From an uncultured candidatus Porisulfidus sp. (GTDB lineage: Bacteria > Pseudomonadota > Gammaproteobacteria > Poriferisulfidales > Poriferisulfidaceae): a stretch of DNA of 64,000 nucleotides. Under the pieces are notes generated by a model. It worked only from the letters and a program-made list of their open reading frames with translations, did not search any database and was not told where the DNA came from. A program made the position numbers and the translations under genes. The number at the start of each line of letters is the position of its first letter. The first letter of the stretch is position 1. Positions 1 to 64,000 of the stretch are shown one piece after another. The DNA lies in contig OZ241993.1 in the NCBI GenBank assembly GCA_965204575.1, positions 448,001-512,000 of the forward strand, in the 5' to 3' direction.

Positions 1-18
1 TGTTAGAATGTTTCGGCC

Positions 19-345
19 ATGGCCGCCCGGATCCCCGTGCCCGAATCCTTGCACGCGCTTGACGACGATATCGAACGCGCCTGCCACGCGGTCAAGGGGC
101 TTTCGCATCCGATCCGACTCAAAGTCCTCTGCGTTCTGGGCGACAACGAAATGTCGGTCAACGACCTGGCGGCCGCCTGCGAAACCTCGCAAAGCAACAT
201 CTCGCAGCACCTGAGCATCCTCCGACAATGCGGCATCCTGGCCACCCGCAAGGAGGCCAACTTCGTGCACTACCGGATCAACGATCCGCGCATGATCCAG
301 CTGATGAACCTGATGCGTGACATGTTCTGTTCGCAGGCGCACTGA
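19..345 (+). CDS. ArsR/SmtB-family transcriptional regulator (BigR/YgaV-like)
   Basis: KGLSHPIRLKVLCVL...SQSNISQHLSILR...VHYRI wHTH; Cys near each terminus (RACH, MFCS); first gene of the arsR-rhodanese-grxC-secB-gpsA cluster. Confidence 0.9.
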   Translation: MAARIPVPESLHALDDDIERACHAVKGLSHPIRLKVLCVLGDNEMSVNDLAAACETSQSNISQHLSILRQCGILATRKEANFVHYRINDPRMIQLMNLMRDMFCSQAH

Positions 346-356
346 ACATTGACTTA

Positions 357-785
357 ATGCAGGAATACTTAGACTTCGCGATGCGCCACCCGTTCCTGAT
401 GGGAGCGGTCACGGCACTGGTCGTCATGATCGCGGTGACCGAAATGCGCCGCTTGACGCGTCGATACAAGGAGATCACCGCCGCGCAGGCCGTGCAGTTG
501 ATGAACCGGGAGTCGGCATGGATGCTGGACGTGCGGGAAGACCCGGAAGTCAAGGGCAGCATGATCCCGAATTCCCAGCGAATCGCGCTCAGCGAACTGC
601 CGAAGCGTATCGGGGAGCTGAAAGGACAGGAAGGGCCGGTGATCGCCTACTGCCGGACCGGGATGCAGGCGCATCGAGCCTGCAAGATGCTGGTGCGGGA
701 GGGATTGGACCCCGTCTACAACCTGAAAGGCGGGATCGGCGGCTGGCAGGAAGCCGGAATGCCGCTGGAGGCCAGTCCGTCGTGA
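357..785 (+). CDS. Rhodanese-like protein with N-terminal membrane anchor (YibN-like)
   Basis: LDVRE, AYCRTG active-site loop, YNLKGGIGGW; conserved position before grxC/secB. Confidence 0.9.
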   Translation: MQEYLDFAMRHPFLMGAVTALVVMIAVTEMRRLTRRYKEITAAQAVQLMNRESAWMLDVREDPEVKGSMIPNSQRIALSELPKRIGELKGQEGPVIAYCRTGMQAHRACKMLVREGLDPVYNLKGGIGGWQEAGMPLEASPS

Positions 786-1054
786 CTCCGCCCGAAGTCG
801 TGCTTTACACGGGCCCTGCCTGCCTGTACTGCGACCGCGCCAAGATGCTGCTGGAACGCAAGGGGGTCTCCTACCAGGAAATCCGCGTGGATCGGGACCC
901 CGGGGAATTCTCCACCATGCTGGAGCGTAGCGGCGGGCGCCGGTCCGTGCCGCAAATTTTCATCGGGGACTACCATGTGGGCGGTTTCGACGACATGTCC
1001 GCGCTCAACCTGGAAGGCAAACTGGATCCACTGCTGGCGGGAGAACCCGCGTGA
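782..1054 (+). CDS. grxC: Glutaredoxin 3
   Basis: GTG at 782 overlaps the upstream stop; CLYC active site, RSVPQIFIGDYHVGGFDD. Confidence 0.9.
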   Translation: MTPPEVVLYTGPACLYCDRAKMLLERKGVSYQEIRVDRDPGEFSTMLERSGGRRSVPQIFIGDYHVGGFDDMSALNLEGKLDPLLAGEPA

Positions 1055-1578
1055 CGAAGAAATCTGCCTCCCCCTCCGGCAAAGGCGCAACCCGGACGAG
1101 ACGCATGCAATTCGTGGAACACCACGGCAACTCGACGTTCGCGGTCGAGCACATCTGCCTGCGCTACGCCGAGTTCAAGACGGTGCGCGAATCCGGGGAG
1201 TTTGTTGAGGGCCAGTTCGAAACCAAGGCGCGGATCAGCAACGAGACGGTCTCGCTGGATGACGACCGCCATTCGGTCTCCCTGATCGTCAACGTGACGC
1301 GGCTGGAGGATGAGACGGAGGTCTTCAGCTGCGAGGTCTGCTATGCCGGCGTTTTCCTGATCCAGGGCTTGTCCGAGGAGAAGGGTCATGAACTGCTGAT
1401 GACCCGGTGCCTGGACATGCTCTACCCGTACATCAGTTCGACGATCGCGCAACTGGCGAGCCAGGCCGGTTTCCAAGGCCTGCAACTCGTTCCCATCAGT
1501 TTCGGGGCGTTGTACCGGAGCGAGCAGCGCGAAAAACAGCAGTGGGAAGACATCCAGGACAAGGTGGTTCGCCACTGA
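1051..1578 (+). CDS. secB: Protein-export chaperone SecB (divergent)
   Basis: FSCEVCYAGVF, CLDMLYPY, GFQGLQLVPISFGALY; between grxC and gpsA. Confidence 0.8.
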   Translation: MTKKSASPSGKGATRTRRMQFVEHHGNSTFAVEHICLRYAEFKTVRESGEFVEGQFETKARISNETVSLDDDRHSVSLIVNVTRLEDETEVFSCEVCYAGVFLIQGLSEEKGHELLMTRCLDMLYPYISSTIAQLASQAGFQGLQLVPISFGALYRSEQREKQQWEDIQDKVVRH

Positions 1579-1588
1579 CATCCCCGGC

Positions 1589-2581
1589 ATGGAAATTTCG
1601 ATTCTGGGGCAGGGCGCATGGGGCACGGCGCTCGCCTTTCACGTATCCCAGGCCCATGCGGTGCGCTGGTGGGGTCGCGACCCGGCCCGATGCCACACAC
1701 TGGCAAGCACTCGATTGAACGAAGCCGCCCTCCCGGGTTGCGTCATCCCGGATACCGTCCAGATCACGGAGGACATCCGGGCCTGCGTGGAGGGCTGCGA
1801 CTGGGTCGTCATGACCGTACCGGTTGCGGCAACGGCTGAAGTCGCCGCACAACTGGAACCGGTCTCCCGGTTCGGGCTGATCTGGACCTGCAAGGGAATG
1901 GATCCGGACAGCGGCCGGCTGCCCGGGGAGATCCTGGATGACGTCCTGGGTCCGGGAACGCAGCGCGCCGTCCTGTCGGGGCCTTCCTTCGCGGACGACC
2001 TCGCGGCAGGGCTGCCGGCGGCCGCGGTCATGGCAGCGGCGGATCCAGAGGTCGCCGAAGCGGCGGCCACGGTGTTTCATCATGGTCCGTTTCGAATCTA
2101 TCCGGGAACGGACCCGGTCGGGGTCCAACTCGGCGGCGCGGTGAAGAACGTCCTGGCAATCGCCGCCGGCATTGCGCACGGGCTGCGGCTCGGCGACAGC
2201 GCCCGCGCCGCGTTGATTACCCGCGGCACCAACGAAATGATGGTATTGGGCAAGGCACTCGGAGCGAATCAGTCCACCTTGTCCGGCCTGTCCGGCCTGG
2301 GTGACCTTGTGCTGACCTGCTCCAGCGCCCATTCGCGCAATTTCCGCCTGGGCCAACTGATCGGCGAAGGTCAATCGGTCGAGCAGGCCAGCGCCACGAT
2401 CGGGCAGGTCACCGAGGGACGGTACACCGCCCTTGCGCTGTCTCGGCTAAGCCAGGATCATGGGCTGGAACTGCCCATCTGCGAACAGGTCCGACAAGTG
2501 CTGGCAGGAGCTATCCGTCCGGCCCAAGCGGTCGAAGCCTTGTTGACACGTCCGGCCAAGTTCGAGGTTCTGCATGCCTGA
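1589..2581 (+). CDS. gpsA: NAD(P)H-dependent glycerol-3-phosphate dehydrogenase
   Basis: GQGAWGTALA, LSGPSFA, GGAVKNVLAIAAG, GLGDLVLTC, SRNFRLG. Confidence 0.95.
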   Translation: MEISILGQGAWGTALAFHVSQAHAVRWWGRDPARCHTLASTRLNEAALPGCVIPDTVQITEDIRACVEGCDWVVMTVPVAATAEVAAQLEPVSRFGLIWTCKGMDPDSGRLPGEILDDVLGPGTQRAVLSGPSFADDLAAGLPAAAVMAAADPEVAEAAATVFHHGPFRIYPGTDPVGVQLGGAVKNVLAIAAGIAHGLRLGDSARAALITRGTNEMMVLGKALGANQSTLSGLSGLGDLVLTCSSAHSRNFRLGQLIGEGQSVEQASATIGQVTEGRYTALALSRLSQDHGLELPICEQVRQVLAGAIRPAQAVEALLTRPAKFEVLHA

Positions 2582-3527
2582 CAAAGACCCGCTCTCGATC
2601 GATTTTTCCGGCCTGTCCCTGAAGACCCCCCTGGTCCTGCTCTCGGGCTGCGTCGGCTTCGGCGACGAATACACCCGGGTCGAAGGCTTTTCGCACGACG
2701 AGATCGGAGCGGTCTGCCTCAAGGGAACCACTCTCGAGCCCCGCCTGGGCAACCGGCCGCACCGGCTGGCGGAAACCCCGGACGGCCTGCTGAATTCGAT
2801 TGGCCTGCAGAACCCCGGCGTGGATGCGGTCATCCGCGATGTGCTACCGACTTTGGATTTCTCCGCCACCCGTTTCCTCGCCAACGTATCCGGAGCCACC
2901 GTCGAGGAATACGCCGAGGTCACGCGGCGCTTCGACGGCTCTCCGATCGACGGCATCGAGGTCAACATTTCGTGCCCCAACGTCAAGGCCGGCGGCATGG
3001 AATTCGGCAATGACCCGAAAATGTCGGCAGTCGTGGTCGATGCCTGCCGAAAGGCGACCTCCAAGCCGCTGATTATCAAAATGTCGCCGAATCAGACCGA
3101 CATCCGCGCCAATACGCGCGCCTGCCTGGAAGCGGGGGCGGACGCATTCGCGGTCATCAACACGGTCTCCGGCATGGCCGTCGACGCCGAGTCCCGTTCC
3201 GCCGTGCTGGGCGCAAAACAGGGAGGATTATCCGGGCCTGCCATCAAACCCATCGCCCTCCTCAAGGTGCATGAGGTCTACCAGGAAACCGAAGCCCATG
3301 GCATTCCGATCATCGGCCAAGGAGGCGTGGTTTCGACAGCGGACGCGCTGGAATTCCTGATTGCCGGTGCTTCGGCGGTGGGGGTCGGTACCGGGCTGTT
3401 CTACGACCCGCTGGCCTGCCGTTCGATCAACGAGGGCATCCGCGACTACCTGCTGCGCCACGACCTTGGTTCGGTCGCGGAACTGACCGGCACCCTGGAT
3501 TTTAGCGACGCTCAGTCTTCCGAGTAG
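2574..3527 (+). CDS. pyrD: Dihydroorotate dehydrogenase, family 1 (1B-like catalytic subunit)
   Basis: LLNSIGLQNPG, EVNISCPN (catalytic Cys), INTV, GGLSGPAIKP. Confidence 0.9.
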   Translation: MPDKDPLSIDFSGLSLKTPLVLLSGCVGFGDEYTRVEGFSHDEIGAVCLKGTTLEPRLGNRPHRLAETPDGLLNSIGLQNPGVDAVIRDVLPTLDFSATRFLANVSGATVEEYAEVTRRFDGSPIDGIEVNISCPNVKAGGMEFGNDPKMSAVVVDACRKATSKPLIIKMSPNQTDIRANTRACLEAGADAFAVINTVSGMAVDAESRSAVLGAKQGGLSGPAIKPIALLKVHEVYQETEAHGIPIIGQGGVVSTADALEFLIAGASAVGVGTGLFYDPLACRSINEGIRDYLLRHDLGSVAELTGTLDFSDAQSSE

Positions 3528-4372
3528 CCGAGCCGCTCAAGCAGGCCCTGCAGCGAATCCTCGCTGCTGTAATGCAGCACCAGGTTTCCGCCTTTTCTCC
3601 CGGGACGGAGGGTGACCGGGCACCCCAGATAATCTGACAGCCGTTGCTGGAGACGCGTCAAATCCGGGTCCGGCTCCGAAGTGCCGGAAGATTTGGCTTT
3701 CTTGGTTTTCTGCGCCCGGCGCTCCGTCGCCCGAACCGACAAGTCCTCGTCCTGAATGGCTTGCGCCAGTTTTTTCTGGCGATTGGCCGGCAAGGGCACC
3801 AGAACCCGGGCATGCCCCATGCTGATCCTGCCGTCCCGGACCCACTGTTGGACTTCCGGGCAAAGTTCGAGCAGGCGAATCAGGTTGGTGACGGTGGCGC
3901 GCGCCCGGCCGACCTGTTCGGCGACTTGCTCATGGGTCTGATCCAGACGGTCGGCCAACCCGCGTAACGCCTGGGCCTCATCGATGGGATTGAGGTCTTC
4001 CCGCTGGATGTTTTCGATCAGGGTTATCGTCGCGGCCTCGTCGTCGGATAAATCGCGAATCACCGCCGGCAGGGATTCGAGTCCAGCGGCACGGGCGGCG
4101 CGTAGCCTCCGTTCCCCCGCCACCAGTTCGTATTGCCCCCCGACCCGGCGCACCACGACCGGTTGGATCGCACCGCGCTCCTTCAGCGAGGCGGCCAAAG
4201 ACTCGATCGCTTGATCGTCGAATTGAGTTCGCGGCTGGTACGGACTCGTGCGCAACCGATTCAGCGGGATGTCCTGGAGTTCCGAATCGTCGCGTTCATC
4301 AACTGGCTTGGGCCGAGAGCTCAGCAGGGCGTCGACCCCTGCTCCCAAGCGGCGTTTGGGAGGATTGCTCAT
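3512..4372 (-). CDS. parB: Chromosome partitioning protein ParB
   Basis: PYQPR, YELVAGERRLRAA, IENIQREDLNPIDEA, HTH. Confidence 0.95.
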   Translation of the reverse strand: MSNPPKRRLGAGVDALLSSRPKPVDERDDSELQDIPLNRLRTSPYQPRTQFDDQAIESLAASLKERGAIQPVVVRRVGGQYELVAGERRLRAARAAGLESLPAVIRDLSDDEAATITLIENIQREDLNPIDEAQALRGLADRLDQTHEQVAEQVGRARATVTNLIRLLELCPEVQQWVRDGRISMGHARVLVPLPANRQKKLAQAIQDEDLSVRATERRAQKTKKAKSSGTSEPDPDLTRLQQRLSDYLGCPVTLRPGRKGGNLVLHYSSEDSLQGLLERLGYSED

Positions 4373-5148
4373 AGGGTAAAACCGGGCTCGGAGCGTTCGC
4401 CGCGCAGGATTTCGCCCGCCAACATCAGATACGCGACAGCGCCCCGGCTCGACGGGTCGTAGGACGAGACCGGCCGCCCGTGGCTGGGCGCTTCGGCCAG
4501 CGTGACATTGCGAGGGATCATGGTGCGATAAACCTGTTCGCCAAAATGTTCTAAAAGCGCCTCGGAAACTTCGTGCGACAGTTTATTGCGTGGGTCGTAC
4601 ATGGTACGCAGGATTCCCGCGATGGCAAGTTTCTGGTTCGCTTGGCGGGAAATCTGGGCGATGGTGTCGAGCAGGGCGCTCAACCCTTCCAAGGCATAGA
4701 ACTCGCATTGGGTCGGCACGATCACACGGTCGGCAACCACCAGGGCGTTGATCGTCAGGATGTTCAGCGACGGGGGGCAATCGACGAGAATGTAGTCGTC
4801 CGCGCAATCGACCAGCGCCTCACGCAACCGGTACTCGCGCTGGTCTTCCGCCACGAGGCGCACTTCGGCTTCGGTCAGGTCGGGCCCGGCCGACACCAGG
4901 TCGAATCCCCCGTGGGGTGCGGCCACGCGCACTTCGGCAATCGGAGCGCCTTCCAGCAGAAGGTCCGCGCAGCTTTGCGCTAGGTCGTTCTTGTTCAAGC
5001 CGCAACCGGTCGTGGCATTGCCCTGGGGGTCCAGGTCGACCAGCAAGACTTTTTTGCCGGCAGAGGTCAGCGAAGCCGCCAGGTTGATGGCGGTGGTGGT
5101 TTTACCGACTCCGCCTTTCTGGTTGCAGATGGCGAATACCTGGGTCAT
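4369..5148 (-). CDS. parA: Chromosome partitioning ATPase ParA/Soj
   Basis: NQKGGVGKTTT deviant Walker A, DLDPQGN, DCPP, IPRNVTLAEAPSHG; ATG at 5148 overlaps the rsmG stop. Confidence 0.95.
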   Translation of the reverse strand: MTQVFAICNQKGGVGKTTTAINLAASLTSAGKKVLLVDLDPQGNATTGCGLNKNDLAQSCADLLLEGAPIAEVRVAAPHGGFDLVSAGPDLTEAEVRLVAEDQREYRLREALVDCADDYILVDCPPSLNILTINALVVADRVIVPTQCEFYALEGLSALLDTIAQISRQANQKLAIAGILRTMYDPRNKLSHEVSEALLEHFGEQVYRTMIPRNVTLAEAPSHGRPVSSYDPSSRGAVAYLMLAGEILRGERSEPGFTL

Positions 5149-5894
5149 GAGCCCTCCGCGGCGGCATCCGAGGGGCGAAGCACCACCACCGTTCGGGTCG
5201 AAGAGCCGGCGACCGATTTCTCCAGTTTCATGACCGAAGCGTTCCACCCTTGCGGAAGTTCATGCAATTCCCGTTCGACGTCCAGACCCTTCGGAAACAA
5301 GTAGACTCCCTCCGCGCCGATCAGGTGTTCGCTGCATCGGACAAGCTCCCCCAGCGAACCCACCGCCCGAGCCATGACGCATTCGAACGGGTCGCCCTGG
5401 TAATGCCCGACTTCGCCCGTGACGACTTCGACATTGGGCAGGTCCAGTTCCAACTTTGCCTGCCGGACGAAGCGGGTTTTCTTGCGGCTGCGGTCGAGCA
5501 GCACGAATTGGCGTTCGGGGTGGATCACGGCCAGCGGCAAGCCCGGCAACCCGGCACCCGTGCCAAAATCCAGAATCCGGCGGGCATCGGACGGAAGAAA
5601 ACTGGAAAGCACGAGAGAATCCAAGAGGTGCCGCGGCACGATTTCCGGCAGGGTGCGGGCGCCGACCAGGTTGTACGCCCGGTTCCACTGCGCGACAAGC
5701 CTACAGTAAGCCGACAGGGTCTTGACTTGCTCGGAGGAGAGATCCAAGCCGGAAATCCCCCGAATGCCTGCCTTCAGTTGGCGCTCCAATACGCTTTCCG
5801 ACGGCAAGCCGGAAGTCGCGGAAACGGTTCGAGAACGGCGCGTTTGGCGAGAGGGCTCCCGGGCACGGGAAGGAAGGGCCCTGCCTCCCCCCAT
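5145..5894 (-). CDS. rsmG: 16S rRNA m7G527 methyltransferase (start uncertain)
   Basis: WNRAYNL, RHLLDSL, LDFGTGAGLPG, KKTRF; follows mnmG. Confidence 0.93.
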   Translation of the reverse strand: MGGGRALPSRAREPSRQTRRSRTVSATSGLPSESVLERQLKAGIRGISGLDLSSEQVKTLSAYCRLVAQWNRAYNLVGARTLPEIVPRHLLDSLVLSSFLPSDARRILDFGTGAGLPGLPLAVIHPERQFVLLDRSRKKTRFVRQAKLELDLPNVEVVTGEVGHYQGDPFECVMARAVGSLGELVRCSEHLIGAEGVYLFPKGLDVERELHELPQGWNASVMKLEKSVAGSSTRTVVVLRPSDAAAEGS

Positions 5895-5895
5895 G

Positions 5896-7728
5896 TCAGA
5901 GAACCTGTTGCCGGGTGCCGTCGGCCTTCAAGTGGATCTTCAGGATCGCGACGGCGGCAGGCGTCACTCCGGGAATGCGCGCGGCCTGCCCCAGCGTGGC
6001 GGGCCGGCAGTGGCTCAACTTCTCTCGCGCCTCGTGGGACAAGGCGGTAATCGACCGATAGTCGATTCCGTCCGGCAGGCGACGGGTTTCGTCCTGCTTG
6101 AGCCGTTCGATCTCGTGTTGATGCCGGCGGATATATCCTTCGTAGCGAAGTTCGATCTCCGCCTGGCGACCGATCTCGGGACTGGCCGGCTCGTACGCCG
6201 GAAGCATCGAGACGGCTTCCGCATAGTTCGTTTCGGGGCGCCGCAGAACATCGGCCAAACTGTCTTCGCCCAGCCGAGTGGCCCGCAATCGTCCCAATTC
6301 CTGTTCCAGAGAATCGCGCCGCTTGCAGAAAAGATCCCAGTGCGTGTCGCAGACCAAGCCCAACTCGCGCCCGGTCTCGGTCAGGCGCAGGTCGGCATTG
6401 TCTTCCCGTAGGGTCAGGCGGTATTCGGCGCGGCTGGTGAACATGCGGTACGGCTCATCCACGCCCCGGGTAATCAGGTCATCGACCAGAACGCCGGCAT
6501 AGGCCTCGTCGCGGCGTGGCCACCAAGCCTCGCGGTTCAGGCTTTGGGCTGCCGCGTTATAGCCTGCCAGCAGTCCCTGCGCCGCTGCTTCTTCGTAACC
6601 GGTCGTGCCGTTGATTTGTCCCGCCAGATACAGGCCGGGCAGGGCCTTGCACTGCAAGGTCGGGCGCAGTTGCCGCGGGTCGAAGAAGTCGTATTCGATG
6701 GCATAGCCGTAACGCGTCAGTTGCGCTTCCTCAAACCCCGGAATGGTCCGGACGAACCGTTCCTGCACTTCGGCCGGCAGACTGGTGGAGATTCCATTGG
6801 GATAGATCACGTCGGTATCCAAGCCTTCGGGCTCGATGAACACCTGGTGAGACGGTCGCTCGGCAAAACGGACCACCTTGTCCTCAACCGAGGGGCAATA
6901 ACGCGGCCCGCGGCCGTCAATGGCGCCCGTATGCATCGGCGACTGGTGCAAATGTGCGCGAATCAGTTCGTGAGTCGCTTCTGTCGTCCGGGTCAGATGG
7001 CAGGACACCTGCCGCGGATGCACATCCGGCGGGCTGAGCCGGGACAGCGGCGGTGGCGGGATTTCGCCCGGCTGGACAGAAACTTTATCCCAATCAATGG
7101 TTTGGCCGTCCAGACGAGGAGGGGTTCCGGTCTTGAGCCGCCCGACATCGGGCAACAGTTCACGCAACCGATGCGCGAGGAGCAGGGACGGAGGGTCTCC
7201 GGCCCGACCGCCTTGGGTCTGTTCAGCCCCGATATGAATCGCGCCATCCAGAAATGTGCCGGTGGACAGCACGACCGCAGACGCCTCGATCCGGTTTCCT
7301 TCCTCGGTAAGAATGCCACCGACCTTGCCGTCCCGTACGATCAGGTCGCCGACTGCAATCGATTGAACCTCCAGGTTTTGGGCTTCGGTGACGAAGCCCT
7401 GGATCGCCTCGCGGTAGAGCTTGCGATCAGTCTGGGCGCGGGTGGCGTGCACCGCAGGCCCTTTTCTCCGGTTAAGCACTCGGACATGGATGCCGGCACG
7501 ATCCGCTGCCTGCGCCATCACCCCGCCCAGTGCATCAATTTCGCGCACCAGGTGGCTTTTCCCGATGCCGCCAATCGCCGGGTTGCAACTCATTTGTCCG
7601 ATTCTGTCGAAACGGTGAGTCAAAAGCAGGGTGCGCGCGCCGGTGCGCGCAGACGCAAGCGCCGCCTCCACGCCGGCATGGCCGCCGCCGATGACTAGAG
7701 CGTCCCAGATGCGATTCGTGGCTGTCAT
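5896..7728 (-). CDS. mnmG: tRNA uridine 5-carboxymethylaminomethyl modification enzyme (GidA)
   Basis: [72 protein letters not shown]. Confidence 0.97.
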
Positions 7729-7770
7729 TGCGTCGCTTAATATAGATGGAATCTGGAAATTCGGGGAAAT

Positions 7771-7821
7771 ATCCGATATAATAATTTATATATTATCTCT
7801 TTTTCGGACATTTATCGGACA
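7771..7821. promoter_or_regulatory. AT-rich divergent promoter region with TCCGATA/TATCGGA inverted repeat and tandem TCGGACA; possible operator
   Basis: atccgata (7771) ... tcggaca ... tatcggaca (7813-7821) between mnmG and the HTH gene. Confidence 0.35.
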
Positions 7822-7827
7822 ACCAAA

Positions 7828-8313
7828 ATGCGCCAAGAACGGCATAAGTTATTGTCCAGGCTGGAGAAACTAGGGCGGCCCGCGCTGATCTCAGAACTGC
7901 GTCAAGGATTCCGTGTCAATGATCGGACCCTGCGCCGTTGGTTGCTCGCGCTATGCGACGAAGGAGAGGTCGAGGCGACCGGATCCAACAAGGGAAGGCG
8001 GTACCGACTCGCGGCACCGCCGAAAACGGACCCGCAAATCGAGGACGGGACTCTTGATGAACTGCAACAGGAACTGCTGCGCGAAGCAATCCGCGACGCC
8101 GTCTGCGGGCGCACCCTGACAATCCTCCTCACGGAGCGTATTCGGACCCTTCTTCCAGCCCCGGTCCGCCCAGGCTTCATCGAAAACACCCTGCAACGCC
8201 TTCAATCGGTGACAAGCCAGGAAGCAAAATCGCTCGGGATCTCCCTGGAGGCATTCGAACGCTGGCGCCATCTACAATGCTCTACCGAATCCGGGCAACC
8301 GGCCGTCGATTGA
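7828..8313 (+). CDS. Hypothetical wHTH protein resembling the N- and C-terminal parts of large Fic-family proteins, without a Fic domain
   Basis: RTLRRWLLALCDEGEVEATGSNKGRRY wHTH; C-terminal FIENTLQRL...LGISLEAFERW; no HPFxDGNGR motif. Confidence 0.55.
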   Translation: MRQERHKLLSRLEKLGRPALISELRQGFRVNDRTLRRWLLALCDEGEVEATGSNKGRRYRLAAPPKTDPQIEDGTLDELQQELLREAIRDAVCGRTLTILLTERIRTLLPAPVRPGFIENTLQRLQSVTSQEAKSLGISLEAFERWRHLQCSTESGQPAVD

Positions 8314-8326
8314 CCCGAATCCCGCC

Positions 8327-9031
8327 ATGACTCTCCGCTTTCTTTCCATCGAGCATGTGCCACAAGAGGGGGTGGGCACAATTTCTACGTATATTCAAGA
8401 GATTGGCGGAAACCTGGCCCGGCACAGGCAATACCAGCAACACCCCCTGTCCGCTTCCCACGACGACTACGACGTGCTGGTGGCAATGGGGGGGCCGATG
8501 GGTGTATGCGACTCCGCCCAGTATCCCTGGCTCGACCGCGAACTGCACTTCATCCGCGAAGCGATTGATCAGGGCAAACCCGTCCTCGGCGTTTGTCTCG
8601 GCGCCCAGATGATCGCCAAGGCCTTGGGCGCGGAGGTTCGAAAGAATCCCTGCACGGAAATCGGCTGGTTCCCGGTTCATTTTGAGGACGCATTTCTGGA
8701 AACCCGGCTCGGGCAGGGGCTTGACCGGAAAATGGACGTCTTGCACTGGCACGGGGACACCTTTTCCATCCCTCCGGGCGCGGTGCATGTCGCGAGCAGC
8801 GAGGCCTGCGCCAACCAAGGGTTCCTGTACGAGGAGAGAGTGTTGGGACTTCAGTTCCACCTGGAGATGGGAACGGAAGAAGTGGACGTGATGACCGAAC
8901 ATTTCAAGGATGAACTGGTGCCCGACAGATTCGTGCAGGGCGGGGAAGAGATCCAGGCGCGAACCGAGGAATGTGCCGCGTCGGCACGGCGGGTCCTGTT
9001 CTCTATCTTGGACGGATGGCTGGAACGCTAA
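8327..9031 (+). CDS. Class I glutamine amidotransferase-like protein
   Basis: MGGPMG, LGVCLGAQ (catalytic Cys), EIGW, HWHGD, LQFHLE. Confidence 0.9.
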   Translation: MTLRFLSIEHVPQEGVGTISTYIQEIGGNLARHRQYQQHPLSASHDDYDVLVAMGGPMGVCDSAQYPWLDRELHFIREAIDQGKPVLGVCLGAQMIAKALGAEVRKNPCTEIGWFPVHFEDAFLETRLGQGLDRKMDVLHWHGDTFSIPPGAVHVASSEACANQGFLYEERVLGLQFHLEMGTEEVDVMTEHFKDELVPDRFVQGGEEIQARTEECAASARRVLFSILDGWLER

Positions 9032-9114
9032 CTGAGGTAGTCTTAAAAATAATCTTATTTATCAATAAATTAGTATCTATCATGCATTCCCCTTTTCTCT
9101 ACCTGTGCTCCAAG

Positions 9115-9149
9115 AAAAACGCCCAGCCGAAGCTGGGCGTTTAATTTTT
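9115..9149. terminator. Bidirectional rho-independent terminator
   Basis: aaacgcccagc-cgaa-gctgggcgttt perfect hairpin flanked by A and T runs, between convergent genes. Confidence 0.85.
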
Positions 9150-9174
9150 GAGGCTAGTTTTATGTTCGACTGAA

Positions 9175-9696
9175 TTACTCCGATGACAGCATTCCACCGA
9201 CTTTACCGGAGATCATGCCAAAGACGGCGCCAACGACAACGGATATCGCGACGACGACCAAGGCGTTTGAAGTACCAGCAGAGCTTAAGGCTTCCATAGT
9301 AAACGCGCCCTCAGTCTGCAGCGCATAGGCTGCAACGCTTGCATAGCCCAAAACACTTGCCGGGATTGAGGAGAAGTATTCGACATGGGCCAACAGGCAC
9401 ATGACTAGAACACTACCAGCAACTACGATTCCTGCCCAGATGGGAACAGTCAACGCTTCGCTTAACGGGATCAATAAGAAAACAAGTAGCGCTACCCAAG
9501 CGGCCACTGCACCAAAAATACCGCAAACAATCGTGTTTTGCAGTGCTTTTTGGTCTCCCCCTATTGCGAAATAACAGGCCCAAGCAATGAAAGCTACCCA
9601 AATAAGAACGATTCCGGATAATGGGCCCAAACTTAGTGCCGTTGCGACACCACCTAGAACACCAATGCTGACCGATAATGCGACAAGACTTGACAT
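9175..9696 (-). CDS. DUF1097-like integral membrane protein
   Basis: Hydrophobic; WVAFIAWACYFAIGG and SIPASVLGYA motifs; AGGAGGT SD just upstream of ATG 9696; lower GC than flanks. Confidence 0.7.
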   Translation of the reverse strand: MSSLVALSVSIGVLGGVATALSLGPLSGIVLIWVAFIAWACYFAIGGDQKALQNTIVCGIFGAVAAWVALLVFLLIPLSEALTVPIWAGIVVAGSVLVMCLLAHVEYFSSIPASVLGYASVAAYALQTEGAFTMEALSSAGTSNALVVVAISVVVGAVFGMISGKVGGMLSSE

Positions 9697-9949
9697 GGTC
9701 ATACCTCCTGTCAAATTGTTTTATCGACCGCTTCCGGCTAAATCTAACGTCCAACCGAACGACGATCTACCCCTATTGTACATGGTATGGATTTCCGCAA
9801 GTACCACTTTCGGAAGAGTCAATTCGGACGGCAATCGTGCCGGGGAAAATCCCGAGTGCCACTCCTTGGTTTTTCCGTTTCGCAACACCGGCTATAGACC
9901 AAGACCCATCAACATCCCCATCTCCATAGGCACCGGAAAAAGCGCGTGG

Positions 9950-9977
9950 TTGACATTGGCGGCAGTTGACCTATGAT
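9950..9977 (+). promoter_or_regulatory. Sigma70 promoter of the rpmH operon
   Basis: TTGACA (9950-9955)-16 nt-TATGAT (9972-9977). Confidence 0.7.
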
Positions 9978-10001
9978 GCGCACCCGGTTGCAATTCCGAC
10001 C

Positions 10002-10136
10002 ATGAAACGAACCTTTCAGCCCAACAATTTGCGCCGCAAGCGGACGCACGGATTCCGCGCCCGCATGCGGACTCGTGCCGGGCGCGCCATTCTTAATGCC
10101 CGGCGCCGCCGCGGTCGTGCGCGACTCATCCCCTGA
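10002..10136 (+). CDS. rpmH: 50S ribosomal protein L34 (missing from the ORF track)
   Basis: Translated by hand: [44 protein letters not shown]. Confidence 0.97.
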
Positions 10137-10497
10137 GCCGGAAGAAGCCCCCGGGCGATTCTCTTTCCCGCGCAGCCGCAGGCTGGTTCATTCGCATCAG
10201 TTCCAGAATGTCTACCGGCACCGGAAGACGAAGCGTGCGCATGGCCGCATCGTTTCTTGCGTATGGGTGCCGAACGGACAACCGGCAGCACGCCTGGGGC
10301 TCGCTGTCTCGAAACGCGCGCTGCGGCGCAGCTCTGCCCGCAACACGTTCAAGCGCCTGGTGCGCGAACACTTCCGGCTCCACTCCCTGTCCGGGATGGA
10401 TTTGATCGTCAGCTGCCGCCGAGGCATCCGCCCCCCGCTCGACCGGCGGGCGATCCGTCTTGATCTTGCCGACCTTTGGGACAGGATCAGGCCATGA
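10117..10497 (+). CDS. rnpA: Ribonuclease P protein component (start uncertain: GTG 10117 or ATG 10096)
   Basis: [31 protein letters not shown]. Confidence 0.9.
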
Positions 10498-10727
10498 CCC
10501 GTTTTCTCATCGGCCTGTTGCGCGCCTACCAGTACCTGCTCAGTCCGTTTTTCGGACAGCACTGCAGGTTTACGCCGACCTGCTCGCAGTACGCCATCGA
10601 CGCTCTGCGCGAACACGGCCCCTGGCGCGGCAGCATGCTCGCGGCAAGGCGCGTGCTGCGTTGCCACCCCTGGCACCCGGGGGGATTGGATCCAGTGCCG
10701 GAACGGAGGCGCACCCATGGGTGGTGA
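10494..10727 (+). CDS. yidD: Membrane protein insertion efficiency factor
   Basis: [34 protein letters not shown]. Confidence 0.93.
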
Positions 10728-12411
10728 TCCCCGGCTGTTCCTGTACGGCGCCCTCGCCATCATGCTGTTCCTGGTCTGGCAAACCTGGGAACTGGAGAAG
10801 GCCCCTCCTTCTGTAACTCCGCAAGCTTCGCAGCAGCGACCGGCTCCGGGGGAAGGGGCTCCGGACATGCCGGCACCCCGAGCGGAGGACATGCCCGAGG
10901 CCCGGCAGGCCGAGCCCGCCGCCGACCTTCCTAACGAAGCCTTGCCCGAGCGCCGTGACTGGGTCAAGGTGCGGACGGATGTGTTGGACCTGCGGATCGA
11001 CACCGTGGGCGGAAACGTCATGCAGGCAGACCTTCCCCAGTACCCGGTCTCCCTCGAAAAGCCGGACGTTCCCACACGACTCTTGTATGTCGGCAATGAG
11101 AAATACGTCGTGCAGAGCGGGCTGACGCACGACACGAGCGGTGATCTGGATCTCAGCCACCGGGCGCCCAGCCATCATTCGCCCTATCAGGCCGATCGGC
11201 TGCAGTACGATTTTTCCGAGGCGACCGAACCGGAAACCGTCACCCTGCGTTGGAACGGGCCGGACGGCATCCAGGTGCTCAAGCATTTCCGCTTCACACC
11301 GGGCCAATACCTGGTCGACGTCACGCACGAAGTACGCAACCAAGGGACGGAAGACTGGGTCGGTCGGCAATACCGCCAGTTGCGACGCAGCGCCGGGCGC
11401 GCGCCGGATCGAACCTCGCTCCTGTTTGGCAACACCGAGGCCATTTCCTTCATTGGTGCGGCCTATCACGATTCCGAGACTTACCACAAGCTGTCGTTCG
11501 AGGACATGGACGAGGAGCCGTTCAGCGCAAACCTGATGGACGGATGGGTGGCCATGCTGCAGCACTATTTCGTTTCCGCCTGGGTGCCTCCACGCGGGGA
11601 TGTCGAACGGTACTACACCCGGGTCGTGCGCGGAGGGCGTTATCCCGAATACCTCATCGGCATGCATTCGCCCGCCCAGCGCATCGCGCCTGAAGCCAGC
11701 GCCCGGTTTTCCTCACAACTGTACGTCGGGCCGAAAGAGCAAAACAAACTCAAGGAGATTGCCAACGGCCTGGAATTGACCGTGGACTACGGCATCCTCA
11801 CGATCCTGTCGAAACCCCTGTTCTGGGTCCTGGACAATATCTACTGGCTGACCGGCAACTGGGGCTGGTCGATCGTGCTGCTGACGGTCCTGATCAAACT
11901 GGTGTTCTACAAACTGTCCGAGACCAGCTACCGGTCAATGGCGAAGATGCGCAAGTTCGCACCGCGGGTGCAACAGCTGCGCGAACGCTACGGCAGCGAC
12001 CGCGTGAAGATGAACGAGGCGATGATGAAGATGTACCGGGAGGAGAAGGTCAACCCGCTGGGCGGCTGCTGGCCGATCCTCGTGCAGATCCCGGTCTTCA
12101 TCGCACTGTACTGGGTGCTTCTGGAAAGCGTGGAGTTGCGCCAAGCCCCGTTTATCGCCTGGATTCATGACTTGTCGGTGCGCGATCCGTACTACGTCCT
12201 CCCGGTGCTGATGGGTGCGAGCATGGTCGTGCAGACCAAGCTCAATCCGACCCCCCCGGACCCGTTCCAGGCCAAGCTGATGATGGCGTTGCCGATCGTG
12301 TTCACGGTCTTCTTCCTGTTCTTCCCGGCCGGGCTGGTCCTGTACTGGCTGGTCAACAACCTGCTCTCGATCGCCCAGCAGTGGTTCATCATCCGGCGCA
12401 TGGACGCGTAG
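10717..12411 (+). CDS. yidC: Membrane protein insertase YidC
   Basis: [41 protein letters not shown]. Confidence 0.97.
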
Positions 12412-12424
12412 TGCCGCAACCGGC

Positions 12425-13759
12425 ATGAATTCCGGCGACACGATCGTCGCTTTGTCCACCCCGCCCGGGCGCGGCGCACTCGCCCTGATTCGCGCGAGTG
12501 GCCCCCAGGTTCCGGACCTGACCCGCCAACTCAACGGTGGGGTGCTTCCCGCACCTCGCGCCGCTTCTCTTCGGGTGCTTCACGACGCCCAGGGCCGCAC
12601 GCTGGATCAGGGCGTGCTGACGTTCTACCCGGCTCCCGCTTCGGCCACCGGCGAAGACGTACTGGAAATCTCCTGCCACGGTGCACCCGCAGTCGTCGAG
12701 GCCTTGCTGTTCCGTTTGCGTTCGCTGGGCGTACGCCCGGCCGAACCCGGCGAATTCAGTCGACGGGCATTCGAGGCCGGGAAGATGGATCTGGCTCAGG
12801 CCCAGGCGGTCGCCGACCTGATCGCCGCGACCACGGGACGGGCGGCCCGGTGCGCCGCAAGGGTGCTAAAAGGCGATATTTCACGCGAAATATCATCTAT
12901 CTTGCAGGAAATAGTCGATATCAGGGTCTATATTGAAGGGGCTTTGGACTTTCCTGACGAAGATGTGGACTGGCTGGCGGAATCCGATTTCGGCACCCGG
13001 TTATCAGCACTTTCGGACAAGGTGGAACAATTGGTTCGTCGGGCGCGACAGGGGCGGACGGTCGCCGCGGGAATCCGCTTGGCGCTGCTCGGCCCGCCCA
13101 ATGTCGGCAAGTCCAGCCTGCTTAATCATTTCACCGGCGCCGACACGGCAATCGTGACCGCGCAGCCCGGCACCACCCGGGATGTGCTGACGGCCTCGTT
13201 CCAGATCGACGGCATTCCACTGATCCTGGCCGACACCGCCGGCATTCGTGCGGCGGAGGCCGAAGCGGAGATTGAGGGGATCCGCCGCAGCTGGCGTGCC
13301 GCCGAGGAAGCCGACCTGATTTTGCAGATGTTCGACGCTCATGCCGGCTGGAACGAAGACGATCAAGAAATAAAGAATCGTTTGCCGGAACGCCCCGCCT
13401 TGATCCTGGCCAACAAATGCGACTTGCTGCCCGACGGAATTCCCGGATCCGGACCCGAAGAAGCCATCCGCCTGTCGGCGAGACTCGGCCACGGAATCGA
13501 AACGCTCAAGCAACGGATCATCCAACTGCTGGAACTTGAAAATGCGCTGGAGGAAGACGAATTCATGGCGCACCAGCGGCAGATCGACGCCTTGCTTGAG
13601 ACCGGCGAAGCATTGAAACGCGCCGCCCAGGCCCAGGGTGGCGAACTGATTGCGGAAGAACTTCGCCTCGCACAGGAGGCCTTGGGTGCCTTGACCGGCG
13701 AATTCACCGCCGACGATCTGCTCGGGGAAATCTTCAGCCGGTTCTGCATCGGAAAATGA
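12425..13759 (+). CDS. mnmE: tRNA modification GTPase MnmE
   Basis: DTIVALSTPPG, GPPNVGKSSL, GTTRD, DTAG, NKCD, C-terminal FCIGK. Confidence 0.97.
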   Translation: MNSGDTIVALSTPPGRGALALIRASGPQVPDLTRQLNGGVLPAPRAASLRVLHDAQGRTLDQGVLTFYPAPASATGEDVLEISCHGAPAVVEALLFRLRSLGVRPAEPGEFSRRAFEAGKMDLAQAQAVADLIAATTGRAARCAARVLKGDISREISSILQEIVDIRVYIEGALDFPDEDVDWLAESDFGTRLSALSDKVEQLVRRARQGRTVAAGIRLALLGPPNVGKSSLLNHFTGADTAIVTAQPGTTRDVLTASFQIDGIPLILADTAGIRAAEAEAEIEGIRRSWRAAEEADLILQMFDAHAGWNEDDQEIKNRLPERPALILANKCDLLPDGIPGSGPEEAIRLSARLGHGIETLKQRIIQLLELENALEEDEFMAHQRQIDALLETGEALKRAAQAQGGELIAEELRLAQEALGALTGEFTADDLLGEIFSRFCIGK

Positions 13760-13843
13760 AAACCCTGTCTCTTGTCATAAGTCGGTAACAGCAAATCCCC
13801 ATACTCTCCCGGCACCGCACCCGCGGCTGATTAAATCTCTTCC

Positions 13844-14515
13844 ATGCAACCGACTTTAGCCCGGCGCCTGACCGCCGAATTCCTCGGCACGCTCTTCCTG
13901 CTGGCCACCGTGGTCGGGTCCGGCATCATGGGCGAGACTTTGGCCGGTGGCAACGACGCCATCGCGCTTCTCGGCAACACACTCGCGACTGGCGCCATCC
14001 TTGCCGTGCTGATCCTGGTTTACGGCCCGGTCTCGGGAGGCCATTTCAATCCCGCGGTCACCCTCGGGTTCCTGATCCACAGGGAAATCGCTCCGCGCGC
14101 CTCTCTCGCTTACGTGTCCGTGCAGATTGCCGGAGGGTTGTGCGGGGTCTGGCTCGCGCATGTCATGTTCGGTGAGCCGGCGTTCACGGCATCGCTCAAC
14201 GCGCGCACCGGCATTGGCGTCTGGGTCGGCGAATTCATGGCGACTTTCGGTCTCTTGGCCACCATATTCGGATGCTTGCGCTACTGCGCGGCCGCAGTGC
14301 CGTACGCGGTTGGGCTGTTTATCTCCGCCGGCTACTGGTTCACTTCATCGACCTCCTTCGCAAATCCTGCCGTCACGATCGCCCGTTCGTTCACTGATAC
14401 GTTCTCCGGAATACGGCCGGAAGACGCCCCGTGGTTCATCCTCATGCAACTGTTCGGGGCCATCGTGGCCACCATGGTGATGGGCTGGCTGCTTCACAAG
14501 CCTGCCGAGAAGTAG
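13844..14515 (+). CDS. MIP/aquaporin-family channel (AqpS-like subgroup)
   Basis: AEFLGT, SGGHFNPAVT and TSFANPAVTIAR (two NPA motifs). Confidence 0.88.
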   Translation: MQPTLARRLTAEFLGTLFLLATVVGSGIMGETLAGGNDAIALLGNTLATGAILAVLILVYGPVSGGHFNPAVTLGFLIHREIAPRASLAYVSVQIAGGLCGVWLAHVMFGEPAFTASLNARTGIGVWVGEFMATFGLLATIFGCLRYCAAAVPYAVGLFISAGYWFTSSTSFANPAVTIARSFTDTFSGIRPEDAPWFILMQLFGAIVATMVMGWLLHKPAEK

Positions 14516-14570
14516 AATACGGTTCGGATTCTAACGCCTCCGCCAACGCTGGCGGAACCTTGTTTTTCCG

Positions 14571-16028
14571 ATGATCGTCGGCTCTTTCATTTTCTTCCTG
14601 GCCCTGTTCCTGGGCATCGGGCTGTACGCGCACCTGCACTCGCGTCATAGCCACCGCGACTACCTGCTGGCCAGCCAAGAGACTCCGCCCTGGCTTGCGG
14701 GGCTTTCGGCCGGCGCAACCGCCAACAGCGGCTACATGTTCACCGGCCTGATCGGTTATGCCTATCTGGTCGGCTTGCCTTCCATCTGGTTGGGGCTTGG
14801 AATGATCATCGGCGACATCGTCGCCTCGTCCTTCATCCACCGCCGCCTGCGTTCGGTCACGAACATGGGGCAAGCCGAGACCTACGCCGGCATCCTCAGC
14901 CACTGGAATGGCACGGACTTTCGAATGTATCGTCATCTGGCCGGATTCGTGTCCCTGATTTTCTTGTCCACGTATGCGGCGGCACAGTTCGTGGCTGGCA
15001 GCAAGGCGCTGCATGTGCTGTTTGGCTGGGAAGAATTCGTCGGAGCCCTGATCGGCGCGGCCATCGTGGCGAGCTACAGTTGGGCCGGAGGAATCCGGGC
15101 TTCGATCTGGACGGATGCCCTGCAAGCCATCGTCATGATGGTGGCGATGATCGTGCTGCTTGTGATCGCACTTGATTTCATGGGCGGGATATCCGCTGCC
15201 TGGGCTGCGTTGGATGCGGTCTCTCCGACACACATGGACCTGATTCCCCCGGACCTGCAGTTCGGCGCACTGGGGCCGTTGCTGTTCGGCCTGGGCTGGG
15301 TCGTCGCGGGGTTCTGCGTTGTTGGGCAACCGCACATCATGGTGCGCTTCATGACGCTGGACCGTTTGGAAAACACCAACCGGGCACGCGCCTACTACTA
15401 CGCCTGGACATTCCTGTTCGGCTTGGTCGCCACTGCCATGGGGCTTTTGACCCGGGTCCTGCTTCCCCCCGATATCGTGTTTGATGCCGAGTTGGCGCTG
15501 CCGACCGTGGCGCTTGATTTGCTTCCGGGAATCCTGGTGGGAGTCGTGATAGCAGGAATGTTCGCCGCCACCCTTTCTACGGCCGACTCCCTGATCCTGA
15601 GTTGCGCCGCGAACCTGACCGATGATTTCGCCCCGGAAGATCGCCTGCCTCTGGTCATCGTCAGGGGCGGCACGCTCCTGATGACACTGGTGGCATTGGC
15701 CATCGCCCTGTCCGGGGATCAGAGCGTCTTTACGCTGGTGATTCTTGCCTGGTCCATGATGGGGGCGGTGTTTGCCCCCTTGATCACCGTGTACGCGCTA
15801 GGCGGGCGGCCGAACCAGCCGCTGGCGATCGCCATGCTGGTCTCTGCTGTTGCCTGCGTCGTGCTCTGGCAGATGACTCCGGAGCTCGCGCTCTACTACA
15901 AGGGATTCCTCGGTTTCATTGTCGGCTTTGTGGTGTATCTGATCGGCAGCCGCCTCGGTCTGACCATCGGAAAATCCGACACGGCTAGGGATTCTTTCCT
16001 GCACCATGCCGAGACAGAGAGGCACTGA
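14571..16028 (+). CDS. Sodium:solute symporter (PutP-like)
   Basis: About 13 hydrophobic segments; GGIRASIWTD, GQPHIMVRFM, AATLSTADS. Confidence 0.88.
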   Translation: MIVGSFIFFLALFLGIGLYAHLHSRHSHRDYLLASQETPPWLAGLSAGATANSGYMFTGLIGYAYLVGLPSIWLGLGMIIGDIVASSFIHRRLRSVTNMGQAETYAGILSHWNGTDFRMYRHLAGFVSLIFLSTYAAAQFVAGSKALHVLFGWEEFVGALIGAAIVASYSWAGGIRASIWTDALQAIVMMVAMIVLLVIALDFMGGISAAWAALDAVSPTHMDLIPPDLQFGALGPLLFGLGWVVAGFCVVGQPHIMVRFMTLDRLENTNRARAYYYAWTFLFGLVATAMGLLTRVLLPPDIVFDAELALPTVALDLLPGILVGVVIAGMFAATLSTADSLILSCAANLTDDFAPEDRLPLVIVRGGTLLMTLVALAIALSGDQSVFTLVILAWSMMGAVFAPLITVYALGGRPNQPLAIAMLVSAVACVVLWQMTPELALYYKGFLGFIVGFVVYLIGSRLGLTIGKSDTARDSFLHHAETERH

Positions 16029-16049
16029 GCCGGAAGTGCGGCTCTTATC

Positions 16050-16676
16050 TCACGAAACTGACGTCCCGTTCTCCAAGTACGTGCGCAAGGCGTCGCGAGC
16101 CGCCTCAAGCCCAAGGCCGGTGCGGGCCGACACCAGACTGACCGGCAGTTCGTCCCAATCCTGAAGCGCTTTCCGTAAATCGATCAGGGTGCGCTGTGCC
16201 TTGGAGCGCGACAACTTGTCCGCCTTGTTCAGCAAGACATGCACGGGTAAACCCACGGCGCTGCACCATTCCAGCAACTGCTGGTCGCTGTCGCGCAACG
16301 GGTGGCGGATATCCATGAGCAGCATCAGGCGAACCAGGCTTTGCCGGCCTCGAAGATATCCTTCCACCATGCGTTGCCAGCCTGCACGCTCGGTTTTGGA
16401 CGCACGCGCGAAGCCATAGCCCGGCAGGTCCACCAGGCGGCGTGTTTCGTCCACGGCAAAAAAATGGAGCAGGCGGGTTCGACCCGGGTCCGCACTGGTC
16501 CGCGCCAGCGCGCGCCGTTCGCAAAGAGCATTAATCACGCTCGATTTGCCGACATTGGAACGCCCGGCAAAGGCCACTTCCACCCCTTGGTCCGGCGGGC
16601 AGTCTCCCACCTTAGGATGCCCGGACAGGTAGGCAGTCTGGCGCAGATCCAAAATCCGCGGGAAATCCTTAGTCAA
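16050..16676 (-). CDS. yihA: Ribosome biogenesis GTP-binding protein YihA/EngB
   Basis: EVAFAGRSNVGKSS, PGRT, VDLPGYG, NKADK. Confidence 0.95.
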   Translation of the reverse strand: MTKDFPRILDLRQTAYLSGHPKVGDCPPDQGVEVAFAGRSNVGKSSVINALCERRALARTSADPGRTRLLHFFAVDETRRLVDLPGYGFARASKTERAGWQRMVEGYLRGRQSLVRLMLLMDIRHPLRDSDQQLLEWCSAVGLPVHVLLNKADKLSRSKAQRTLIDLRKALQDWDELPVSLVSARTGLGLEAARDALRTYLENGTSVS

Positions 16677-16706
16677 TCTGTCACCGCCCTGCCATTCGAT
16701 CGGGCT

Positions 16707-17171
16707 TCACGATCCCGGCTCGTGAAGGAATTGTACGATTCCGTCACCCGCCTCGTCAGGGGACAATTCCACCGTATTGATGTGCAATTCCAGGTTCTCC
16801 GGGGGCTCGTAGGGAGAATCGATGCCGGTGAAGTGCGGCAACTCGCCTCTCCGGGCCTTTGCTCGTTCTGCACGAAACGGGAAGATGATGGCGACGATGG
16901 CGACCAGGCCGGCAACCACCATCAGCTTGGCGACCTCGGAGACCCGGCGGATGTCCTCTACCCGGTCAGCAGGCGTAAAGTCGAGATCCCGGCTCAGCCC
17001 GAGCCGGATATTGTCCCCGTCCATAAGGTACGTATGCTGGCCCAGAGCTTCAAGCTTTTTCTCCAGCAGACCCGCGATTGTCGATTTGCCGGCGCAAGGC
17101 AGGCCCGTCAGCCAGAGGATGCGAGGCTGTTGGTTCAAGGCACGCGCCCGCGTGGCTTTGTTGATGCTCAT
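16707..17171 (-). pseudogene. cysC: Degenerate adenylyl-sulfate kinase (CysC domain) with an internal deletion
   Basis: [36 protein letters not shown] present; the roughly 30-aa segment normally between PFRAER and KARRGE is absent. Confidence 0.7.
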
Positions 17172-17310
17172 CCGAAGCCTTGCTCTCGATCACGGAAAGT
17201 CCATTCTAGCGATATTCTTGGCTGCGCTTTGGCTTCGACCCGAACTGCGGCCGAGAAGAGCGATTTTGCTACAATGGCGCGCCTGTATGGGATACCCTTC
17301 CAGCTAATCA

Positions 17311-17940
17311 ATGATTCGGCACTGGATCTGGGCGGCGCTCGCGCCCGGCATCGTTTTTATGGCATCCCCGGCCTTCGCCGAGGGCGATCCCGCTGCCGGA
17401 CAAGCCCGCGCGACCGTTTGCGCGGCCTGCCATGGCGTCGATGGAAACAGCATCAACCCGGAATGGCCCAGCCTGGCCGGGCAGGGCGCCGCCTACATGG
17501 TGACCCAGTTGAAACGGTTCCAGTCCGGCGATCGCGAAAACGTTTTGATGCAACCGCAGGCTGTCCTGCTGTCCGAACAAGATATTCTGGACGTGTCTGC
17601 CTTTTACGCAACGCAAACACCCAAGATCGGTGTTGCCCAGGCCGATACCAAAACCCTGGAGCTGGGTGAACTGGTTTACCGCGGCGGCATTCTCGACCGG
17701 AACATACCGGCCTGCATCTCCTGCCACGGCCCGACCGGCGCCGGCAATGACCCTGCCGAGTTTCCGCGGCTGGCCGGCCAACATGCCACCTATACCATCC
17801 TGCAGTTGAAATCCTTCCGCGAAGGATTCGAGGCGCACAAGCTCCACACCCGGCAGAATCCCATGATGAACGAGGTGGCAGCCAAAATGACCGACGAGGA
17901 AATCGAGGCTGTCGCACACTATATTTCCGGCTTGTATTGA
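17311..17940 (+). CDS. Di-haem cytochrome c4
   Basis: Signal peptide; CAACH and CISCH; PSLAGQ and PRLAGQ; typical yihA/c4/dsbA neighbourhood. Confidence 0.92.
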   Translation: MIRHWIWAALAPGIVFMASPAFAEGDPAAGQARATVCAACHGVDGNSINPEWPSLAGQGAAYMVTQLKRFQSGDRENVLMQPQAVLLSEQDILDVSAFYATQTPKIGVAQADTKTLELGELVYRGGILDRNIPACISCHGPTGAGNDPAEFPRLAGQHATYTILQLKSFREGFEAHKLHTRQNPMMNEVAAKMTDEEIEAVAHYISGLY

Positions 17941-18605
17941 TGACTCCCTTGCGACTCGCCACGCTCGGGCTGGCGAGCCTGTTGACGGCCACCGCGCCCG
18001 CCCACGAAGCCGCGGATCATCCCGACTACAAGTTCGAAGAGGGCCAGCACTACACCGTGCTGGAGAATATCCCGCCTGCCGAAGTGCCGGAGGGAAAAAC
18101 CGAACTGATCGAATTCTTCTGGTACGGCTGTCCGCACTGCTACAGATTGGAACCGTTACTCAAGCCCTGGCTTGAGGAGCGAACCGACACGGTTCACGTG
18201 CGGCTCGTCCCGGCCGTCTTCAGTGCACGATGGGTGGTGGGTGCCCGGGTGTACTACACCTTGGAATTGATGGATCGATTGGATCTGCACCCCATCGTCT
18301 TCAACCTCGTACATGAGCAGGGCCGCCCGCTGCAGTCCGGTGAAGGGGTCGGGCGCATGCTGGAAATCTTTGAGATTGACCCGGAGGCTTTCGCGGAGAC
18401 GTTCCGCTCGCAGGCGGTCACCGACCGACTGGAAGAGGCGCGGGAATTGCCTAAGGCCTACGGCATCGACGGTGTGCCGGCTCTAGCCGTAGACGGACGA
18501 TACCGGATCACGACCCGAAACGCGACGAATTACCAGATGCTTCTGGATATCACAGATTTTCTGATTCACGAAGGGATTTACATACAAGACGATCCAAAAA
18601 AGTAA
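17937..18605 (+). CDS. dsbA: Thiol:disulfide interchange protein DsbA
   Basis: Signal peptide; EFFWYGCPHC; GVP cis-Pro loop. Confidence 0.92.
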   Translation: MMTPLRLATLGLASLLTATAPAHEAADHPDYKFEEGQHYTVLENIPPAEVPEGKTELIEFFWYGCPHCYRLEPLLKPWLEERTDTVHVRLVPAVFSARWVVGARVYYTLELMDRLDLHPIVFNLVHEQGRPLQSGEGVGRMLEIFEIDPEAFAETFRSQAVTDRLEEARELPKAYGIDGVPALAVDGRYRITTRNATNYQMLLDITDFLIHEGIYIQDDPKK

Positions 18606-18638
18606 GGCCCCCGCATAGACAGTGCCGGGGGGCCTTTG
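18596..18638. terminator. Probable bidirectional terminator at the end of dsbA
   Basis: aaggcccccg...ggggggcctt stem, A-run on the left, ttt on the right. Confidence 0.6.
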
Positions 18639-18754
18639 GAAATGCCGCACACGGCGGCTTTGCTACTGTCAACCGTGTGCGAATGCTAGATGGGATCGTC
18701 TAGCGTGTAGTTCCCTTCACGAAAAGCCCTGAGCCTCAGGGCTCACCGACTTCC

Positions 18755-18885
18755 AAAAAACAAGCAGCGACCTCGGCGGCATGCCCGGGGTCTGCTGGCT
18801 TTAAGGGGGAGGTGGCTCCGGTGCAAACAGAGGGCTTTGAACCGGAGCCGAACCGTACCCGACAGGGGATCCCGGATACGGTGAT
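18755..18885 (-). ncRNA. Candidate ~130-nt sRNA downstream of polA
   Basis: Two stems with C-rich loops (18852-18882, 18814-18849), unpaired ACCUCCCCCUUA, then a GC stem plus U-run (18755-18796); sigmaE-like promoter directly upstream. Confidence 0.6.
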
Positions 18886-18890
18886 AACCA

Positions 18891-18918
18891 TTGAGAGGCG
18901 ACGCGGATCGAAAAGTTC
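18891..18918 (-). promoter_or_regulatory. SigmaE/AlgU-type promoter
   Basis: Minus strand GAACTT (18918-18913)-16 nt-TCTCAA (18896-18891). Confidence 0.6.
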
Positions 18919-18968
18919 CAGCCCTCTCGACTTGTAGTGTACCGCATACTGCACTTCCCCGCTACCGG

Positions 18969-21686
18969 TCAGTGCGCCTGATCCCAGTTGTCCCCGGAAC
19001 AGATGTCGACCACCATCGGAACGTCCAGTTCTCCGACTCTTTCCATTCGCTCCCTGAGACCGTCGGCGATCTCCTCGATTTTCGCGCTCGGGACTTCCGC
19101 AACCAGTTCGTCATGCACCTGGAGAATGAGCGCGCAGTCCGGATGTTCTGTCTTCAACCATCCGTGTACGTCGATCATGGCCCGCTTGATGATATCCGCT
19201 GCAGTCCCCTGCATGGGAGCATTGATCGCGGTGCGTTCCGCATACATGCGCTGGTTGTAGTTGCGTGAAGAGATGCCGTCGACATGCAGCCGTCGGCCGA
19301 GCACCGTCTCCACGTAGCCCCGTTCGCGCGCTTGTTCGCGTGTCCGGTTCATGTAGTTGAGGACTTCCGGGTAGCGCTCGAAATAGGTTTTCACGTAATC
19401 TTCCGCCTGGTTCCGGCCAATGCGCAGTTGCCGGGCAAGACCGAACCCGCTCATGCCGTACATCAATCCAAAATTGATGGCTTTCGCCGTACGGCGCTGG
19501 TCCGGCGTGACCGCATCATGGGTGATCCCGAATATTTCTGCGGCCGTCGCCCGGTGCACGTCGCCCTTGTCCCGGAAGGCCTGGCACAAGGTCGGGTCTT
19601 TCGAGATGTGGGCCATGATGCGGAGTTCGATCTGCGAATAGTCGGCCGCAATCAGGACACATCCCGGGCGTGCGACGAATGCCTGGCGGACCCGCCGGCC
19701 CTGTTCCGTCCGGATCGGGATGTTCTGCAGGTTCGGGTCGGACGAAGACAGCCGTCCGGTCGCCGTGACCGCCTGGTGGAACGAGGTATGCAGGCGCCCG
19801 GTTTCGGGATTGATCATCTGCGGCAGCTTGCCCACATAAGTCGACAGCAGCTTGGTCTGCTGCCGGTAATTCACGATCATGCCTGGTAAAACGTCCAACG
19901 CCGCCAATTCCTCCAGCACATCCTCGGCCGTGGACGGCGCGCCCTTGGGAGTCTTCCGCAATGGCTCCAAACCGCGTTCTTCGAACAGCACCTTTTGCAA
20001 TTCCTGGGTCGAGTTCAGGTTCAACTCGCGCCCGCATTCGCGGGTTATCCCTTCCTTCAGCGCCTCCAGGTCTTCCTTCAATTCTTCCGACTGCCCCTGC
20101 AAGGCTTCCGTGTCGATCAACACGCCAACCCGTTCCATGTCTTCCAATACCCGGATCAGGGGCAGTTCCAACTGCTCGTAAACCGCCCGGAGGGTCGGGG
20201 CTTTCTGCAGACGGGGCCAGAAAGTCCGGTGCAGGCGCAGCGTCATGTCCGCATCTTCGGCCGCATACTGGCTAGCCGGGTCGATCGGCACTTCATCGAA
20301 GCCGATCTGCTTCTTCCCCGTTCCCGTGACCTCGCTGTAGCGAATGGTTTCCTCGTTCAGATACATTCGGGAGAGATTGTCCAGGCTGTGTCGGCTGGCG
20401 GTCGAGTTGTACACGTACGACTCGAGCATGCTGTCGTGAATCGGGCCGCTGACAGCGGCGCCATGACGCCGCAAGACTGCCAGGTCGTATTTGAAGTGAT
20501 GCCCGATCTTGTCTAGTTTCGGGTCGGTCAGCAACGGCTGCAGCCGCTCCAGCACTTGCTCCTGATCCAGTTGCGGCGGGGAGCCCAGCGCCGTATGGCG
20601 AAGCGGAATATAGGCGGCCTTGCCCGGTGCAGTCGCAAGAGAGACCCCGACCAACGCGGCGCGCTGAGGATCCAGGCTGGTGGTTTCCGTGTCCAGCGCA
20701 AAAGTGCCGGCTTCCCGCGCGGCAGCCACCCATCGGTCCAGATCCTCCAGGGTCAGGATCGCGGAATAGTTTCTCCTGCGGGCTCCCTGAGATGCCCCGC
20801 CAGAGCTTTCGGCAGTGGCATCCTTGGAGGCATGCAGCTCTCGAAGGAACGAGCGTAGATCATGCTCCTTGTACAGGGTCTCAAGCCGCGAGAAATCGAG
20901 AGGGCGGCGCGCCAGGTCGCGAGGCGACTGGTCCAGTTCGAGATCGACTCGAATCGTAACCAGCTTTCGATACAGCGGCAAATCGTCCAGGCTGGCCCGC
21001 AAGTTCTCGCCGGATTTTCCCCTGATCGAGTCCACGTTTTCAATGAGTTTCTCCAGCGATCCGTATTCCCGAAGCCATTTGGCCGATGTTTTCGGGCCCA
21101 CTTTGGGAACCCCCGGGATGTTGTCCACCGCATCGCCGGCCAGTGTCTGGTACTCGATGAATTGATCGGGGCGCACTTCGAACTTCTCCATCACCCGGGC
21201 CGCATCCATGGGCGGGCGATCGATATCGATCAGGGTCACGTGCTCCGTGACCAGTTGCGCCATGTCCTTGTCGCTGGAGAGGATGAGCACGTCCAAGCCC
21301 TCGGCCTCGCCCTTATGTGCCAGAGTGCCGATGACGTCGTCGGCTTCGACATCCGGCACAACCAGCAGGGGCAGGCCCAGTGCCTCGATGATCTGCTGCA
21401 GCGGTTCGATTTGCGCCCTCAGTTCCGGTTCCATCGGTTTCCGGTTGGCCTTGTATTCGGGATACAAATCGTGGCGGAAGTTTTTCCCCGGAGCATCCAT
21501 GACCACCGCCACATAAGCCGGAGTGGTCAGGCGCAACTGCCTTTGCAGGGTGTTGACCACGCCGAAAATGGCACCGGTCGGGCGCCCCCGGTGATCCGTC
21601 AGGCTGGAATGTACGTGGTAGGCGCGGTGCAGATAGGCGGAACCGTCAACCAGCAACAGGTTGGGCCGCGGTTGAGGATCAGCCAT
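18969..21686 (-). CDS. polA: DNA polymerase I
   Basis: LLVDGSAYLHRAY, EADDVIGTLA, ALDTET, TATGRLSSSDPNLQNIP, ADYSQIELR, KAINFGLMYG, QVHDE; ATG at 21686. Confidence 0.98.
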   Translation of the reverse strand: MADPQPRPNLLLVDGSAYLHRAYHVHSSLTDHRGRPTGAIFGVVNTLQRQLRLTTPAYVAVVMDAPGKNFRHDLYPEYKANRKPMEPELRAQIEPLQQIIEALGLPLLVVPDVEADDVIGTLAHKGEAEGLDVLILSSDKDMAQLVTEHVTLIDIDRPPMDAARVMEKFEVRPDQFIEYQTLAGDAVDNIPGVPKVGPKTSAKWLREYGSLEKLIENVDSIRGKSGENLRASLDDLPLYRKLVTIRVDLELDQSPRDLARRPLDFSRLETLYKEHDLRSFLRELHASKDATAESSGGASQGARRRNYSAILTLEDLDRWVAAAREAGTFALDTETTSLDPQRAALVGVSLATAPGKAAYIPLRHTALGSPPQLDQEQVLERLQPLLTDPKLDKIGHHFKYDLAVLRRHGAAVSGPIHDSMLESYVYNSTASRHSLDNLSRMYLNEETIRYSEVTGTGKKQIGFDEVPIDPASQYAAEDADMTLRLHRTFWPRLQKAPTLRAVYEQLELPLIRVLEDMERVGVLIDTEALQGQSEELKEDLEALKEGITRECGRELNLNSTQELQKVLFEERGLEPLRKTPKGAPSTAEDVLEELAALDVLPGMIVNYRQQTKLLSTYVGKLPQMINPETGRLHTSFHQAVTATGRLSSSDPNLQNIPIRTEQGRRVRQAFVARPGCVLIAADYSQIELRIMAHISKDPTLCQAFRDKGDVHRATAAEIFGITHDAVTPDQRRTAKAINFGLMYGMSGFGLARQLRIGRNQAEDYVKTYFERYPEVLNYMNRTREQARERGYVETVLGRRLHVDGISSRNYNQRMYAERTAINAPMQGTAADIIKRAMIDVHGWLKTEHPDCALILQVHDELVAEVPSAKIEEIADGLRERMERVGELDVPMVVDICSGDNWDQAH

Positions 21687-21776
21687 GTTAGGAAAGAGGT
21701 GTGGCGATACGAAGGAATTCCCCATATCATATAACGGCCCTCGCACCCCAAGGATCACTGCATTCCGATACCTGCC

Positions 21777-22193
21777 ATGGCCTCCCCACCCACTCTGCGC
21801 GACATTGAGGCGATGGCCGATCAGGCATTCGCTGAAATCCCGGATGAATTGGCACGCCACGCGACCGCGGTTGCAATTCATGTGTGCGACTTCCCCGACG
21901 AGGAGACATGCCGGACGATGGAACTGGAGAGCCCGTTCGACCTTCTTGGGCTTTACCACGGCGTCAGCCTGGATCAGAAATCAGTGGACGACCTGCCGCA
22001 GGACCTGGATCATGTCTACCTGTACCGGCGTCCGATACTGGAATACTGGGAAGAACAGGGCGGTGACCTGGCGGATCTGGTCCGCCAGATACTGCTGCAC
22101 GAAATCGGTCATCACTTCGGCTTCTCGGATGCGGAAATGGACCACATCTGCGCACAGGCACACCGGGAAGCAAAAGGAATAACAGCGGACTGA
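21777..22193 (+). CDS. Minimal zincin-like metallopeptidase (Zincin_1/DUF1025-like)
   Basis: LLGLYHG, YLYRRPI, HEIGHHFG. Confidence 0.85.
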   Translation: MASPPTLRDIEAMADQAFAEIPDELARHATAVAIHVCDFPDEETCRTMELESPFDLLGLYHGVSLDQKSVDDLPQDLDHVYLYRRPILEYWEEQGGDLADLVRQILLHEIGHHFGFSDAEMDHICAQAHREAKGITAD

Positions 22194-22275
22194 ACTGATG
22201 GGCTTCCGGCGTGGGGCCGCGTGGCTTTCCGCACGCGCCGATGCGGTACGATAAAGCGCTCGTTTTCAACTTTCC

Positions 22276-22791
22276 ATGTTTGATTTTCTCGCTGCCATCG
22301 ACCGGGCGCTGAGCACGTTATGCGCCTGGACGGGCAGGGCCGTGGCCTGGTTGACGCTGGCCATGGTGCTCCTGACCGCCACCGTGGTGGTCTTGCGCTA
22401 CGGGTTCGGGTTCGGGCGGATCTACCTGCAGGAAGTCATCACGTACCTGCACGCGACCGTGTTCATGCTGGCCGCGGCCTGGACCCTGCGTCTTGACGGA
22501 CATGTGCGCGTAGACGTGCTGTACCGCTCCCTGAAGCCGCGCACTCAGGCCTGGGTGGACCTGCTCGGTTCAGTGTTCTTGCTGCTGCCGACCGCGGGCC
22601 TGTTGCTTTGGCTGTCCTACGACTATGCGGGAAAGGCTTGGGAACTGAAGGAAGCGTCACGCGAAACAGACGGCCTGCCGTTTCTGTACATCCTGAAAGC
22701 CGTCATTCCGGTCGCATCGGGACTGCTGGTCCTGCAAGGAATGGCGGACATCCTGCAACGAGCCAGGCAATTGGCGGGAGATCAGGAATGA
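22276..22791 (+). CDS. TRAP transporter small permease (DctQ family)
   Basis: 4 TM segments; VVLRY, GHVRVDVLY. Confidence 0.9.
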   Translation: MFDFLAAIDRALSTLCAWTGRAVAWLTLAMVLLTATVVVLRYGFGFGRIYLQEVITYLHATVFMLAAAWTLRLDGHVRVDVLYRSLKPRTQAWVDLLGSVFLLLPTAGLLLWLSYDYAGKAWELKEASRETDGLPFLYILKAVIPVASGLLVLQGMADILQRARQLAGDQE

Positions 22792-24161
22792 TCTGGGCGC
22801 TGACGCTGTTCGGGCTGGTCGTGCTGGTGCTGATGGCCGGCTATCCGGTCGCGTTCACGCTGGCCGGGATCTCCCTGCTGGTCGCGGCGGTGGCCACGGC
22901 GGCGGGAGTTTTTGATCCGGCCCTGCTGCTGACGCTGCCGTCAAGAGTGTTCGGCATCATGACCAACGACATCCTCATCGCGGCCCCCCTGTTCATCTTC
23001 ATGGGGGTGACCCTGCAGCGTTCGAAGGTCGCCGAGGACCTGCTGGATACGATGAGTCGATTGTGCGGGGCATTGCCCGGCGGGCTGGGTCTGTCGGTCA
23101 TGGTGGTGGGAGTCCTGCTGGCGGCGAGCACCGGCATCGTCGGAGCGACGGTGGTCACACTGGGCCTGCTGGCCCTGCCCAGCATGCTGCAGCGCGGCTA
23201 CGACCCGCCGATCGCCTGCGGCGCCATATGCGCGTCCGGCACCTTGGGGCAGATCATTCCACCTTCGATCGTCCTGGTCCTGCTGGGCGACGTGATGTCT
23301 TCCGCCTTCCAGAAAGCCCAATTGGACATGGGCATCTTTTCTCCACAAACGGTCTCGGTCGCGGACCTTTTCGCGGGGGCCATGCTCCCGGGACTGGCGC
23401 TGGTCGGACTGTACGTGGCCTACCTACTGTTCACCGCCTGGCGCAGCCCCGAGCGCCTGCCTTCAGGATTCCAGGATTCCAAGGCCCATGGACTTTCAGT
23501 TGGCGAAGTGCTGGGCGTGCTGGTGGCCCCGTTAGCCCTGATCGTCACGGTGCTTGGAGCCATTCTGGCAGGGTTTGCCACGCCAACGGAAGCGGCTTCC
23601 TTGGGGGCGGTCGGCAGCCTCCTGCTCGCACGCCGCGAGGGGCCCGTAACCCTGGACATGCTGCGCGGCATCACACGGGATACGGCGCGGGTTACCAGCA
23701 TGGTGTTCATGGTGCTGATTGGCGCCTCGATTTTCTCACTGGTGTTTCGCGGCCTCGGCGGCGATGACCTGGTGCACGAGTGGCTGTCCAATCTGCCCGG
23801 CGGCGTAATCGGCGCCATGGTGGCGGTCATGTTGTTGATGTTCCTGCTTGGCTTCGTACTGGATTTCATCGAGATTACTTACGTGGTGGTGCCCCTGGTC
23901 GGGCCCGTACTCTTGATGATGGGACTGGATCCGATCTGGCTCGGTGTGATGATCGCGATCAACCTGCAGACCTCTTTCCTGACTCCGCCGTTCGGTTTTG
24001 CCTTGTTTTACCTGCGCGGCGTTGCACCCGACACCGTGGTCACGGTACAGATCTACCGCGGCGTGATGCCGTTCATTGCCCTGCAGGTCCTGATGCTGGC
24101 CATCCTCGCGCTATGGCCGGAACTGGCAACTTGGTTGCCACAACAGATTTTTGGATATTGA
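22788..24161 (+). CDS. TRAP transporter large permease (DctM family)
   Basis: ATG at 22788; ASGTLGQIIPPS, ATPTEAA, QTSFLTPPFG. Confidence 0.92.
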   Translation: MIWALTLFGLVVLVLMAGYPVAFTLAGISLLVAAVATAAGVFDPALLLTLPSRVFGIMTNDILIAAPLFIFMGVTLQRSKVAEDLLDTMSRLCGALPGGLGLSVMVVGVLLAASTGIVGATVVTLGLLALPSMLQRGYDPPIACGAICASGTLGQIIPPSIVLVLLGDVMSSAFQKAQLDMGIFSPQTVSVADLFAGAMLPGLALVGLYVAYLLFTAWRSPERLPSGFQDSKAHGLSVGEVLGVLVAPLALIVTVLGAILAGFATPTEAASLGAVGSLLLARREGPVTLDMLRGITRDTARVTSMVFMVLIGASIFSLVFRGLGGDDLVHEWLSNLPGGVIGAMVAVMLLMFLLGFVLDFIEITYVVVPLVGPVLLMMGLDPIWLGVMIAINLQTSFLTPPFGFALFYLRGVAPDTVVTVQIYRGVMPFIALQVLMLAILALWPELATWLPQQIFGY

Positions 24162-24185
24162 GGGAACGCGTCCCGGAATTAGTAA

Positions 24186-24761
24186 TTAGTACGGTGTTTC
24201 CAGGATCATCTGCATGGTCTGCAGGCCGGTCACCACCAGTACGGCATAGATCGCGCCCGTGCTCATGATGATGATGCGCTTCTGCCGAAGCATCTCCTCA
24301 TTCATCATCGGGCCGATCAGCATCCAGGTTGCGGCAGCCAGATTGGCACCGAAGAAGCCGTAATAAGTCGCGAGTTCGCCGAATGCCGCCTGTTCACTGG
24401 CGACGATGAAGGAGCCCCAGACAGCCACAGCCGCTCCAATATAAGTCCCGACCCGGATGATCGTGGCAGAAATCATTCCGGTCGGCTGCAGCAACACCAG
24501 CAGGCCGAAAACCGAGAGTATCCACCACCAGATCAGGTTGGTCGCGTGCGGGGCGTACTCGGGGTTCTTGAACATCGAAATGGCAATCATGACGTACGTC
24601 AGTCCGCTGATTGACATAGCCAAACGGAGAATCCACAGATCCGTCTCGCGCATGCGGACGAAAGAACTGGCTATCCAGAGCGCGGCCACAAAATTGAACA
24701 GGCACGACACATAGTAAAGAACAGAATGTACAAGGGATGGGGTCGCCAGAAATTCGTTCAT
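24186..24761 (-). CDS. Hypothetical integral membrane protein (about 6 TM)
   Basis: Alternating hydrophobic segments; no family recognised; start ATG 24761 or TTG 24779. Confidence 0.6.
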   Translation of the reverse strand: MNEFLATPSLVHSVLYYVSCLFNFVAALWIASSFVRMRETDLWILRLAMSISGLTYVMIAISMFKNPEYAPHATNLIWWWILSVFGLLVLLQPTGMISATIIRVGTYIGAAVAVWGSFIVASEQAAFGELATYYGFFGANLAAATWMLIGPMMNEEMLRQKRIIIMSTGAIYAVLVVTGLQTMQMILETPY

Positions 24762-24803
24762 TGCCGGGATTCCGTTCAAGCCTCGAAGCGGCCTTATTCT
24801 ACA

Positions 24804-25871
24804 CTACCGCGTGTCCAGATACGCTTGCTCGGAAATGGCAGTCCAGTCCCGAACCCGCGCGTAAAACGCTTGGTAACTGTCGTAAACCCGCCGGGTGAAT
24901 TCGTCGGTTTCAGCCACTTCCGCAATTACCGCCTCGGCATGTTCCCGCAATGCGCTCAGCACTTCCGGGGGGAATTGGCGGAGCTCGACTTCGTATTTCT
25001 CGACCAGCGCTTTCAGCGCATCGTTGTTATGCGCGGTGAAATCGGCCATCATGTCTTGGTTGGTGGCCCGGGCGGCATTCTGCACGATGACTTGAAGATC
25101 TTTCGGCAGCGCCTCGAACGCCGGGCGGTGAACCAATCCTTCCAGCGTGGTCCCGGGTTCGTGCCAGCCGGGATAGTAGTAGTACTTCGCCGCGCGGTGC
25201 AATCCGAATGCCAAGTCGTTCCACGGGCCGACCCATTCGGTTGCGTCAATCGCCCCGGTCTGTAGCGACACCAGAAGCTCTTTGCCGCTGAGATTCACCG
25301 GCGTGCCGCCGACCCGGCGCAACACTTCGCCACCCAAGCCCGGGATGCGCATGCGCAGGCCCTGCAGGTCTTCGAGCCCTCGGATCTCACGCTTGAACCA
25401 CCCGCCCATCTGGACCATGGTGTTTCCTGCCGCCAGCGGGACCACGTCGAACGGAGCATAGGCTTCCTCCCATAGTTCCATGCCCCCTCCCTTGTACAAC
25501 CAGCCGTTCATCTCATTGGCCGTCATGCCGAACGGCATGGTGGAGAAGAACTGGAACGCCGGGTTCTTGCCTTTCCAGTAGTAGGCCGCGCCGTGGCCCA
25601 TCTGCGCCGCACCCTGGCTTACCGCATCGAACACTTCGAACGCCGGCACCAGTTCGCCGGCTCCGTACACCTGCACCTGCAGGCGTCCGCCGGACATCTC
25701 GCCAATCGCCTGCGCCAGGAATTCCGCACCGGTGCCCAGGCCGGGAAAGTTCTTCGGCCAAGTGGTGACCATTTTCCAGTGCAGGGGCTCATCAGCGTTC
25801 GCCCGGCCCGCCAAGCCAAGCCCGGCAACTGCAGTGACCGCGCCCGCGCCTAGGAACTCCCGTCGTTGCAT
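24804..25871 (-). CDS. TRAP substrate-binding protein (DctP family, TakP-like) with Tat signal
   Basis: MQRREFLG Tat motif, WKMVTTWP, QMGGWF, LRMRIPGLG, YYPGWHEPG. Confidence 0.9.
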   Translation of the reverse strand: MQRREFLGAGAVTAVAGLGLAGRANADEPLHWKMVTTWPKNFPGLGTGAEFLAQAIGEMSGGRLQVQVYGAGELVPAFEVFDAVSQGAAQMGHGAAYYWKGKNPAFQFFSTMPFGMTANEMNGWLYKGGGMELWEEAYAPFDVVPLAAGNTMVQMGGWFKREIRGLEDLQGLRMRIPGLGGEVLRRVGGTPVNLSGKELLVSLQTGAIDATEWVGPWNDLAFGLHRAAKYYYYPGWHEPGTTLEGLVHRPAFEALPKDLQVIVQNAARATNQDMMADFTAHNNDALKALVEKYEVELRQFPPEVLSALREHAEAVIAEVAETDEFTRRVYDSYQAFYARVRDWTAISEQAYLDTR

Positions 25872-25900
25872 CTAGTCCTCCTTGGGTGCGAAATCGCTGT

Positions 25901-28087
25901 TTATCGGCACTCGAGTTTTGCGTAGTCGTACATGAGCCATTTGACGCCGGCGTCCTCGAAGCGTACCTGAACCCGCAAATGCGGCGGCCGACCTTCGTAT
26001 TCTACGATGATGCCGGGACCGAACTTCGGGTGCGCCACCGGCGTGCCTGGACCGGGGACGTCCAGATTGGGCGGAGGCGCCGGACGGGCGGCACCGGCCC
26101 CGGACCTCGCCGAAAGCGCAGACGCAGGTGGGGCGAAGTCCCGCGGCACTTCGGTCACCGTATGTTCGTCGGGCAGTTCCTGAAGAAAGCGCGACGGAAT
26201 CAGGCCCGAGGAAGTCCGCCCGAAAATCAGCCGTTCGTAGGCATGCGTCAAGACCAACCGCTGCCGGGCGCGGGTCATGCCCACATAGCAAAGCCGGCGT
26301 TCTTCTTCCAGCGGGGAGTCCTCTCGCGTCATCGGCAGGATGCCATCTTCCAGTCCAACGATGAACACCAGTGGAAACTCCAGCCCCTTGGCCATGTGCA
26401 GGGTCATCAACTGAACCGCATTCCCGGGCACGCCTTCACCCCGCTCGCCCGCTTCCAGCGCCGTGCTGTCCAAGAACGCTTCCGCCAAGCCAGGGCTGCC
26501 ATCTTCGTCAGGCTCCTCCCAGTTGTCCACGAATGCCGCGGCGGAATTCACCAGTTCCCCCAGATTCTCGCTGCGCGTCTCCTCCAACTCCCGGTCGGTC
26601 TCCTGGTACATCTCCAATAACCCGGATTGGTCCAGGATGCGCCGGATGGTTTCCGCCAATCCACGCCCTTCGGTCTCCTCACGCAGGGCCTCCAGGCATT
26701 GCTCGAATTCCTCCAGTGCCCGGCCCGCCTGCGAAGTGGATCGGCTTCTAGCCTGTTCCTGCGCCGCTGAAAACAGCGATTCTCCGGCGGCAGTCGCAAC
26801 TGTTCGAACGGCTTCGATTGTCTTCGCACCTATCTTCCGGGGAGGAACATTGCACACCCGCTGCCAGGCGACATCATCATCCGGATTCAGGCACAGCCGC
26901 AGATAGGCCAAGGTGTCTTTCACCTCGCGCCGCTCGAAGAACCGGATGCCCCCGTACACCCGGTAGGGGATTTGCCGGTTGTTCAGGTTCGTCTCGAAAG
27001 GTTGCGACTGCCGGTTCGTGCGGTAGAGCACGGCACACCCGTCCCACCGTCCTCCGTCTTCCACCCACTGTTCGATCTTTCCGATGACGTAGTTGGCTTC
27101 CGCCCCTCCGGTCGGTGCGCTGAACACGGTGATCGGATCTTGTTCGGCCCGGTCGGTCCACAACCGCTTCTTCAGCCGGTCGTAGTTGTTCCCGATCAGG
27201 GCATTGGCCGCCTCAAGCACCGGGCTGGTGGAGCGGTAGTTCTGCTCCAACGGCCAGACCTGGACATTCTCGTGGTTTTGCTGAAAGTCGAGGATATGTT
27301 TCGGGCGCGCCCCCCGCCAGCCATAGATCGATTGGTCGTCGTCGCCAACTACGAACAACGGGCGTTCGCCGCCCGCCAGCAGCTCCAGCCAGGCATTCTG
27401 CAAATCGTCCACATCCTGGAATTCATCCACCAGCAGATGCCGGAACCGCAACTGGTAGTGCTTCTGGACGGCTGGATGATCGCGCAGCAGTTCGACGCAG
27501 CGCAACAGCAGTTCATCGAAATCTACCAAGCCGCTCTGTTCGCAGCGCCGCTCGTATCGCTCCATGACCGGGAGACGGGCTTGTTCCCGACCGCTTTCGG
27601 GCTCGATATGGCGGGCGCGCAGGCCCTCTCCCTTCTTCAGGCTGATCCACCGAATGGCGTCGGCGACATCGCGCGCCTTGCGCGGCTGGTCAAGGTCTCG
27701 AAGAATCTGACGAATCAGGGTTTTCTGGTCCTCTCGATCCAGAATCTGGAAGTTCCCGGGCAACCCGGCCTCGTCGTGAAAGCGCAACAGCATCCTGCGG
27801 GCCAGCGCGTGGAACGTCCCGACCCACAGACCGCCCGCGGGCTGCCCCCGCAACCGTTCGATGCGCTCCCGCATCTCGGTCGCCGCCTTGTTGGTGAACG
27901 TAACCGTCAGGATTTCTTTCGGCTGGATATCCTGCGTCTTCACCAGCCAGGCAAAACGGTGGGTCAGCACCCGGGTCTTTCCGGAGCCGGCGCCCGCCAG
28001 CACCAAAGTGCAGGAATCCGGATCCGATGTGACCGCGTTGCGCTGCGCTTCGTTCAGGACATCCAGTATCGGGTCCGCCGGGGTCAT
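25901..28087 (-). CDS. uvrD: DNA helicase II (UvrD/PcrA family)
   Basis: AGAGSGKT, VDEFQD, VGDDDQSIYGWRGA, LEQNYRST, AKGLEF, EERRLCYVGMTRA, C-terminal HPKFG; ATG at 28087. Confidence 0.93.
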   Translation of the reverse strand: MTPADPILDVLNEAQRNAVTSDPDSCTLVLAGAGSGKTRVLTHRFAWLVKTQDIQPKEILTVTFTNKAATEMRERIERLRGQPAGGLWVGTFHALARRMLLRFHDEAGLPGNFQILDREDQKTLIRQILRDLDQPRKARDVADAIRWISLKKGEGLRARHIEPESGREQARLPVMERYERRCEQSGLVDFDELLLRCVELLRDHPAVQKHYQLRFRHLLVDEFQDVDDLQNAWLELLAGGERPLFVVGDDDQSIYGWRGARPKHILDFQQNHENVQVWPLEQNYRSTSPVLEAANALIGNNYDRLKKRLWTDRAEQDPITVFSAPTGGAEANYVIGKIEQWVEDGGRWDGCAVLYRTNRQSQPFETNLNNRQIPYRVYGGIRFFERREVKDTLAYLRLCLNPDDDVAWQRVCNVPPRKIGAKTIEAVRTVATAAGESLFSAAQEQARSRSTSQAGRALEEFEQCLEALREETEGRGLAETIRRILDQSGLLEMYQETDRELEETRSENLGELVNSAAAFVDNWEEPDEDGSPGLAEAFLDSTALEAGERGEGVPGNAVQLMTLHMAKGLEFPLVFIVGLEDGILPMTREDSPLEEERRLCYVGMTRARQRLVLTHAYERLIFGRTSSGLIPSRFLQELPDEHTVTEVPRDFAPPASALSARSGAGAARPAPPPNLDVPGPGTPVAHPKFGPGIIVEYEGRPPHLRVQVRFEDAGVKWLMYDYAKLECR

Positions 28088-29628
28088 CCGCCCCCCCAGT
28101 GCAGGAATGCCAGCCAGCCGCCCATCGCCAACGCCGCGATTGCGGCAACTGCCAGCCAGAGGCGGGTGTGTTTGAGCTTGCGCCGGGAAGTCTCGAGTTT
28201 CGTCTGAAGCATCGGCGAGGGATCCGGCGGCGGAGCGGCCGGAGGATCTCCAAGGAAATGCTCGACCATCTGCGGGATGCGGTGGCGCACAAGCCGGGCC
28301 AGTGCAAGCAACCCGGTCTGCTCGCTCACCCAGCGATCCATGAAAGGCTTGGCAGTCGTCCACAGGTCGAGATCCGGATACAGTTCGCGGCCAACGCCTT
28401 CGATGTTGACCAGGGTCTTCTGCAACAGCAGCAGTTGCGGCTGCACTTCCATCTGGAAGCGGCTCGCGGTCTGGAACAGCCGCAGCAGCAGGTTCGCAAA
28501 CGAAATCTCGGAAAACGGCCGCTGGAAGATCGGCTCGCATACCGTGCGGATGGCCGCTTCGAAGTCCGCGACCCGGGTCTCGGGCGGCACCCAACCGGAT
28601 TCCACGTGCAGTTCCGCCACCCGTCGGTAGTCGTTGTTGAAGAAAGCCGCGAGGTTGAACGCCAGGTAGCGCTGGTCTGAAGCCGACAGCGATCCCATGA
28701 TGCCGAAGTCCACCGCGCTGTACTTCGGCGATTCCGGGGTCTCCCGGGAAATGAAGATGTTGCCGGGGTGCATGTCGGCGTGGAAGAAATTGTGGTCGAA
28801 CACCTGGGTGAAGAAAATCTCCACGCCCCGTTCGGCCAGGCATTTCAGGTCGACTCCATGACGCACCAGTTCCTCGCGGTCCGAGATCTGGATCCCGTAG
28901 ATGCGTTCCATGGTCATGACGTCCCGGGCGGTGTAGTCCCAGAACACTTCCGGCACGTACAGCAGCTCGCTGCTCTCGAAGTTGCGGCGCAGTTGGCTGG
29001 CGTTGGCGGCCTCCCGCGTCAGATCCAGTTCGTCAAAAATAACGCTCTCGTATTCGGTCACCAGATCCACCGGATGCAGGCGCCGGGATCCCTCCCAGGC
29101 TCGCTCGAGGAACCAGGCCAATCGGTACATCATCCGAATGTCGCGGCGAATCGTCTTCTCGATCCCGGGGCGCAGCACCTTGACGATGACGTCGGTATCA
29201 CCCAGGCGCGCCGCGTGCACCTGGGCCACCGAGGCGGAGGCGAGCGGCGTGGTGTCGAACTGGCTGAACATCTCCCGTACCGACCGCCCCAATGACCGCT
29301 CGACAACCTTGCGCGCCGCCTCCCCGTCGAATGGCGGCACCCGGTCCTGGAGCAGGGCCAGTTCGTCGGCCAGGTCAGTGGGAAGCAGGTCGCGCCGGGT
29401 CGACAGCATCTGCCCGAACTTGACGAAAATGGGACCCAGGTCCTCCAGTGTGTGCCGAATGCGCTCCGCCCGCGGCCTGCGCGACCAGCGGAACCAGTTC
29501 CAGGGCAGCAGGTAAAGCAGCCCGCGTCCCAGCCGGAACCGGGACAGGGCGATTTCGTCGAGGCCGTGGCGCAGCAGCACCCACGGGATATAGAGCGGTC
29601 GCGCGAGAATGCGCCCTTGCCCGTTCAT
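28084..29628 (-). CDS. ubiB: Ubiquinone biosynthesis kinase-like protein UbiB
   Basis: LGPIFVKFGQMLSTRRD, ASASVAQVH, FFHADMHPGN, DFGI. Confidence 0.96.
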   Translation of the reverse strand: MNGQGRILARPLYIPWVLLRHGLDEIALSRFRLGRGLLYLLPWNWFRWSRRPRAERIRHTLEDLGPIFVKFGQMLSTRRDLLPTDLADELALLQDRVPPFDGEAARKVVERSLGRSVREMFSQFDTTPLASASVAQVHAARLGDTDVIVKVLRPGIEKTIRRDIRMMYRLAWFLERAWEGSRRLHPVDLVTEYESVIFDELDLTREAANASQLRRNFESSELLYVPEVFWDYTARDVMTMERIYGIQISDREELVRHGVDLKCLAERGVEIFFTQVFDHNFFHADMHPGNIFISRETPESPKYSAVDFGIMGSLSASDQRYLAFNLAAFFNNDYRRVAELHVESGWVPPETRVADFEAAIRTVCEPIFQRPFSEISFANLLLRLFQTASRFQMEVQPQLLLLQKTLVNIEGVGRELYPDLDLWTTAKPFMDRWVSEQTGLLALARLVRHRIPQMVEHFLGDPPAAPPPDPSPMLQTKLETSRRKLKHTRLWLAVAAIAALAMGGWLAFLHWGGG

Positions 29629-30191
29629 GGCTGGATGCGGTCAATCCGCATTTCAAACCGCTCCAGGTCGTCGCGCAACCGGTCCACCTCGTGTACGAAG
29701 CGGTCGAGTTCGGAGGAACTCGGCAACAAACCCGACTCCTCGTGCAGGTAGTCCCGGGCATTGCTTTCGGCCGCCCCGCCGAAGTTCCGGGCCACCTGCC
29801 GGCATTCTTCAAGGGTCCGCATCACCAGCCGGGCCGGCACGTCGCCGACGGCGCGCGACAGCAGTTCCTCCCAGTCGATGTCCAGGGCGGCCAGAAAGTC
29901 GCGCAAATCCTGCGCGATCTCGCCCTCGCCCTCCAGGTGGATTCCGTCGGCCCGGTCGCTGAGCACATACCGGACGAAGGCCGCCAGATGCCCACGGACC
30001 ACAAGATCTGCTTCTTCTCCCGGAGACCCCAGGGTCAATTTCCCTTCGTCTATATGCAATCCGATAGGAGGCAGCGGCAGGAGTTCCAGCCGAATCGTGC
30101 GCCGACCCATCGCCTGCAGGCGCTTCTGCGACTCTTCGTCGGTACGCAGGGCTTGGTCGATGAGGGCGGAAAGTGAGGCAGACATAGGCAT
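29625..30191 (-). CDS. ubiJ: Ubiquinone biosynthesis accessory factor UbiJ (SCP2 domain)
   Basis: LDIDWEELLSRAVGD, DYLHEES, C-terminal coiled coil; directly upstream of ubiB. Confidence 0.88.
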   Translation of the reverse strand: MPMSASLSALIDQALRTDEESQKRLQAMGRRTIRLELLPLPPIGLHIDEGKLTLGSPGEEADLVVRGHLAAFVRYVLSDRADGIHLEGEGEIAQDLRDFLAALDIDWEELLSRAVGDVPARLVMRTLEECRQVARNFGGAAESNARDYLHEESGLLPSSSELDRFVHEVDRLRDDLERFEMRIDRIQP

Positions 30192-30268
30192 ACAGCCGCT
30201 CTCGGAGCGGCGGGCTTTGTTTCAGATTATAGATTGAGGACAGGCCGACCCGTATAATTGTCAAAACA

Positions 30269-31048
30269 ATGTCCACGTACACGCGGCTGCTTTTTCTGGG
30301 GCTGCTGGCATCGCTCGGCGGTGCTGGCCAAGCGGCGGATTCGCCGTTCTCCTTGGGCTCGGACTCCGGGCCGCAGATCGCCGTACGACTGATTTCCGAC
30401 AAGGCCCCGGAGGAACCATCATCGGACGGCAGTATCGAGGAAGAGGGCGCGGAATCTCCAGAACAGGCGGAAGAAGGTGCGCCTTCCGCACAAACTCCCG
30501 GCGTCCCGGCCTCACAGGAGAACCGCGTCGAAGATCAAGGCCTTCCAGAGAGTCCGGAAGAGGGCCAGCCGGCCGCAGGGCAGGAGACAGCCGGTGAAAC
30601 CGAAGAACTCGGGATCGAAGACGGACTCGAAAGGGAGCCGGAACTTGCGGAACAGGCAAGTATCGAAGAAGGGCAAGAGAGGGAGCTTTCCCGAATCGAG
30701 GCCGTACTGAACCGCGTTGACCAGATCCTGCTGGACGCGGGAATCCGGGCCCGCAAAGAGCGGGAAGGAAGGGTCGACGGCGACGGGACAACAGATAAAG
30801 ACTTGCCGGATTGGGAGACACAGGGCGAAGGCGAGGGGGAAGCTGCAGAGGAAGAGGCCGAACGCGGCGGAGTCGCCGAGGGCCAAGTTCCCGGCGATGT
30901 CCCGACCGGCAAGACGCGTCCGACTCACGGCTACGAGAAAGACGACGACATCGTGACCCGGCAGGTCTGTGAACTGGCGGAACGGGAAGAAGACCCCGAG
31001 GTCCGCAAACAACTGGAGCAAAAATGCAAAAGTCTGAGAGACAGTTAG
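30269..31048 (+). CDS. Secreted, acidic, largely disordered hypothetical protein with a small C-terminal helical domain
   Basis: Signal peptide; E/G/P-rich body; C-terminal DDDIVTRQVCELAEREEDPEVRKQLEQKC. Confidence 0.7.
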   Translation: MSTYTRLLFLGLLASLGGAGQAADSPFSLGSDSGPQIAVRLISDKAPEEPSSDGSIEEEGAESPEQAEEGAPSAQTPGVPASQENRVEDQGLPESPEEGQPAAGQETAGETEELGIEDGLEREPELAEQASIEEGQERELSRIEAVLNRVDQILLDAGIRARKEREGRVDGDGTTDKDLPDWETQGEGEGEAAEEEAERGGVAEGQVPGDVPTGKTRPTHGYEKDDDIVTRQVCELAEREEDPEVRKQLEQKCKSLRDS

Positions 31049-32208
31049 CCCTGCTTACTTTGCTGCTGGCCTTCGCCGGCGGATGCCAGACCGGCATGTC
31101 CGGCATTTACGGAGGCCTGTTCGAAGAATCGTCGGAAGAGCCGGCTGTCGAGCCGGTGCCGGAAGAATGGTATCTGGATGCCGGCATTGTCCAGTTCAAG
31201 GGGGAAGTCGACAAGAAAGAAGTAGCCGAGGGGGATGTGTTCCCCCAGGTGCGGAAAGCCGAAACCCTGTATTTCCCCCAACAGCTGCATCAGGCGATGC
31301 TGCGCGGGGGCGGCTGGCGGCATGTATGGGTGGTGCCGGAACGCGCGGTTCCGGACCTGCGCATCGAGGGCACGATCCTGAAATCGAACGGCTCCGAACT
31401 GGATCTGAAAATCCTCGCCACCGACTCGACCGGCGAACAGTGGCTCAATCGCGTCTACCGACATGAATTCAATGAGGCCGATTATGCCGGCGAAGACCGG
31501 GCCCGACCGTTGGAAGCCCTGTTCGACCGGATCGCGAAGGACCTCCTGGTCGAACGCGACCGCAGGGGAGTGGCAGCCATGAAGGAAATCCGCGCCGTGG
31601 CGGAATTGCGGTTCGCGGAGGAATTCGCACCGCAGGCGTTCGAACGCTACGTCAAGGAACAAAAGGGCCGCACGCGCCTGATTTCCCTGCCGGCCGAAGA
31701 AGACACGTTGTACCAACTGGTACTGCAAATCAAGGAACGCGACGACCTCTTCGTCGAGACCCTGCAGCAATACTCGGAAAGTTTTGCGGAAAAGATCGAT
31801 GCCTCGTACCGCGACTGGGCACGACAGAGTTTCTACGAACGCCGTGCACATGACGAGGGAGTCACCGCCAGCGTGGCCCAAGGCCTTTTGAGCGCGCTGG
31901 CCGTCATCGGAGGAATCGTGGTGATGGCCGACTCCGGATCCTCCCAGCAGGCCCGACAGGCCAGCCAGATCGTGGTCGGGGCCGGAGCCGTTGGCCTCTA
32001 CGACGCCTACCAGGACTACGAAGCAACGGAAATCCACGAGGCCGCGCTCAAGGAGCTCGGACAATCGCTCGACCTGGAGGTGGAGCCCCAGGTCGTGCAA
32101 GTAGAGAACCAGACACGCACGCTTACCGGGTCGGTCGAAGACCAGTACCAGCAGTGGCACGAAATCCTGAACGAGATCTACCTGTCGGAACGTGGCGGCC
32201 TGAATTGA
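31024..32208 (+). CDS. Hypothetical lipoprotein
   Basis: LALLTLLLAFAGG-C lipobox-like signal; Gly/Ala-rich hydrophobic hairpin near the C-terminus. Confidence 0.72.
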   Translation: MQKSERQLALLTLLLAFAGGCQTGMSGIYGGLFEESSEEPAVEPVPEEWYLDAGIVQFKGEVDKKEVAEGDVFPQVRKAETLYFPQQLHQAMLRGGGWRHVWVVPERAVPDLRIEGTILKSNGSELDLKILATDSTGEQWLNRVYRHEFNEADYAGEDRARPLEALFDRIAKDLLVERDRRGVAAMKEIRAVAELRFAEEFAPQAFERYVKEQKGRTRLISLPAEEDTLYQLVLQIKERDDLFVETLQQYSESFAEKIDASYRDWARQSFYERRAHDEGVTASVAQGLLSALAVIGGIVVMADSGSSQQARQASQIVVGAGAVGLYDAYQDYEATEIHEAALKELGQSLDLEVEPQVVQVENQTRTLTGSVEDQYQQWHEILNEIYLSERGGLN

Positions 32209-32933
32209 TCCCAGTCGCACTGGCGCTGGCGGCGGGGCTAACCGCAGGAACCGCCGCGGCCGAGGGCATCCAGGATCGGGCACTTCGCGCCATGCTGGAT
32301 TCGGATTGGACCCGGGCGGTCGAGTTGTGGGCAAAGGTGGACGGGCAGCGAGCCCGGGAATACCTTCAGCAGGCCCGGGCGGAACTTCAGTATCAGCGAA
32401 CCCGGTCCCTGCTGGACGAGGCCCGTGCAGCCCGACAGAAAGAAGACTGGGCTGCGGCCGATGCCGCCTACCTCAAGGCACTGGCCATTTCGCCCCATTT
32501 GAAGCCGGCGCACCAAGGCCGAGAGCAGGTCGCCCTGTACATCGAGGCATACCGGCGGCTGGACGCGTTGAAACTGCCGGAAGGCCTCTACGACAAGGTC
32601 ATCCGAGCCCGGGCGAAAGAGTGGCTCGCCTTTGTCCGAGAGAAACGACTCGGTGACCGAAAGATCGACAAGGCTCGCACAGGGCTTGTGGAGGCATTGA
32701 AGCTGGCGCAAATCCCGGTCTCCCTGGTCCTGACTTCGGACAACCAGTCCGAAATTGAAATTTACGGCGTCGGGAAACTCGGGCGGCTCGAACGCCAGAC
32801 CCTGAAGTTGATCCCAGGTGACTACATCGTCGTCGCCAACCGGCCCGGATACCGAGATGTTCGCGCGACGCTGAAAGTGCGTCCCGGCAAGGCTCTTACC
32901 CTGGACATCCGATGCACGGAGTCGATCCGGTGA
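32205..32933 (+). CDS. Secreted helical (TPR-like) protein with C-terminal PEGA-like domain
   Basis: TTG 32205 overlaps the upstream stop; signal peptide; WAAADAAYLKALAISP; LIPGDYIVVANRPGYRDVR. Confidence 0.7.
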   Translation: MIPVALALAAGLTAGTAAAEGIQDRALRAMLDSDWTRAVELWAKVDGQRAREYLQQARAELQYQRTRSLLDEARAARQKEDWAAADAAYLKALAISPHLKPAHQGREQVALYIEAYRRLDALKLPEGLYDKVIRARAKEWLAFVREKRLGDRKIDKARTGLVEALKLAQIPVSLVLTSDNQSEIEIYGVGKLGRLERQTLKLIPGDYIVVANRPGYRDVRATLKVRPGKALTLDIRCTESIR

Positions 32934-34747
32934 TTCTTGAGCACGAACCGGTCCAGGCCAAGCCATACCGGCCGCCCAAGCGGGAAAGGCGCCGCAAACG
33001 GCCTTCAGCACCCCGATTCCGTGGGGCGGGGCTTGCGGTCCTGCTGCTGGCGCTGATGACGGCAGGAGCCTGGTACGCCATGGGGCAGGCGCAACTCATC
33101 AGCTTCGAGACCGATCCCGCAACCGCCACGGTGCACCTCGAGAGCCCGCACATGATGGTGAACGGGCAAGCCTTGCTCTGGCGTGGCCGGCATATCGCGA
33201 ATGTGGAAGCAGAAGGCCACTATCCCCGGCAGATCGAATTCCAGGCGGGAGGAGACGCGCCGCGCACCGTGCAGGTCACTCTAGACCCCTTGCCGGGCAA
33301 ACTCCGGGTTTCCACGACCCCTGAAACCGAGGGGAAAGTCCGGGTGGACGGCGAACACGCCGGGAAGATCGGAGAAATACTGGAGGATCTCTCCCCGGGT
33401 CGGCATGTCGTGCAGGTCAGCGTGGAGGGCTTCAAAATGCACCGGCAAACGGTAGAGATCGAGGGATACGGCCAACTGACCGAGATCGAGATTTCGCTCC
33501 AAAAAATCGCGGAACCCGCCTTGCTGACGATTTCCAGTACGCCCGAGGCCGCGGATATATTGATCGACGGCACTTGGCGGGGACGGACCCCGAAGCGGAT
33601 CGTGTTGACTCCCGATACCCGGGTGGAGGTCGCCCTGCTATTTCCCGGGCATGCCCCGGACCGGCAAACCTTTAAGCTGGAGCCCGGCCGGCAAAGCCAC
33701 ACAGTCACCCTGACACCACGCCTTGGCACCCTTGAACTTTGGCCGACGCCAACTAACGCGACGGTCCGCGTCGATGGACAGGTAGAGCTCCGGCGCCAAC
33801 TGCAGTTGGCACAGCGGGCCCATACCGTGGAGGTTTCCGCGCCGGGCTATGTAACAAAGAAATACACCGTGGTGCCCCACCCGGATACCCCGAAGCAACT
33901 TTTCGCCGTCTTGCAATCACAGGCGGAGGTCGAATACTCCCGGCGCCAGAAGCATGAACGGGGTCGCGGGCTGGTCTTCGTCGAGTTCCGGCCCCGCGAA
34001 TCGTTCGAGATCGCCACGACGCGCCGCCGCATCCCGGTGCGCCTAACCCGATCGTTCGCGATCATGGACAAGGAGGTCACCAACGCCCTTTACCGGCGCT
34101 ACCGGGCCGGACATGACTCCGGAGAAGTGTTCGGCAAGCGCCTGGACCGCCCGAGCCAACCGGTGGTGCGGGTCAGCTGGGCGGATGCCGCATTGTTCGC
34201 GAACTGGATGAGCGAACAGGTAGGGGTTGCGCCATTCTACCGGGTGCGCGACGGACAAATCGTGGGATTCGATGCGCAGGCGACCGGATACCGGTTGCCG
34301 AGTGAAGCCGAATGGGTCTGGTTGACCCGTTCCGGAAAGCGGCATGCCTGGGGTGACTTCATGCCGCCCCCGGACCGGTTCGGCAATCTGGCGGACGCTT
34401 CCGCCTCCGACATCGTGCAGCCGACACTGGAAGGATACAACGACGGGTATGCCGTCAGCGCCGACGTCGGAAGCTTCCCGCCTTCGGGCAAGGGGTTGTA
34501 TGATTTGCCGGGCAACGTGGCGGAATGGATGCACGACGTGTTTCTCGACAAGCTGCGGGTTTCGGCCCGGCCGGAGACAGAGCGAGTCAATCCGCTGGGC
34601 GAAGCCAGCGGCCAGTACTACGTTATCCGGGGATTCGGATGGCGCGACGGCGGGCGCAAGGAGTTGAGCCTGAGCAACCGCCGCTACGACCGCGACCCCA
34701 AGGACGACGTGGGGTTCCGGCTGGCTTATTACCTGGAGAAGCCATGA
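32930..34747 (+). CDS. Membrane-anchored multi-PEGA protein with C-terminal FGE/SUMF1-fold domain
   Basis: One N-terminal TM; repeated PEGA units (PGRHVVQVSVEGF, ISSTPEAADILIDG, HTVEVSAPGY); EVTN, PVVRVSW, YRLPSEAEW, GLYDLPGNVAEW, VGFRL. Confidence 0.85.
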   Translation: MILEHEPVQAKPYRPPKRERRRKRPSAPRFRGAGLAVLLLALMTAGAWYAMGQAQLISFETDPATATVHLESPHMMVNGQALLWRGRHIANVEAEGHYPRQIEFQAGGDAPRTVQVTLDPLPGKLRVSTTPETEGKVRVDGEHAGKIGEILEDLSPGRHVVQVSVEGFKMHRQTVEIEGYGQLTEIEISLQKIAEPALLTISSTPEAADILIDGTWRGRTPKRIVLTPDTRVEVALLFPGHAPDRQTFKLEPGRQSHTVTLTPRLGTLELWPTPTNATVRVDGQVELRRQLQLAQRAHTVEVSAPGYVTKKYTVVPHPDTPKQLFAVLQSQAEVEYSRRQKHERGRGLVFVEFRPRESFEIATTRRRIPVRLTRSFAIMDKEVTNALYRRYRAGHDSGEVFGKRLDRPSQPVVRVSWADAALFANWMSEQVGVAPFYRVRDGQIVGFDAQATGYRLPSEAEWVWLTRSGKRHAWGDFMPPPDRFGNLADASASDIVQPTLEGYNDGYAVSADVGSFPPSGKGLYDLPGNVAEWMHDVFLDKLRVSARPETERVNPLGEASGQYYVIRGFGWRDGGRKELSLSNRRYDRDPKDDVGFRLAYYLEKP

Positions 34748-34962
34748 AACGGCTTTGGTGGGTGTCCCTGTACGCGGCGGCGGCCCTGGCGTGGGCCGAA
34801 GAGCCTCCTGCACCGCAAGCGGAAGAAGAGGACCGCGAAGTCATCGAAGTCCTGACCGAGGAGGATCTCAAGCGGGAGGCCCCGCAGATCACGCTCAAGC
34901 AATTGACCCCGAAAGAAACCATTTCCCTCGACCAAGCCGTGGATATGCCCAGTGACATTTAA
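34744..34962 (+). CDS. Small secreted hypothetical protein
   Basis: ATG 34744; MKRLWWVSLYAAAALAWA signal peptide; acidic; ends ETISLDQAVDMPSDI; overlaps both neighbours. Confidence 0.65.
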   Translation: MKRLWWVSLYAAAALAWAEEPPAPQAEEEDREVIEVLTEEDLKREAPQITLKQLTPKETISLDQAVDMPSDI

Positions 34963-35833
34963 ACTGAACAACCTGACCGGGCGCTGGCGCGAACACGAAG
35001 TGTTCTGGCAATTGCTGGCGTTGGCGGTGTCGTTCGTGCTGGTGCACGCGGCGTATGAACTGGTGGTGCGCCCAGTCGCCTATGAGGAGTTGCAGCGCCA
35101 GGCCGTTGCCGAGGAACAGGCTGAAATCGCACCGCCGACGCTTGGCGCGCGGATCGCCGTAGTCGTCAAGGACTACGAGCAGGAGGCCTGTTTTGTCGCC
35201 CTGTTCTGGGCACTTGCCATCATGTGGATGAAGCTGATGAAGCTGCGCTTCGCGCGAAGGCTGCTGAGCCAGCGTGGCCGGCAAGACGAGGAGAGTTTCC
35301 TGGAAACCCGGGAAACCGATCTGGTCCTGCCTCAGGCGCATGACCGGGCACGCTTCACCGACGTTCGGGAGTACGTGCGAATGCAGGGCTATGGCAGTAC
35401 CGTGCTCTACCGGGCTGCCGACGCCTGTCTGGATCGCTTCTTCACGACGCATTCCGTATCGGACGCCACTGCGGCCATGAAGGCCAGTTGCGAGATGGAG
35501 TCGGACCGGCAGGACACCGAACTGGCACTGGTGCGTTACCTGACCTGGGCCATTCCTTCGCTTGGATTCATCGGCACGGTGCGCGGGATCGGCGCGGCCC
35601 TGGGGCAGGCCGAAGAAGCCACGCGCGGCAACATCGGGCCGGTGACGGAAAGCCTTGGCGTGGCATTCAATTCAACGTTTGTCGCCCTGCTGATCAGCCT
35701 GTTCATCATGCTGCTGCTGCACAAACTGCAGGAAGCCCAGGAGTCGCTGGTACTGGATGCCCAGGAGCATTGCCAGCATCACCTGCTGCGTTACCTGCGG
35801 GAGCGGACGCGGACGGATGAGCCTTCTTCTTAG
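34952..35833 (+). CDS. MotA/TolQ/ExbB proton-channel family protein
   Basis: AIPSLGFIGTVRGI and LGVAFNSTFVAL channel helices; two additional N-terminal TM segments. Confidence 0.9.
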   Translation: MTFKLNNLTGRWREHEVFWQLLALAVSFVLVHAAYELVVRPVAYEELQRQAVAEEQAEIAPPTLGARIAVVVKDYEQEACFVALFWALAIMWMKLMKLRFARRLLSQRGRQDEESFLETRETDLVLPQAHDRARFTDVREYVRMQGYGSTVLYRAADACLDRFFTTHSVSDATAAMKASCEMESDRQDTELALVRYLTWAIPSLGFIGTVRGIGAALGQAEEATRGNIGPVTESLGVAFNSTFVALLISLFIMLLLHKLQEAQESLVLDAQEHCQHHLLRYLRERTRTDEPSS

Positions 35834-36728
35834 AATCGACAGCTACGCGCTGGCACAGCCCGACGGCACCGACTGGCGGGTCGAGTGGTGCTTGGCCCGC
35901 CGGAATTCAAAAGACGGTTGGCGATTCGGCAAGGATGCAGGCGAACGGCTGCAGCCCCGACGCACCGACAAGGAAAACAACGAATACCTGGAAGCACCGG
36001 GGACGGGAGAAAGCCGAGGCACGTCGAATATCGACCTTGCGTATTTGCAGTTGCGGGAATTCCTGCCGGAAGGGGAAGGCCCGATCGACCTTTCGGTGAG
36101 CGGAGGCATTGATCAATTGCGGCTCGAATGCTTGCTGGGCGTGCTGGAGGCCTTGGGCTACACGCCCCGAAGTGTATTCCCGACCGCACTGCTGGCAGCC
36201 CGGGACCTTGAACCCGGCCGCCACGGCATCATCGAACTCGGGCGCAGCCGCAGCTGGGTCAGCACCATTGACGTCCAGCCGGACCGTGCGCGACTGGAAT
36301 CGGTCCAGGATTACGGAGACTTTGGCTTCTATCACCTCTTCACTCAATGGATGGAGAACGCGGCGGAGGCCTTCGCGGCCCAGCACCGCTTCGATATGCA
36401 TCGCAACCTCGCGGCAAACCGCGGGCAGCTGTTCGAACAAATGTGCCAAGGCTTCGCCGGGAAATCCGGACAGATCCGGCTCACTCTGGATTCCCGGCCC
36501 GTGACGCTGGACGAAAAGATCTTTCAGGCCCGCTGGCCGAAGTCTTCTCTCGATACGGAGGGGCTGGAGTTCCTGCTGCTGCCTCCCCTGACGCGGGTAT
36601 TGCCGCTGCCGGAACAGGGGTTGGGTCTCCCTCTCTGCGCCAATCCCACGCCCCAGGCCGTCTCCGACCTGGACGCCGCCGTGCCGGAAGACGGGCAAGC
36701 CCGCCGCTGCGTGGCTCTCTCCTGCTGA
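35817..36728 (+). CDS. Hypothetical cytoplasmic protein, probable degenerate actin/Hsp70 (ASKHA) fold
   Basis: ATG 35817; no signal peptide or TM; hydrophobic pattern aligns by eye with the Hsp70 nucleotide-binding domain. Confidence 0.5.
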   Translation: MSLLLRIDSYALAQPDGTDWRVEWCLARRNSKDGWRFGKDAGERLQPRRTDKENNEYLEAPGTGESRGTSNIDLAYLQLREFLPEGEGPIDLSVSGGIDQLRLECLLGVLEALGYTPRSVFPTALLAARDLEPGRHGIIELGRSRSWVSTIDVQPDRARLESVQDYGDFGFYHLFTQWMENAAEAFAAQHRFDMHRNLAANRGQLFEQMCQGFAGKSGQIRLTLDSRPVTLDEKIFQARWPKSSLDTEGLEFLLLPPLTRVLPLPEQGLGLPLCANPTPQAVSDLDAAVPEDGQARRCVALSC

Positions 36729-37772
36729 ATGTCCAGACGCCGCCGCAGCCGTTTCCTGAACCCGTTCGGCCTGGCTTTCCTGGATGTCATGTCCTGCGGA
36801 CTGGGGGCCGCGGTCCTGCTGTTCCTGATCATCGACCACAACCTGACCGAGCTGGCGCAGGCATCGGAAAGCGGCGAGGGAGATATGCAACTGCTGGAGC
36901 AGTCGATCCAGGAACAGGAAGAACTGATCACCGAGCACCGCAGACAGATGCGTCAACTGCAGCGCGAGCTGGAAAGCCTGGCGCAGCAGCGCGTGTCCGC
37001 CATCACCACCCAGGCCGAACTTAGCGCCCGCCAGCCGAAGGCATCCGACACGGCCCGGCTGGAACGGGAACTGCGCGAGCGCAAGAAGAAGCTCCAGGAA
37101 GCGGAGAAAAGCAAGCAGCTGAGGGCAAAAGAAGGAGAAGGGCAACGCCAGTACGTGGCCGGCTTCCGGGTCGAGGGCCGCCGCATCTTGATCCTGCTGG
37201 ATCGCTCGGCCAGCATGCAGGACGAGCGAATCGCCACGATCATCCGAAACAAGTTTCTCCCGGTGAAATACCAGGTCGAGAGCTACAAGTGGCGCTGGGC
37301 GCGTTCCATCTTCGAGTGGGTCCTCTCACACCTGCCGCAAGAGGCGCAATACCAAGTCTGGGGGTTCAGCACGACGGCGAAGCCGGCACTGCCGGGGAGC
37401 GGATGGCTGCCGGCAAAAGACGAGAAACGGATGGAAGAGGTCATCTCGGCCGTGCAGGGCTGGGTTCCTTCGGGGGGGACCCGCCTCGATACGACTCTCA
37501 AGGAGATTGCCCAGATCAAGCCCAGACCGGATGCAGTCTATCTGATTACGGACGGCCTGCCGACACAGGGAAAATCCTGGTTCAAGAAAAATCGGGTCAG
37601 CCCTTCCCAGCGCATGGATTTTTTCCAAGAGGCAACGGGAGGCATTGCGGGCCCGCCTTTCAACATTGTCCTGCTTCCGCTTGAAGGCGACCCGGCAGCG
37701 GCCGGGGCCTACTGGGGATTTGCGATGAGGACGAACGGGCAATTCCTCGCCCCGGCGGAGGACTGGCCATGA
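36729..37772 (+). CDS. Membrane-anchored vWA protein with ExbD/TolR-like N-terminal helix
   Basis: RRRRS...LAFLDVMSCGLGA TM; coiled coil; MIDAS LLDRSASM, GGT, ITDG. Confidence 0.85.
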   Translation: MSRRRRSRFLNPFGLAFLDVMSCGLGAAVLLFLIIDHNLTELAQASESGEGDMQLLEQSIQEQEELITEHRRQMRQLQRELESLAQQRVSAITTQAELSARQPKASDTARLERELRERKKKLQEAEKSKQLRAKEGEGQRQYVAGFRVEGRRILILLDRSASMQDERIATIIRNKFLPVKYQVESYKWRWARSIFEWVLSHLPQEAQYQVWGFSTTAKPALPGSGWLPAKDEKRMEEVISAVQGWVPSGGTRLDTTLKEIAQIKPRPDAVYLITDGLPTQGKSWFKKNRVSPSQRMDFFQEATGGIAGPPFNIVLLPLEGDPAAAGAYWGFAMRTNGQFLAPAEDWP

Positions 37773-38734
37773 GGCGCGTCCGCCGGCAAGCCGACAACCA
37801 TTTGTCGTTTCTCGACGTGGTCAGCTGCGGATTCGGGGCCATGGTGCTGTTGATCCTGATCACTAAAACCACTGTGGGTGAGCCGGTCGAAGACCTTCGG
37901 GCCCAAATCGAAGCACTGCAGGAACAACTCTCACGCATCATTCAGGTCCGGGCAAGCCTGGCAACCGAACAACTTGCGGTGCAAACCCGGGTGCACGCTC
38001 AGCAGGAGAAGCTGCAGGACGAGCGGAGGGCCGTAGAGGAAGCGCGGCAGGCGAACGCTGGCGCCCAGGCGCAGGCCCTGATCGAGGCAGACCTGAAGAC
38101 CGCGCTGCAACGCCTCAATGAAGAAATGCGGCGGCTGAACCTGACTGCATCCAAGCCGGATGTGATCGGGGGCATCCCGGCCGACAGCGAATACATCATC
38201 TTTATTGTCGACACGTCCGGCAGCATGAAACGGTTTGCCTGGGAGGCCGCCAGGCAGCAACTGGTGGCTCTGCTGGACGCCTATCCGAAAGTGCGCGGAC
38301 TCCAAGTGATGAACGACATGGGCACGTACATGTTCAGCGGCTACCGGGGGCGCTGGATTCCGGACACGCCCGCACGGCGGAAGGTCCTCCTGCAACGCTT
38401 TGACTCCTGGCATTCGTACAGCAATTCGAGCCCCGTCGAAGGCATTCTGGAAGCCATCAAGCGGTTCCGCATGAAGTCCGACAAAATCAGTCTGTACATC
38501 TTCGGCGACGAATATACCGGCGAGTCAATCCAGCGGGTGATCGACACGGTTGAAGATCTCAACTACCGGGATGGGGAGCGGCAGGTCCGCATTCATGCGG
38601 TCGGGTTCTTCACCCGCGCGCAGATTGAGAAGATTGATCCGAAATACGCCGACACCACCAGCCGGTTCGCGGCACTGATGCGGGAATTGACCCGGCGCAA
38701 CGGAGGGACTTTTCTAGGGGTTACGGTGGATTGA
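37769..38734 (+). CDS. Second membrane-anchored vWA protein with ExbD/TolR-like N-terminal helix
   Basis: RRVRR...LSFLDVVSCGFGA TM; coiled coil; MIDAS IVDTSGSM, FGDE; IHAVGF, NGGTF. Confidence 0.85.
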   Translation: MRRVRRQADNHLSFLDVVSCGFGAMVLLILITKTTVGEPVEDLRAQIEALQEQLSRIIQVRASLATEQLAVQTRVHAQQEKLQDERRAVEEARQANAGAQAQALIEADLKTALQRLNEEMRRLNLTASKPDVIGGIPADSEYIIFIVDTSGSMKRFAWEAARQQLVALLDAYPKVRGLQVMNDMGTYMFSGYRGRWIPDTPARRKVLLQRFDSWHSYSNSSPVEGILEAIKRFRMKSDKISLYIFGDEYTGESIQRVIDTVEDLNYRDGERQVRIHAVGFFTRAQIEKIDPKYADTTSRFAALMRELTRRNGGTFLGVTVD

Positions 38735-38745
38735 AACTTAAAGAG

Positions 38746-38768
38746 AAACGCCTCCCGGAGGAGGCGTC
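38746..38768. terminator. Hairpin between convergent vWA and ankyrin genes
   Basis: acgcctcc-cgga-ggaggcgt with an A-rich left flank. Confidence 0.55.
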
Positions 38769-38816
38769 GGGCCAGCGATACTCTCACTGGCGGGGATCGA
38801 AATTGTACACCAAGAT

Positions 38817-39455
38817 TTAGCCTGGGTGGGTCAAGATTTCTGGATCCATATTTATTTTCGCCCCAGCATTAACCAGAAGTTGCTGGATTTGAAAGTTTGA
38901 ATTGTACCGAGCCGCAAGGTGCAACGGCCTGTTCCCATTTCTGTTTTCCGCATTGACGTCTGCGCCTGCGTCAATCAGAGCCTGCAATGCTTCTTTGTTT
39001 AAATTGTCCTCCGCCGCATAATGCAACGGCGTGCACCCGCCTCCACTTTTCGCATGAACATCTGCGCCCGCATCAATCAGGGCCTGCAGGACTTTCTTCG
39101 AATTGTGCGGCGCCGCAAAGTGCAACGGCGTGTACCCGCTCTCGGTTTTCGCACGAACATTCGCGCCCGTGTCAATCAGAGTCTGCAGGACTTTCTTCGA
39201 TTTGTTCCGCGCCGCATAGTGCAGCGGCGTGCGCCCGCCCTCGGTTTTCGCATGAACATCCGCACCCGCATCAATCAGAGTCTGCAGAACTTTCTTCGAA
39301 TTGTCCCCCGCCGCAAGGTGCAGCGGCGTGCGCCCGAACTTATCTTTCACATGAACATCCGCGTCCATGTCAATCAGGAACTGCACGACTTTATTCGATT
39401 CGTCAAAAGCCGCGTCAAGCAACAGCGTCGTGTCCCTACTCTCGTCCTTTGCCAT
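38817..39455 (-). CDS. Ankyrin-repeat protein
   Basis: Five G-x-(T/R)PLHxAA...LIDAGADV repeats plus a degenerate N-terminal unit. Confidence 0.93.
   Translation of the reverse strand: MAKDESRDTTLLLDAAFDESNKVVQFLIDMDADVHVKDKFGRTPLHLAAGDNSKKVLQTLIDAGADVHAKTEGGRTPLHYAARNKSKKVLQTLIDTGANVRAKTESGYTPLHFAAPHNSKKVLQALIDAGADVHAKSGGGCTPLHYAAEDNLNKEALQALIDAGADVNAENRNGNRPLHLAARYNSNFQIQQLLVNAGAKINMDPEILTHPG
38915..39415. repeat. 99-bp tandem repeat encoding the ankyrin units
   Basis: tgca(a/g)cggcgtg recurs at 39022, 39121, 39220 and 39319 (period 99); a more divergent copy at 38920. Confidence 0.9.
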
Positions 39456-39523
39456 ATGTCCCTATGCTACCACCCTAGCCTGAGAGTAGCCCCTGAACAA
39501 ATAACAAGGGGGCTTCAGAGTTT

Positions 39524-40318
39524 TCATAGCCGATGGGTGATCGCCAAGCGAAAGACTTCAAGTTCATTTTCAACCCTATATAAGCAAGGTTCCCGAGGGC
39601 CTCCCGGCCCGCAAGGGTTGTTGCCAGAGCGATTCACGTGGTGGTGGTTCTTTCCAAAATCCAGGTGAAGCCCCTCTAATCGCACCACCCAGCCTCCAGT
39701 CAACTGGACTTCGGCGCCAAGCCCGGCAACCCAGCCGGTTTCCGTCGAGCGATCATGAAAGGAATCGTCGAGATCCACCATCGCAGGTCGGTTCGGTCCA
39801 AAATCAATGTCGGTGACGAAGTTTTCGATCCGGGCCCATGCCATCCCTCCCGTGGCAAACACCGTCACAGAGCCGAACGATTTCTCGATTCCGACCCGGA
39901 CCGTGGTGATCCACTGAAACTCCGCCACGGCCGTCTCGTCAAGACCCTGGGGGTCGAGCTGGTTGGTCCGTGCTTCCAGGTCACCAATGGTCCCGTCCAG
40001 TTCAAGCCGGATCGAGGCATCGCCGAAGGTGAATTTCTTTCCGATCAGCGCGCCGCCGACGAAGCCGGAGTCCTTGTAGCGAGTCACTGAACCGGGATTG
40101 CCCCAGTTCGCAAAACCATCCGTATCGATTAGTCGATTGTCGGCTTGGGCGGAACCCACGAAAACACCCGCATAGGCTCCCGACCCATGGGGGCCCGACC
40201 AATCTTCCGCAGCAAAAACGGGGCCGCTTGCCGCAGCGATGAGCAGGGCGAACGCACCCAACGCCATTCCGTACAAAGCACCATTGTTCCTGTGTTCAGG
40301 CAAAGAAAATAGTTTCAT
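39524..40318 (-). CDS. Outer-membrane beta-barrel protein (Omp25/RopB-like)
   Basis: Signal peptide; DWSG..GAYAGV; GWVAGLGAEV; WVVRLEGLHLDFG; start ATG 40318 or 40348. Confidence 0.75.
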   Translation of the reverse strand: MKLFSLPEHRNNGALYGMALGAFALLIAAASGPVFAAEDWSGPHGSGAYAGVFVGSAQADNRLIDTDGFANWGNPGSVTRYKDSGFVGGALIGKKFTFGDASIRLELDGTIGDLEARTNQLDPQGLDETAVAEFQWITTVRVGIEKSFGSVTVFATGGMAWARIENFVTDIDFGPNRPAMVDLDDSFHDRSTETGWVAGLGAEVQLTGGWVVRLEGLHLDFGKNHHHVNRSGNNPCGPGGPREPCLYRVENELEVFRLAITHRL

Positions 40319-40361
40319 TGTTACCTCGCTCCATGGCAATCCGGCCATGCTCGGTTGGGCT

Positions 40362-41093
40362 TTAGTCGATCCGTGTTCCGCGGTGGATCGCCACGATCCC
40401 GGCGCTCAGATTGAAATACTGGCAGGATGCGAATCCCGCGGCACGCATCATTTCGCGCAAGGTCCGTTGATCCGGATGCACGGCGATGGATTCCGCCAGG
40501 TAGCGGTAGCTGTCGCGATCCCCGGCCACCAGTTCACCAAGCTTCGGCACGGCCTGATGCGTGTACGCATGATAGAGCGGCTCCAGCCAAGCGGCCGGTT
40601 GGGAGAATTCGAGCACGACCGCCAGTCCGCCGGGACGCAGCACCCGGTACATATCCTGCAAGCAGGCCGAGGGGTTCGTGAAGTTGCGCAGGCCGAACCC
40701 GACCAGAACCCGGTCGAACGACTCCGACTCGAAAGGGAGCGTCATCGCATTTCCCTGTACGGCCGGGATATCCGTCAAACCCTCGTCCAGCAGCCGGTCC
40801 CGGCCTTGGGTCAGCATGCTGCTGCTGAAGTCGCATAGGACCACCTGTCCTTCCGGGCCGACCTTCGAGCGAACCAGCCGGGCCAAGTCGCCAGTGCCGC
40901 CAGCGAGATCCAGCACACGTTGACCCTCCCGGAGTTGCGCGAGCAGCGCAAACGTGCGTTTCCAGACCCGGTGCAGCCCGAACGACATTAGGTCGTTCAT
41001 CAGGTCGTAGCGAAACGCCACCGACTCGAACACCTCGTTTACAAGACGGGTTTTCTCGTCCGGCTCGACCTCCCGGTAGCCAAAGCGCGCCAT
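40362..41093 (-). CDS. ubiE: Ubiquinone/menaquinone C-methyltransferase
   Basis: YDLMNDLMSFGLHRVWK, LDLAGGTGD, FGLRN, YRYLAESI. Confidence 0.96.
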   Translation of the reverse strand: MARFGYREVEPDEKTRLVNEVFESVAFRYDLMNDLMSFGLHRVWKRTFALLAQLREGQRVLDLAGGTGDLARLVRSKVGPEGQVVLCDFSSSMLTQGRDRLLDEGLTDIPAVQGNAMTLPFESESFDRVLVGFGLRNFTNPSACLQDMYRVLRPGGLAVVLEFSQPAAWLEPLYHAYTHQAVPKLGELVAGDRDSYRYLAESIAVHPDQRTLREMMRAAGFASCQYFNLSAGIVAIHRGTRID

Positions 41094-41097
41094 AGGA

Positions 41098-41463
41098 CTA
41101 GTTTTCCGTGACCTTCCGCTCGATCCCGGCCTCTTTCAGGCGGTCCAGGTAACGTTGCCAGCGCATCTCAAAATCGCGGCCCAGTTCGTACAGGTAGTCC
41201 CAGGAATAAATGCCCGTATCATGGCCGTCGCTGAACATCAGTTTCACCGCATAGTGGCCGACCGGTTCGATCGCATCGATGGCGACGTCTTCCTTGCCGA
41301 CCTGTAGGGTTTCCTCTCCCGGACCGTGGCCCATGACTTCGGCCGAAGGTGAATGTACCCGGAGATATTCGCAACTCAGCCGAAAGCGCTCTTCGCCGAA
41401 CGCGAGTTCCAAGACCCGGGAACGTTGATGCAAGTGCAGTTCTGTCGGAGTATTTTGACCCAT
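41098..41463 (-). CDS. DUF971 / GBBH-like N-terminal domain protein
   Basis: EYLRVHSPSAEV, VGHYAVKLMFSDGHDTGIYSW; typical position upstream of ubiE. Confidence 0.88.
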   Translation of the reverse strand: MGQNTPTELHLHQRSRVLELAFGEERFRLSCEYLRVHSPSAEVMGHGPGEETLQVGKEDVAIDAIEPVGHYAVKLMFSDGHDTGIYSWDYLYELGRDFEMRWQRYLDRLKEAGIERKVTEN

Positions 41464-41490
41464 CCGTATATTTTGCCGGAAATTAGAAGC

Positions 41491-42399
41491 TTAATCCCGC
41501 CGCCGTGCTCGCGGATGCGTGGAATCGTAAGTCTGGGCTAGGTGCTGATAATCGAGGTGTGTGTAAATCTGCGTGGTGCTGATGCGGCGGTGCCCCAGCA
41601 ATTCCTGCACGGCACGCAGGTCGCCTGATGATTCCAGCAGGTGGCTGGCGAAGGAATGGCGAAACAAGTGGGGATGCAGCGCCTGGTCGCTTCCTGAGGC
41701 ACAGCCAAACTGGCGCAGGCGCATTTGCACGTTACGGGCCGACAGGCGCCGTCCCCGCTGACCCACAAACAGTGCGGTCTCCTCGGAATGCGCCATCTTC
41801 CCGCGCACATCAAGCCAACCACGCAAAGCCTTCAGCGCCATGCGCCCGACTGGAAGCTTTCGCTCCACCCGGCCTTTCCCGAGAACCAGAACTTCTCCAG
41901 CCGCCATGTCCAGGTCATTGCAATCCAGCCCCACCAGTTCGGACAGGCGCATGCCACTGGAATACAAGAGCTCGAACATGGCCAGGTCCCGGTATCCCAG
42001 CGGGCCATTCGGCGTCGAATCCAGCAGGCGCATCACGGCATCGACATCCAGTACCTTGGGGAGCGTCCGGGGCTGCCGGGGGGCGCGAACCCCACTCGCC
42101 GGGTTGTCCGCCCGGCGATGGGTCGCCACCAGATGATCGTAGAACCCGCGCAACGCCGACAGGACGCGCTGGATGGATCGCGGGGACCGCCCCTGCCGGA
42201 ACAAATGCGCGGCATAGCGCTGAACGTCGCCTTCATGCGCCTCGGCGGGTTCGGCCGATTGTTCGCCGAGCCAGCGGATGAATTGCCGAATATCGCTGGT
42301 GTAGCCAGCGACGGTATGCACCGAATAATTGCGTTCCCAGCGCAACTTGGCCTGGAATTCCTCCAGCCACTTTTTCGTGTCTTCTTCGAGCTTGCTCAT
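41491..42399 (-). CDS. xerC: Tyrosine recombinase XerC
   Basis: LYSSGMRLSEL, HPHLFRHSFASHLLESSGDLRAVQELLGH, TTQIY; dapF-DUF484-xerC order; ATG at 42399. Confidence 0.95.
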   Translation of the reverse strand: MSKLEEDTKKWLEEFQAKLRWERNYSVHTVAGYTSDIRQFIRWLGEQSAEPAEAHEGDVQRYAAHLFRQGRSPRSIQRVLSALRGFYDHLVATHRRADNPASGVRAPRQPRTLPKVLDVDAVMRLLDSTPNGPLGYRDLAMFELLYSSGMRLSELVGLDCNDLDMAAGEVLVLGKGRVERKLPVGRMALKALRGWLDVRGKMAHSEETALFVGQRGRRLSARNVQMRLRQFGCASGSDQALHPHLFRHSFASHLLESSGDLRAVQELLGHRRISTTQIYTHLDYQHLAQTYDSTHPRARRRD

Positions 42400-43079
42400 G
42401 GAGCCTTCCGAGGCTCGCAAAACCGGTTGATCAAGGCTGCCGTGAGATCGGCCACGTGTAGGAGCAAAGTGGTGTCGCCTTCGCGGTCGATGCCCGGCGG
42501 CAGTTCCCGGCAGAGGATGCCGAAGCGCCGTCTCCGCTTCAGGGGCGCAATGACCAAGGTGTCCGAATCCACGCTTGATTTCGGCCACAGCATCTGTACG
42601 GTTTCGCGATCCGTCAGGATCTGCGGACCCTTTCGGAATACGGTCATGATCGCACGCACTAAGGGCGGATGCTCGGGAATCTTGTATTTGGCGGCAGCGC
42701 GCGGGATTTCCGGTCGCAGCCGAATGGCCCAACCGGCGTTCGGAAAATGGCGAAGCAGACGCCTTTCCTGTGCCTGAATCGCGGCCCCTAGAGTGCCTGG
42801 ACGATCCTGCAGGCTTTCCGCCGCCAGGATCAGGGCATGGTCGATCAGCTTCTGGTTGCGGCTGGCCATCTGGAACAAGGCTTCCAGATGTGCATTGTGT
42901 TCTCGCAACCGGCGGGCCTGGTACGCCTGAAACGAAATGGTCCCGTCCGAATCCCGCGGCAACTGCATCTGCTCCAGCAGTTCCGGCCGGCCAGCCAAGA
43001 AATTGGGGTGTTTTTCGAGCCAAGCCTGAACCTGTGCCGCGGACAGCTCGCGTGACGCAGACTTGGACTTCGGACTCAT
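42396..43079 (-). CDS. DUF484 (YigA-like) protein
   Basis: WLEKHPNFLAGRPELL, ISFQAYQARRLR; between dapF and xerC. Confidence 0.75.
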   Translation of the reverse strand: MSPKSKSASRELSAAQVQAWLEKHPNFLAGRPELLEQMQLPRDSDGTISFQAYQARRLREHNAHLEALFQMASRNQKLIDHALILAAESLQDRPGTLGAAIQAQERRLLRHFPNAGWAIRLRPEIPRAAAKYKIPEHPPLVRAIMTVFRKGPQILTDRETVQMLWPKSSVDSDTLVIAPLKRRRRFGILCRELPPGIDREGDTTLLLHVADLTAALINRFCEPRKAP

Positions 43080-43906
43080 AGTTCCACGGAACCAGTATAG
43101 GCATACTCCGCACTGCCCCGCAACACCACCGGCTGATCCTCGCCTTCCCAGTGCACCTGGAGGTCTCCGCCGGGAAGCGACACCACGACATCCTCCTGAA
43201 GTTCTCCCGCCAGCCGGCCCGCAACCACTGCCGCACAAGCCCCGGTACCGCAGCCCGGAGTTTCGCCGACCCCGCGCTCCCAGACCCGCAGCCGGATATG
43301 CCGAGGCGTGGAGATTTCCATGAAACCCACATTGGCATGCCGGGGGAATCTCGGATGGGTCTCGATCCGGGGCCCCAGAATGTTCACCGGCGCACTGCCG
43401 ATCGCATCGACGGTCAGCACCGCGTGCGGATTGCCCATGGAAACTGCGGCAATTGAATATTCCTTTCCGCCCACCTCCAAGAGGTAAGTGGGGTGGCGGC
43501 CTCGATTCGAAAAGGGAATTTCGTCCGGTTCCAGCCTCGGAATGCCCATATTGACGCTCACCGAGCCGTCATCATGCAGTTGCAGAATGACTTCTCCCGA
43601 AGGTGCGCGTGCGCGCTGGTTCGAGGCATCTGCATACTTTCGATCGGCAGCATAACGGCCCAAACAGCGTGCGCCATTGCCGCATTGCTCCACTGACTGG
43701 CCGTCGGCATTGTAGATCCGGTAGGAAAAGTGGATGTCGGGGTCCGGATCCGAGTCCAGGAACAACACCTGATCACATCCGATCCCGACGCGTCGGTCCG
43801 CGAGTCTTCGCAATTGGGCCACCGTCAGGGAAACCTCACGGTCCCAGGCATCAAGGACAACGAAGTCGTTGCCCAGGCTGTGCATTTTGGTGAAGTCGAG
43901 TCGCAT
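43076..43906 (-). CDS. dapF: Diaminopimelate epimerase
   Basis: FTKMHSLGNDF, EQCGNGARC, SMGNPH, ERGVGETPGCGTG. Confidence 0.96.
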   Translation of the reverse strand: MRLDFTKMHSLGNDFVVLDAWDREVSLTVAQLRRLADRRVGIGCDQVLFLDSDPDPDIHFSYRIYNADGQSVEQCGNGARCLGRYAADRKYADASNQRARAPSGEVILQLHDDGSVSVNMGIPRLEPDEIPFSNRGRHPTYLLEVGGKEYSIAAVSMGNPHAVLTVDAIGSAPVNILGPRIETHPRFPRHANVGFMEISTPRHIRLRVWERGVGETPGCGTGACAAVVAGRLAGELQEDVVVSLPGGDLQVHWEGEDQPVVLRGSAEYAYTGSVEL

Positions 43907-44044
43907 CGGTGCATTTTACTTGCTTGAGCAAATTCTTATTTAAACTAGTAATTTCAGTAGGAAGCAAACCTGTAACTCTGGGAAATATCCCCATTTGGTA
44001 TGATGCGAGAGCCCGTCCAGAAATCTGCTGTCTGAAAGGAGAAG

Positions 44045-44965
44045 ATGGCCAGTCATCCCGCCCAACAAACATCGGCGGAAGCTTTCTCTAAAGCGCCTCT
44101 GCGACCGCATGTGCCCACTGAAAAACCTGGGATTCTCGACAATGCCGACATGGCATGTGAGGATAATCTGAAGTATATGCGGAGGTTCAAGGATGGCGTG
44201 ATGGGCCTAATTGTTACCTCTCCACCATACAACCTTGGAAAATCGTACGAACAACAATCCTCTTTAGATGCCTATCTAGAGCATCAAGACAGAGTGATCA
44301 GTGAATGTGTGCGTTTGCTCAATTCGTCTGGCTCCATCTGCTGGCAGGTCGGAAATTATGTAGAAAAGGGAGAAATTGTGCCCTTGGATAACGTCCTGTT
44401 CCCCCTATTCAAGAAACATGGCCTCAAACTGCGAAATCGGATCATATGGCATTTCGGGCATGGCCTGCATTGCTCACGGCGATTTTCTGGACGATACGAA
44501 ACAATTAACTGGTGGACAAAAAGCGACGATTACACCTTTCATCTTGATCCAGTTAGAGTACCGTCCAAATACCCGAACAAGAAATACTTCAAGGGTCCGA
44601 ATGTAGGAAAACTATCGGGAAACCCCAAAGGGAAAAATCCTAGTGACGTCTGGATATTTCCAAACGTCAAAAGCAATCATGTCGAGAAAACAATTCACCC
44701 ATGTCAATTCCCTGTAGAACTGGTAGAACGGCTGGTGCTTTCCATGACCGACCCCGGGGATGCGGTTTTTGACCCCTATATGGGAGTAGGTTCTTCTGTA
44801 ATAGCCGCTCTGATGCATCAGCGCATAGGCTACGGGTGTGACACCGAAAAGGAATATGTTGATGTCGCGTGGGAAAGAGTCCGCGCGCTACAGTCAGGAA
44901 AGCTACGCACACGGCCAATGGGAAAGCCCGTTTACGACCCAGCAAAACCGAATGGCGGCCATTAA
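44045..44965 (+). CDS. Site-specific amino-DNA methyltransferase (beta class, probably N4-C)
   Basis: VTSPPYN before HPCQFP and DPYMGVGS. Confidence 0.92.
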   Translation: MASHPAQQTSAEAFSKAPLRPHVPTEKPGILDNADMACEDNLKYMRRFKDGVMGLIVTSPPYNLGKSYEQQSSLDAYLEHQDRVISECVRLLNSSGSICWQVGNYVEKGEIVPLDNVLFPLFKKHGLKLRNRIIWHFGHGLHCSRRFSGRYETINWWTKSDDYTFHLDPVRVPSKYPNKKYFKGPNVGKLSGNPKGKNPSDVWIFPNVKSNHVEKTIHPCQFPVELVERLVLSMTDPGDAVFDPYMGVGSSVIAALMHQRIGYGCDTEKEYVDVAWERVRALQSGKLRTRPMGKPVYDPAKPNGGH

Positions 44966-45577
44966 ATGCGCATCGCGGCCAAATACTCGCACATGAATGG
45001 CGAGGAATTTCTACTAGTCCACAAGCCAAAATTGTGGCAGGAGGTTCAAGATGTTATCGCATCAGTCGATGCGGAAGCATGTCGGACTAAAGTCTCGAAA
45101 GAAATAACAAAAAGAGGCAGACGACTTTATTCGCCAATCGATATGAACAAGGCCTTCAAAAATGGATTGGAAGGTTTTGGCTGGAAGTCTGAAAGACGGA
45201 ATTTCTGGGTGACGCAAAACGAACAGTTGCTCCGGGACACTCTGCACATGCTTCCTGATGAGCAAAAACAGGCAATCTTAGGTGCTGGCCATGAGCCTAT
45301 CTTGTCCTACAATCAGACAGATTTCGTGAAGGCGCGAATTGCGGTAGAGGTACAGTTCGGCAAATATGCTTTCGTGGCTCATGATCTGTTCGTAAAACAT
45401 TTAAGTTTTTTTGTTTCAGATGTTATCGACGTAGGCATTGAAATACTCCCCATGAAAGAACTTGAAACCCAAATGTCGTCAGGTGTTCCATATTTCGAGC
45501 GAGATTTACTGAATATCCTGAGACAGGGACGGGGAGTGCCTGCGGTTCCCTTAGTCCTTGTAGGTGTTGCTCCGTAA
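44966..45577 (+). CDS. BglII/BstYI-family type II restriction endonuclease
   Basis: NQTDFVKARIAVEVQFG catalytic motif (E-x-Q), DVGIEI; abuts the methyltransferase. Confidence 0.85.
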   Translation: MRIAAKYSHMNGEEFLLVHKPKLWQEVQDVIASVDAEACRTKVSKEITKRGRRLYSPIDMNKAFKNGLEGFGWKSERRNFWVTQNEQLLRDTLHMLPDEQKQAILGAGHEPILSYNQTDFVKARIAVEVQFGKYAFVAHDLFVKHLSFFVSDVIDVGIEILPMKELETQMSSGVPYFERDLLNILRQGRGVPAVPLVLVGVAP

Positions 45578-45612
45578 ATCTGAATGCTAAATAGCACGTG
45601 AAAGGCTAATAC

Positions 45613-46338
45613 TTAGCCAAATTTTTTAAACACATTCAGAAGCAGAATTTCTAAATGATGTGCTGCCGTGTTGGCACCAACCTTCAAAGAATTTGGATGG
45701 CCACAACTATTGCGGAGGTCAAGGCAACGCTTCAGTTCATTCTTTACATTTTTCCCAATAATGGAACATGCTGCGACCCGGTCTAAAAAATCTGCTTCCC
45801 TCAAGATGCCTAAATCATCCGTTGTCTTTGCATTTTTCCATTTGGGATTCACACGTTTCATCTCTTTATTGAATTCGTCCATGCATTTTTTGCACACATG
45901 GCTTTGCAAGACAGCCATAGCACCGACCCAAGACATAACAATTGCTGATCTATAGAGCTCAGCTTCATAGCATTTAATCGCTTCTTCCACAAAAGTATGT
46001 ATTTCATCATTTTTAATGTGCAAGAGTTCTGTTCGGAGATCCGTCGCCACTCGTATCGCCGCAGGACTGATTTTGGTGACACCAAGATTTCTTAAATGCT
46101 GCTTTCCTGAATCAGTTATTTCCCATCCATCCTCTACTCTAATCGCTAACCCTCGGCTACTGCCCAAAGAGGCCGACAGGTTCCAAGTTTTTGGTACCTG
46201 AAATCCGGCCTCCCTAGCGCAACTTCTTATTTCTTTCACTTGGCATGGTCTATCCCATGTCGCAAGAACTAGTAATAACTTGTCGCGTTGCGACAGTTCA
46301 CGCTGTAGCCAAACCTTTAAGTCACTCCTGCTTAGCAA
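45613..46338 (-). CDS. wHTH + HEPN-like (DUF4145-type) protein, putative RNase
   Basis: N-terminal wHTH ending GWEITDSGKQHL; EEAIKCYEAELYRSAIVMSW; LRNSCGHP (RxxxxH); TTG 46338 preceded by GGAGGAG. Confidence 0.7.
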   Translation of the reverse strand: MLSRSDLKVWLQRELSQRDKLLLVLATWDRPCQVKEIRSCAREAGFQVPKTWNLSASLGSSRGLAIRVEDGWEITDSGKQHLRNLGVTKISPAAIRVATDLRTELLHIKNDEIHTFVEEAIKCYEAELYRSAIVMSWVGAMAVLQSHVCKKCMDEFNKEMKRVNPKWKNAKTTDDLGILREADFLDRVAACSIIGKNVKNELKRCLDLRNSCGHPNSLKVGANTAAHHLEILLLNVFKKFG

Positions 46339-46828
46339 GTTTCTCCTCCAATACCTTCCTTTCTTTAGGTGAAAGTGTGTACGTGTCCTTTCCAACAAGG
46401 CGCAAGCGATCAGCCTTCACCAATCTCTCAAGATACTGGGTAAGGTTGCTGTTGTAAGTCCTCTTGTAGAAGGGCGCGGCAGCTTTCATGGTAGATAAGA
46501 TCTCTTTCCGGCTCACGCTTTCCTTTCCTTCAATCAATACCAACCTCACCGACGCGGCGATTATCAAATCTGGGCCAGATTCCACCGCGAGGATTGTTGC
46601 AATGGTATTCGTAGAAAGGTCAGTTTCAATTGATGGTCTTGCTAAACCTCCGGGGGCCTCACTGGAAGCCTCTCGGCCAGTAGATAAAACATATCTATTC
46701 TCCGTATAGAAACCAATGGTTTTCTCTATGAGATTAAATATGTCCTCTTTAAGAAATGCCTCGTCCCCTTCGTAAGAGACCTCAAATCCGCCCATTTTTA
46801 TATGTATTTTTGCTATATCTCCGGCCAT
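46322..46828 (-). CDS. Hypothetical protein with N-terminal beta-hairpin module and C-terminal wHTH
   Basis: GGAGGT SD; KIHIKMGGFEVSYEG; NLTQYLERLVKADRL...YTLSPK; overlaps the HEPN gene start. Confidence 0.65.
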   Translation of the reverse strand: MAGDIAKIHIKMGGFEVSYEGDEAFLKEDIFNLIEKTIGFYTENRYVLSTGREASSEAPGGLARPSIETDLSTNTIATILAVESGPDLIIAASVRLVLIEGKESVSRKEILSTMKAAAPFYKRTYNSNLTQYLERLVKADRLRLVGKDTYTLSPKERKVLEEKLAKQE

Positions 46829-47058
46829 GGTATTACCTCCAAAAATGATATAATAAGCATATTTGCTTATTCCATCATCTATTATGGCGCCTTTTTTTAG
46901 AATTGCAAGGGTTTATGTTTGGCGCTATGGCGAGCCCAAGATTGTGCAACAGGATGGATGTGCCCTTCCCCCAAGCCTTCTCGCTGTCTTGGCTGCGGGT
47001 TTGCCAGACCGTCGGGATTTGGCTAGAATACGCGCCCCCTGACGGTTCAATCCTCCTC

Positions 47059-47370
47059 ATGTACGCAGTCATCGAAACCGGCGGCAAGCAATACCGTGTC
47101 CAGCCCGGCGACATCATCCGGGTGGAGCGTCTTGCGAACGAGCCCGGCGACAAGGTCGAATTCGACCGCGTGCTGCTGGTGGCAGACAAGAAGAAAACCC
47201 ATATCGGCACACCGCATGTGGAAGGGGGGCGCGTTGCCGCTCAAGTGACCAACCACGGCCGTGCGCCGAAGATCGAGGTGGTCAAATTCCGGCGGCGGAA
47301 GAACTCCCGGACCCGTACCGGGCACCGGCAGCATTGGACCGAACTCGAAATCAAAGATATTCAGGTGTGA
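47059..47370 (+). CDS. rplU: 50S ribosomal protein L21
   Basis: [14 protein letters not shown]...GHRQ. Confidence 0.97.
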
Positions 47371-47377
47371 GGCAGCG

Positions 47378-47638
47378 ATGGCACACAAAAAATCAGGTGG
47401 CAGTTCCAGGAACGGGCGCGATTCCGAGTCCAAGCGGCTCGGCGTAAAGCGCTTCGGCGGCCAGCAGGTTCGCGCCGGAACCATCCTGGTGCGCCAGCGT
47501 GGCACCCGTTACCGGCCCGGATCTTTCGTCGGCTGCGGCCGCGACCATACCCTGTTCGCCAAGGTAGACGGGACTGTGGAGTACCGCTCCCGCGGGCGCG
47601 AAAGCCGCACGTACGTATCGGTTAATCCGGCCGGATAA
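47378..47638 (+). CDS. rpmA: 50S ribosomal protein L27
   Basis: [35 protein letters not shown]. Confidence 0.97.
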
Positions 47639-47685
47639 TCCATCCGGCCTGGCTTTCCGGCATGTCCCAATGCCGGAATCCCTGA

Positions 47686-49890
<2,205 letters not shown>

Positions 49891-49894
<4 letters not shown>

Positions 49895-51207
49895 TTCCGC
49901 AAACCGAATACGCACGGCGGCGCAAGAGGCTCATGCGCCGGATCGGACCGGATGCGGTGGCCTTGATCCCCGCGGCCCCGGCCCGGGTTCAAAGCCGCGA
50001 TGTCTACTGGCCGTACCGGCAGGACAGCGATTTTCTGTACCTGACCGGGTTCCCGGAGCCGGATGCCGTCGCGATGCTGCTTCCCGGACACCCGGGCGGC
50101 GAGTTCGTGATGTTCTGCAAGCCGCGCAATCCGGCCGTCGAGCAGTGGGAAGGCGCGCTTGCCGGTCTGGAGGGAGCCTGCGAGCGCTACGGGGCGGATG
50201 CGGCCTACCCCATCGAGAAGTTGAACGACATGGTCCTGACGCTGCTCCGGGAACGGCAGACCCTGTGCTACGCACTGGGACAGGACGGAGACTTCGACGG
50301 GCGGGTTGCCCGCTGGATCGACCAGATGCGTCTCCGCAGCCGGACCGGCCACAATCCTCCGGAGGAATGCCGCCTGCTCGACCGGGACCTGCACGAGATG
50401 CGCCTGTTCAAGAGCCGCAGCGAGATCGCACTGATGCGCAAGGCTTCCGCCATCGTGACCGGTGCCCACCGCCGCGCCATGGGCACGGCGAAACCGGGAT
50501 GCTACGAGTACGAACTGGAAGCCGAGCTGGTGTATGAAACCCAGCGCCACGACATGCGTTTCGCTTATTCCAGCATCGTGGCTTCGGGCCGCAATGCCTG
50601 CACGCTCCATTATTCCGAGAACTCCCGCCGAACCAAAGAAGGCGACCTGGTCTTGATCGACAGCGGGGGCATGCTGGCCGGTTATGCCAGCGACATCACC
50701 CGCACCTGGCCGGTGAGCGGCCAGTTCACGCCTGCGCAACGGGAAATTTACGAGCTGGTCCTGGAGGCGCAGCAGGCGGCCATCCGCCGGTGCGTTCCCG
50801 GCAACACCTGGGACGACCTCCACCGCGCGGCAACCCGCGTCCTGACCCGGGGCCTGGTGCATCTGGGGGTGCTGAAGGGACGATGGCAGACCCTGTGGAA
50901 AAAGGAGGCGTACAAACCCTATTTCATGCACGGGACTTCTCACTGGCTGGGCATGGACGTGCACGATGTCGGCGAATACCGCGTCAACGGGAAGTGGCGA
51001 GGGCTGGAACCCGGCATGGTCACCACGGTAGAACCTGGGCTCTACTTCACGCCGGGCCTCAAAGGGGTGCCGAAGCGATTTCGCGGCATCGGGGTGCGGA
51101 TCGAGGACGACGTGGCGGTCACCCGCAAGAGGCCGGACGTGCTCAGCGCGGGCCTGCCTTCCGATCCGGACGATATTTGTCGTCTCGTGGGGGCGGCGGC
51201 ACAGTGA
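49891..51207 (+). CDS. pepP: Xaa-Pro aminopeptidase
   Basis: YRQDSDFLYLTGF, YASDITRT, HWLGMDVHD, EPGLY, GVRIEDD. Confidence 0.95.
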
Positions 51208-52439
51208 GCGAAACTGGAACGAACCCAGACCTGATTATCGCCGGCGGCGGGCTGGCCGGCCTGGTGCAGGCCGTTCTGCTGGGCTCTTCCGGTTGGAGAA
51301 TCGCGGTGCTGGAGCGCAGCGACGGGCTTTCGGCCCTGGCCGACCCGCGCAGTCTCGCCTTGTCCGAAAGCACCCGGCGCATCCTTGATTCGGTCGGGGC
51401 ATGGGACGCACTCTCGTCCGAATGCGCACCGGTGTCGCACATCGATGTCTCCCAGCGTGGCGCTTTCGGGTCGACCCGCCTGCATGCCGAAGACGAACAA
51501 TTGCCGGCTCTGGGCTATGTCGTGCCTGCAGGAACTTTGGCCGGGATCCTGCGCAAGGCGGCCGATGACTTGCCGAACTGCGAGATCCTGACACAGACCT
51601 CCGTCGAACGGGTACAACCTCAGGAGACCAGCATTGAACTGAAAATCAGGAAGGACACCACCCCGCAGACCGTGTCCGCGCGTCTCCTAATTGCGGCAGA
51701 TGGGGCGCGGTCGGCCTTGCGCGATGCCCTGGGGCTGCACGCGGAAGAAGTGGATTACGACCAAAGCGCCGTAGTCGCAGAAGTGGAAATGGATCGGGCG
51801 GCGGAAGGCTGGGCATACGAGCGTTTCACCGACACCGGCCCTCTGGCCCTACTGCCACACCCGTCGGGCCGGCGAGCTTTGGTTTGGGCGTTGTCCCGCG
51901 AAGGCGTCCGGCAGGCCCGGACCTGGCCGGATTCCAGGTTCTGCCGCGAGCTGCAGCAGGTGCTTGGGTCACGCGCCGGCCAAGTCGTCGATGCGGGGCC
52001 GCGGAATTTTTATGATTTGACGTTTCGCCGCGTCCGACAGAGAGTCGGCACCCGCAGCGTCCTGGTCGGCGATGCAGCCTACGGCTTTCACCCGGTCGCA
52101 GCACAAGGATTCAACCTGGTTGTGCGGGATGCTGCATGGCTCGCCCAGGAACTTCGGGATGCCAAGCAGGAAGGAGCCGACCCGGGCGACCCTGAACTGC
52201 TCGAAGGATACGCCTGCTCGCGTGACACGGATGCGCGAAGAGTCGCCGGATTCACGGACTTCCTCGCCCGTGGGTTCGTGATGCGGAATCCCCTGATCCG
52301 CGGTGCGCGTGCCGCCAGCTTGTTTGCCTTGGAAAGCATGCCGCAATGCCGGACCCGGCTGATCCGCTTCGGAATGGGTGCAGACCTTCCGCAGGCTGAC
52401 CTGGCCTTGAAAGTGAAGGAAGAGCAGACCCATGCCTGA
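51204..52439 (+). CDS. ubiH: 2-polyprenyl-6-methoxyphenol hydroxylase
   Basis: GGGLAG, AADGARS, AYERFT, GDAA..HPVAAQGFNL; follows pepP; GTG at 51204. Confidence 0.85.
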   Translation: MSETGTNPDLIIAGGGLAGLVQAVLLGSSGWRIAVLERSDGLSALADPRSLALSESTRRILDSVGAWDALSSECAPVSHIDVSQRGAFGSTRLHAEDEQLPALGYVVPAGTLAGILRKAADDLPNCEILTQTSVERVQPQETSIELKIRKDTTPQTVSARLLIAADGARSALRDALGLHAEEVDYDQSAVVAEVEMDRAAEGWAYERFTDTGPLALLPHPSGRRALVWALSREGVRQARTWPDSRFCRELQQVLGSRAGQVVDAGPRNFYDLTFRRVRQRVGTRSVLVGDAAYGFHPVAAQGFNLVVRDAAWLAQELRDAKQEGADPGDPELLEGYACSRDTDARRVAGFTDFLARGFVMRNPLIRGARAASLFALESMPQCRTRLIRFGMGADLPQADLALKVKEEQTHA

Positions 52440-53628
52440 TGTGGCGGTAATCGGCGGGGGTGCGGTCGGCTTGACCACCGCCGCATTGCTGGCGCGATCC
52501 GGATTTCAGGTCGAACTGGTCGAGCAACGGGAACTGCCACCGAAAGAACCGGGGCCGGACCCCGAAATCCGGGTGCTGGCGCTGACTCCGGCATCCGAAG
52601 CGATTCTGCGGGCCTGCGGGGCGTGGAAAAACCTGGACCTCGGCCGTATCCAGCCCTGGACCCGGATGCAGGTCTGGGGGGAACCCGACCACGACGGGGT
52701 CGAGTTTCTGGCATCCGACATCAACAAGCCGCAGCTTGGGCATATCGTGGAAAACACGGTGCTGGTCCGGGCGCTGCACCAGGCCCTGCAAGATGCCGGC
52801 GTGACACTTCACTGCCCAGACTCGGTCGCCCGGTTTGAGCCTTATTCGTCCGGCGTCACTTTGGAGCTGGAATCCGGTGCACAACTGGACACTCGCCTAG
52901 TCGTGGCGGCGGACGGTGCGGATTCGAAAACCCGGTCACTGGCTGGACTTGAGTGGGATTACCAACCGTATCGCGAGCAGGCCATCGTCGCGGAAATCGA
53001 AACCGAACTGCCAGGCGAACCGACAGCATGGCAGCGATTTACTGTGGATGGTCCGGCCGCTTTGTTGCCGTTATTCAACCGACATTACTCGCTGGTCTGG
53101 TCGACAACCCAAGCCGAAGCGCTGATTGATTTGGATCCGGGCGAATTCGAAGCCGAACTGACGGAGGCCGTAGGAGGGCGCTTGGGCGCGATGCATCTTC
53201 GCGGGTCACGCGTAAAGTTCCCGTTGGGCCGCGGTTGCGCACCGCACTGGTGCGCGGATGGCATCGTGTTGGTCGGCGATGCAGCGCATGTCGTGCATCC
53301 CCTGGCTGGACTGGGCCAAAACCTGGGGCTGATGGATGCGGCCGTTTTGCAGGAGGAAATTGCCATTCATTCGCTCGGCCTGCGTGCCTTGCGCGCATAT
53401 GAGCGCCGACGCAAGGGCCCGGTCAGGGCGACTCAATATCTGCTCGAAGGATTTCGCCTGGGCTTCGGCAGCGGATGGCAGGGCTTCAGGCAGGCGGGAG
53501 ACCTGGCGATGGAATTGACTGGCCGGTATCGGGCGGTGCGGAGATTCTTCATTCACCAGGCGGACGGATGTCTGGATGGGCCCAGATGGCTACGCGCAGG
53601 CGAGGCTTTCCCGGGCAGTAGGGCATGA
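52432..53628 (+). CDS. ubiI: UbiI/VisC-family FAD-dependent hydroxylase
   Basis: GGGAVG, LGHIVEN, AWQRF, GDAAHVVHPLAGLGQNLG; pepP-ubiH-ubiI order. Confidence 0.75.
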   Translation: MPDVAVIGGGAVGLTTAALLARSGFQVELVEQRELPPKEPGPDPEIRVLALTPASEAILRACGAWKNLDLGRIQPWTRMQVWGEPDHDGVEFLASDINKPQLGHIVENTVLVRALHQALQDAGVTLHCPDSVARFEPYSSGVTLELESGAQLDTRLVVAADGADSKTRSLAGLEWDYQPYREQAIVAEIETELPGEPTAWQRFTVDGPAALLPLFNRHYSLVWSTTQAEALIDLDPGEFEAELTEAVGGRLGAMHLRGSRVKFPLGRGCAPHWCADGIVLVGDAAHVVHPLAGLGQNLGLMDAAVLQEEIAIHSLGLRALRAYERRRKGPVRATQYLLEGFRLGFGSGWQGFRQAGDLAMELTGRYRAVRRFFIHQADGCLDGPRWLRAGEAFPGSRA

Positions 53629-53777
53629 AATCTTCAAGGACGACTCCCTGAAGCCAAGAAGACCCGCAAGTTCTACAACCCGAAAAACAAAAGGGCGCCG
53701 GGAAAACCCCAACACCCTGATGCCGACCGGGAAACCCCAATCCTTATCTCCTGTTGTCCCCCAAGTTCACTCATGCG

Positions 53778-55043
53778 TCACCCCTGGAGGTCGTAGAACA
53801 ACCCGGGGTACAGGAACGCGCTGCTGATTTTTTCCTGCACCGCCCCAAGGACTCCGGCACGACGCATTTCTTCGCCCCAGCTTGAGCGCACGGTCTCGAC
53901 CACCCGGGTGAAAATTGCCTCCGCCTCGGCGGCATCCAGAAAAAAACGGGATGCTGCGCTCAAAAGATTCTCCTTGTTCGCATTGCGCCCATAGCGCCCA
54001 CAGTCCAAGGCCAAGGATCGGCGTTCCATTGAAATTGCCGGAGAGACGGTCAGGTCGTACGCTGGGCTCAAATGCCAACCCCGCCGCGGTGCCAGCAAAG
54101 CGTGATTGCGCGGATGGTCGTCTAGATTTGAGATGGCCGCATTGAAACACATCCGCGTAAACAGCTCTTTTAGGTCCTGTTCGGGGCTGGCACTGCTGCG
54201 ACGAATTTCGTCCGCCAGCAAGAGATAGGACCAGCGGTCGCGGTCCACGAGCACCCCTTCGACCAGCAACACGGTCATGGCGCTGACCATGCGGTGGCGG
54301 AAATAGCCATTGCCGGATTTCTCCCGGTCAAACCTTCGCACCAGCAACACATCACGTCCGCCGACGGATTCGACCCGGGTCTCCGCCACATTCAGTCCAC
54401 ATGAACAAGCCAAATTCATCAGTGCATGCTCGACCCTGGGGGCAGAGTAGACATCCTCGTCCAATCCGAACTTGGCAAGCCAGAGTGCGCCGTCGTGTTC
54501 AATCGAGACTTTGGGTCGGGCTCCGCCCATGGACGTCCCCGCTTGCAGAAGGGAAAGAATCCGCTCCTCGTCCGAATCCGCTGGAACCGGAGCATCCCGC
54601 ACGACGGCATCCGCCACCTCCTGGAGTCGAACCAAGCTCCCCAACGAACCGAAGCAGTGCGAATCTTCCGGCGGCGTGGAAGTCGTCCCGAAGCCAAGGG
54701 CGCCCGCGCGATCGTCCGGGCCTTCCATCAGGTAGTCGAACTCTTCGAGACGCGGCAGGCCTTTCTGTCTTTCGAGCATGCGCCGCCCCCAGTCATCCGG
54801 CATCGAGTCCCGGATGGCCCCGAAAAATCCCTCCATGCGCGCAGTTTCGTGGATTTGGGTGCTGAGATGCAATTCGACCGGATCAAGCGCGACGGCATTC
54901 TCGCGCTCCAAGTAACCTCGCTCGTAGATGAATTGCCCCCGCGAAACGCCGCCTCCAACGCTCACAGCGAATGTCCCGGCCGTTACAGGCTGCACCTCTC
55001 CGGGCAGGAAGATGTAGACGAAGCAACGGCGGTCGGAAGTCAT
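53778..55043 (-). CDS. HipA-family Ser/Thr kinase toxin
   Basis: DSMPDDWGR, SMGGARPK, NLDDHPRNH, LSPAYDL. Confidence 0.9.
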   Translation of the reverse strand: MTSDRRCFVYIFLPGEVQPVTAGTFAVSVGGGVSRGQFIYERGYLERENAVALDPVELHLSTQIHETARMEGFFGAIRDSMPDDWGRRMLERQKGLPRLEEFDYLMEGPDDRAGALGFGTTSTPPEDSHCFGSLGSLVRLQEVADAVVRDAPVPADSDEERILSLLQAGTSMGGARPKVSIEHDGALWLAKFGLDEDVYSAPRVEHALMNLACSCGLNVAETRVESVGGRDVLLVRRFDREKSGNGYFRHRMVSAMTVLLVEGVLVDRDRWSYLLLADEIRRSSASPEQDLKELFTRMCFNAAISNLDDHPRNHALLAPRRGWHLSPAYDLTVSPAISMERRSLALDCGRYGRNANKENLLSAASRFFLDAAEAEAIFTRVVETVRSSWGEEMRRAGVLGAVQEKISSAFLYPGLFYDLQG

Positions 55044-55375
55044 ACGGACAATTTCGTGCGCCGCCTCACCTTTTGCGGCAAGCGGGAAAGATCAAGCGCT
55101 TTCCCCTCTTCGTCCGTGTCCGGGTCCGCTAAACCGTAGGCATCCCGAATCAATCCCAGTGCCCACAGGGCACCGAAGTAGGCCGCGACCGAAGCACCCG
55201 GCTTGCCTTTCTCGACATCCGCAAGAGTCAGGCGGGACGTGCCTATTCTCTGCGCAACGTCGTCAAGACGGAGCCGTCGCCGGGTGCGGGCAATGCGGAT
55301 GTTTTCTCCGACTTTCCTGAGCGCATCCTCCACGGCGCCGGGCGGGGCGGAGGTGATCTTGGATTTTCCAGGCAT
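55040..55375 (-). CDS. HipB-like XRE antitoxin
   Basis: GENIRIARTRRRL...SRLTLADVEKG HTH; overlaps the hipA start; start ATG 55375 or TTG 55414. Confidence 0.85.
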   Translation of the reverse strand: MPGKSKITSAPPGAVEDALRKVGENIRIARTRRRLRLDDVAQRIGTSRLTLADVEKGKPGASVAAYFGALWALGLIRDAYGLADPDTDEEGKALDLSRLPQKVRRRTKLSV

Positions 55376-55797
55376 GGTTTCCCTCAATGGCACACATTGG
55401 CGTATATCGTCCAAAAAATTATAGCATGTTCGGCACTATAAGCATAAATAAATATACTTATAATATTATCAAGAATATTATTCTATTCTTTACCTTCCGT
55501 TAGTAGCGCGCAGAACAGCCTCTCTTGGCGCCAACTCAGTTGTTGCCCGGCCCAAGCAGGCCACGATAAGGCACAATTCAGGAAAAAAGAGCGGCCACAT
55601 GGGGCGAGTTCCAAAGGTACGCGGCGAAGCGGCTTTAGGATCGTCAAGTATATAATTCCCAATATTTTTCAGGCTCATTTCTCGTTGGAAACCGCTCACG
55701 CTTCAGGCTCATCTGTCGTGAGAAACCGGCTTCTCCTCAAGCTTTTTTCCTACAAAAGGGGCGAGAGGTCCCTCGTTTCATATATAATGCGCCGCCT

Positions 55798-56064
55798 ATG
55801 GCCAATTCAGCCCAAGCCCGCAAGCGCGCCCGTCAGGCGGACTCCCACCGTGAAGCCAACATGGCACTGGCATCGCGCTACCGCACTTTCGTCAAGAAGG
55901 TCGTCAAACTGATCGAGGAAGGCGATCGCGAGCAGGCCCTGCAATCCTACCGGGAAGCCATCCCCGTAATCGACAGCGCGGTGACCCGCGGGTTGATCCA
56001 CCGCAACAAGGCAGCTCGCCAGAAAAGCCGCCTGAACGCGCGAATCAAAAGCCTCAGCGCCTAA
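55798..56064 (+). CDS. rpsT: 30S ribosomal protein S20
   Basis: MANSAQARKRARQ...IHRNKAARQKSRL. Confidence 0.97.
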   Translation: MANSAQARKRARQADSHREANMALASRYRTFVKKVVKLIEEGDREQALQSYREAIPVIDSAVTRGLIHRNKAARQKSRLNARIKSLSA

Positions 56065-56119
56065 TACCCTGCCGGGATCTTCCCGGGATGTCGTCCTCAT
56101 AATCCACGAGGAGCGTCAT

Positions 56120-56890
56120 TTATTTCTCCGATTCTGAAGCGTCTGGATTTTCTTCGACGATTCCGGCCACGAATGCCCATGCCCGATCCGCTAGGTGGCG
56201 ACGGTCCAGGCCAGCCGGGTCGATTGCCGGGCCGATGTGCACCTCTGCCTGGATGGAGGCGCATCCGAGAATTCCCAGGATGCTGGCAACCAATGTTTGC
56301 TGATCCACGTAGGGCACCTCCGGATGCACGCCTTCCGGGTGTGGATAACGCAACGCGACCGGTTGCACCTGCATTCCACTCTCAATCGCTGCCGCAAAAA
56401 GGCGAGGATGGAACGGAAGCACGGCGTGGCCTTTCCCTGTTGTCCCTTCCGGAAAGACTGCGACGCTTTGCTGTCGTTTGAATGCTTTTCGGATTCCCTC
56501 GATGCTGCGCCGTGCCGCGCCTTCGCCTCCCCGCTTAATAAACAGCGTCCCACCCGCCCGGGACAAGCGGGAAATCAGCGGCCACTGGGCGACTTCCGCC
56601 TTGCTCAGGAATGCCACCGGCACAGCCGAGCCCAGCACCATGATGTCCAGCCAGGAGATATGGTTGCACACCACCAGGCAGGGGGCTTCGGCAGGCTGTC
56701 CGACTACAGACACCTGAACGTTCAGGCAGGCCAAGACCCGTCGGTACCATTCCTGGTTCTTCTGCTGCGCCTCAGGATCCGGGGGGGTGGATTTCAACGC
56801 GCGGAGATGTTTCGCGTTTCCATGCACGAGCCCCCATCCGAGAGGGGACAGCAGCCGAAAAAACCGCCACAGGCCGCGAATCAGCTTCAC
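56120..56890 (-). CDS. Lysophospholipid acyltransferase (PlsC family)
   Basis: NHISWLD, FLSKAEV, FPEGTT. Confidence 0.9.
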
Positions 56891-58905
56891 GAGACCTGGA
56901 CTCTTTCCTTGAAGGCGTCAAAAGACCGGACCGGCTCTTCGCAAGTCGGGCCGATGCAGACATAGGCCACCGCCTCACCCTGCGCCGGCTTGTCCTGAAG
57001 TGCTGGCGGAAGATCCTCCATGTCTTCGCGAATGGCGTAGCAATCCGCCTTGAGGTTGCCGCGCCAAGCTGCGGACTTCCAGCGCCCCAACTCCGGCTCG
57101 TTGCCCCGCAGGATGATTTGCGCGGGAGGCTGTTCCACCACAAACCGGGCCTCCATGAACCGGGCATGTTCCTGGGGTGCCTGCACAATGGCGCCCTGTG
57201 CGCCGGCCAGCGTTCGCTCCGCCAGCCCCACCCATTCGCTCCGTGCAAGCAGGTGCCCGATCCGGATCAGCCCTTCGCAGGCGGCCGCGCAGCCGGATGG
57301 GGCGACATCGTCCGCCAGAAGTCGGGGGCGAACCAATAATTCCTCGTGATCATGCGACGTAAAGAAAAGGCCTCCATCGGGGTCCGCAAACTGCTCGGCG
57401 ATGACTCCGGCAAGTTGTTCGGCGAATTCCAAGTTCTCGTTGCTCCAGCGCCCCTGCAGCAGCAAAAGCGCCGCTTCCAGCATGAATGCATAGTCGTCCA
57501 GATACGCATTCAGGTGCGCCTTCCCCTGGCTGAAACTCGCCTTCAATCGCTGGCCGTCCCACAACCGCTGCCGCACGAAATCGAACGCGGCGGCCGCGCT
57601 GCGGAACCAGTCCGGCTCGTCCAGCTGACGCGAAGCCAGAATCAGGCCGCGGATCATCAGGGCATTCCAGCTGGTCAGCATCTTGTCGTCCAGTCCCGGG
57701 CGGATGCGGGCCGAGCGGGCTTCGAACAGGCGCTGCAGGTCCTGCTCGAACATGCCCTGGAGTTCTTCAGCCGGCTGCCTGGTGTTCGCCGCGGCTTCCA
57801 GCATGGTCCGGAAACCGTGCAAATGCCAGCGTCCCTCGAAATTCGCCGGGCGGTCCAGTCCGAACCGGAACGCAAAAGCCGGGTAATGTTCCTCCGGGAT
57901 CAGCCCCTGAACCTCTTCCGGCGTCCATAGGTAAAACTTGCCTTCCTCACCTTCGGAGTCGGCATCCAGGCTGGAATAGAAGCCGCCGGATTCATCCTGG
58001 AGTTCGCGGGTGACGAACGAAACGATGCCCGCCGCCGCCGCCCGCAGCGGCGGGGATTCCGTGCGCGTCCAGGCCTCTGCGTAAAGCGGCAGCAGGAGGG
58101 CCTGGTCGTACAGCATTTTCTCGAAGTGAGGGATCATCCAGTGCGCATCGACCGAATACCGGTAGAAACCACCCCCGGCGTGATCCTGAATCCCGCCCTC
58201 GGCCATGCACGACAAGGTGTGCGTGACCATGTGTTGCGCCCGCGGATTGTCCTGCTGCTGCAGCCACTGCAGTTGGGTCGGCCGCGCGAATTTCGGTGCG
58301 CCGCCGAATCCCCCGTCCCGCGCATCGAATGCTTGCGCCAAGCCTTCGATGACATCGGCCTCAAGCCTCTCCGGCCAGGGAGTTGCTTGGGGCAACTGAT
58401 GAATTTGCTGGAGTGCGGCGCAGACCGATTCGTTTTGCTTGGCCAATTCCTCGGCATGCTCGCCGTACCACTCCGCGACCCGCTCCAGTATTTGGCTGAA
58501 CGCCGGCAGTCCGTGGCGGGGCTCCGGCGGGAAGTAGGTGCCCCCGAAGAAAGGGACGCGTTTGTCCGGCGTGAGGAACAGGGTCAGCGGCCAGCCCCCG
58601 CCTCGCTGGGTCAACAGCATCTGTGCCGTCTGGTACAGCTTGTCCAGATCCGGGCGCTCCTCGCGATCCACCTTGATGTTGACGTACAGGCGGTTCATCA
58701 ACGCCGCCGTCGCCGAGTCCTCGAAGGACTCGTGCGCCATCACGTGGCACCAATGGCAGGCGGCGTAGCCGATCGACAGCAGGATCGGGCGCCCGCTGTC
58801 ACTTGCTTCGCGCAACGCTTCCTCGTCCCACGGATACCAATCCACCGGGTTGTCCGCATGCTGACGCAAGTAGGGACTGGAAGCTTCGGTGAGGCGATTC
58901 GGCAT
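56887..58905 (-). CDS. Thioredoxin-domain protein, YyaL/SPATA20 (DUF255) family
   Basis: [50 protein letters not shown]. Confidence 0.93.
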
Positions 58906-58960
58906 GACAGCAACGGCTCTTTAAAAATTATACGGTGCGGGCTTTTGTTAAACTTTTCGG

Positions 58961-59737
58961 ATGCTACTTGACTGGGACCCGGTCGCTCTTGCGATAGGCC
59001 CCGTGCGCATCCACTGGTACGGCCTGATGTACGTACTCGGATTCGCCGGGTTCTGGCTGCTTGGCATCCGCCACGCACGCCGGGCACATACTCCGGTTGC
59101 GCCCGAACAAGTGAGCGACTTGTTGTTCTATGGCGCTCTCGGCGCGATCCTAGGCGGCCGGCTGGGCTCGGTCCTGTTCTATCATTTCGACCGCCTCCTG
59201 ACCGACCCCTGGATGATCCTGCGTATCTGGGAGGGCGGGATGAGTTTTCACGGAGGCCTGATTGGAGTGCTGGTCGCAATCTGGCTGTGGCAGCGAAAAT
59301 CGGACACCGGCTGGCTCGCTGCCGTTGACTTCTGCGCGCCCATGGTGCCAATCGGACTGTTCTTCGGCCGGATCGGGAACTTCATCAACGGCGAACTCTG
59401 GGGGCGATCCACCGACCTGCCATGGGGCGTGATTTTCCCGGCGGCGGGTCCCGAGCCACGCCACCCGAGCCAGTTGTACGAAGCGGCGCTGGAGGGCCTG
59501 CTCCTGTTCGCGGTTCTCTGGTGGTTCGCCCGGAAGCCCCGGGCCGTCGGCGCAGTCGCGGCAGTCTTCGCCCTGGGCTATGCCGCGGTCCGCTTCGCGG
59601 TGGAATTCGTTCGTCTGCCGGATGCCCATCTCGGTTATCTCGCGTTCGGCTGGCTGACCATGGGTCAGTTGCTCTGCATCCCGCTGGCACTGGTCGGATT
59701 CGCCTTGGCTTGGCACGCCCGGAGTGCCCGGTCATGA
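58961..59737 (+). CDS. lgt: Prolipoprotein diacylglyceryl transferase
   Basis: [35 protein letters not shown]. Confidence 0.96.
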
Positions 59738-60528
59738 AGCCTTACCTGGACCTGCTGCGCCACGTGCTGGAAAACGGAGCCGAAAAGGCTGACCGCACCG
59801 GGGTCGGCACTCGCTCGGTCTTCGGTTACCAAAACCGTTACGATCTCGCCGAGGGGTTCCCCTTGGTCACCACCAAGAAAATTCATATCAAGTCCGTGGT
59901 TCACGAACTGCTGTGGTTCCTGCGCGGTGAGACGCAGGTGCAGTCCCTCCAGGAGCATGGGGTAACGATCTGGGACGAATGGGCTGACGAGACCGGCGAT
60001 CTCGGTCCGATCTACGGTCGCCAGTGGCGCAGTTGGCCGGGTCGGGACGGCGCCGGCCACGACCAGATTTCCACTCTGACCGAGCAACTTCGAACCCAGC
60101 CGGACTCGAGACGTCACTTGGTCTGCGCATGGAACGTCTCTGAACTCGACCGCATGGCTCTGGCGCCTTGCCACGTACTGTTCCAGTTCTACGTGGCGGA
60201 CGGGAAACTTTCCTGCCAGCTCTACCAACGCAGCGCGGACTTGTTCCTCGGCGTGCCGTTCAACATCGCCTCATACGCGCTTCTGACCCTGATGGTGGCG
60301 CAAGTCTGCGACCTGAAACCCGGAGAGTTCATCCACACGTTCGGTGATGTGCACTTGTACCAAAACCACCTGGAGCAAGCCCGCACCCAGTTGGCGCGTG
60401 CGCCGTACCCCCTGCCGGATCTGCGCCTGAATCCCCAGGTCCGGGATTTGTTCGAGTTCGGCTACGATGACATCCGGCTCGAGAACTACCAGAGCCATCC
60501 ACACATTGCAGCCCCGGTGGCCGTCTGA
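59734..60528 (+). CDS. thyA: Thymidylate synthase
   Basis: [40 protein letters not shown]. Confidence 0.97.
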
Positions 60529-61019
60529 TGATCATTTCCGCCATTGTCGCCATTTCCCGCAACGGGGTCATCGGGCACGAGAACTCGCTTCCCTGGCACT
60601 TGCCGGACGATCTCAGGAATTTCCGGCGCATCACGCTCGACAAGCCGGTGATCATGGGCCGCATGACCTGGGAGTCCCTCCCAAAGGGCCTGCCCCGCCG
60701 CCGCTGCATCGTGATTTCGGGCCGTCCCGTCGAAGGGGAATGCGAGTGGGCGAAAAGCCCGGATGAAGCCTTGGAACTTTGCGCCGGAAGCCCCGAGGTG
60801 ATGATCATCGGCGGCGTGAAGGTCTACCATCACTTCCTGCCGCTTTGCGACCGGCTCTACCTGACCGCGGTCGACGCCGACATCAAGGGCGATGCCCGGC
60901 TCCCGGAACTGAACCTGTCAGCATTCGCCCTGCAGCATGAGCAGCATCACCCGGCGGACGACCGGCACGCCTACTCTTTCCGCCATCAGGAGTTTTTCCG
61001 GATCAAGGCTCGCTGCTGA
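60528..61019 (+). CDS. folA: Dihydrofolate reductase
   Basis: VIGHENSLPWHLPDDL, IMGRMTWESL, IIGG. Confidence 0.95.
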   Translation: MIISAIVAISRNGVIGHENSLPWHLPDDLRNFRRITLDKPVIMGRMTWESLPKGLPRRRCIVISGRPVEGECEWAKSPDEALELCAGSPEVMIIGGVKVYHHFLPLCDRLYLTAVDADIKGDARLPELNLSAFALQHEQHHPADDRHAYSFRHQEFFRIKARC

Positions 61020-61828
61020 CACAGGATCTGGGTGGGCACCGGACCGCTCGGCTCCAGCCGCAGGGCCGTCAGCTTTCTCCCCCAGACGCAACCGGTATCA
61101 ATCCCCCAGACGTTGTTGCCGGAATAAAAGCCCAGCGTCGACCAATGGCCGAAGATGATCCGCGTCCTGCGCGTCCTGCGCGCCGGGGCCCTGAACCAAG
61201 GCGTCAATCCTCTTGGGCATTTCACGGGTGAGAGCTTGCAGTCGAGATCGACCCGTCCCTCGCCATCCAGGTAACGCAGGCGAGTCATGACATTGGTGAT
61301 GATCCGCAGGCGCTTGAGGCCGGTGTGCGAATCCTTCCAGCGGCGCGGGCGAGGACCGTAGAGTTTGTGGATTTTTTCCTTCCAGTCGTCGCTGCGGAGA
61401 AACTCTTCCAGTTCCCCGGCAAGCCGCAAGGCCTGTTTCAGCGACCACTCGGGCAGCAACCCCGCATGCACCATCGCGTAGTCGAGCTTGGGATCATAGT
61501 GCATCAGCGAGCGTGACCGGAGCCAGTCGATCAGTTCGTCGCAATCCGGGGCCTCCAGAATTTCCTGCAGGTGCTGCTGGGAACGGGCCGGAATCGGAAC
61601 CCCCGCCGCCAAGGCAAGCAAGGTGATGTCGTGGTTGCCGAGTACGCAGACCGCGCGAGACCCCAGATCGCGAATGTAGCGAAGAGTCTCCAAGGATTTC
61701 GGGCCCCGGTTGACCAGGTCACCCACGCACCAGAGCGTGTCCTTGCGAGGGCGGAAGCCCGCCTGCTTTAGAACGGCACAGAGTTCGTCCAGACACCCCT
61801 GGATGTCGCCGACGGCGAAGACGGCCAT
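60986..61828 (-). CDS. apaH: Symmetrical bis(5'-nucleosyl)-tetraphosphatase
   Basis: GDIQGC, GDLVNRGP, LGNHD, FGHWS, DTGCVWG. Confidence 0.95.
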   Translation of the reverse strand: MAVFAVGDIQGCLDELCAVLKQAGFRPRKDTLWCVGDLVNRGPKSLETLRYIRDLGSRAVCVLGNHDITLLALAAGVPIPARSQQHLQEILEAPDCDELIDWLRSRSLMHYDPKLDYAMVHAGLLPEWSLKQALRLAGELEEFLRSDDWKEKIHKLYGPRPRRWKDSHTGLKRLRIITNVMTRLRYLDGEGRVDLDCKLSPVKCPRGLTPWFRAPARRTRRTRIIFGHWSTLGFYSGNNVWGIDTGCVWGRKLTALRLEPSGPVPTQILCQQRALIRKNS

Positions 61829-61834
61829 CCCGAT

Positions 61835-62218
61835 TCAGTGCAGGGAATGGGGGGTGGACAGGGTAAATGCGGGGATTTCGGCATCGAAGCAAGTGCCGTC
61901 GTCTCCCAGCATTTGATAGGACCCGTGCATGGAACCGACCGGAGTCTGCAACACGGTGCCGGAGGTGTAGCGGAAAGTTTCGCCCGGGGCCAGGTACGGC
62001 TGCTGGCCGACCACGCCCTCGCCATGCACTTCCTGGCGGTTCTCGGCACCATCAAGAATGATCCAGTGCCGGCTGACCAGGCGCGCCGGCAAACTGCCGG
62101 TGTTGGTGATGGTGATGGTGTAAGCGAAGACGAAACGACTGTCGTCCGGCTCGGACTGGTCCGGGAGGAACTGAGTCTCTACCTGAACATCGATGTTGTA
62201 GTCCTGCGTGGATGACAT
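61835..62218 (-). CDS. apaG: ApaG protein
   Basis: FAYTITI, SRHWII, GEGVVGQQP, GSMHGSY. Confidence 0.95.
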   Translation of the reverse strand: MSSTQDYNIDVQVETQFLPDQSEPDDSRFVFAYTITITNTGSLPARLVSRHWIILDGAENRQEVHGEGVVGQQPYLAPGETFRYTSGTVLQTPVGSMHGSYQMLGDDGTCFDAEIPAFTLSTPHSLH

Positions 62219-62415
62219 GCGAGCAAAGGATACTGGGATACCGCCGCGAATTATACCGGGTTGCGGAAGCAGGGAAGCGCCTTCCGATTGGAGTTGCAGT
62301 TCACCTAACCGCCCGCATTACGAGTTTGGCAGGCATTCTTTTATTTGAAGGCGCCTTGGAAAACCTTCCCAAGGCATTCCAAGGCAACCGGGGTGATCCG
62401 CCGCTGGAATCCCCG

Positions 62416-62724
62416 TCAGCCGAGCGCGTCGAGCCCTTTCTGGTCGACGAGGTTAAGCAATTTGAGAGAAGGGCCACTGGGTTGCTTTTCGCCCTGCTCC
62501 CATTTTTGCACGGTGGACAGACTGGCATTCAGATACGCGGCAAATACCGCCTGGCTGGCCCTGCAGCGCAATCGCAGTCTTTTGATCTGCCTAGCGCTGT
62601 ATATCTTGACGGGCGGCAAACACAACGCATCAAACTCACGCATCGTGGTTGCGTCCATCACGCCCGCCTTGTGCAGGCCTTTCGCCGTTTCGTGAACGAC
62701 CTCCAGAATCGGTTTATTCGCCAT
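62416..62724 (-). CDS. XRE-family HTH antitoxin (HigA-like)
   Basis: TMREFDALC, SQAVFAAYLN, VQKWEQGEKQPSG. Confidence 0.88.
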   Translation of the reverse strand: MANKPILEVVHETAKGLHKAGVMDATTMREFDALCLPPVKIYSARQIKRLRLRCRASQAVFAAYLNASLSTVQKWEQGEKQPSGPSLKLLNLVDQKGLDALG

Positions 62725-63094
62725 CTTTCTTTACCTCCACCAGTTCTTTAGCCTCAAGCGCCTTGTCGATTTGTGTCTCGCCATAATTCAGCAGATCCTC
62801 TGCTAGCCGTCGCAATGCCCTGAGCTCAGAATCAGAGATGGTCGCGCGAGCATTCTTGGCGAAGCCGTAGACGAAGAACACGCGGTGGTGGTCCCGTTTG
62901 AACACCAGCAAGACCCGCGCGCCACTACTTTTGCCGCGACCCGGCAATGCGACTCGTTTTTTGAAGACATGTCCACCAAGGTCCGCATCAACTAAACCAT
63001 GCCGCATCTCCTCGACTGCCGTGAGAAAACTCGTATCAGTCAGCCTTTCCTTGCTCGCCCAACGATGAACCCACCGAGTCTTGAAAACACGCAT
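62714..63094 (-). CDS. RelE/ParE-superfamily toxin (HigB-like, toxin-first order)
   Basis: RVFKTRW, DADLGGHVFKKRV, GKSSGAR, FVYGFAKN. Confidence 0.88.
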   Translation of the reverse strand: MRVFKTRWVHRWASKERLTDTSFLTAVEEMRHGLVDADLGGHVFKKRVALPGRGKSSGARVLLVFKRDHHRVFFVYGFAKNARATISDSELRALRRLAEDLLNYGETQIDKALEAKELVEVKKDGE

Positions 63095-63101
63095 GGCGTG
63101 G

Positions 63102-63134
63102 AGCAAAGTATAGCATTTAGTGCTACACTTTGCT
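63102..63134. promoter_or_regulatory. Palindromic operator over the TA promoter
   Basis: agcaaagtatagca-tttag-tgctacactttgct, 14-bp arms with one mismatch; contains minus-strand TGcTATACT -10. Confidence 0.75.
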
Positions 63135-63215
63135 GGAAGGAGTTCCTATATGGACACGGCTGAAATCGAAGCCACAGACACTTCGCCTGACAGCCAACGC
63201 ATCCGTCGAAAGGCA

Positions 63216-64000
63216 TTATATGGTCTCCCGCATGGGCTCTGCCTGCGGCAGGGCGCACAGCGCGTTCACTAACCGCATTTGCTCCACCGTCGCGCAATTT
63301 GTATTCAGAAGCCGCGGAGACGCGAATACCAGGCTCAGTCCCTGGCCTCGGCTGATCGCGACGTTAAGGCGCTCTCGCGAAAGCAGGAAATCCAGTCCGC
63401 GGGAGGTTTCCTCGGCCGTCGAGGCGGCCATCGAGACCAAGGCGACCGGCGCCTCCTGTCCTTGGAATTTGTCGACAGTGCCGACACGAATGTCAGGCAG
63501 GGCGTCGGAGAGCGCGTTCACCTGGGCATTGTAGGGCGCAACCACGATGACGTCGCTCTCGCGAAACGGGCACCGGTTTCCGTTTCGGTCAGTCCATGTA
63601 CCCGCCAACAATCTGTCGATCGTTCGACCGACGGCCTCCACCTCTTCAGGGCTGACCTGCGCACGGCTCTCATGCTCGACCGGCACGCGCCACGCGCCGG
63701 AGGGAGGGAGGTCTGGCGCTTCGACGACCTGAAGCGCGACCGAGGGGTGGCTGCGCAACCGGCCTTCGTAGAACTGTGCGGAAACATAGCCGCAGAGGTC
63801 GGGGTGCATTCTCCGGGTTTCCGGCAGGAAGATGCCGCGTTCCGGGGTGACGTTCCTCCCCTCTCCCAGCATCCAGTCGAGGCAGGAAAGGTTGGCCGGG
63901 TGCGGGTGTGCGCCCTGGGTCACCTGGGGAAGCTGGCGGGGGTCGCCGACAAGAACGAGATTGGCGGCGGCATTGGACATCGCGATCAGGTTGGCCAGCG
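63216..64000 (-). CDS. C-terminal part of an SF1 (DNA2/NAM7-like) helicase, probably a TM0106-family RecB nuclease-helicase; 5' end outside the window
   Basis: LVGDPRQLPQV, TRRMHP, VAPYNAQV, GTVDKFQGQEAP, RLNVAISR. Confidence 0.85.
   Translation of the reverse strand, partial: LANLIAMSNAAANLVLVGDPRQLPQVTQGAHPHPANLSCLDWMLGEGRNVTPERGIFLPETRRMHPDLCGYVSAQFYEGRLRSHPSVALQVVEAPDLPPSGAWRVPVEHESRAQVSPEEVEAVGRTIDRLLAGTWTDRNGNRCPFRESDVIVVAPYNAQVNALSDALPDIRVGTVDKFQGQEAPVALVSMAASTAEETSRGLDFLLSRERLNVAISRGQGLSLVFASPRLLNTNCATVEQMRLVNALCALPQAEPMRETI

Follow-up and report, generated by a model that had tools for sequence, protein, structure and literature searches.

A conserved nine-gene operon that probably encodes an ion-driven envelope motor with paired vWA heads

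An operon from an uncultured candidatus Porisulfidus sp., at positions 30269-38734 (plus strand) of the window (the whole 64,000-nucleotide stretch of DNA analyzed here), probably encodes an ion-driven inner-membrane motor of the 5:2 type with vWA heads, for which a Tol-like force output is favoured. The motor core, formed by g6 with g8 and g9, is likely, and the motor ion is probably a proton. The initial annotation of this DNA as encoding an ion-driven envelope motor is largely right. Its statement that similar gene sets were recorded only as hypothetical proteins no longer holds for the core, which is described in section 8 of PMC12204202 (Mol Biol Evol 2025).

The operon consists of nine co-directional open reading frames (ORFs) that overlap by 4-55 nt or, at the g7/g8 junction, abut. 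The genes and flanking signals are as follows:

30253..30258, plus strand: TATAAT hexamer, a possible -10 element, 11 nt upstream of the g1 ATG; read directly
30269..31048, plus strand: g1, 259 aa; secreted, acidic and low-complexity, with a conserved C-terminal helical module
31024..32208, plus strand: g2, 394 aa; lipoprotein with an FlgT/PelC/TolB-N-like N-terminal domain
32154..32933, plus strand: g3, 259 aa; GTG start uncertain; TPR-like, with a C-terminal PEGA/CarboxypepD_reg-like beta-sandwich
32912..34747, plus strand: g4, 611 aa; bitopic inner-membrane PEGA-FGE protein
34744..34962, plus strand: g5, 72 aa; small, acidic, secreted or signal-anchored
34952..35833, plus strand: g6, 293 aa; channel subunit of the MotA/TolQ/ExbB family
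35817..36728, plus strand: g7, 303 aa; cytoplasmic, Hsp70/actin (ASKHA) fold; ORF open from 35757
36729..37772, plus strand: g8, 347 aa; transpore helix, coiled coil and vWA head
37769..38734, plus strand: g9, 321 aa; g8 paralogue of like architecture
38747..38768, no strand assigned: G+C-rich hairpin with a 9-bp stem, between the end of g9 and a convergent ankyrin-repeat gene

The start of g5 was set at the ATG at 34744, which is followed by a signal peptide and conserved in relatives; the mechanical ORF begins at 34525. ORF calling reproduced the gene layout of the initial annotation, and its domain calls hold: FGE and PEGA in g4, MotA_ExbB in g6, VWA_3 in g8, VWA below the cut-off in g9 and a weak PEGA match in g3. 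The flanking signals it named fared less evenly. The TATAAT hexamer is present, but a consensus scan called no full sigma-70 promoter there, and the region holds no more promoter-like sites than chance would give (1 found, 1.4 expected). Likewise, the hairpin taken to end the operon exists, but its T-run is on the minus strand only, and it is therefore placed between convergent genes; the total of terminator-like sites is also what chance would give (10 found, 10.7 expected).

The g6 product matches the MotA_ExbB family (Pfam PF01618, 6e-12) and has four predicted transmembrane (TM) helices and an invariant periplasmic loop, KDYEQEAC. Its pore threonines, T209 and T242, are invariant in 46 orthologues and align with two TM threonines of the solved TolQ 8odt, at positions 145 and 178 as counted from the printed alignment; they bear out the earlier reading of g6 as a MotA/TolQ-type ring subunit. 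The protein is remote from solved TolQ (alignment E 0.0037), reaches 24.7 bits with the NCBIfam tolQ model, far under the cut-off of 221, and belongs to a family that forms a separate clade (support 98/98).

In g8, an Arg-rich N-terminal tail leads into a transpore helix that bears Asp19 (FLDV); a coiled coil of ~110 aa connects this helix to a vWA head, whose metal-site motif is intact (MIDAS, DRSAS...GGT...TDG). The g9 protein likewise has the FLDV Asp, a coiled coil and a vWA head with DTSGS. While g8 passes the Pfam cut-off for VWA_3 (28.5 vs 27 bits), g9 remains under that for VWA (21.8 vs 23.8 bits) and aligns with g8 through the invariant DxSxS. Across 28 g8/g9 sequences, R8, F17, L18, D19, C23, G24, G26, A27 and the MIDAS DxSxS are invariant. 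FLD and DxSxSM occur jointly in all 74 g8 ORFs, with an Asp-to-MIDAS spacing of 139-156 (median 151), and in 67 of 72 g9 ORFs, with a spacing of 132-145 (median 141). In eight of the 150 representatives listed (P0346, P0354, P0358, P0367, P0368, P0386, P0241, P0383), a g8-type and a g9-type head are present in one chain that lacks the helix.

As judged from these sequences, g8 and g9 are most likely not accessories but the ExbD-type subunits that the operon seemed to lack, in a 5:2 motor on the TolQ-like g6. They would be the paired partner subunits that had been sought by analogy with AglQ/AglS, the Asp helix being found in both proteins. This also qualifies the observation that TonB, TolA, ExbD, an OmpA-domain MotB and a TonB-dependent receptor are missing: family profile searches of the nine operon proteins found no match to the ExbD, TonB_C, TolA, OmpA or TonB-dependent receptor families, but g8 and g9 carry an ExbD/TolR-type helix with an invariant Asp. 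The genome's own three ExbD/TolR proteins have the same layout of a basic tail followed by hydrophobic-hydrophobic-Asp. Pfam ExbD does not detect the g8 and g9 helices even at E 10, and the likeness to ExbD thus rests on a short motif and its position. This failure of detection and the three ExbD/TolR genes in the genome would suit a different arrangement, in which the vWA proteins are Bat-like or regulatory and g6 is partnered by an ExbD/TolR protein encoded elsewhere. Such an arrangement is very improbable: each ExbD/TolR gene adjoins its own ExbB/TolQ gene (another PF01618 gene less than 1 kb away), whereas no such pairing is seen at g6; in g8 as in g9, the Asp-bearing helix is invariant; g8 directly abuts g6 at loci without g7; and, unlike in Bat operons, there is no MoxR or DUF58 gene.

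In the motor proposed here, five g6 copies would encircle one g8 and one g9, and the pore would be occupied by their N-terminal helices bearing the ion-binding Asp, as in the helices of ExbD, TolR and MotB. In the periplasm, both proteins would form a coiled coil of constant length (~110 residues or ~15 nm) and end in vWA heads whose metal-ion site is intact; these heads would act as a heterodimer. Ion flow would turn or pull this axle, and the heads would hold a set of periplasmic or outer-membrane partners encoded by the operon. In the outer membrane, these would be two lipoproteins: g1, a disordered tether whose C-terminal module is conserved, and g2, with its ring-lipoprotein-like domain. 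In the inner membrane, g3 and g4, the latter a non-catalytic PEGA-FGE protein, would serve as scaffolds. The invariant C-terminus of g5 probably docks on the motor or heads, and g7 may be a regulator or anchor in the cytoplasm. The overall function favoured, a more tentative proposal than the motor itself, is that the energised inner membrane transmits force in a Tol-like manner to outer-membrane lipoproteins, for envelope tethering or remodelling.

The published core comprises tolQ-like genes with pairs of vWA proteins having a transpore helix and without a tolR/exbD gene; section 8 of PMC12204202 models a 5:2 complex by AF3 for a family seeded on Idiomarina. That account is a computational description (Fig. 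4c,d), in which function is left unassigned and which notes that no deletion phenotype has been reported. As described there, the system resembles the operon in its tolQ-like gene without tolR/exbD, in the pore threonines of the TolQ-like subunit, in its occurrence in Proteobacteria and in having two different vWA proteins, each with an Asp-bearing N-terminal transpore helix. The Idiomarina-seeded family was matched to the operon by this description, not by sequence. The terms "PEGA" and "FGE" do not occur in the main text of that paper, and its section 8 mentions neither fused heads nor a neighbour that is a lipoprotein, a small protein or an Hsp70-fold protein. In the literature searched, no description was found of the system's two outer-membrane lipoproteins, of its TPR/PEGA protein and non-catalytic PEGA-FGE protein, of its FPVDI-ending small protein and cytoplasmic Hsp70-fold protein, or of a natural fusion of both vWA head types in a single chain. 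No homologue of the operon proteins is assigned to a Ton, Tol, Bat, Zorya or gliding system that has been characterised.

A neighbourhood survey of 80 loci showed conservation of the gene set between genomes. With several loci cut by contig ends, ORFs were assigned to g2 at 68, g3 at 67, g4 at 77, g6 at 73, g8 at 74 and g9 at 72 of them, and 66 of 68 loci have a g1 ORF upstream of g2. The nine-gene order is kept in many Gammaproteobacteria; carriers that can be cultured include Microbulbifer, Halioxenophilus, Exilibacterium and Chromatocurvus. It is also kept, with g7 absent, at two loci of one family in another class; g5 is present at the other-class loci L090 and L091 as well. This synteny indicates that the cluster is more than a chance arrangement, and the operon has been retained in a genome of 1.82 Mb. 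ZorAB is a 5:2 motor used in defence, and the operon might by the same token serve a Zorya-kind anti-phage system with a MotAB-like sensor and effectors. That role is hardly credible, given a gene order that is stable across families and classes, the lack of a nuclease or helicase effector in the operon, and a search in which no PADLOC family scored below E 0.0025 and none was a Zor protein.

The cytoplasmic location proposed earlier for g7 fits its lack of any hydrophobic segment. Its AF2 model (pLDDT 81, pTM 0.79) matches the DnaK nucleotide-binding domain (NBD) in Foldseek (2.1e-10) and yields VIA-align Z-scores of 18.7 with Hsp70 NBDs, 16.3 with MreB and 11.9 with PilM. In most relatives, longer g7 orthologues carry a C-terminal FHA-like domain, which the g7 of the window lacks. 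A positional orthologue is present in 66 of 68 loci; its absence from L050, L051 and the other-class loci implies that g7 is not essential to the machine.

The acidity noted earlier for g1 is marked (65 of 259 residues are Asp or Glu). Its C-terminal motif, DDDIV-x-RQ...DPE-x-R..., is present in 63 of the 66 ORFs upstream of g2, and a lipobox-like motif in 34 of the 66; most g1 orthologues are lipoproteins. The g2 protein, without a Pfam or NCBIfam match, has a lipobox (...AGGC) and two hairpins, one long and helical, the other hydrophobic and glycine-rich (residues 284-330). Its AF2 model (pLDDT 76.9) matches the LPHT ring/FlgT (1.8e-4) and PelC (3.4e-3) in Foldseek. In VIA-align, where Z 7-8 is typical even of models without a clear match, the model gives middling scores (Z 9.5, 8.8 and 8.7). 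By these two comparisons, the domain resembles FlgT, PelC and the TolB N-domain. The g3 protein, a short form of ~500 aa orthologues, is helical and membrane-anchored or secreted; its PEGA match is weak (Pfam, E 0.0068), and an orthologue has clear TPR repeats (4e-9) and CarboxypepD_reg (1.3e-4). In g4 (Pfam FGE-sulfatase 3.1e-29, PEGA 1e-18), a cytoplasmic N-tail is followed by a TM helix (36-57), PEGA repeats and, at the C-terminus, an FGE-fold domain that has no cysteines; the last 260 aa hold 0-1 Cys in 15 of 15 sequences. A small ORF ending in [FMLIV]PxD[IVL] lies between g4 and g6 at 73 of 77 loci; the ending is ...MPSDI in the g5 of the window and most commonly FPVDI.

Several of these features recall secretion or export machines such as T9SS, with its PorL/M motor and FGE-fold PorK ring, or Pel, with its PelC lipoprotein ring, in which case g1, g5 or a polymer would be moved out of the periplasm. 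The cysteine-free FGE-fold g4 has GldK/PorK as its best NCBIfam match (4.9e-18), the g2 domain aligns with PelC and a CsgG-complex chain (Z 8.4-8.8), and g1 and g5 are secreted and disordered with conserved ends. Export is nevertheless unlikely, since the operon encodes no outer-membrane channel, secretin or beta-barrel, and the nearby OMP_b-brl gene of the window has tblastn matches only in the close relatives L001 and L003 among the 80 loci. In addition, the GldK score of g4 (65.6 bits) is far under the cut-off of 350, the GldL, GldM and GldN families gave no match, and g4, which is not a lipoprotein, has its anchor in the inner membrane. The operon shares with PorKLMN/GldKLMN, the core of the type IX secretion and gliding systems, an ion-driven motor beside a non-catalytic FGE-fold protein, but its motor is of the MotA/TolQ family by sequence rather than GldL/M, it has no PorN/GldN, and its FGE protein has an inner-membrane anchor and PEGA spacers.

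A TolQ-like subunit with two different partners, as in AglQ/AglS, together with TPR proteins and lipoproteins in the cluster, also invites comparison with the Myxococcus AglRQS-Glt machine for surface motility or adhesion, with the vWA heads or their partners as adhesins. This is improbable. Because a tether of ~110 residues links the heads to the inner membrane, no surface-exposed component is predicted; no Glt or Gld family was matched (GldK being under its cut-off), and the partners here, unlike those of Myxococcus, have coiled coils and vWA heads. Moreover, by their record titles the carriers include planktonic clades (SAR92, Porticoccaceae, Halieaceae) and MAGs with 1.6-1.8 Mb genomes, none of which are known to glide.

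The Tol-like output favoured above draws on the resemblances of the g2 domain, on the genes that extend the cluster in relatives and on the retention of the operon in a 1.82 Mb genome. Tol-Pal (TolQRA, TolB, Pal, CpoB) also has a pentamer subunit of the TolQ type, a partner helix that bears an Asp and a long connector in the periplasm; it too includes an outer-membrane lipoprotein, a TPR protein and a TolB-N-like domain, here in g2. The operon differs in lacking TolA, the periplasmic domain of TolR, the propeller of TolB and an OmpA-like Pal, in making connector and head part of the axle, and in the extra N-terminal TM helix of g6. ExbBD-TonB likewise belongs to the 5:2-type motor family and directs force to the outer membrane, but with an ExbD family domain, TonB and a TonB-dependent receptor that the operon lacks. 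The MotAB/PomAB stator has an A subunit of the same four-TM topology, and its B-type helix carries an Asp close to the cytoplasmic end; the operon encodes no OmpA-like domain for peptidoglycan binding, and its cluster has no flagellar context. Relatives have further genes in the cluster, for a TPR/TonB_C-like protein, two additional lipoproteins and a BepA-like M48 protease; the first of these, a TPR protein whose TonB_C domain is near threshold, is found upstream at 44 of the 80 loci, in relatives only.

The nine-gene operon at 30269-38734 is a real, conserved and uncharacterised machine of the cell envelope. As claimed in the initial annotation, its genes are co-directional: nine ORFs on the forward strand, whose ends abut or overlap by 4-55 nt. 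The protein descriptions proposed there, which are used in the list below, are borne out by domain scans and hydropathy.

30253-30258 (+): TATAAT box
30269-31048 (+): g1, secreted acidic protein
31024-32208 (+): g2, lipoprotein
32154-32933 (+): g3, TPR-like/PEGA protein
32912-34747 (+): g4, PEGA-FGE protein
34744-34962 (+): g5, small secreted protein
34952-35833 (+): g6, TolQ-like subunit
35817-36728 (+): g7, cytoplasmic protein
36729-37772 (+): g8, vWA protein
37769-38734 (+): g9, vWA protein
38747-38768: hairpin

The start of g5 is best placed at ATG 34744, overlapping the g4 stop, because the conserved protein of relatives starts with a signal peptide at that position; the mechanical ORF from 34525 runs within g4. 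The start of g7 is best placed at 35817 and reads MSLLL. The TATAAT reported upstream of the operon is present and statistically unremarkable, with promoter-like sites occurring at chance level (1 found vs 1.4 expected). The hairpin proposed to end the operon is also present and separates g9 from a convergent ankyrin-repeat gene; its T-run is on the reverse strand only. It is equally unremarkable in statistical terms, as terminator-like sites too are at chance (10 found vs 10.7 expected).

Both gene set and gene order are conserved across genomes, as established by the kind of gene-neighbourhood survey that the initial annotation had recommended. A scan for g6 relatives, using one genome per species, returned at least 597 loci; the best 80 were fetched, several of them ending at contig ends, and the locus counts given here refer to these best 80. 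On ORF and tblastn assignment, g2 is found in 68, g3 in 67, g4 in 77, g6 in 73, g8 in 74 and g9 in 72 of the best 80 loci, always in the order of the window. Searches by tblastn largely missed g1, g5 and g7, yet all three are conserved. A positional g7 is present in 66 of the 68 loci having both g6 and g8 (it is absent from L050 and L051), and an iterated profile from the window g7 recovered all 66 at E ≤2.6e-52. Between g4 and g6, 73 of 77 loci have a small ORF ending [FMLIV]PxD[IVL], the ending being FPVDI in 41 of the 73. Likewise, 66 of 68 loci have an ORF upstream of g2, and 63 of these 66 g1-position ORFs share the C-terminal motif [DE]D[IV][IVL]x[RK]Q.

The nearest relatives, as labelled in their records, are Chromatiales and Candidatus Porisulfidus MAGs, with g6 92-98% identical. 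More distant carriers are labelled as Arenicella, Microbulbifer, Halioxenophilus, Exilibacterium, Chromatocurvus and Kineobactrum, as well as Porticoccaceae/SAR92, Halieaceae and Woeseiaceae. Culturable and non-pathogenic carriers among the labels include Microbulbifer agarilyticus, M. harenosus, Halioxenophilus aromaticivorans, Exilibacterium tricleocarpae, Chromatocurvus halotolerans and Kineobactrum sediminis; in these, the function of the operon becomes testable. The g2 family occurs in 34 of 400 sampled genomes of the class and 28 of 320 genera (E ≤1e-10), a tally that takes in the window's own genome and one unpublished genome (G039). In a phylum-wide sample, g2 is matched in 21 of 401 genomes, 17 of which belong to one family of another class. 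Two loci of that family encode g2, g3, g4, g5, g6, g8 and g9 in the same order, without g7, and their g5 proteins are 47-63 aa long and end SAATFPVDI. The window's own genome, at 1.82 Mb, has retained the operon. Among the 23 sequencing runs listed, no RNA run carries the sequence.

The g6 protein is a member of the MotA/TolQ/ExbB family (PF01618, 6e-12) remote from all curated members. Its NCBIfam tolQ score is 24.7 bits vs a cut-off of 221, and its solved relatives are TolQ chains only (E 0.0037). In a tree with the genome's five other PF01618 members, the g6 orthologues form a separate clade (98/98) with very long branches. Hydropathy suggests four TM helices (17-42, 80-98, about 196-216 and 237-255), the N-terminal one being additional to the topology of TolQ and ExbB; the periplasmic loop falls at residues 43-79 and the cytoplasmic domain at 99-195. 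Three threonines, T209 (GFIGTVRGI), T232 and T242 (FNSTF), are invariant in 46 orthologues, as is the periplasmic loop KDYEQEAC. Alignment with TolQ 8odt places T209 and T242 on its two TM threonines, counted as residues 145 and 178. These two positions form the ring described as functionally essential in PMC12204202.

The vWA proteins g8 and g9 are paralogues, 19% identical, with a common architecture: a short Arg-rich tail, one TM helix starting SFLD[IV], a coiled coil of ~110 residues and a vWA domain. Across 28 sequences from both paralogue groups, R8, F17, L18, D19, C23, G24, G26, A27 and the MIDAS motif DxSxS are invariant. Among ORFs from the best 80 loci, FLD and DxSxSM are both present in 74 of 74 for g8 and 67 of 72 for g9. 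The Asp-to-MIDAS distance is 139-156 residues in g8 (median 151) and 132-145 in g9 (median 141), a narrow range that suggests a constraint on length; with ~0.15 nm for each residue of helix, the stalk would measure roughly 15 nm. In the PDB, the g8/g9 profile finds mostly coiled-coil proteins and one vWA chain, 9c4f_I of ITIH4 (E 0.0054, positions 154-297).

Pfam ExbD is undetected, even at E 10, in the N-terminal 43-50 residues of g8, g9 and two orthologues. The genome's own ExbD/TolR proteins nevertheless begin as g8 and g9 do, with a basic tail, two hydrophobic residues and Asp-[VI]. The genome has three ExbD/TolR genes, each less than 1 kb from another PF01618 gene and none within 700 kb of g6. 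The g8/g9 pair lies 0.9 kb downstream of g6 and directly abuts it in loci lacking g7. The ion-driven envelope motor proposed in the initial annotation is supported with one amendment: the vWA proteins, through their Asp-bearing helix, are themselves the ExbD-type subunits.

Judged by described features, the core of the operon probably belongs to a family first described, as a prediction only, in 2025 (PMC12204202, Mol Biol Evol). In this TolQ-like + TPH-vWA motor, as in the window, a PF01618 gene adjoins vWA genes (g6 with g8/g9), and tolR, exbD and motB are absent (no PF02472 or OmpA match in the nine proteins). The transpore helix carries a conserved Asp (here D19, invariant in 28 of 28 sequences), the vWA proteins form a heterologous pair (g8 and g9), and the pore has a threonine ring (T209 and T242 in g6). 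On this comparison of described features, all defining features stated in PMC12204202 are present. That paper offers an AF3 model with the Asp pair within the threonine ring, and reports a family found 'predominantly throughout Proteobacteria and Verrucomicrobia' from an Idiomarina seed, with function unknown. The initial annotation listed such gene sets only as hypothetical proteins, which for the core has been overtaken by this printed prediction.

The words PEGA and FGE are absent from the main text of PMC12204202, whose Fig. 4c or S1.7 may show some accessory genes. A further paper, PMC12505986, classifies non-flagellar MotAB relatives, with no mention of vWA in its accessible text. Literature searches on vWA/TolQ/PEGA motor terms found PMC12204202 as the only description. 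In the literature searched, no account was found of the accessory module, of the g5 end-motif, of the Hsp70-fold partner or of the fused head pairs. A distinctive property of the g6/g8/g9 motor family is that the output domain, the vWA head, is placed directly on the axle.

Flagella, Ton uptake and Tol envelope maintenance all run on ion-driven 5:2 motors, as do gliding and type IX secretion, and Zorya defence. The possibility that the operon is a characterised Ton, Tol or Bat system was checked, and it matches none of the three. Tol-Pal is built from TolR, TolA, TolB and Pal, and none of these families is found in the operon. ExbBD-TonB relies on ExbD (PF02472) and TonB_C partners, neither of which is found in the nine proteins; TonB_C comes near threshold in the upstream gene of relatives only. 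The claimed absence of TonB, TolA, ExbD, an OmpA-domain MotB and a TonB-dependent receptor is upheld, as no such family is matched in the nine proteins. Bat operons combine a MoxR AAA+ ATPase and DUF58 protein with BatA/BatB, and no AAA+ or DUF58 match is found here; the BatC TPR reaches only 16 bits in a g3 orthologue. With regard to gliding and export, the PorKLMN-GldKLMN machinery of the T9SS includes GldL, GldM and GldN, which have no matches in the operon, and g4 is below the GldK cut-off. With regard to defence, PADLOC (ZorA, ZorB and all models) has no match for eight proteins and two chance-level coiled-coil matches for g9 (E 0.0025 and 0.0054).

The heads of g8 and g9 also occur outside the motor. 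The g8/g9 profile, run against 1.84 billion representative proteins, matched 843 at E ≤1e-30, of which 150 were listed. Eight among the 150 matches listed combine both head types, that of g8 and that of g9, in a single chain that lacks a transpore helix. The g8-type head comes first in P0346, P0354, P0358, P0367, P0368 and P0386, and the g9-type head in P0241 and P0383. Four of these proteins (P0358, P0367, P0368, P0386), each ~750 aa, have the same layout, in which a membrane domain occupies the N-terminus; in P0367, the one of the four scanned, a BlaR1-type Peptidase_M56 domain precedes the head pair (5.3e-17). As natural single-chain fusions are classic evidence of pairing, they argue for a physical pair (heterodimer) of the two heads. 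The fusions also show that the head pair serves as a module elsewhere, which suggests a reusable unit for sensing or binding. In P0241, the heads form a secreted tandem.

The cytoplasmic protein g7 is modelled (pLDDT 81, pTM 0.79) as a two-lobed ASKHA fold, with a Foldseek match to the DnaK NBD (2.1e-10). VIA-align gives Z 18.7 for both Ssz1 (rmsd 3.8, 275 residues aligned) and Ssb1, followed by MreB (Z 16.3), FtsA (Z 12.4) and PilM (Z 11.9); the sequence profile reaches the Hsp70 NBD at E 0.008. The family consensus has LxINDxxL at the first strand, G108 and R191 as the only invariant residues, and no recognisable glycine-rich phosphate loop of the GGG type. Long orthologues of ~440 aa have an extra FHA-like C-terminal domain, which the window g7 lacks. 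Pfam detects FHA in 1 of 30 members (9.3e-14) and FHA PDB chains match at E 0.17-2.2 only; 99% of members of sister clusters in the Atlas have FHA. Binding of this domain to a phospho-Thr in the N-terminal tail of g8 (TFSL) was considered and dropped on the distribution of the Thr, which is present at 25 of 59 long-g7 loci vs 3 of 8 loci without a g7 ORF (from the best 80 of at least 597).

The accessory protein g4 is bitopic in the inner membrane and combines PEGA repeats with an FGE-fold domain; its best curated match is GldK/PorK (65.6 bits vs a cut-off of 350). Catalytic FGEs are defined by a conserved Cys pair in the C-terminal part of the fold. The window g4 has zero Cys, 15 of 15 orthologues have 0-1 Cys in their last 260 residues, and no Cys is found at a common C-terminal position pair in these 15. 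Lacking the cysteine pair, g4 cannot be a formylglycine-generating enzyme of known kind. A g4 orthologue of 815 aa at locus L055 (4962-7406, record label Woeseiaceae) has an extra N-terminal cytoplasmic region that is FHA-like by eye, paralleling the FHA-like C-terminus of long g7 forms.

The g3 protein is a short form of a ~500 aa TM-TPR-beta-sandwich protein. A motif like I-E/Q-P-x2-F-x-P recurs in the cytoplasmic N-tails of g3 and g4 orthologues (e.g. L065, L023, L008). The strict regex 'IEPxxFxP' is matched in 13 of 76 g4 and 6 of 63 g3 orthologues from the best 80 of at least 597 loci, and inspection by eye also shows looser variants. The motif may serve the actin-fold g7 as a docking site, as in the analogous PilM-PilN pair, which we offer as a lead only.

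The lipoprotein g2 has no family match in Pfam or NCBIfam. In an AF2-type model (pLDDT 76.9), its N-terminal domain resembles the FlgT/LPHT ring (Foldseek 1.8e-4; VIA-align Z 9.5, 156 residues aligned), PelC (Z 8.8, rmsd 2.4, 108 aligned), the TolB N-domain (Z 8.7) and a curli-complex chain (Z 8.4). These scores are middling, and the modelled resemblance to FlgT, PelC and TolB-N is best treated as a lead. Beyond this domain come a long helical hairpin and then a glycine-rich hydrophobic hairpin (284-330).

The remaining two are small or low-complexity proteins with conserved ends. Orthologues of g1 are rich in P, S, A, Q, T and G and presumably disordered; 34 of 66 from the best 80 of at least 597 loci have a lipobox-like motif, and the C-terminus is a conserved two-helix module of ~45 residues. 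A match of g1 to DUF6381 (E 0.0074) was discarded as below cut-off. The g5 protein has a signal peptide and an acidic linker whose length varies, and its extreme C-terminus is invariant. Its counterpart in the other class is reduced to a hydrophobic helix plus the end motif, which would place the motif near the inner membrane.

In relatives beyond the window's clade, four more proteins are encoded on the same strand (e.g. L026 75-1235, 12217-15197). Among the best 80 of at least 597 loci, an upstream TPR protein with near-threshold TonB_C (20.6-25.6 bits, cut-off 24.6) occurs in 44, two further downstream lipoproteins in 56 and 55, and a BepA-like M48 protease in 40 (NCBIfam BepA 2.1e-40, below its cut-off). 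With these queries, none of the four (the TPR/TonB_C protein, the 241-aa and 216-aa lipoproteins and the protease) matched the window, and the 241-aa lipoprotein and TPR/TonB_C queries found nothing in the rest of the 1.82 Mb genome. On this basis, the window's cluster is a reduced version of nine genes, in which g3, g4 and g7 are shortened. The parts list is now complete, at nine genes and up to thirteen in relatives.

We infer that the motor would be a 5:2 complex of g6 with the g8/g9 heterodimer as axle. Ions would flow through the Asp/Thr site, and the vWA heads would engage a periplasmic or outer-membrane partner set. For the machine as a whole, we favour a Tol-like role, in which it would exert force on, or tether, outer-membrane lipoproteins. 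This is favoured because the operon has lipoproteins but no outer-membrane channel, because it includes a TPR protein and a TolB-N/PelC-like domain, and because relatives add a BepA-like protease. Retention of the operon in a small genome and in planktonic clades not known to glide also favours the Tol-like role. Export and motility, the functions of the T9SS and gliding systems that the operon fails to match, rank lower, as do defence, for which PADLOC gave chance-level matches only, and a reading in which the complex is not a motor.

The conserved acidic ends of g5 and g1 are attractive candidates for ligands of the MIDAS sites. A more elaborate scheme, which we regard as improbable, is an envelope 'winch' in which the heads ride on a rotating axle. 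The heterodimeric heads would use their metal sites to grip the g5 end (…EEISED..V.FPVDI-COOH) and/or g1 (DDDIV-x-RQ…), the latter being a disordered outer-membrane lipoprotein. An outer-membrane lipoprotein ring (g2), kept in alignment by the PEGA-FGE and TPR scaffolds, would be reeled in or put under tension by ion flow, and the cytoplasmic Hsp70-fold/FHA protein g7 would gate the motor on Ser/Thr phosphorylation. If true, this would add to Ton and Tol a third principle of force transduction in the envelope, and a modular one, since the same head pair is elsewhere fused to a BlaR1-type sensor. Residues that lend themselves to testing are Asp19, T209 and T242, together with the MIDAS motif and the FPVDI end.

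A second, orphan motor pair is encoded in the same genome outside the window (L086 347-2172, contig C1 of G000, ~1589.5-1591.4 kb). Its first member is a 306-aa MotA/ExbB-family protein (PF01618, 27.4 bits). The second, of 299 aa, joins a MotB/ExbD-like helix (…FTDIMMVVVIVF…) to a long coiled coil and a small C-terminal domain, with no ExbD family match and no vWA domain.

The operon sits on the opposite strand between ubiE and ubiJ (SCP2)-ubiB (28084-30191, 40362-41093), genes that are usually neighbours. In the related MAG locus L002 (1072-3170, 11914-12642), the nine genes exactly fill the ubiJ-ubiE gap; compared with L002, the window has two further genes, one for ankyrin repeats and one for an OMP beta-barrel. 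The ankyrin protein (38817-39455, reverse strand, 212 aa) converges on the operon end and consists nearly entirely of Ank_2 repeats (1.2e-48). On the other flank, a mechanical UvrD-helicase ORF of 980 aa (25901-28843, reverse strand) shares ~760 nt with the ubiB ORF (28084-29628, reverse strand); its real start is probably further downstream, as the helicase domain begins at residue 263. A tyrosine recombinase of 615 aa (41491-43338, reverse strand) has a Phage_integrase domain (4.7e-49) and a SAM-like N-domain, together with ~320 extra N-terminal residues of unrecognised nature.
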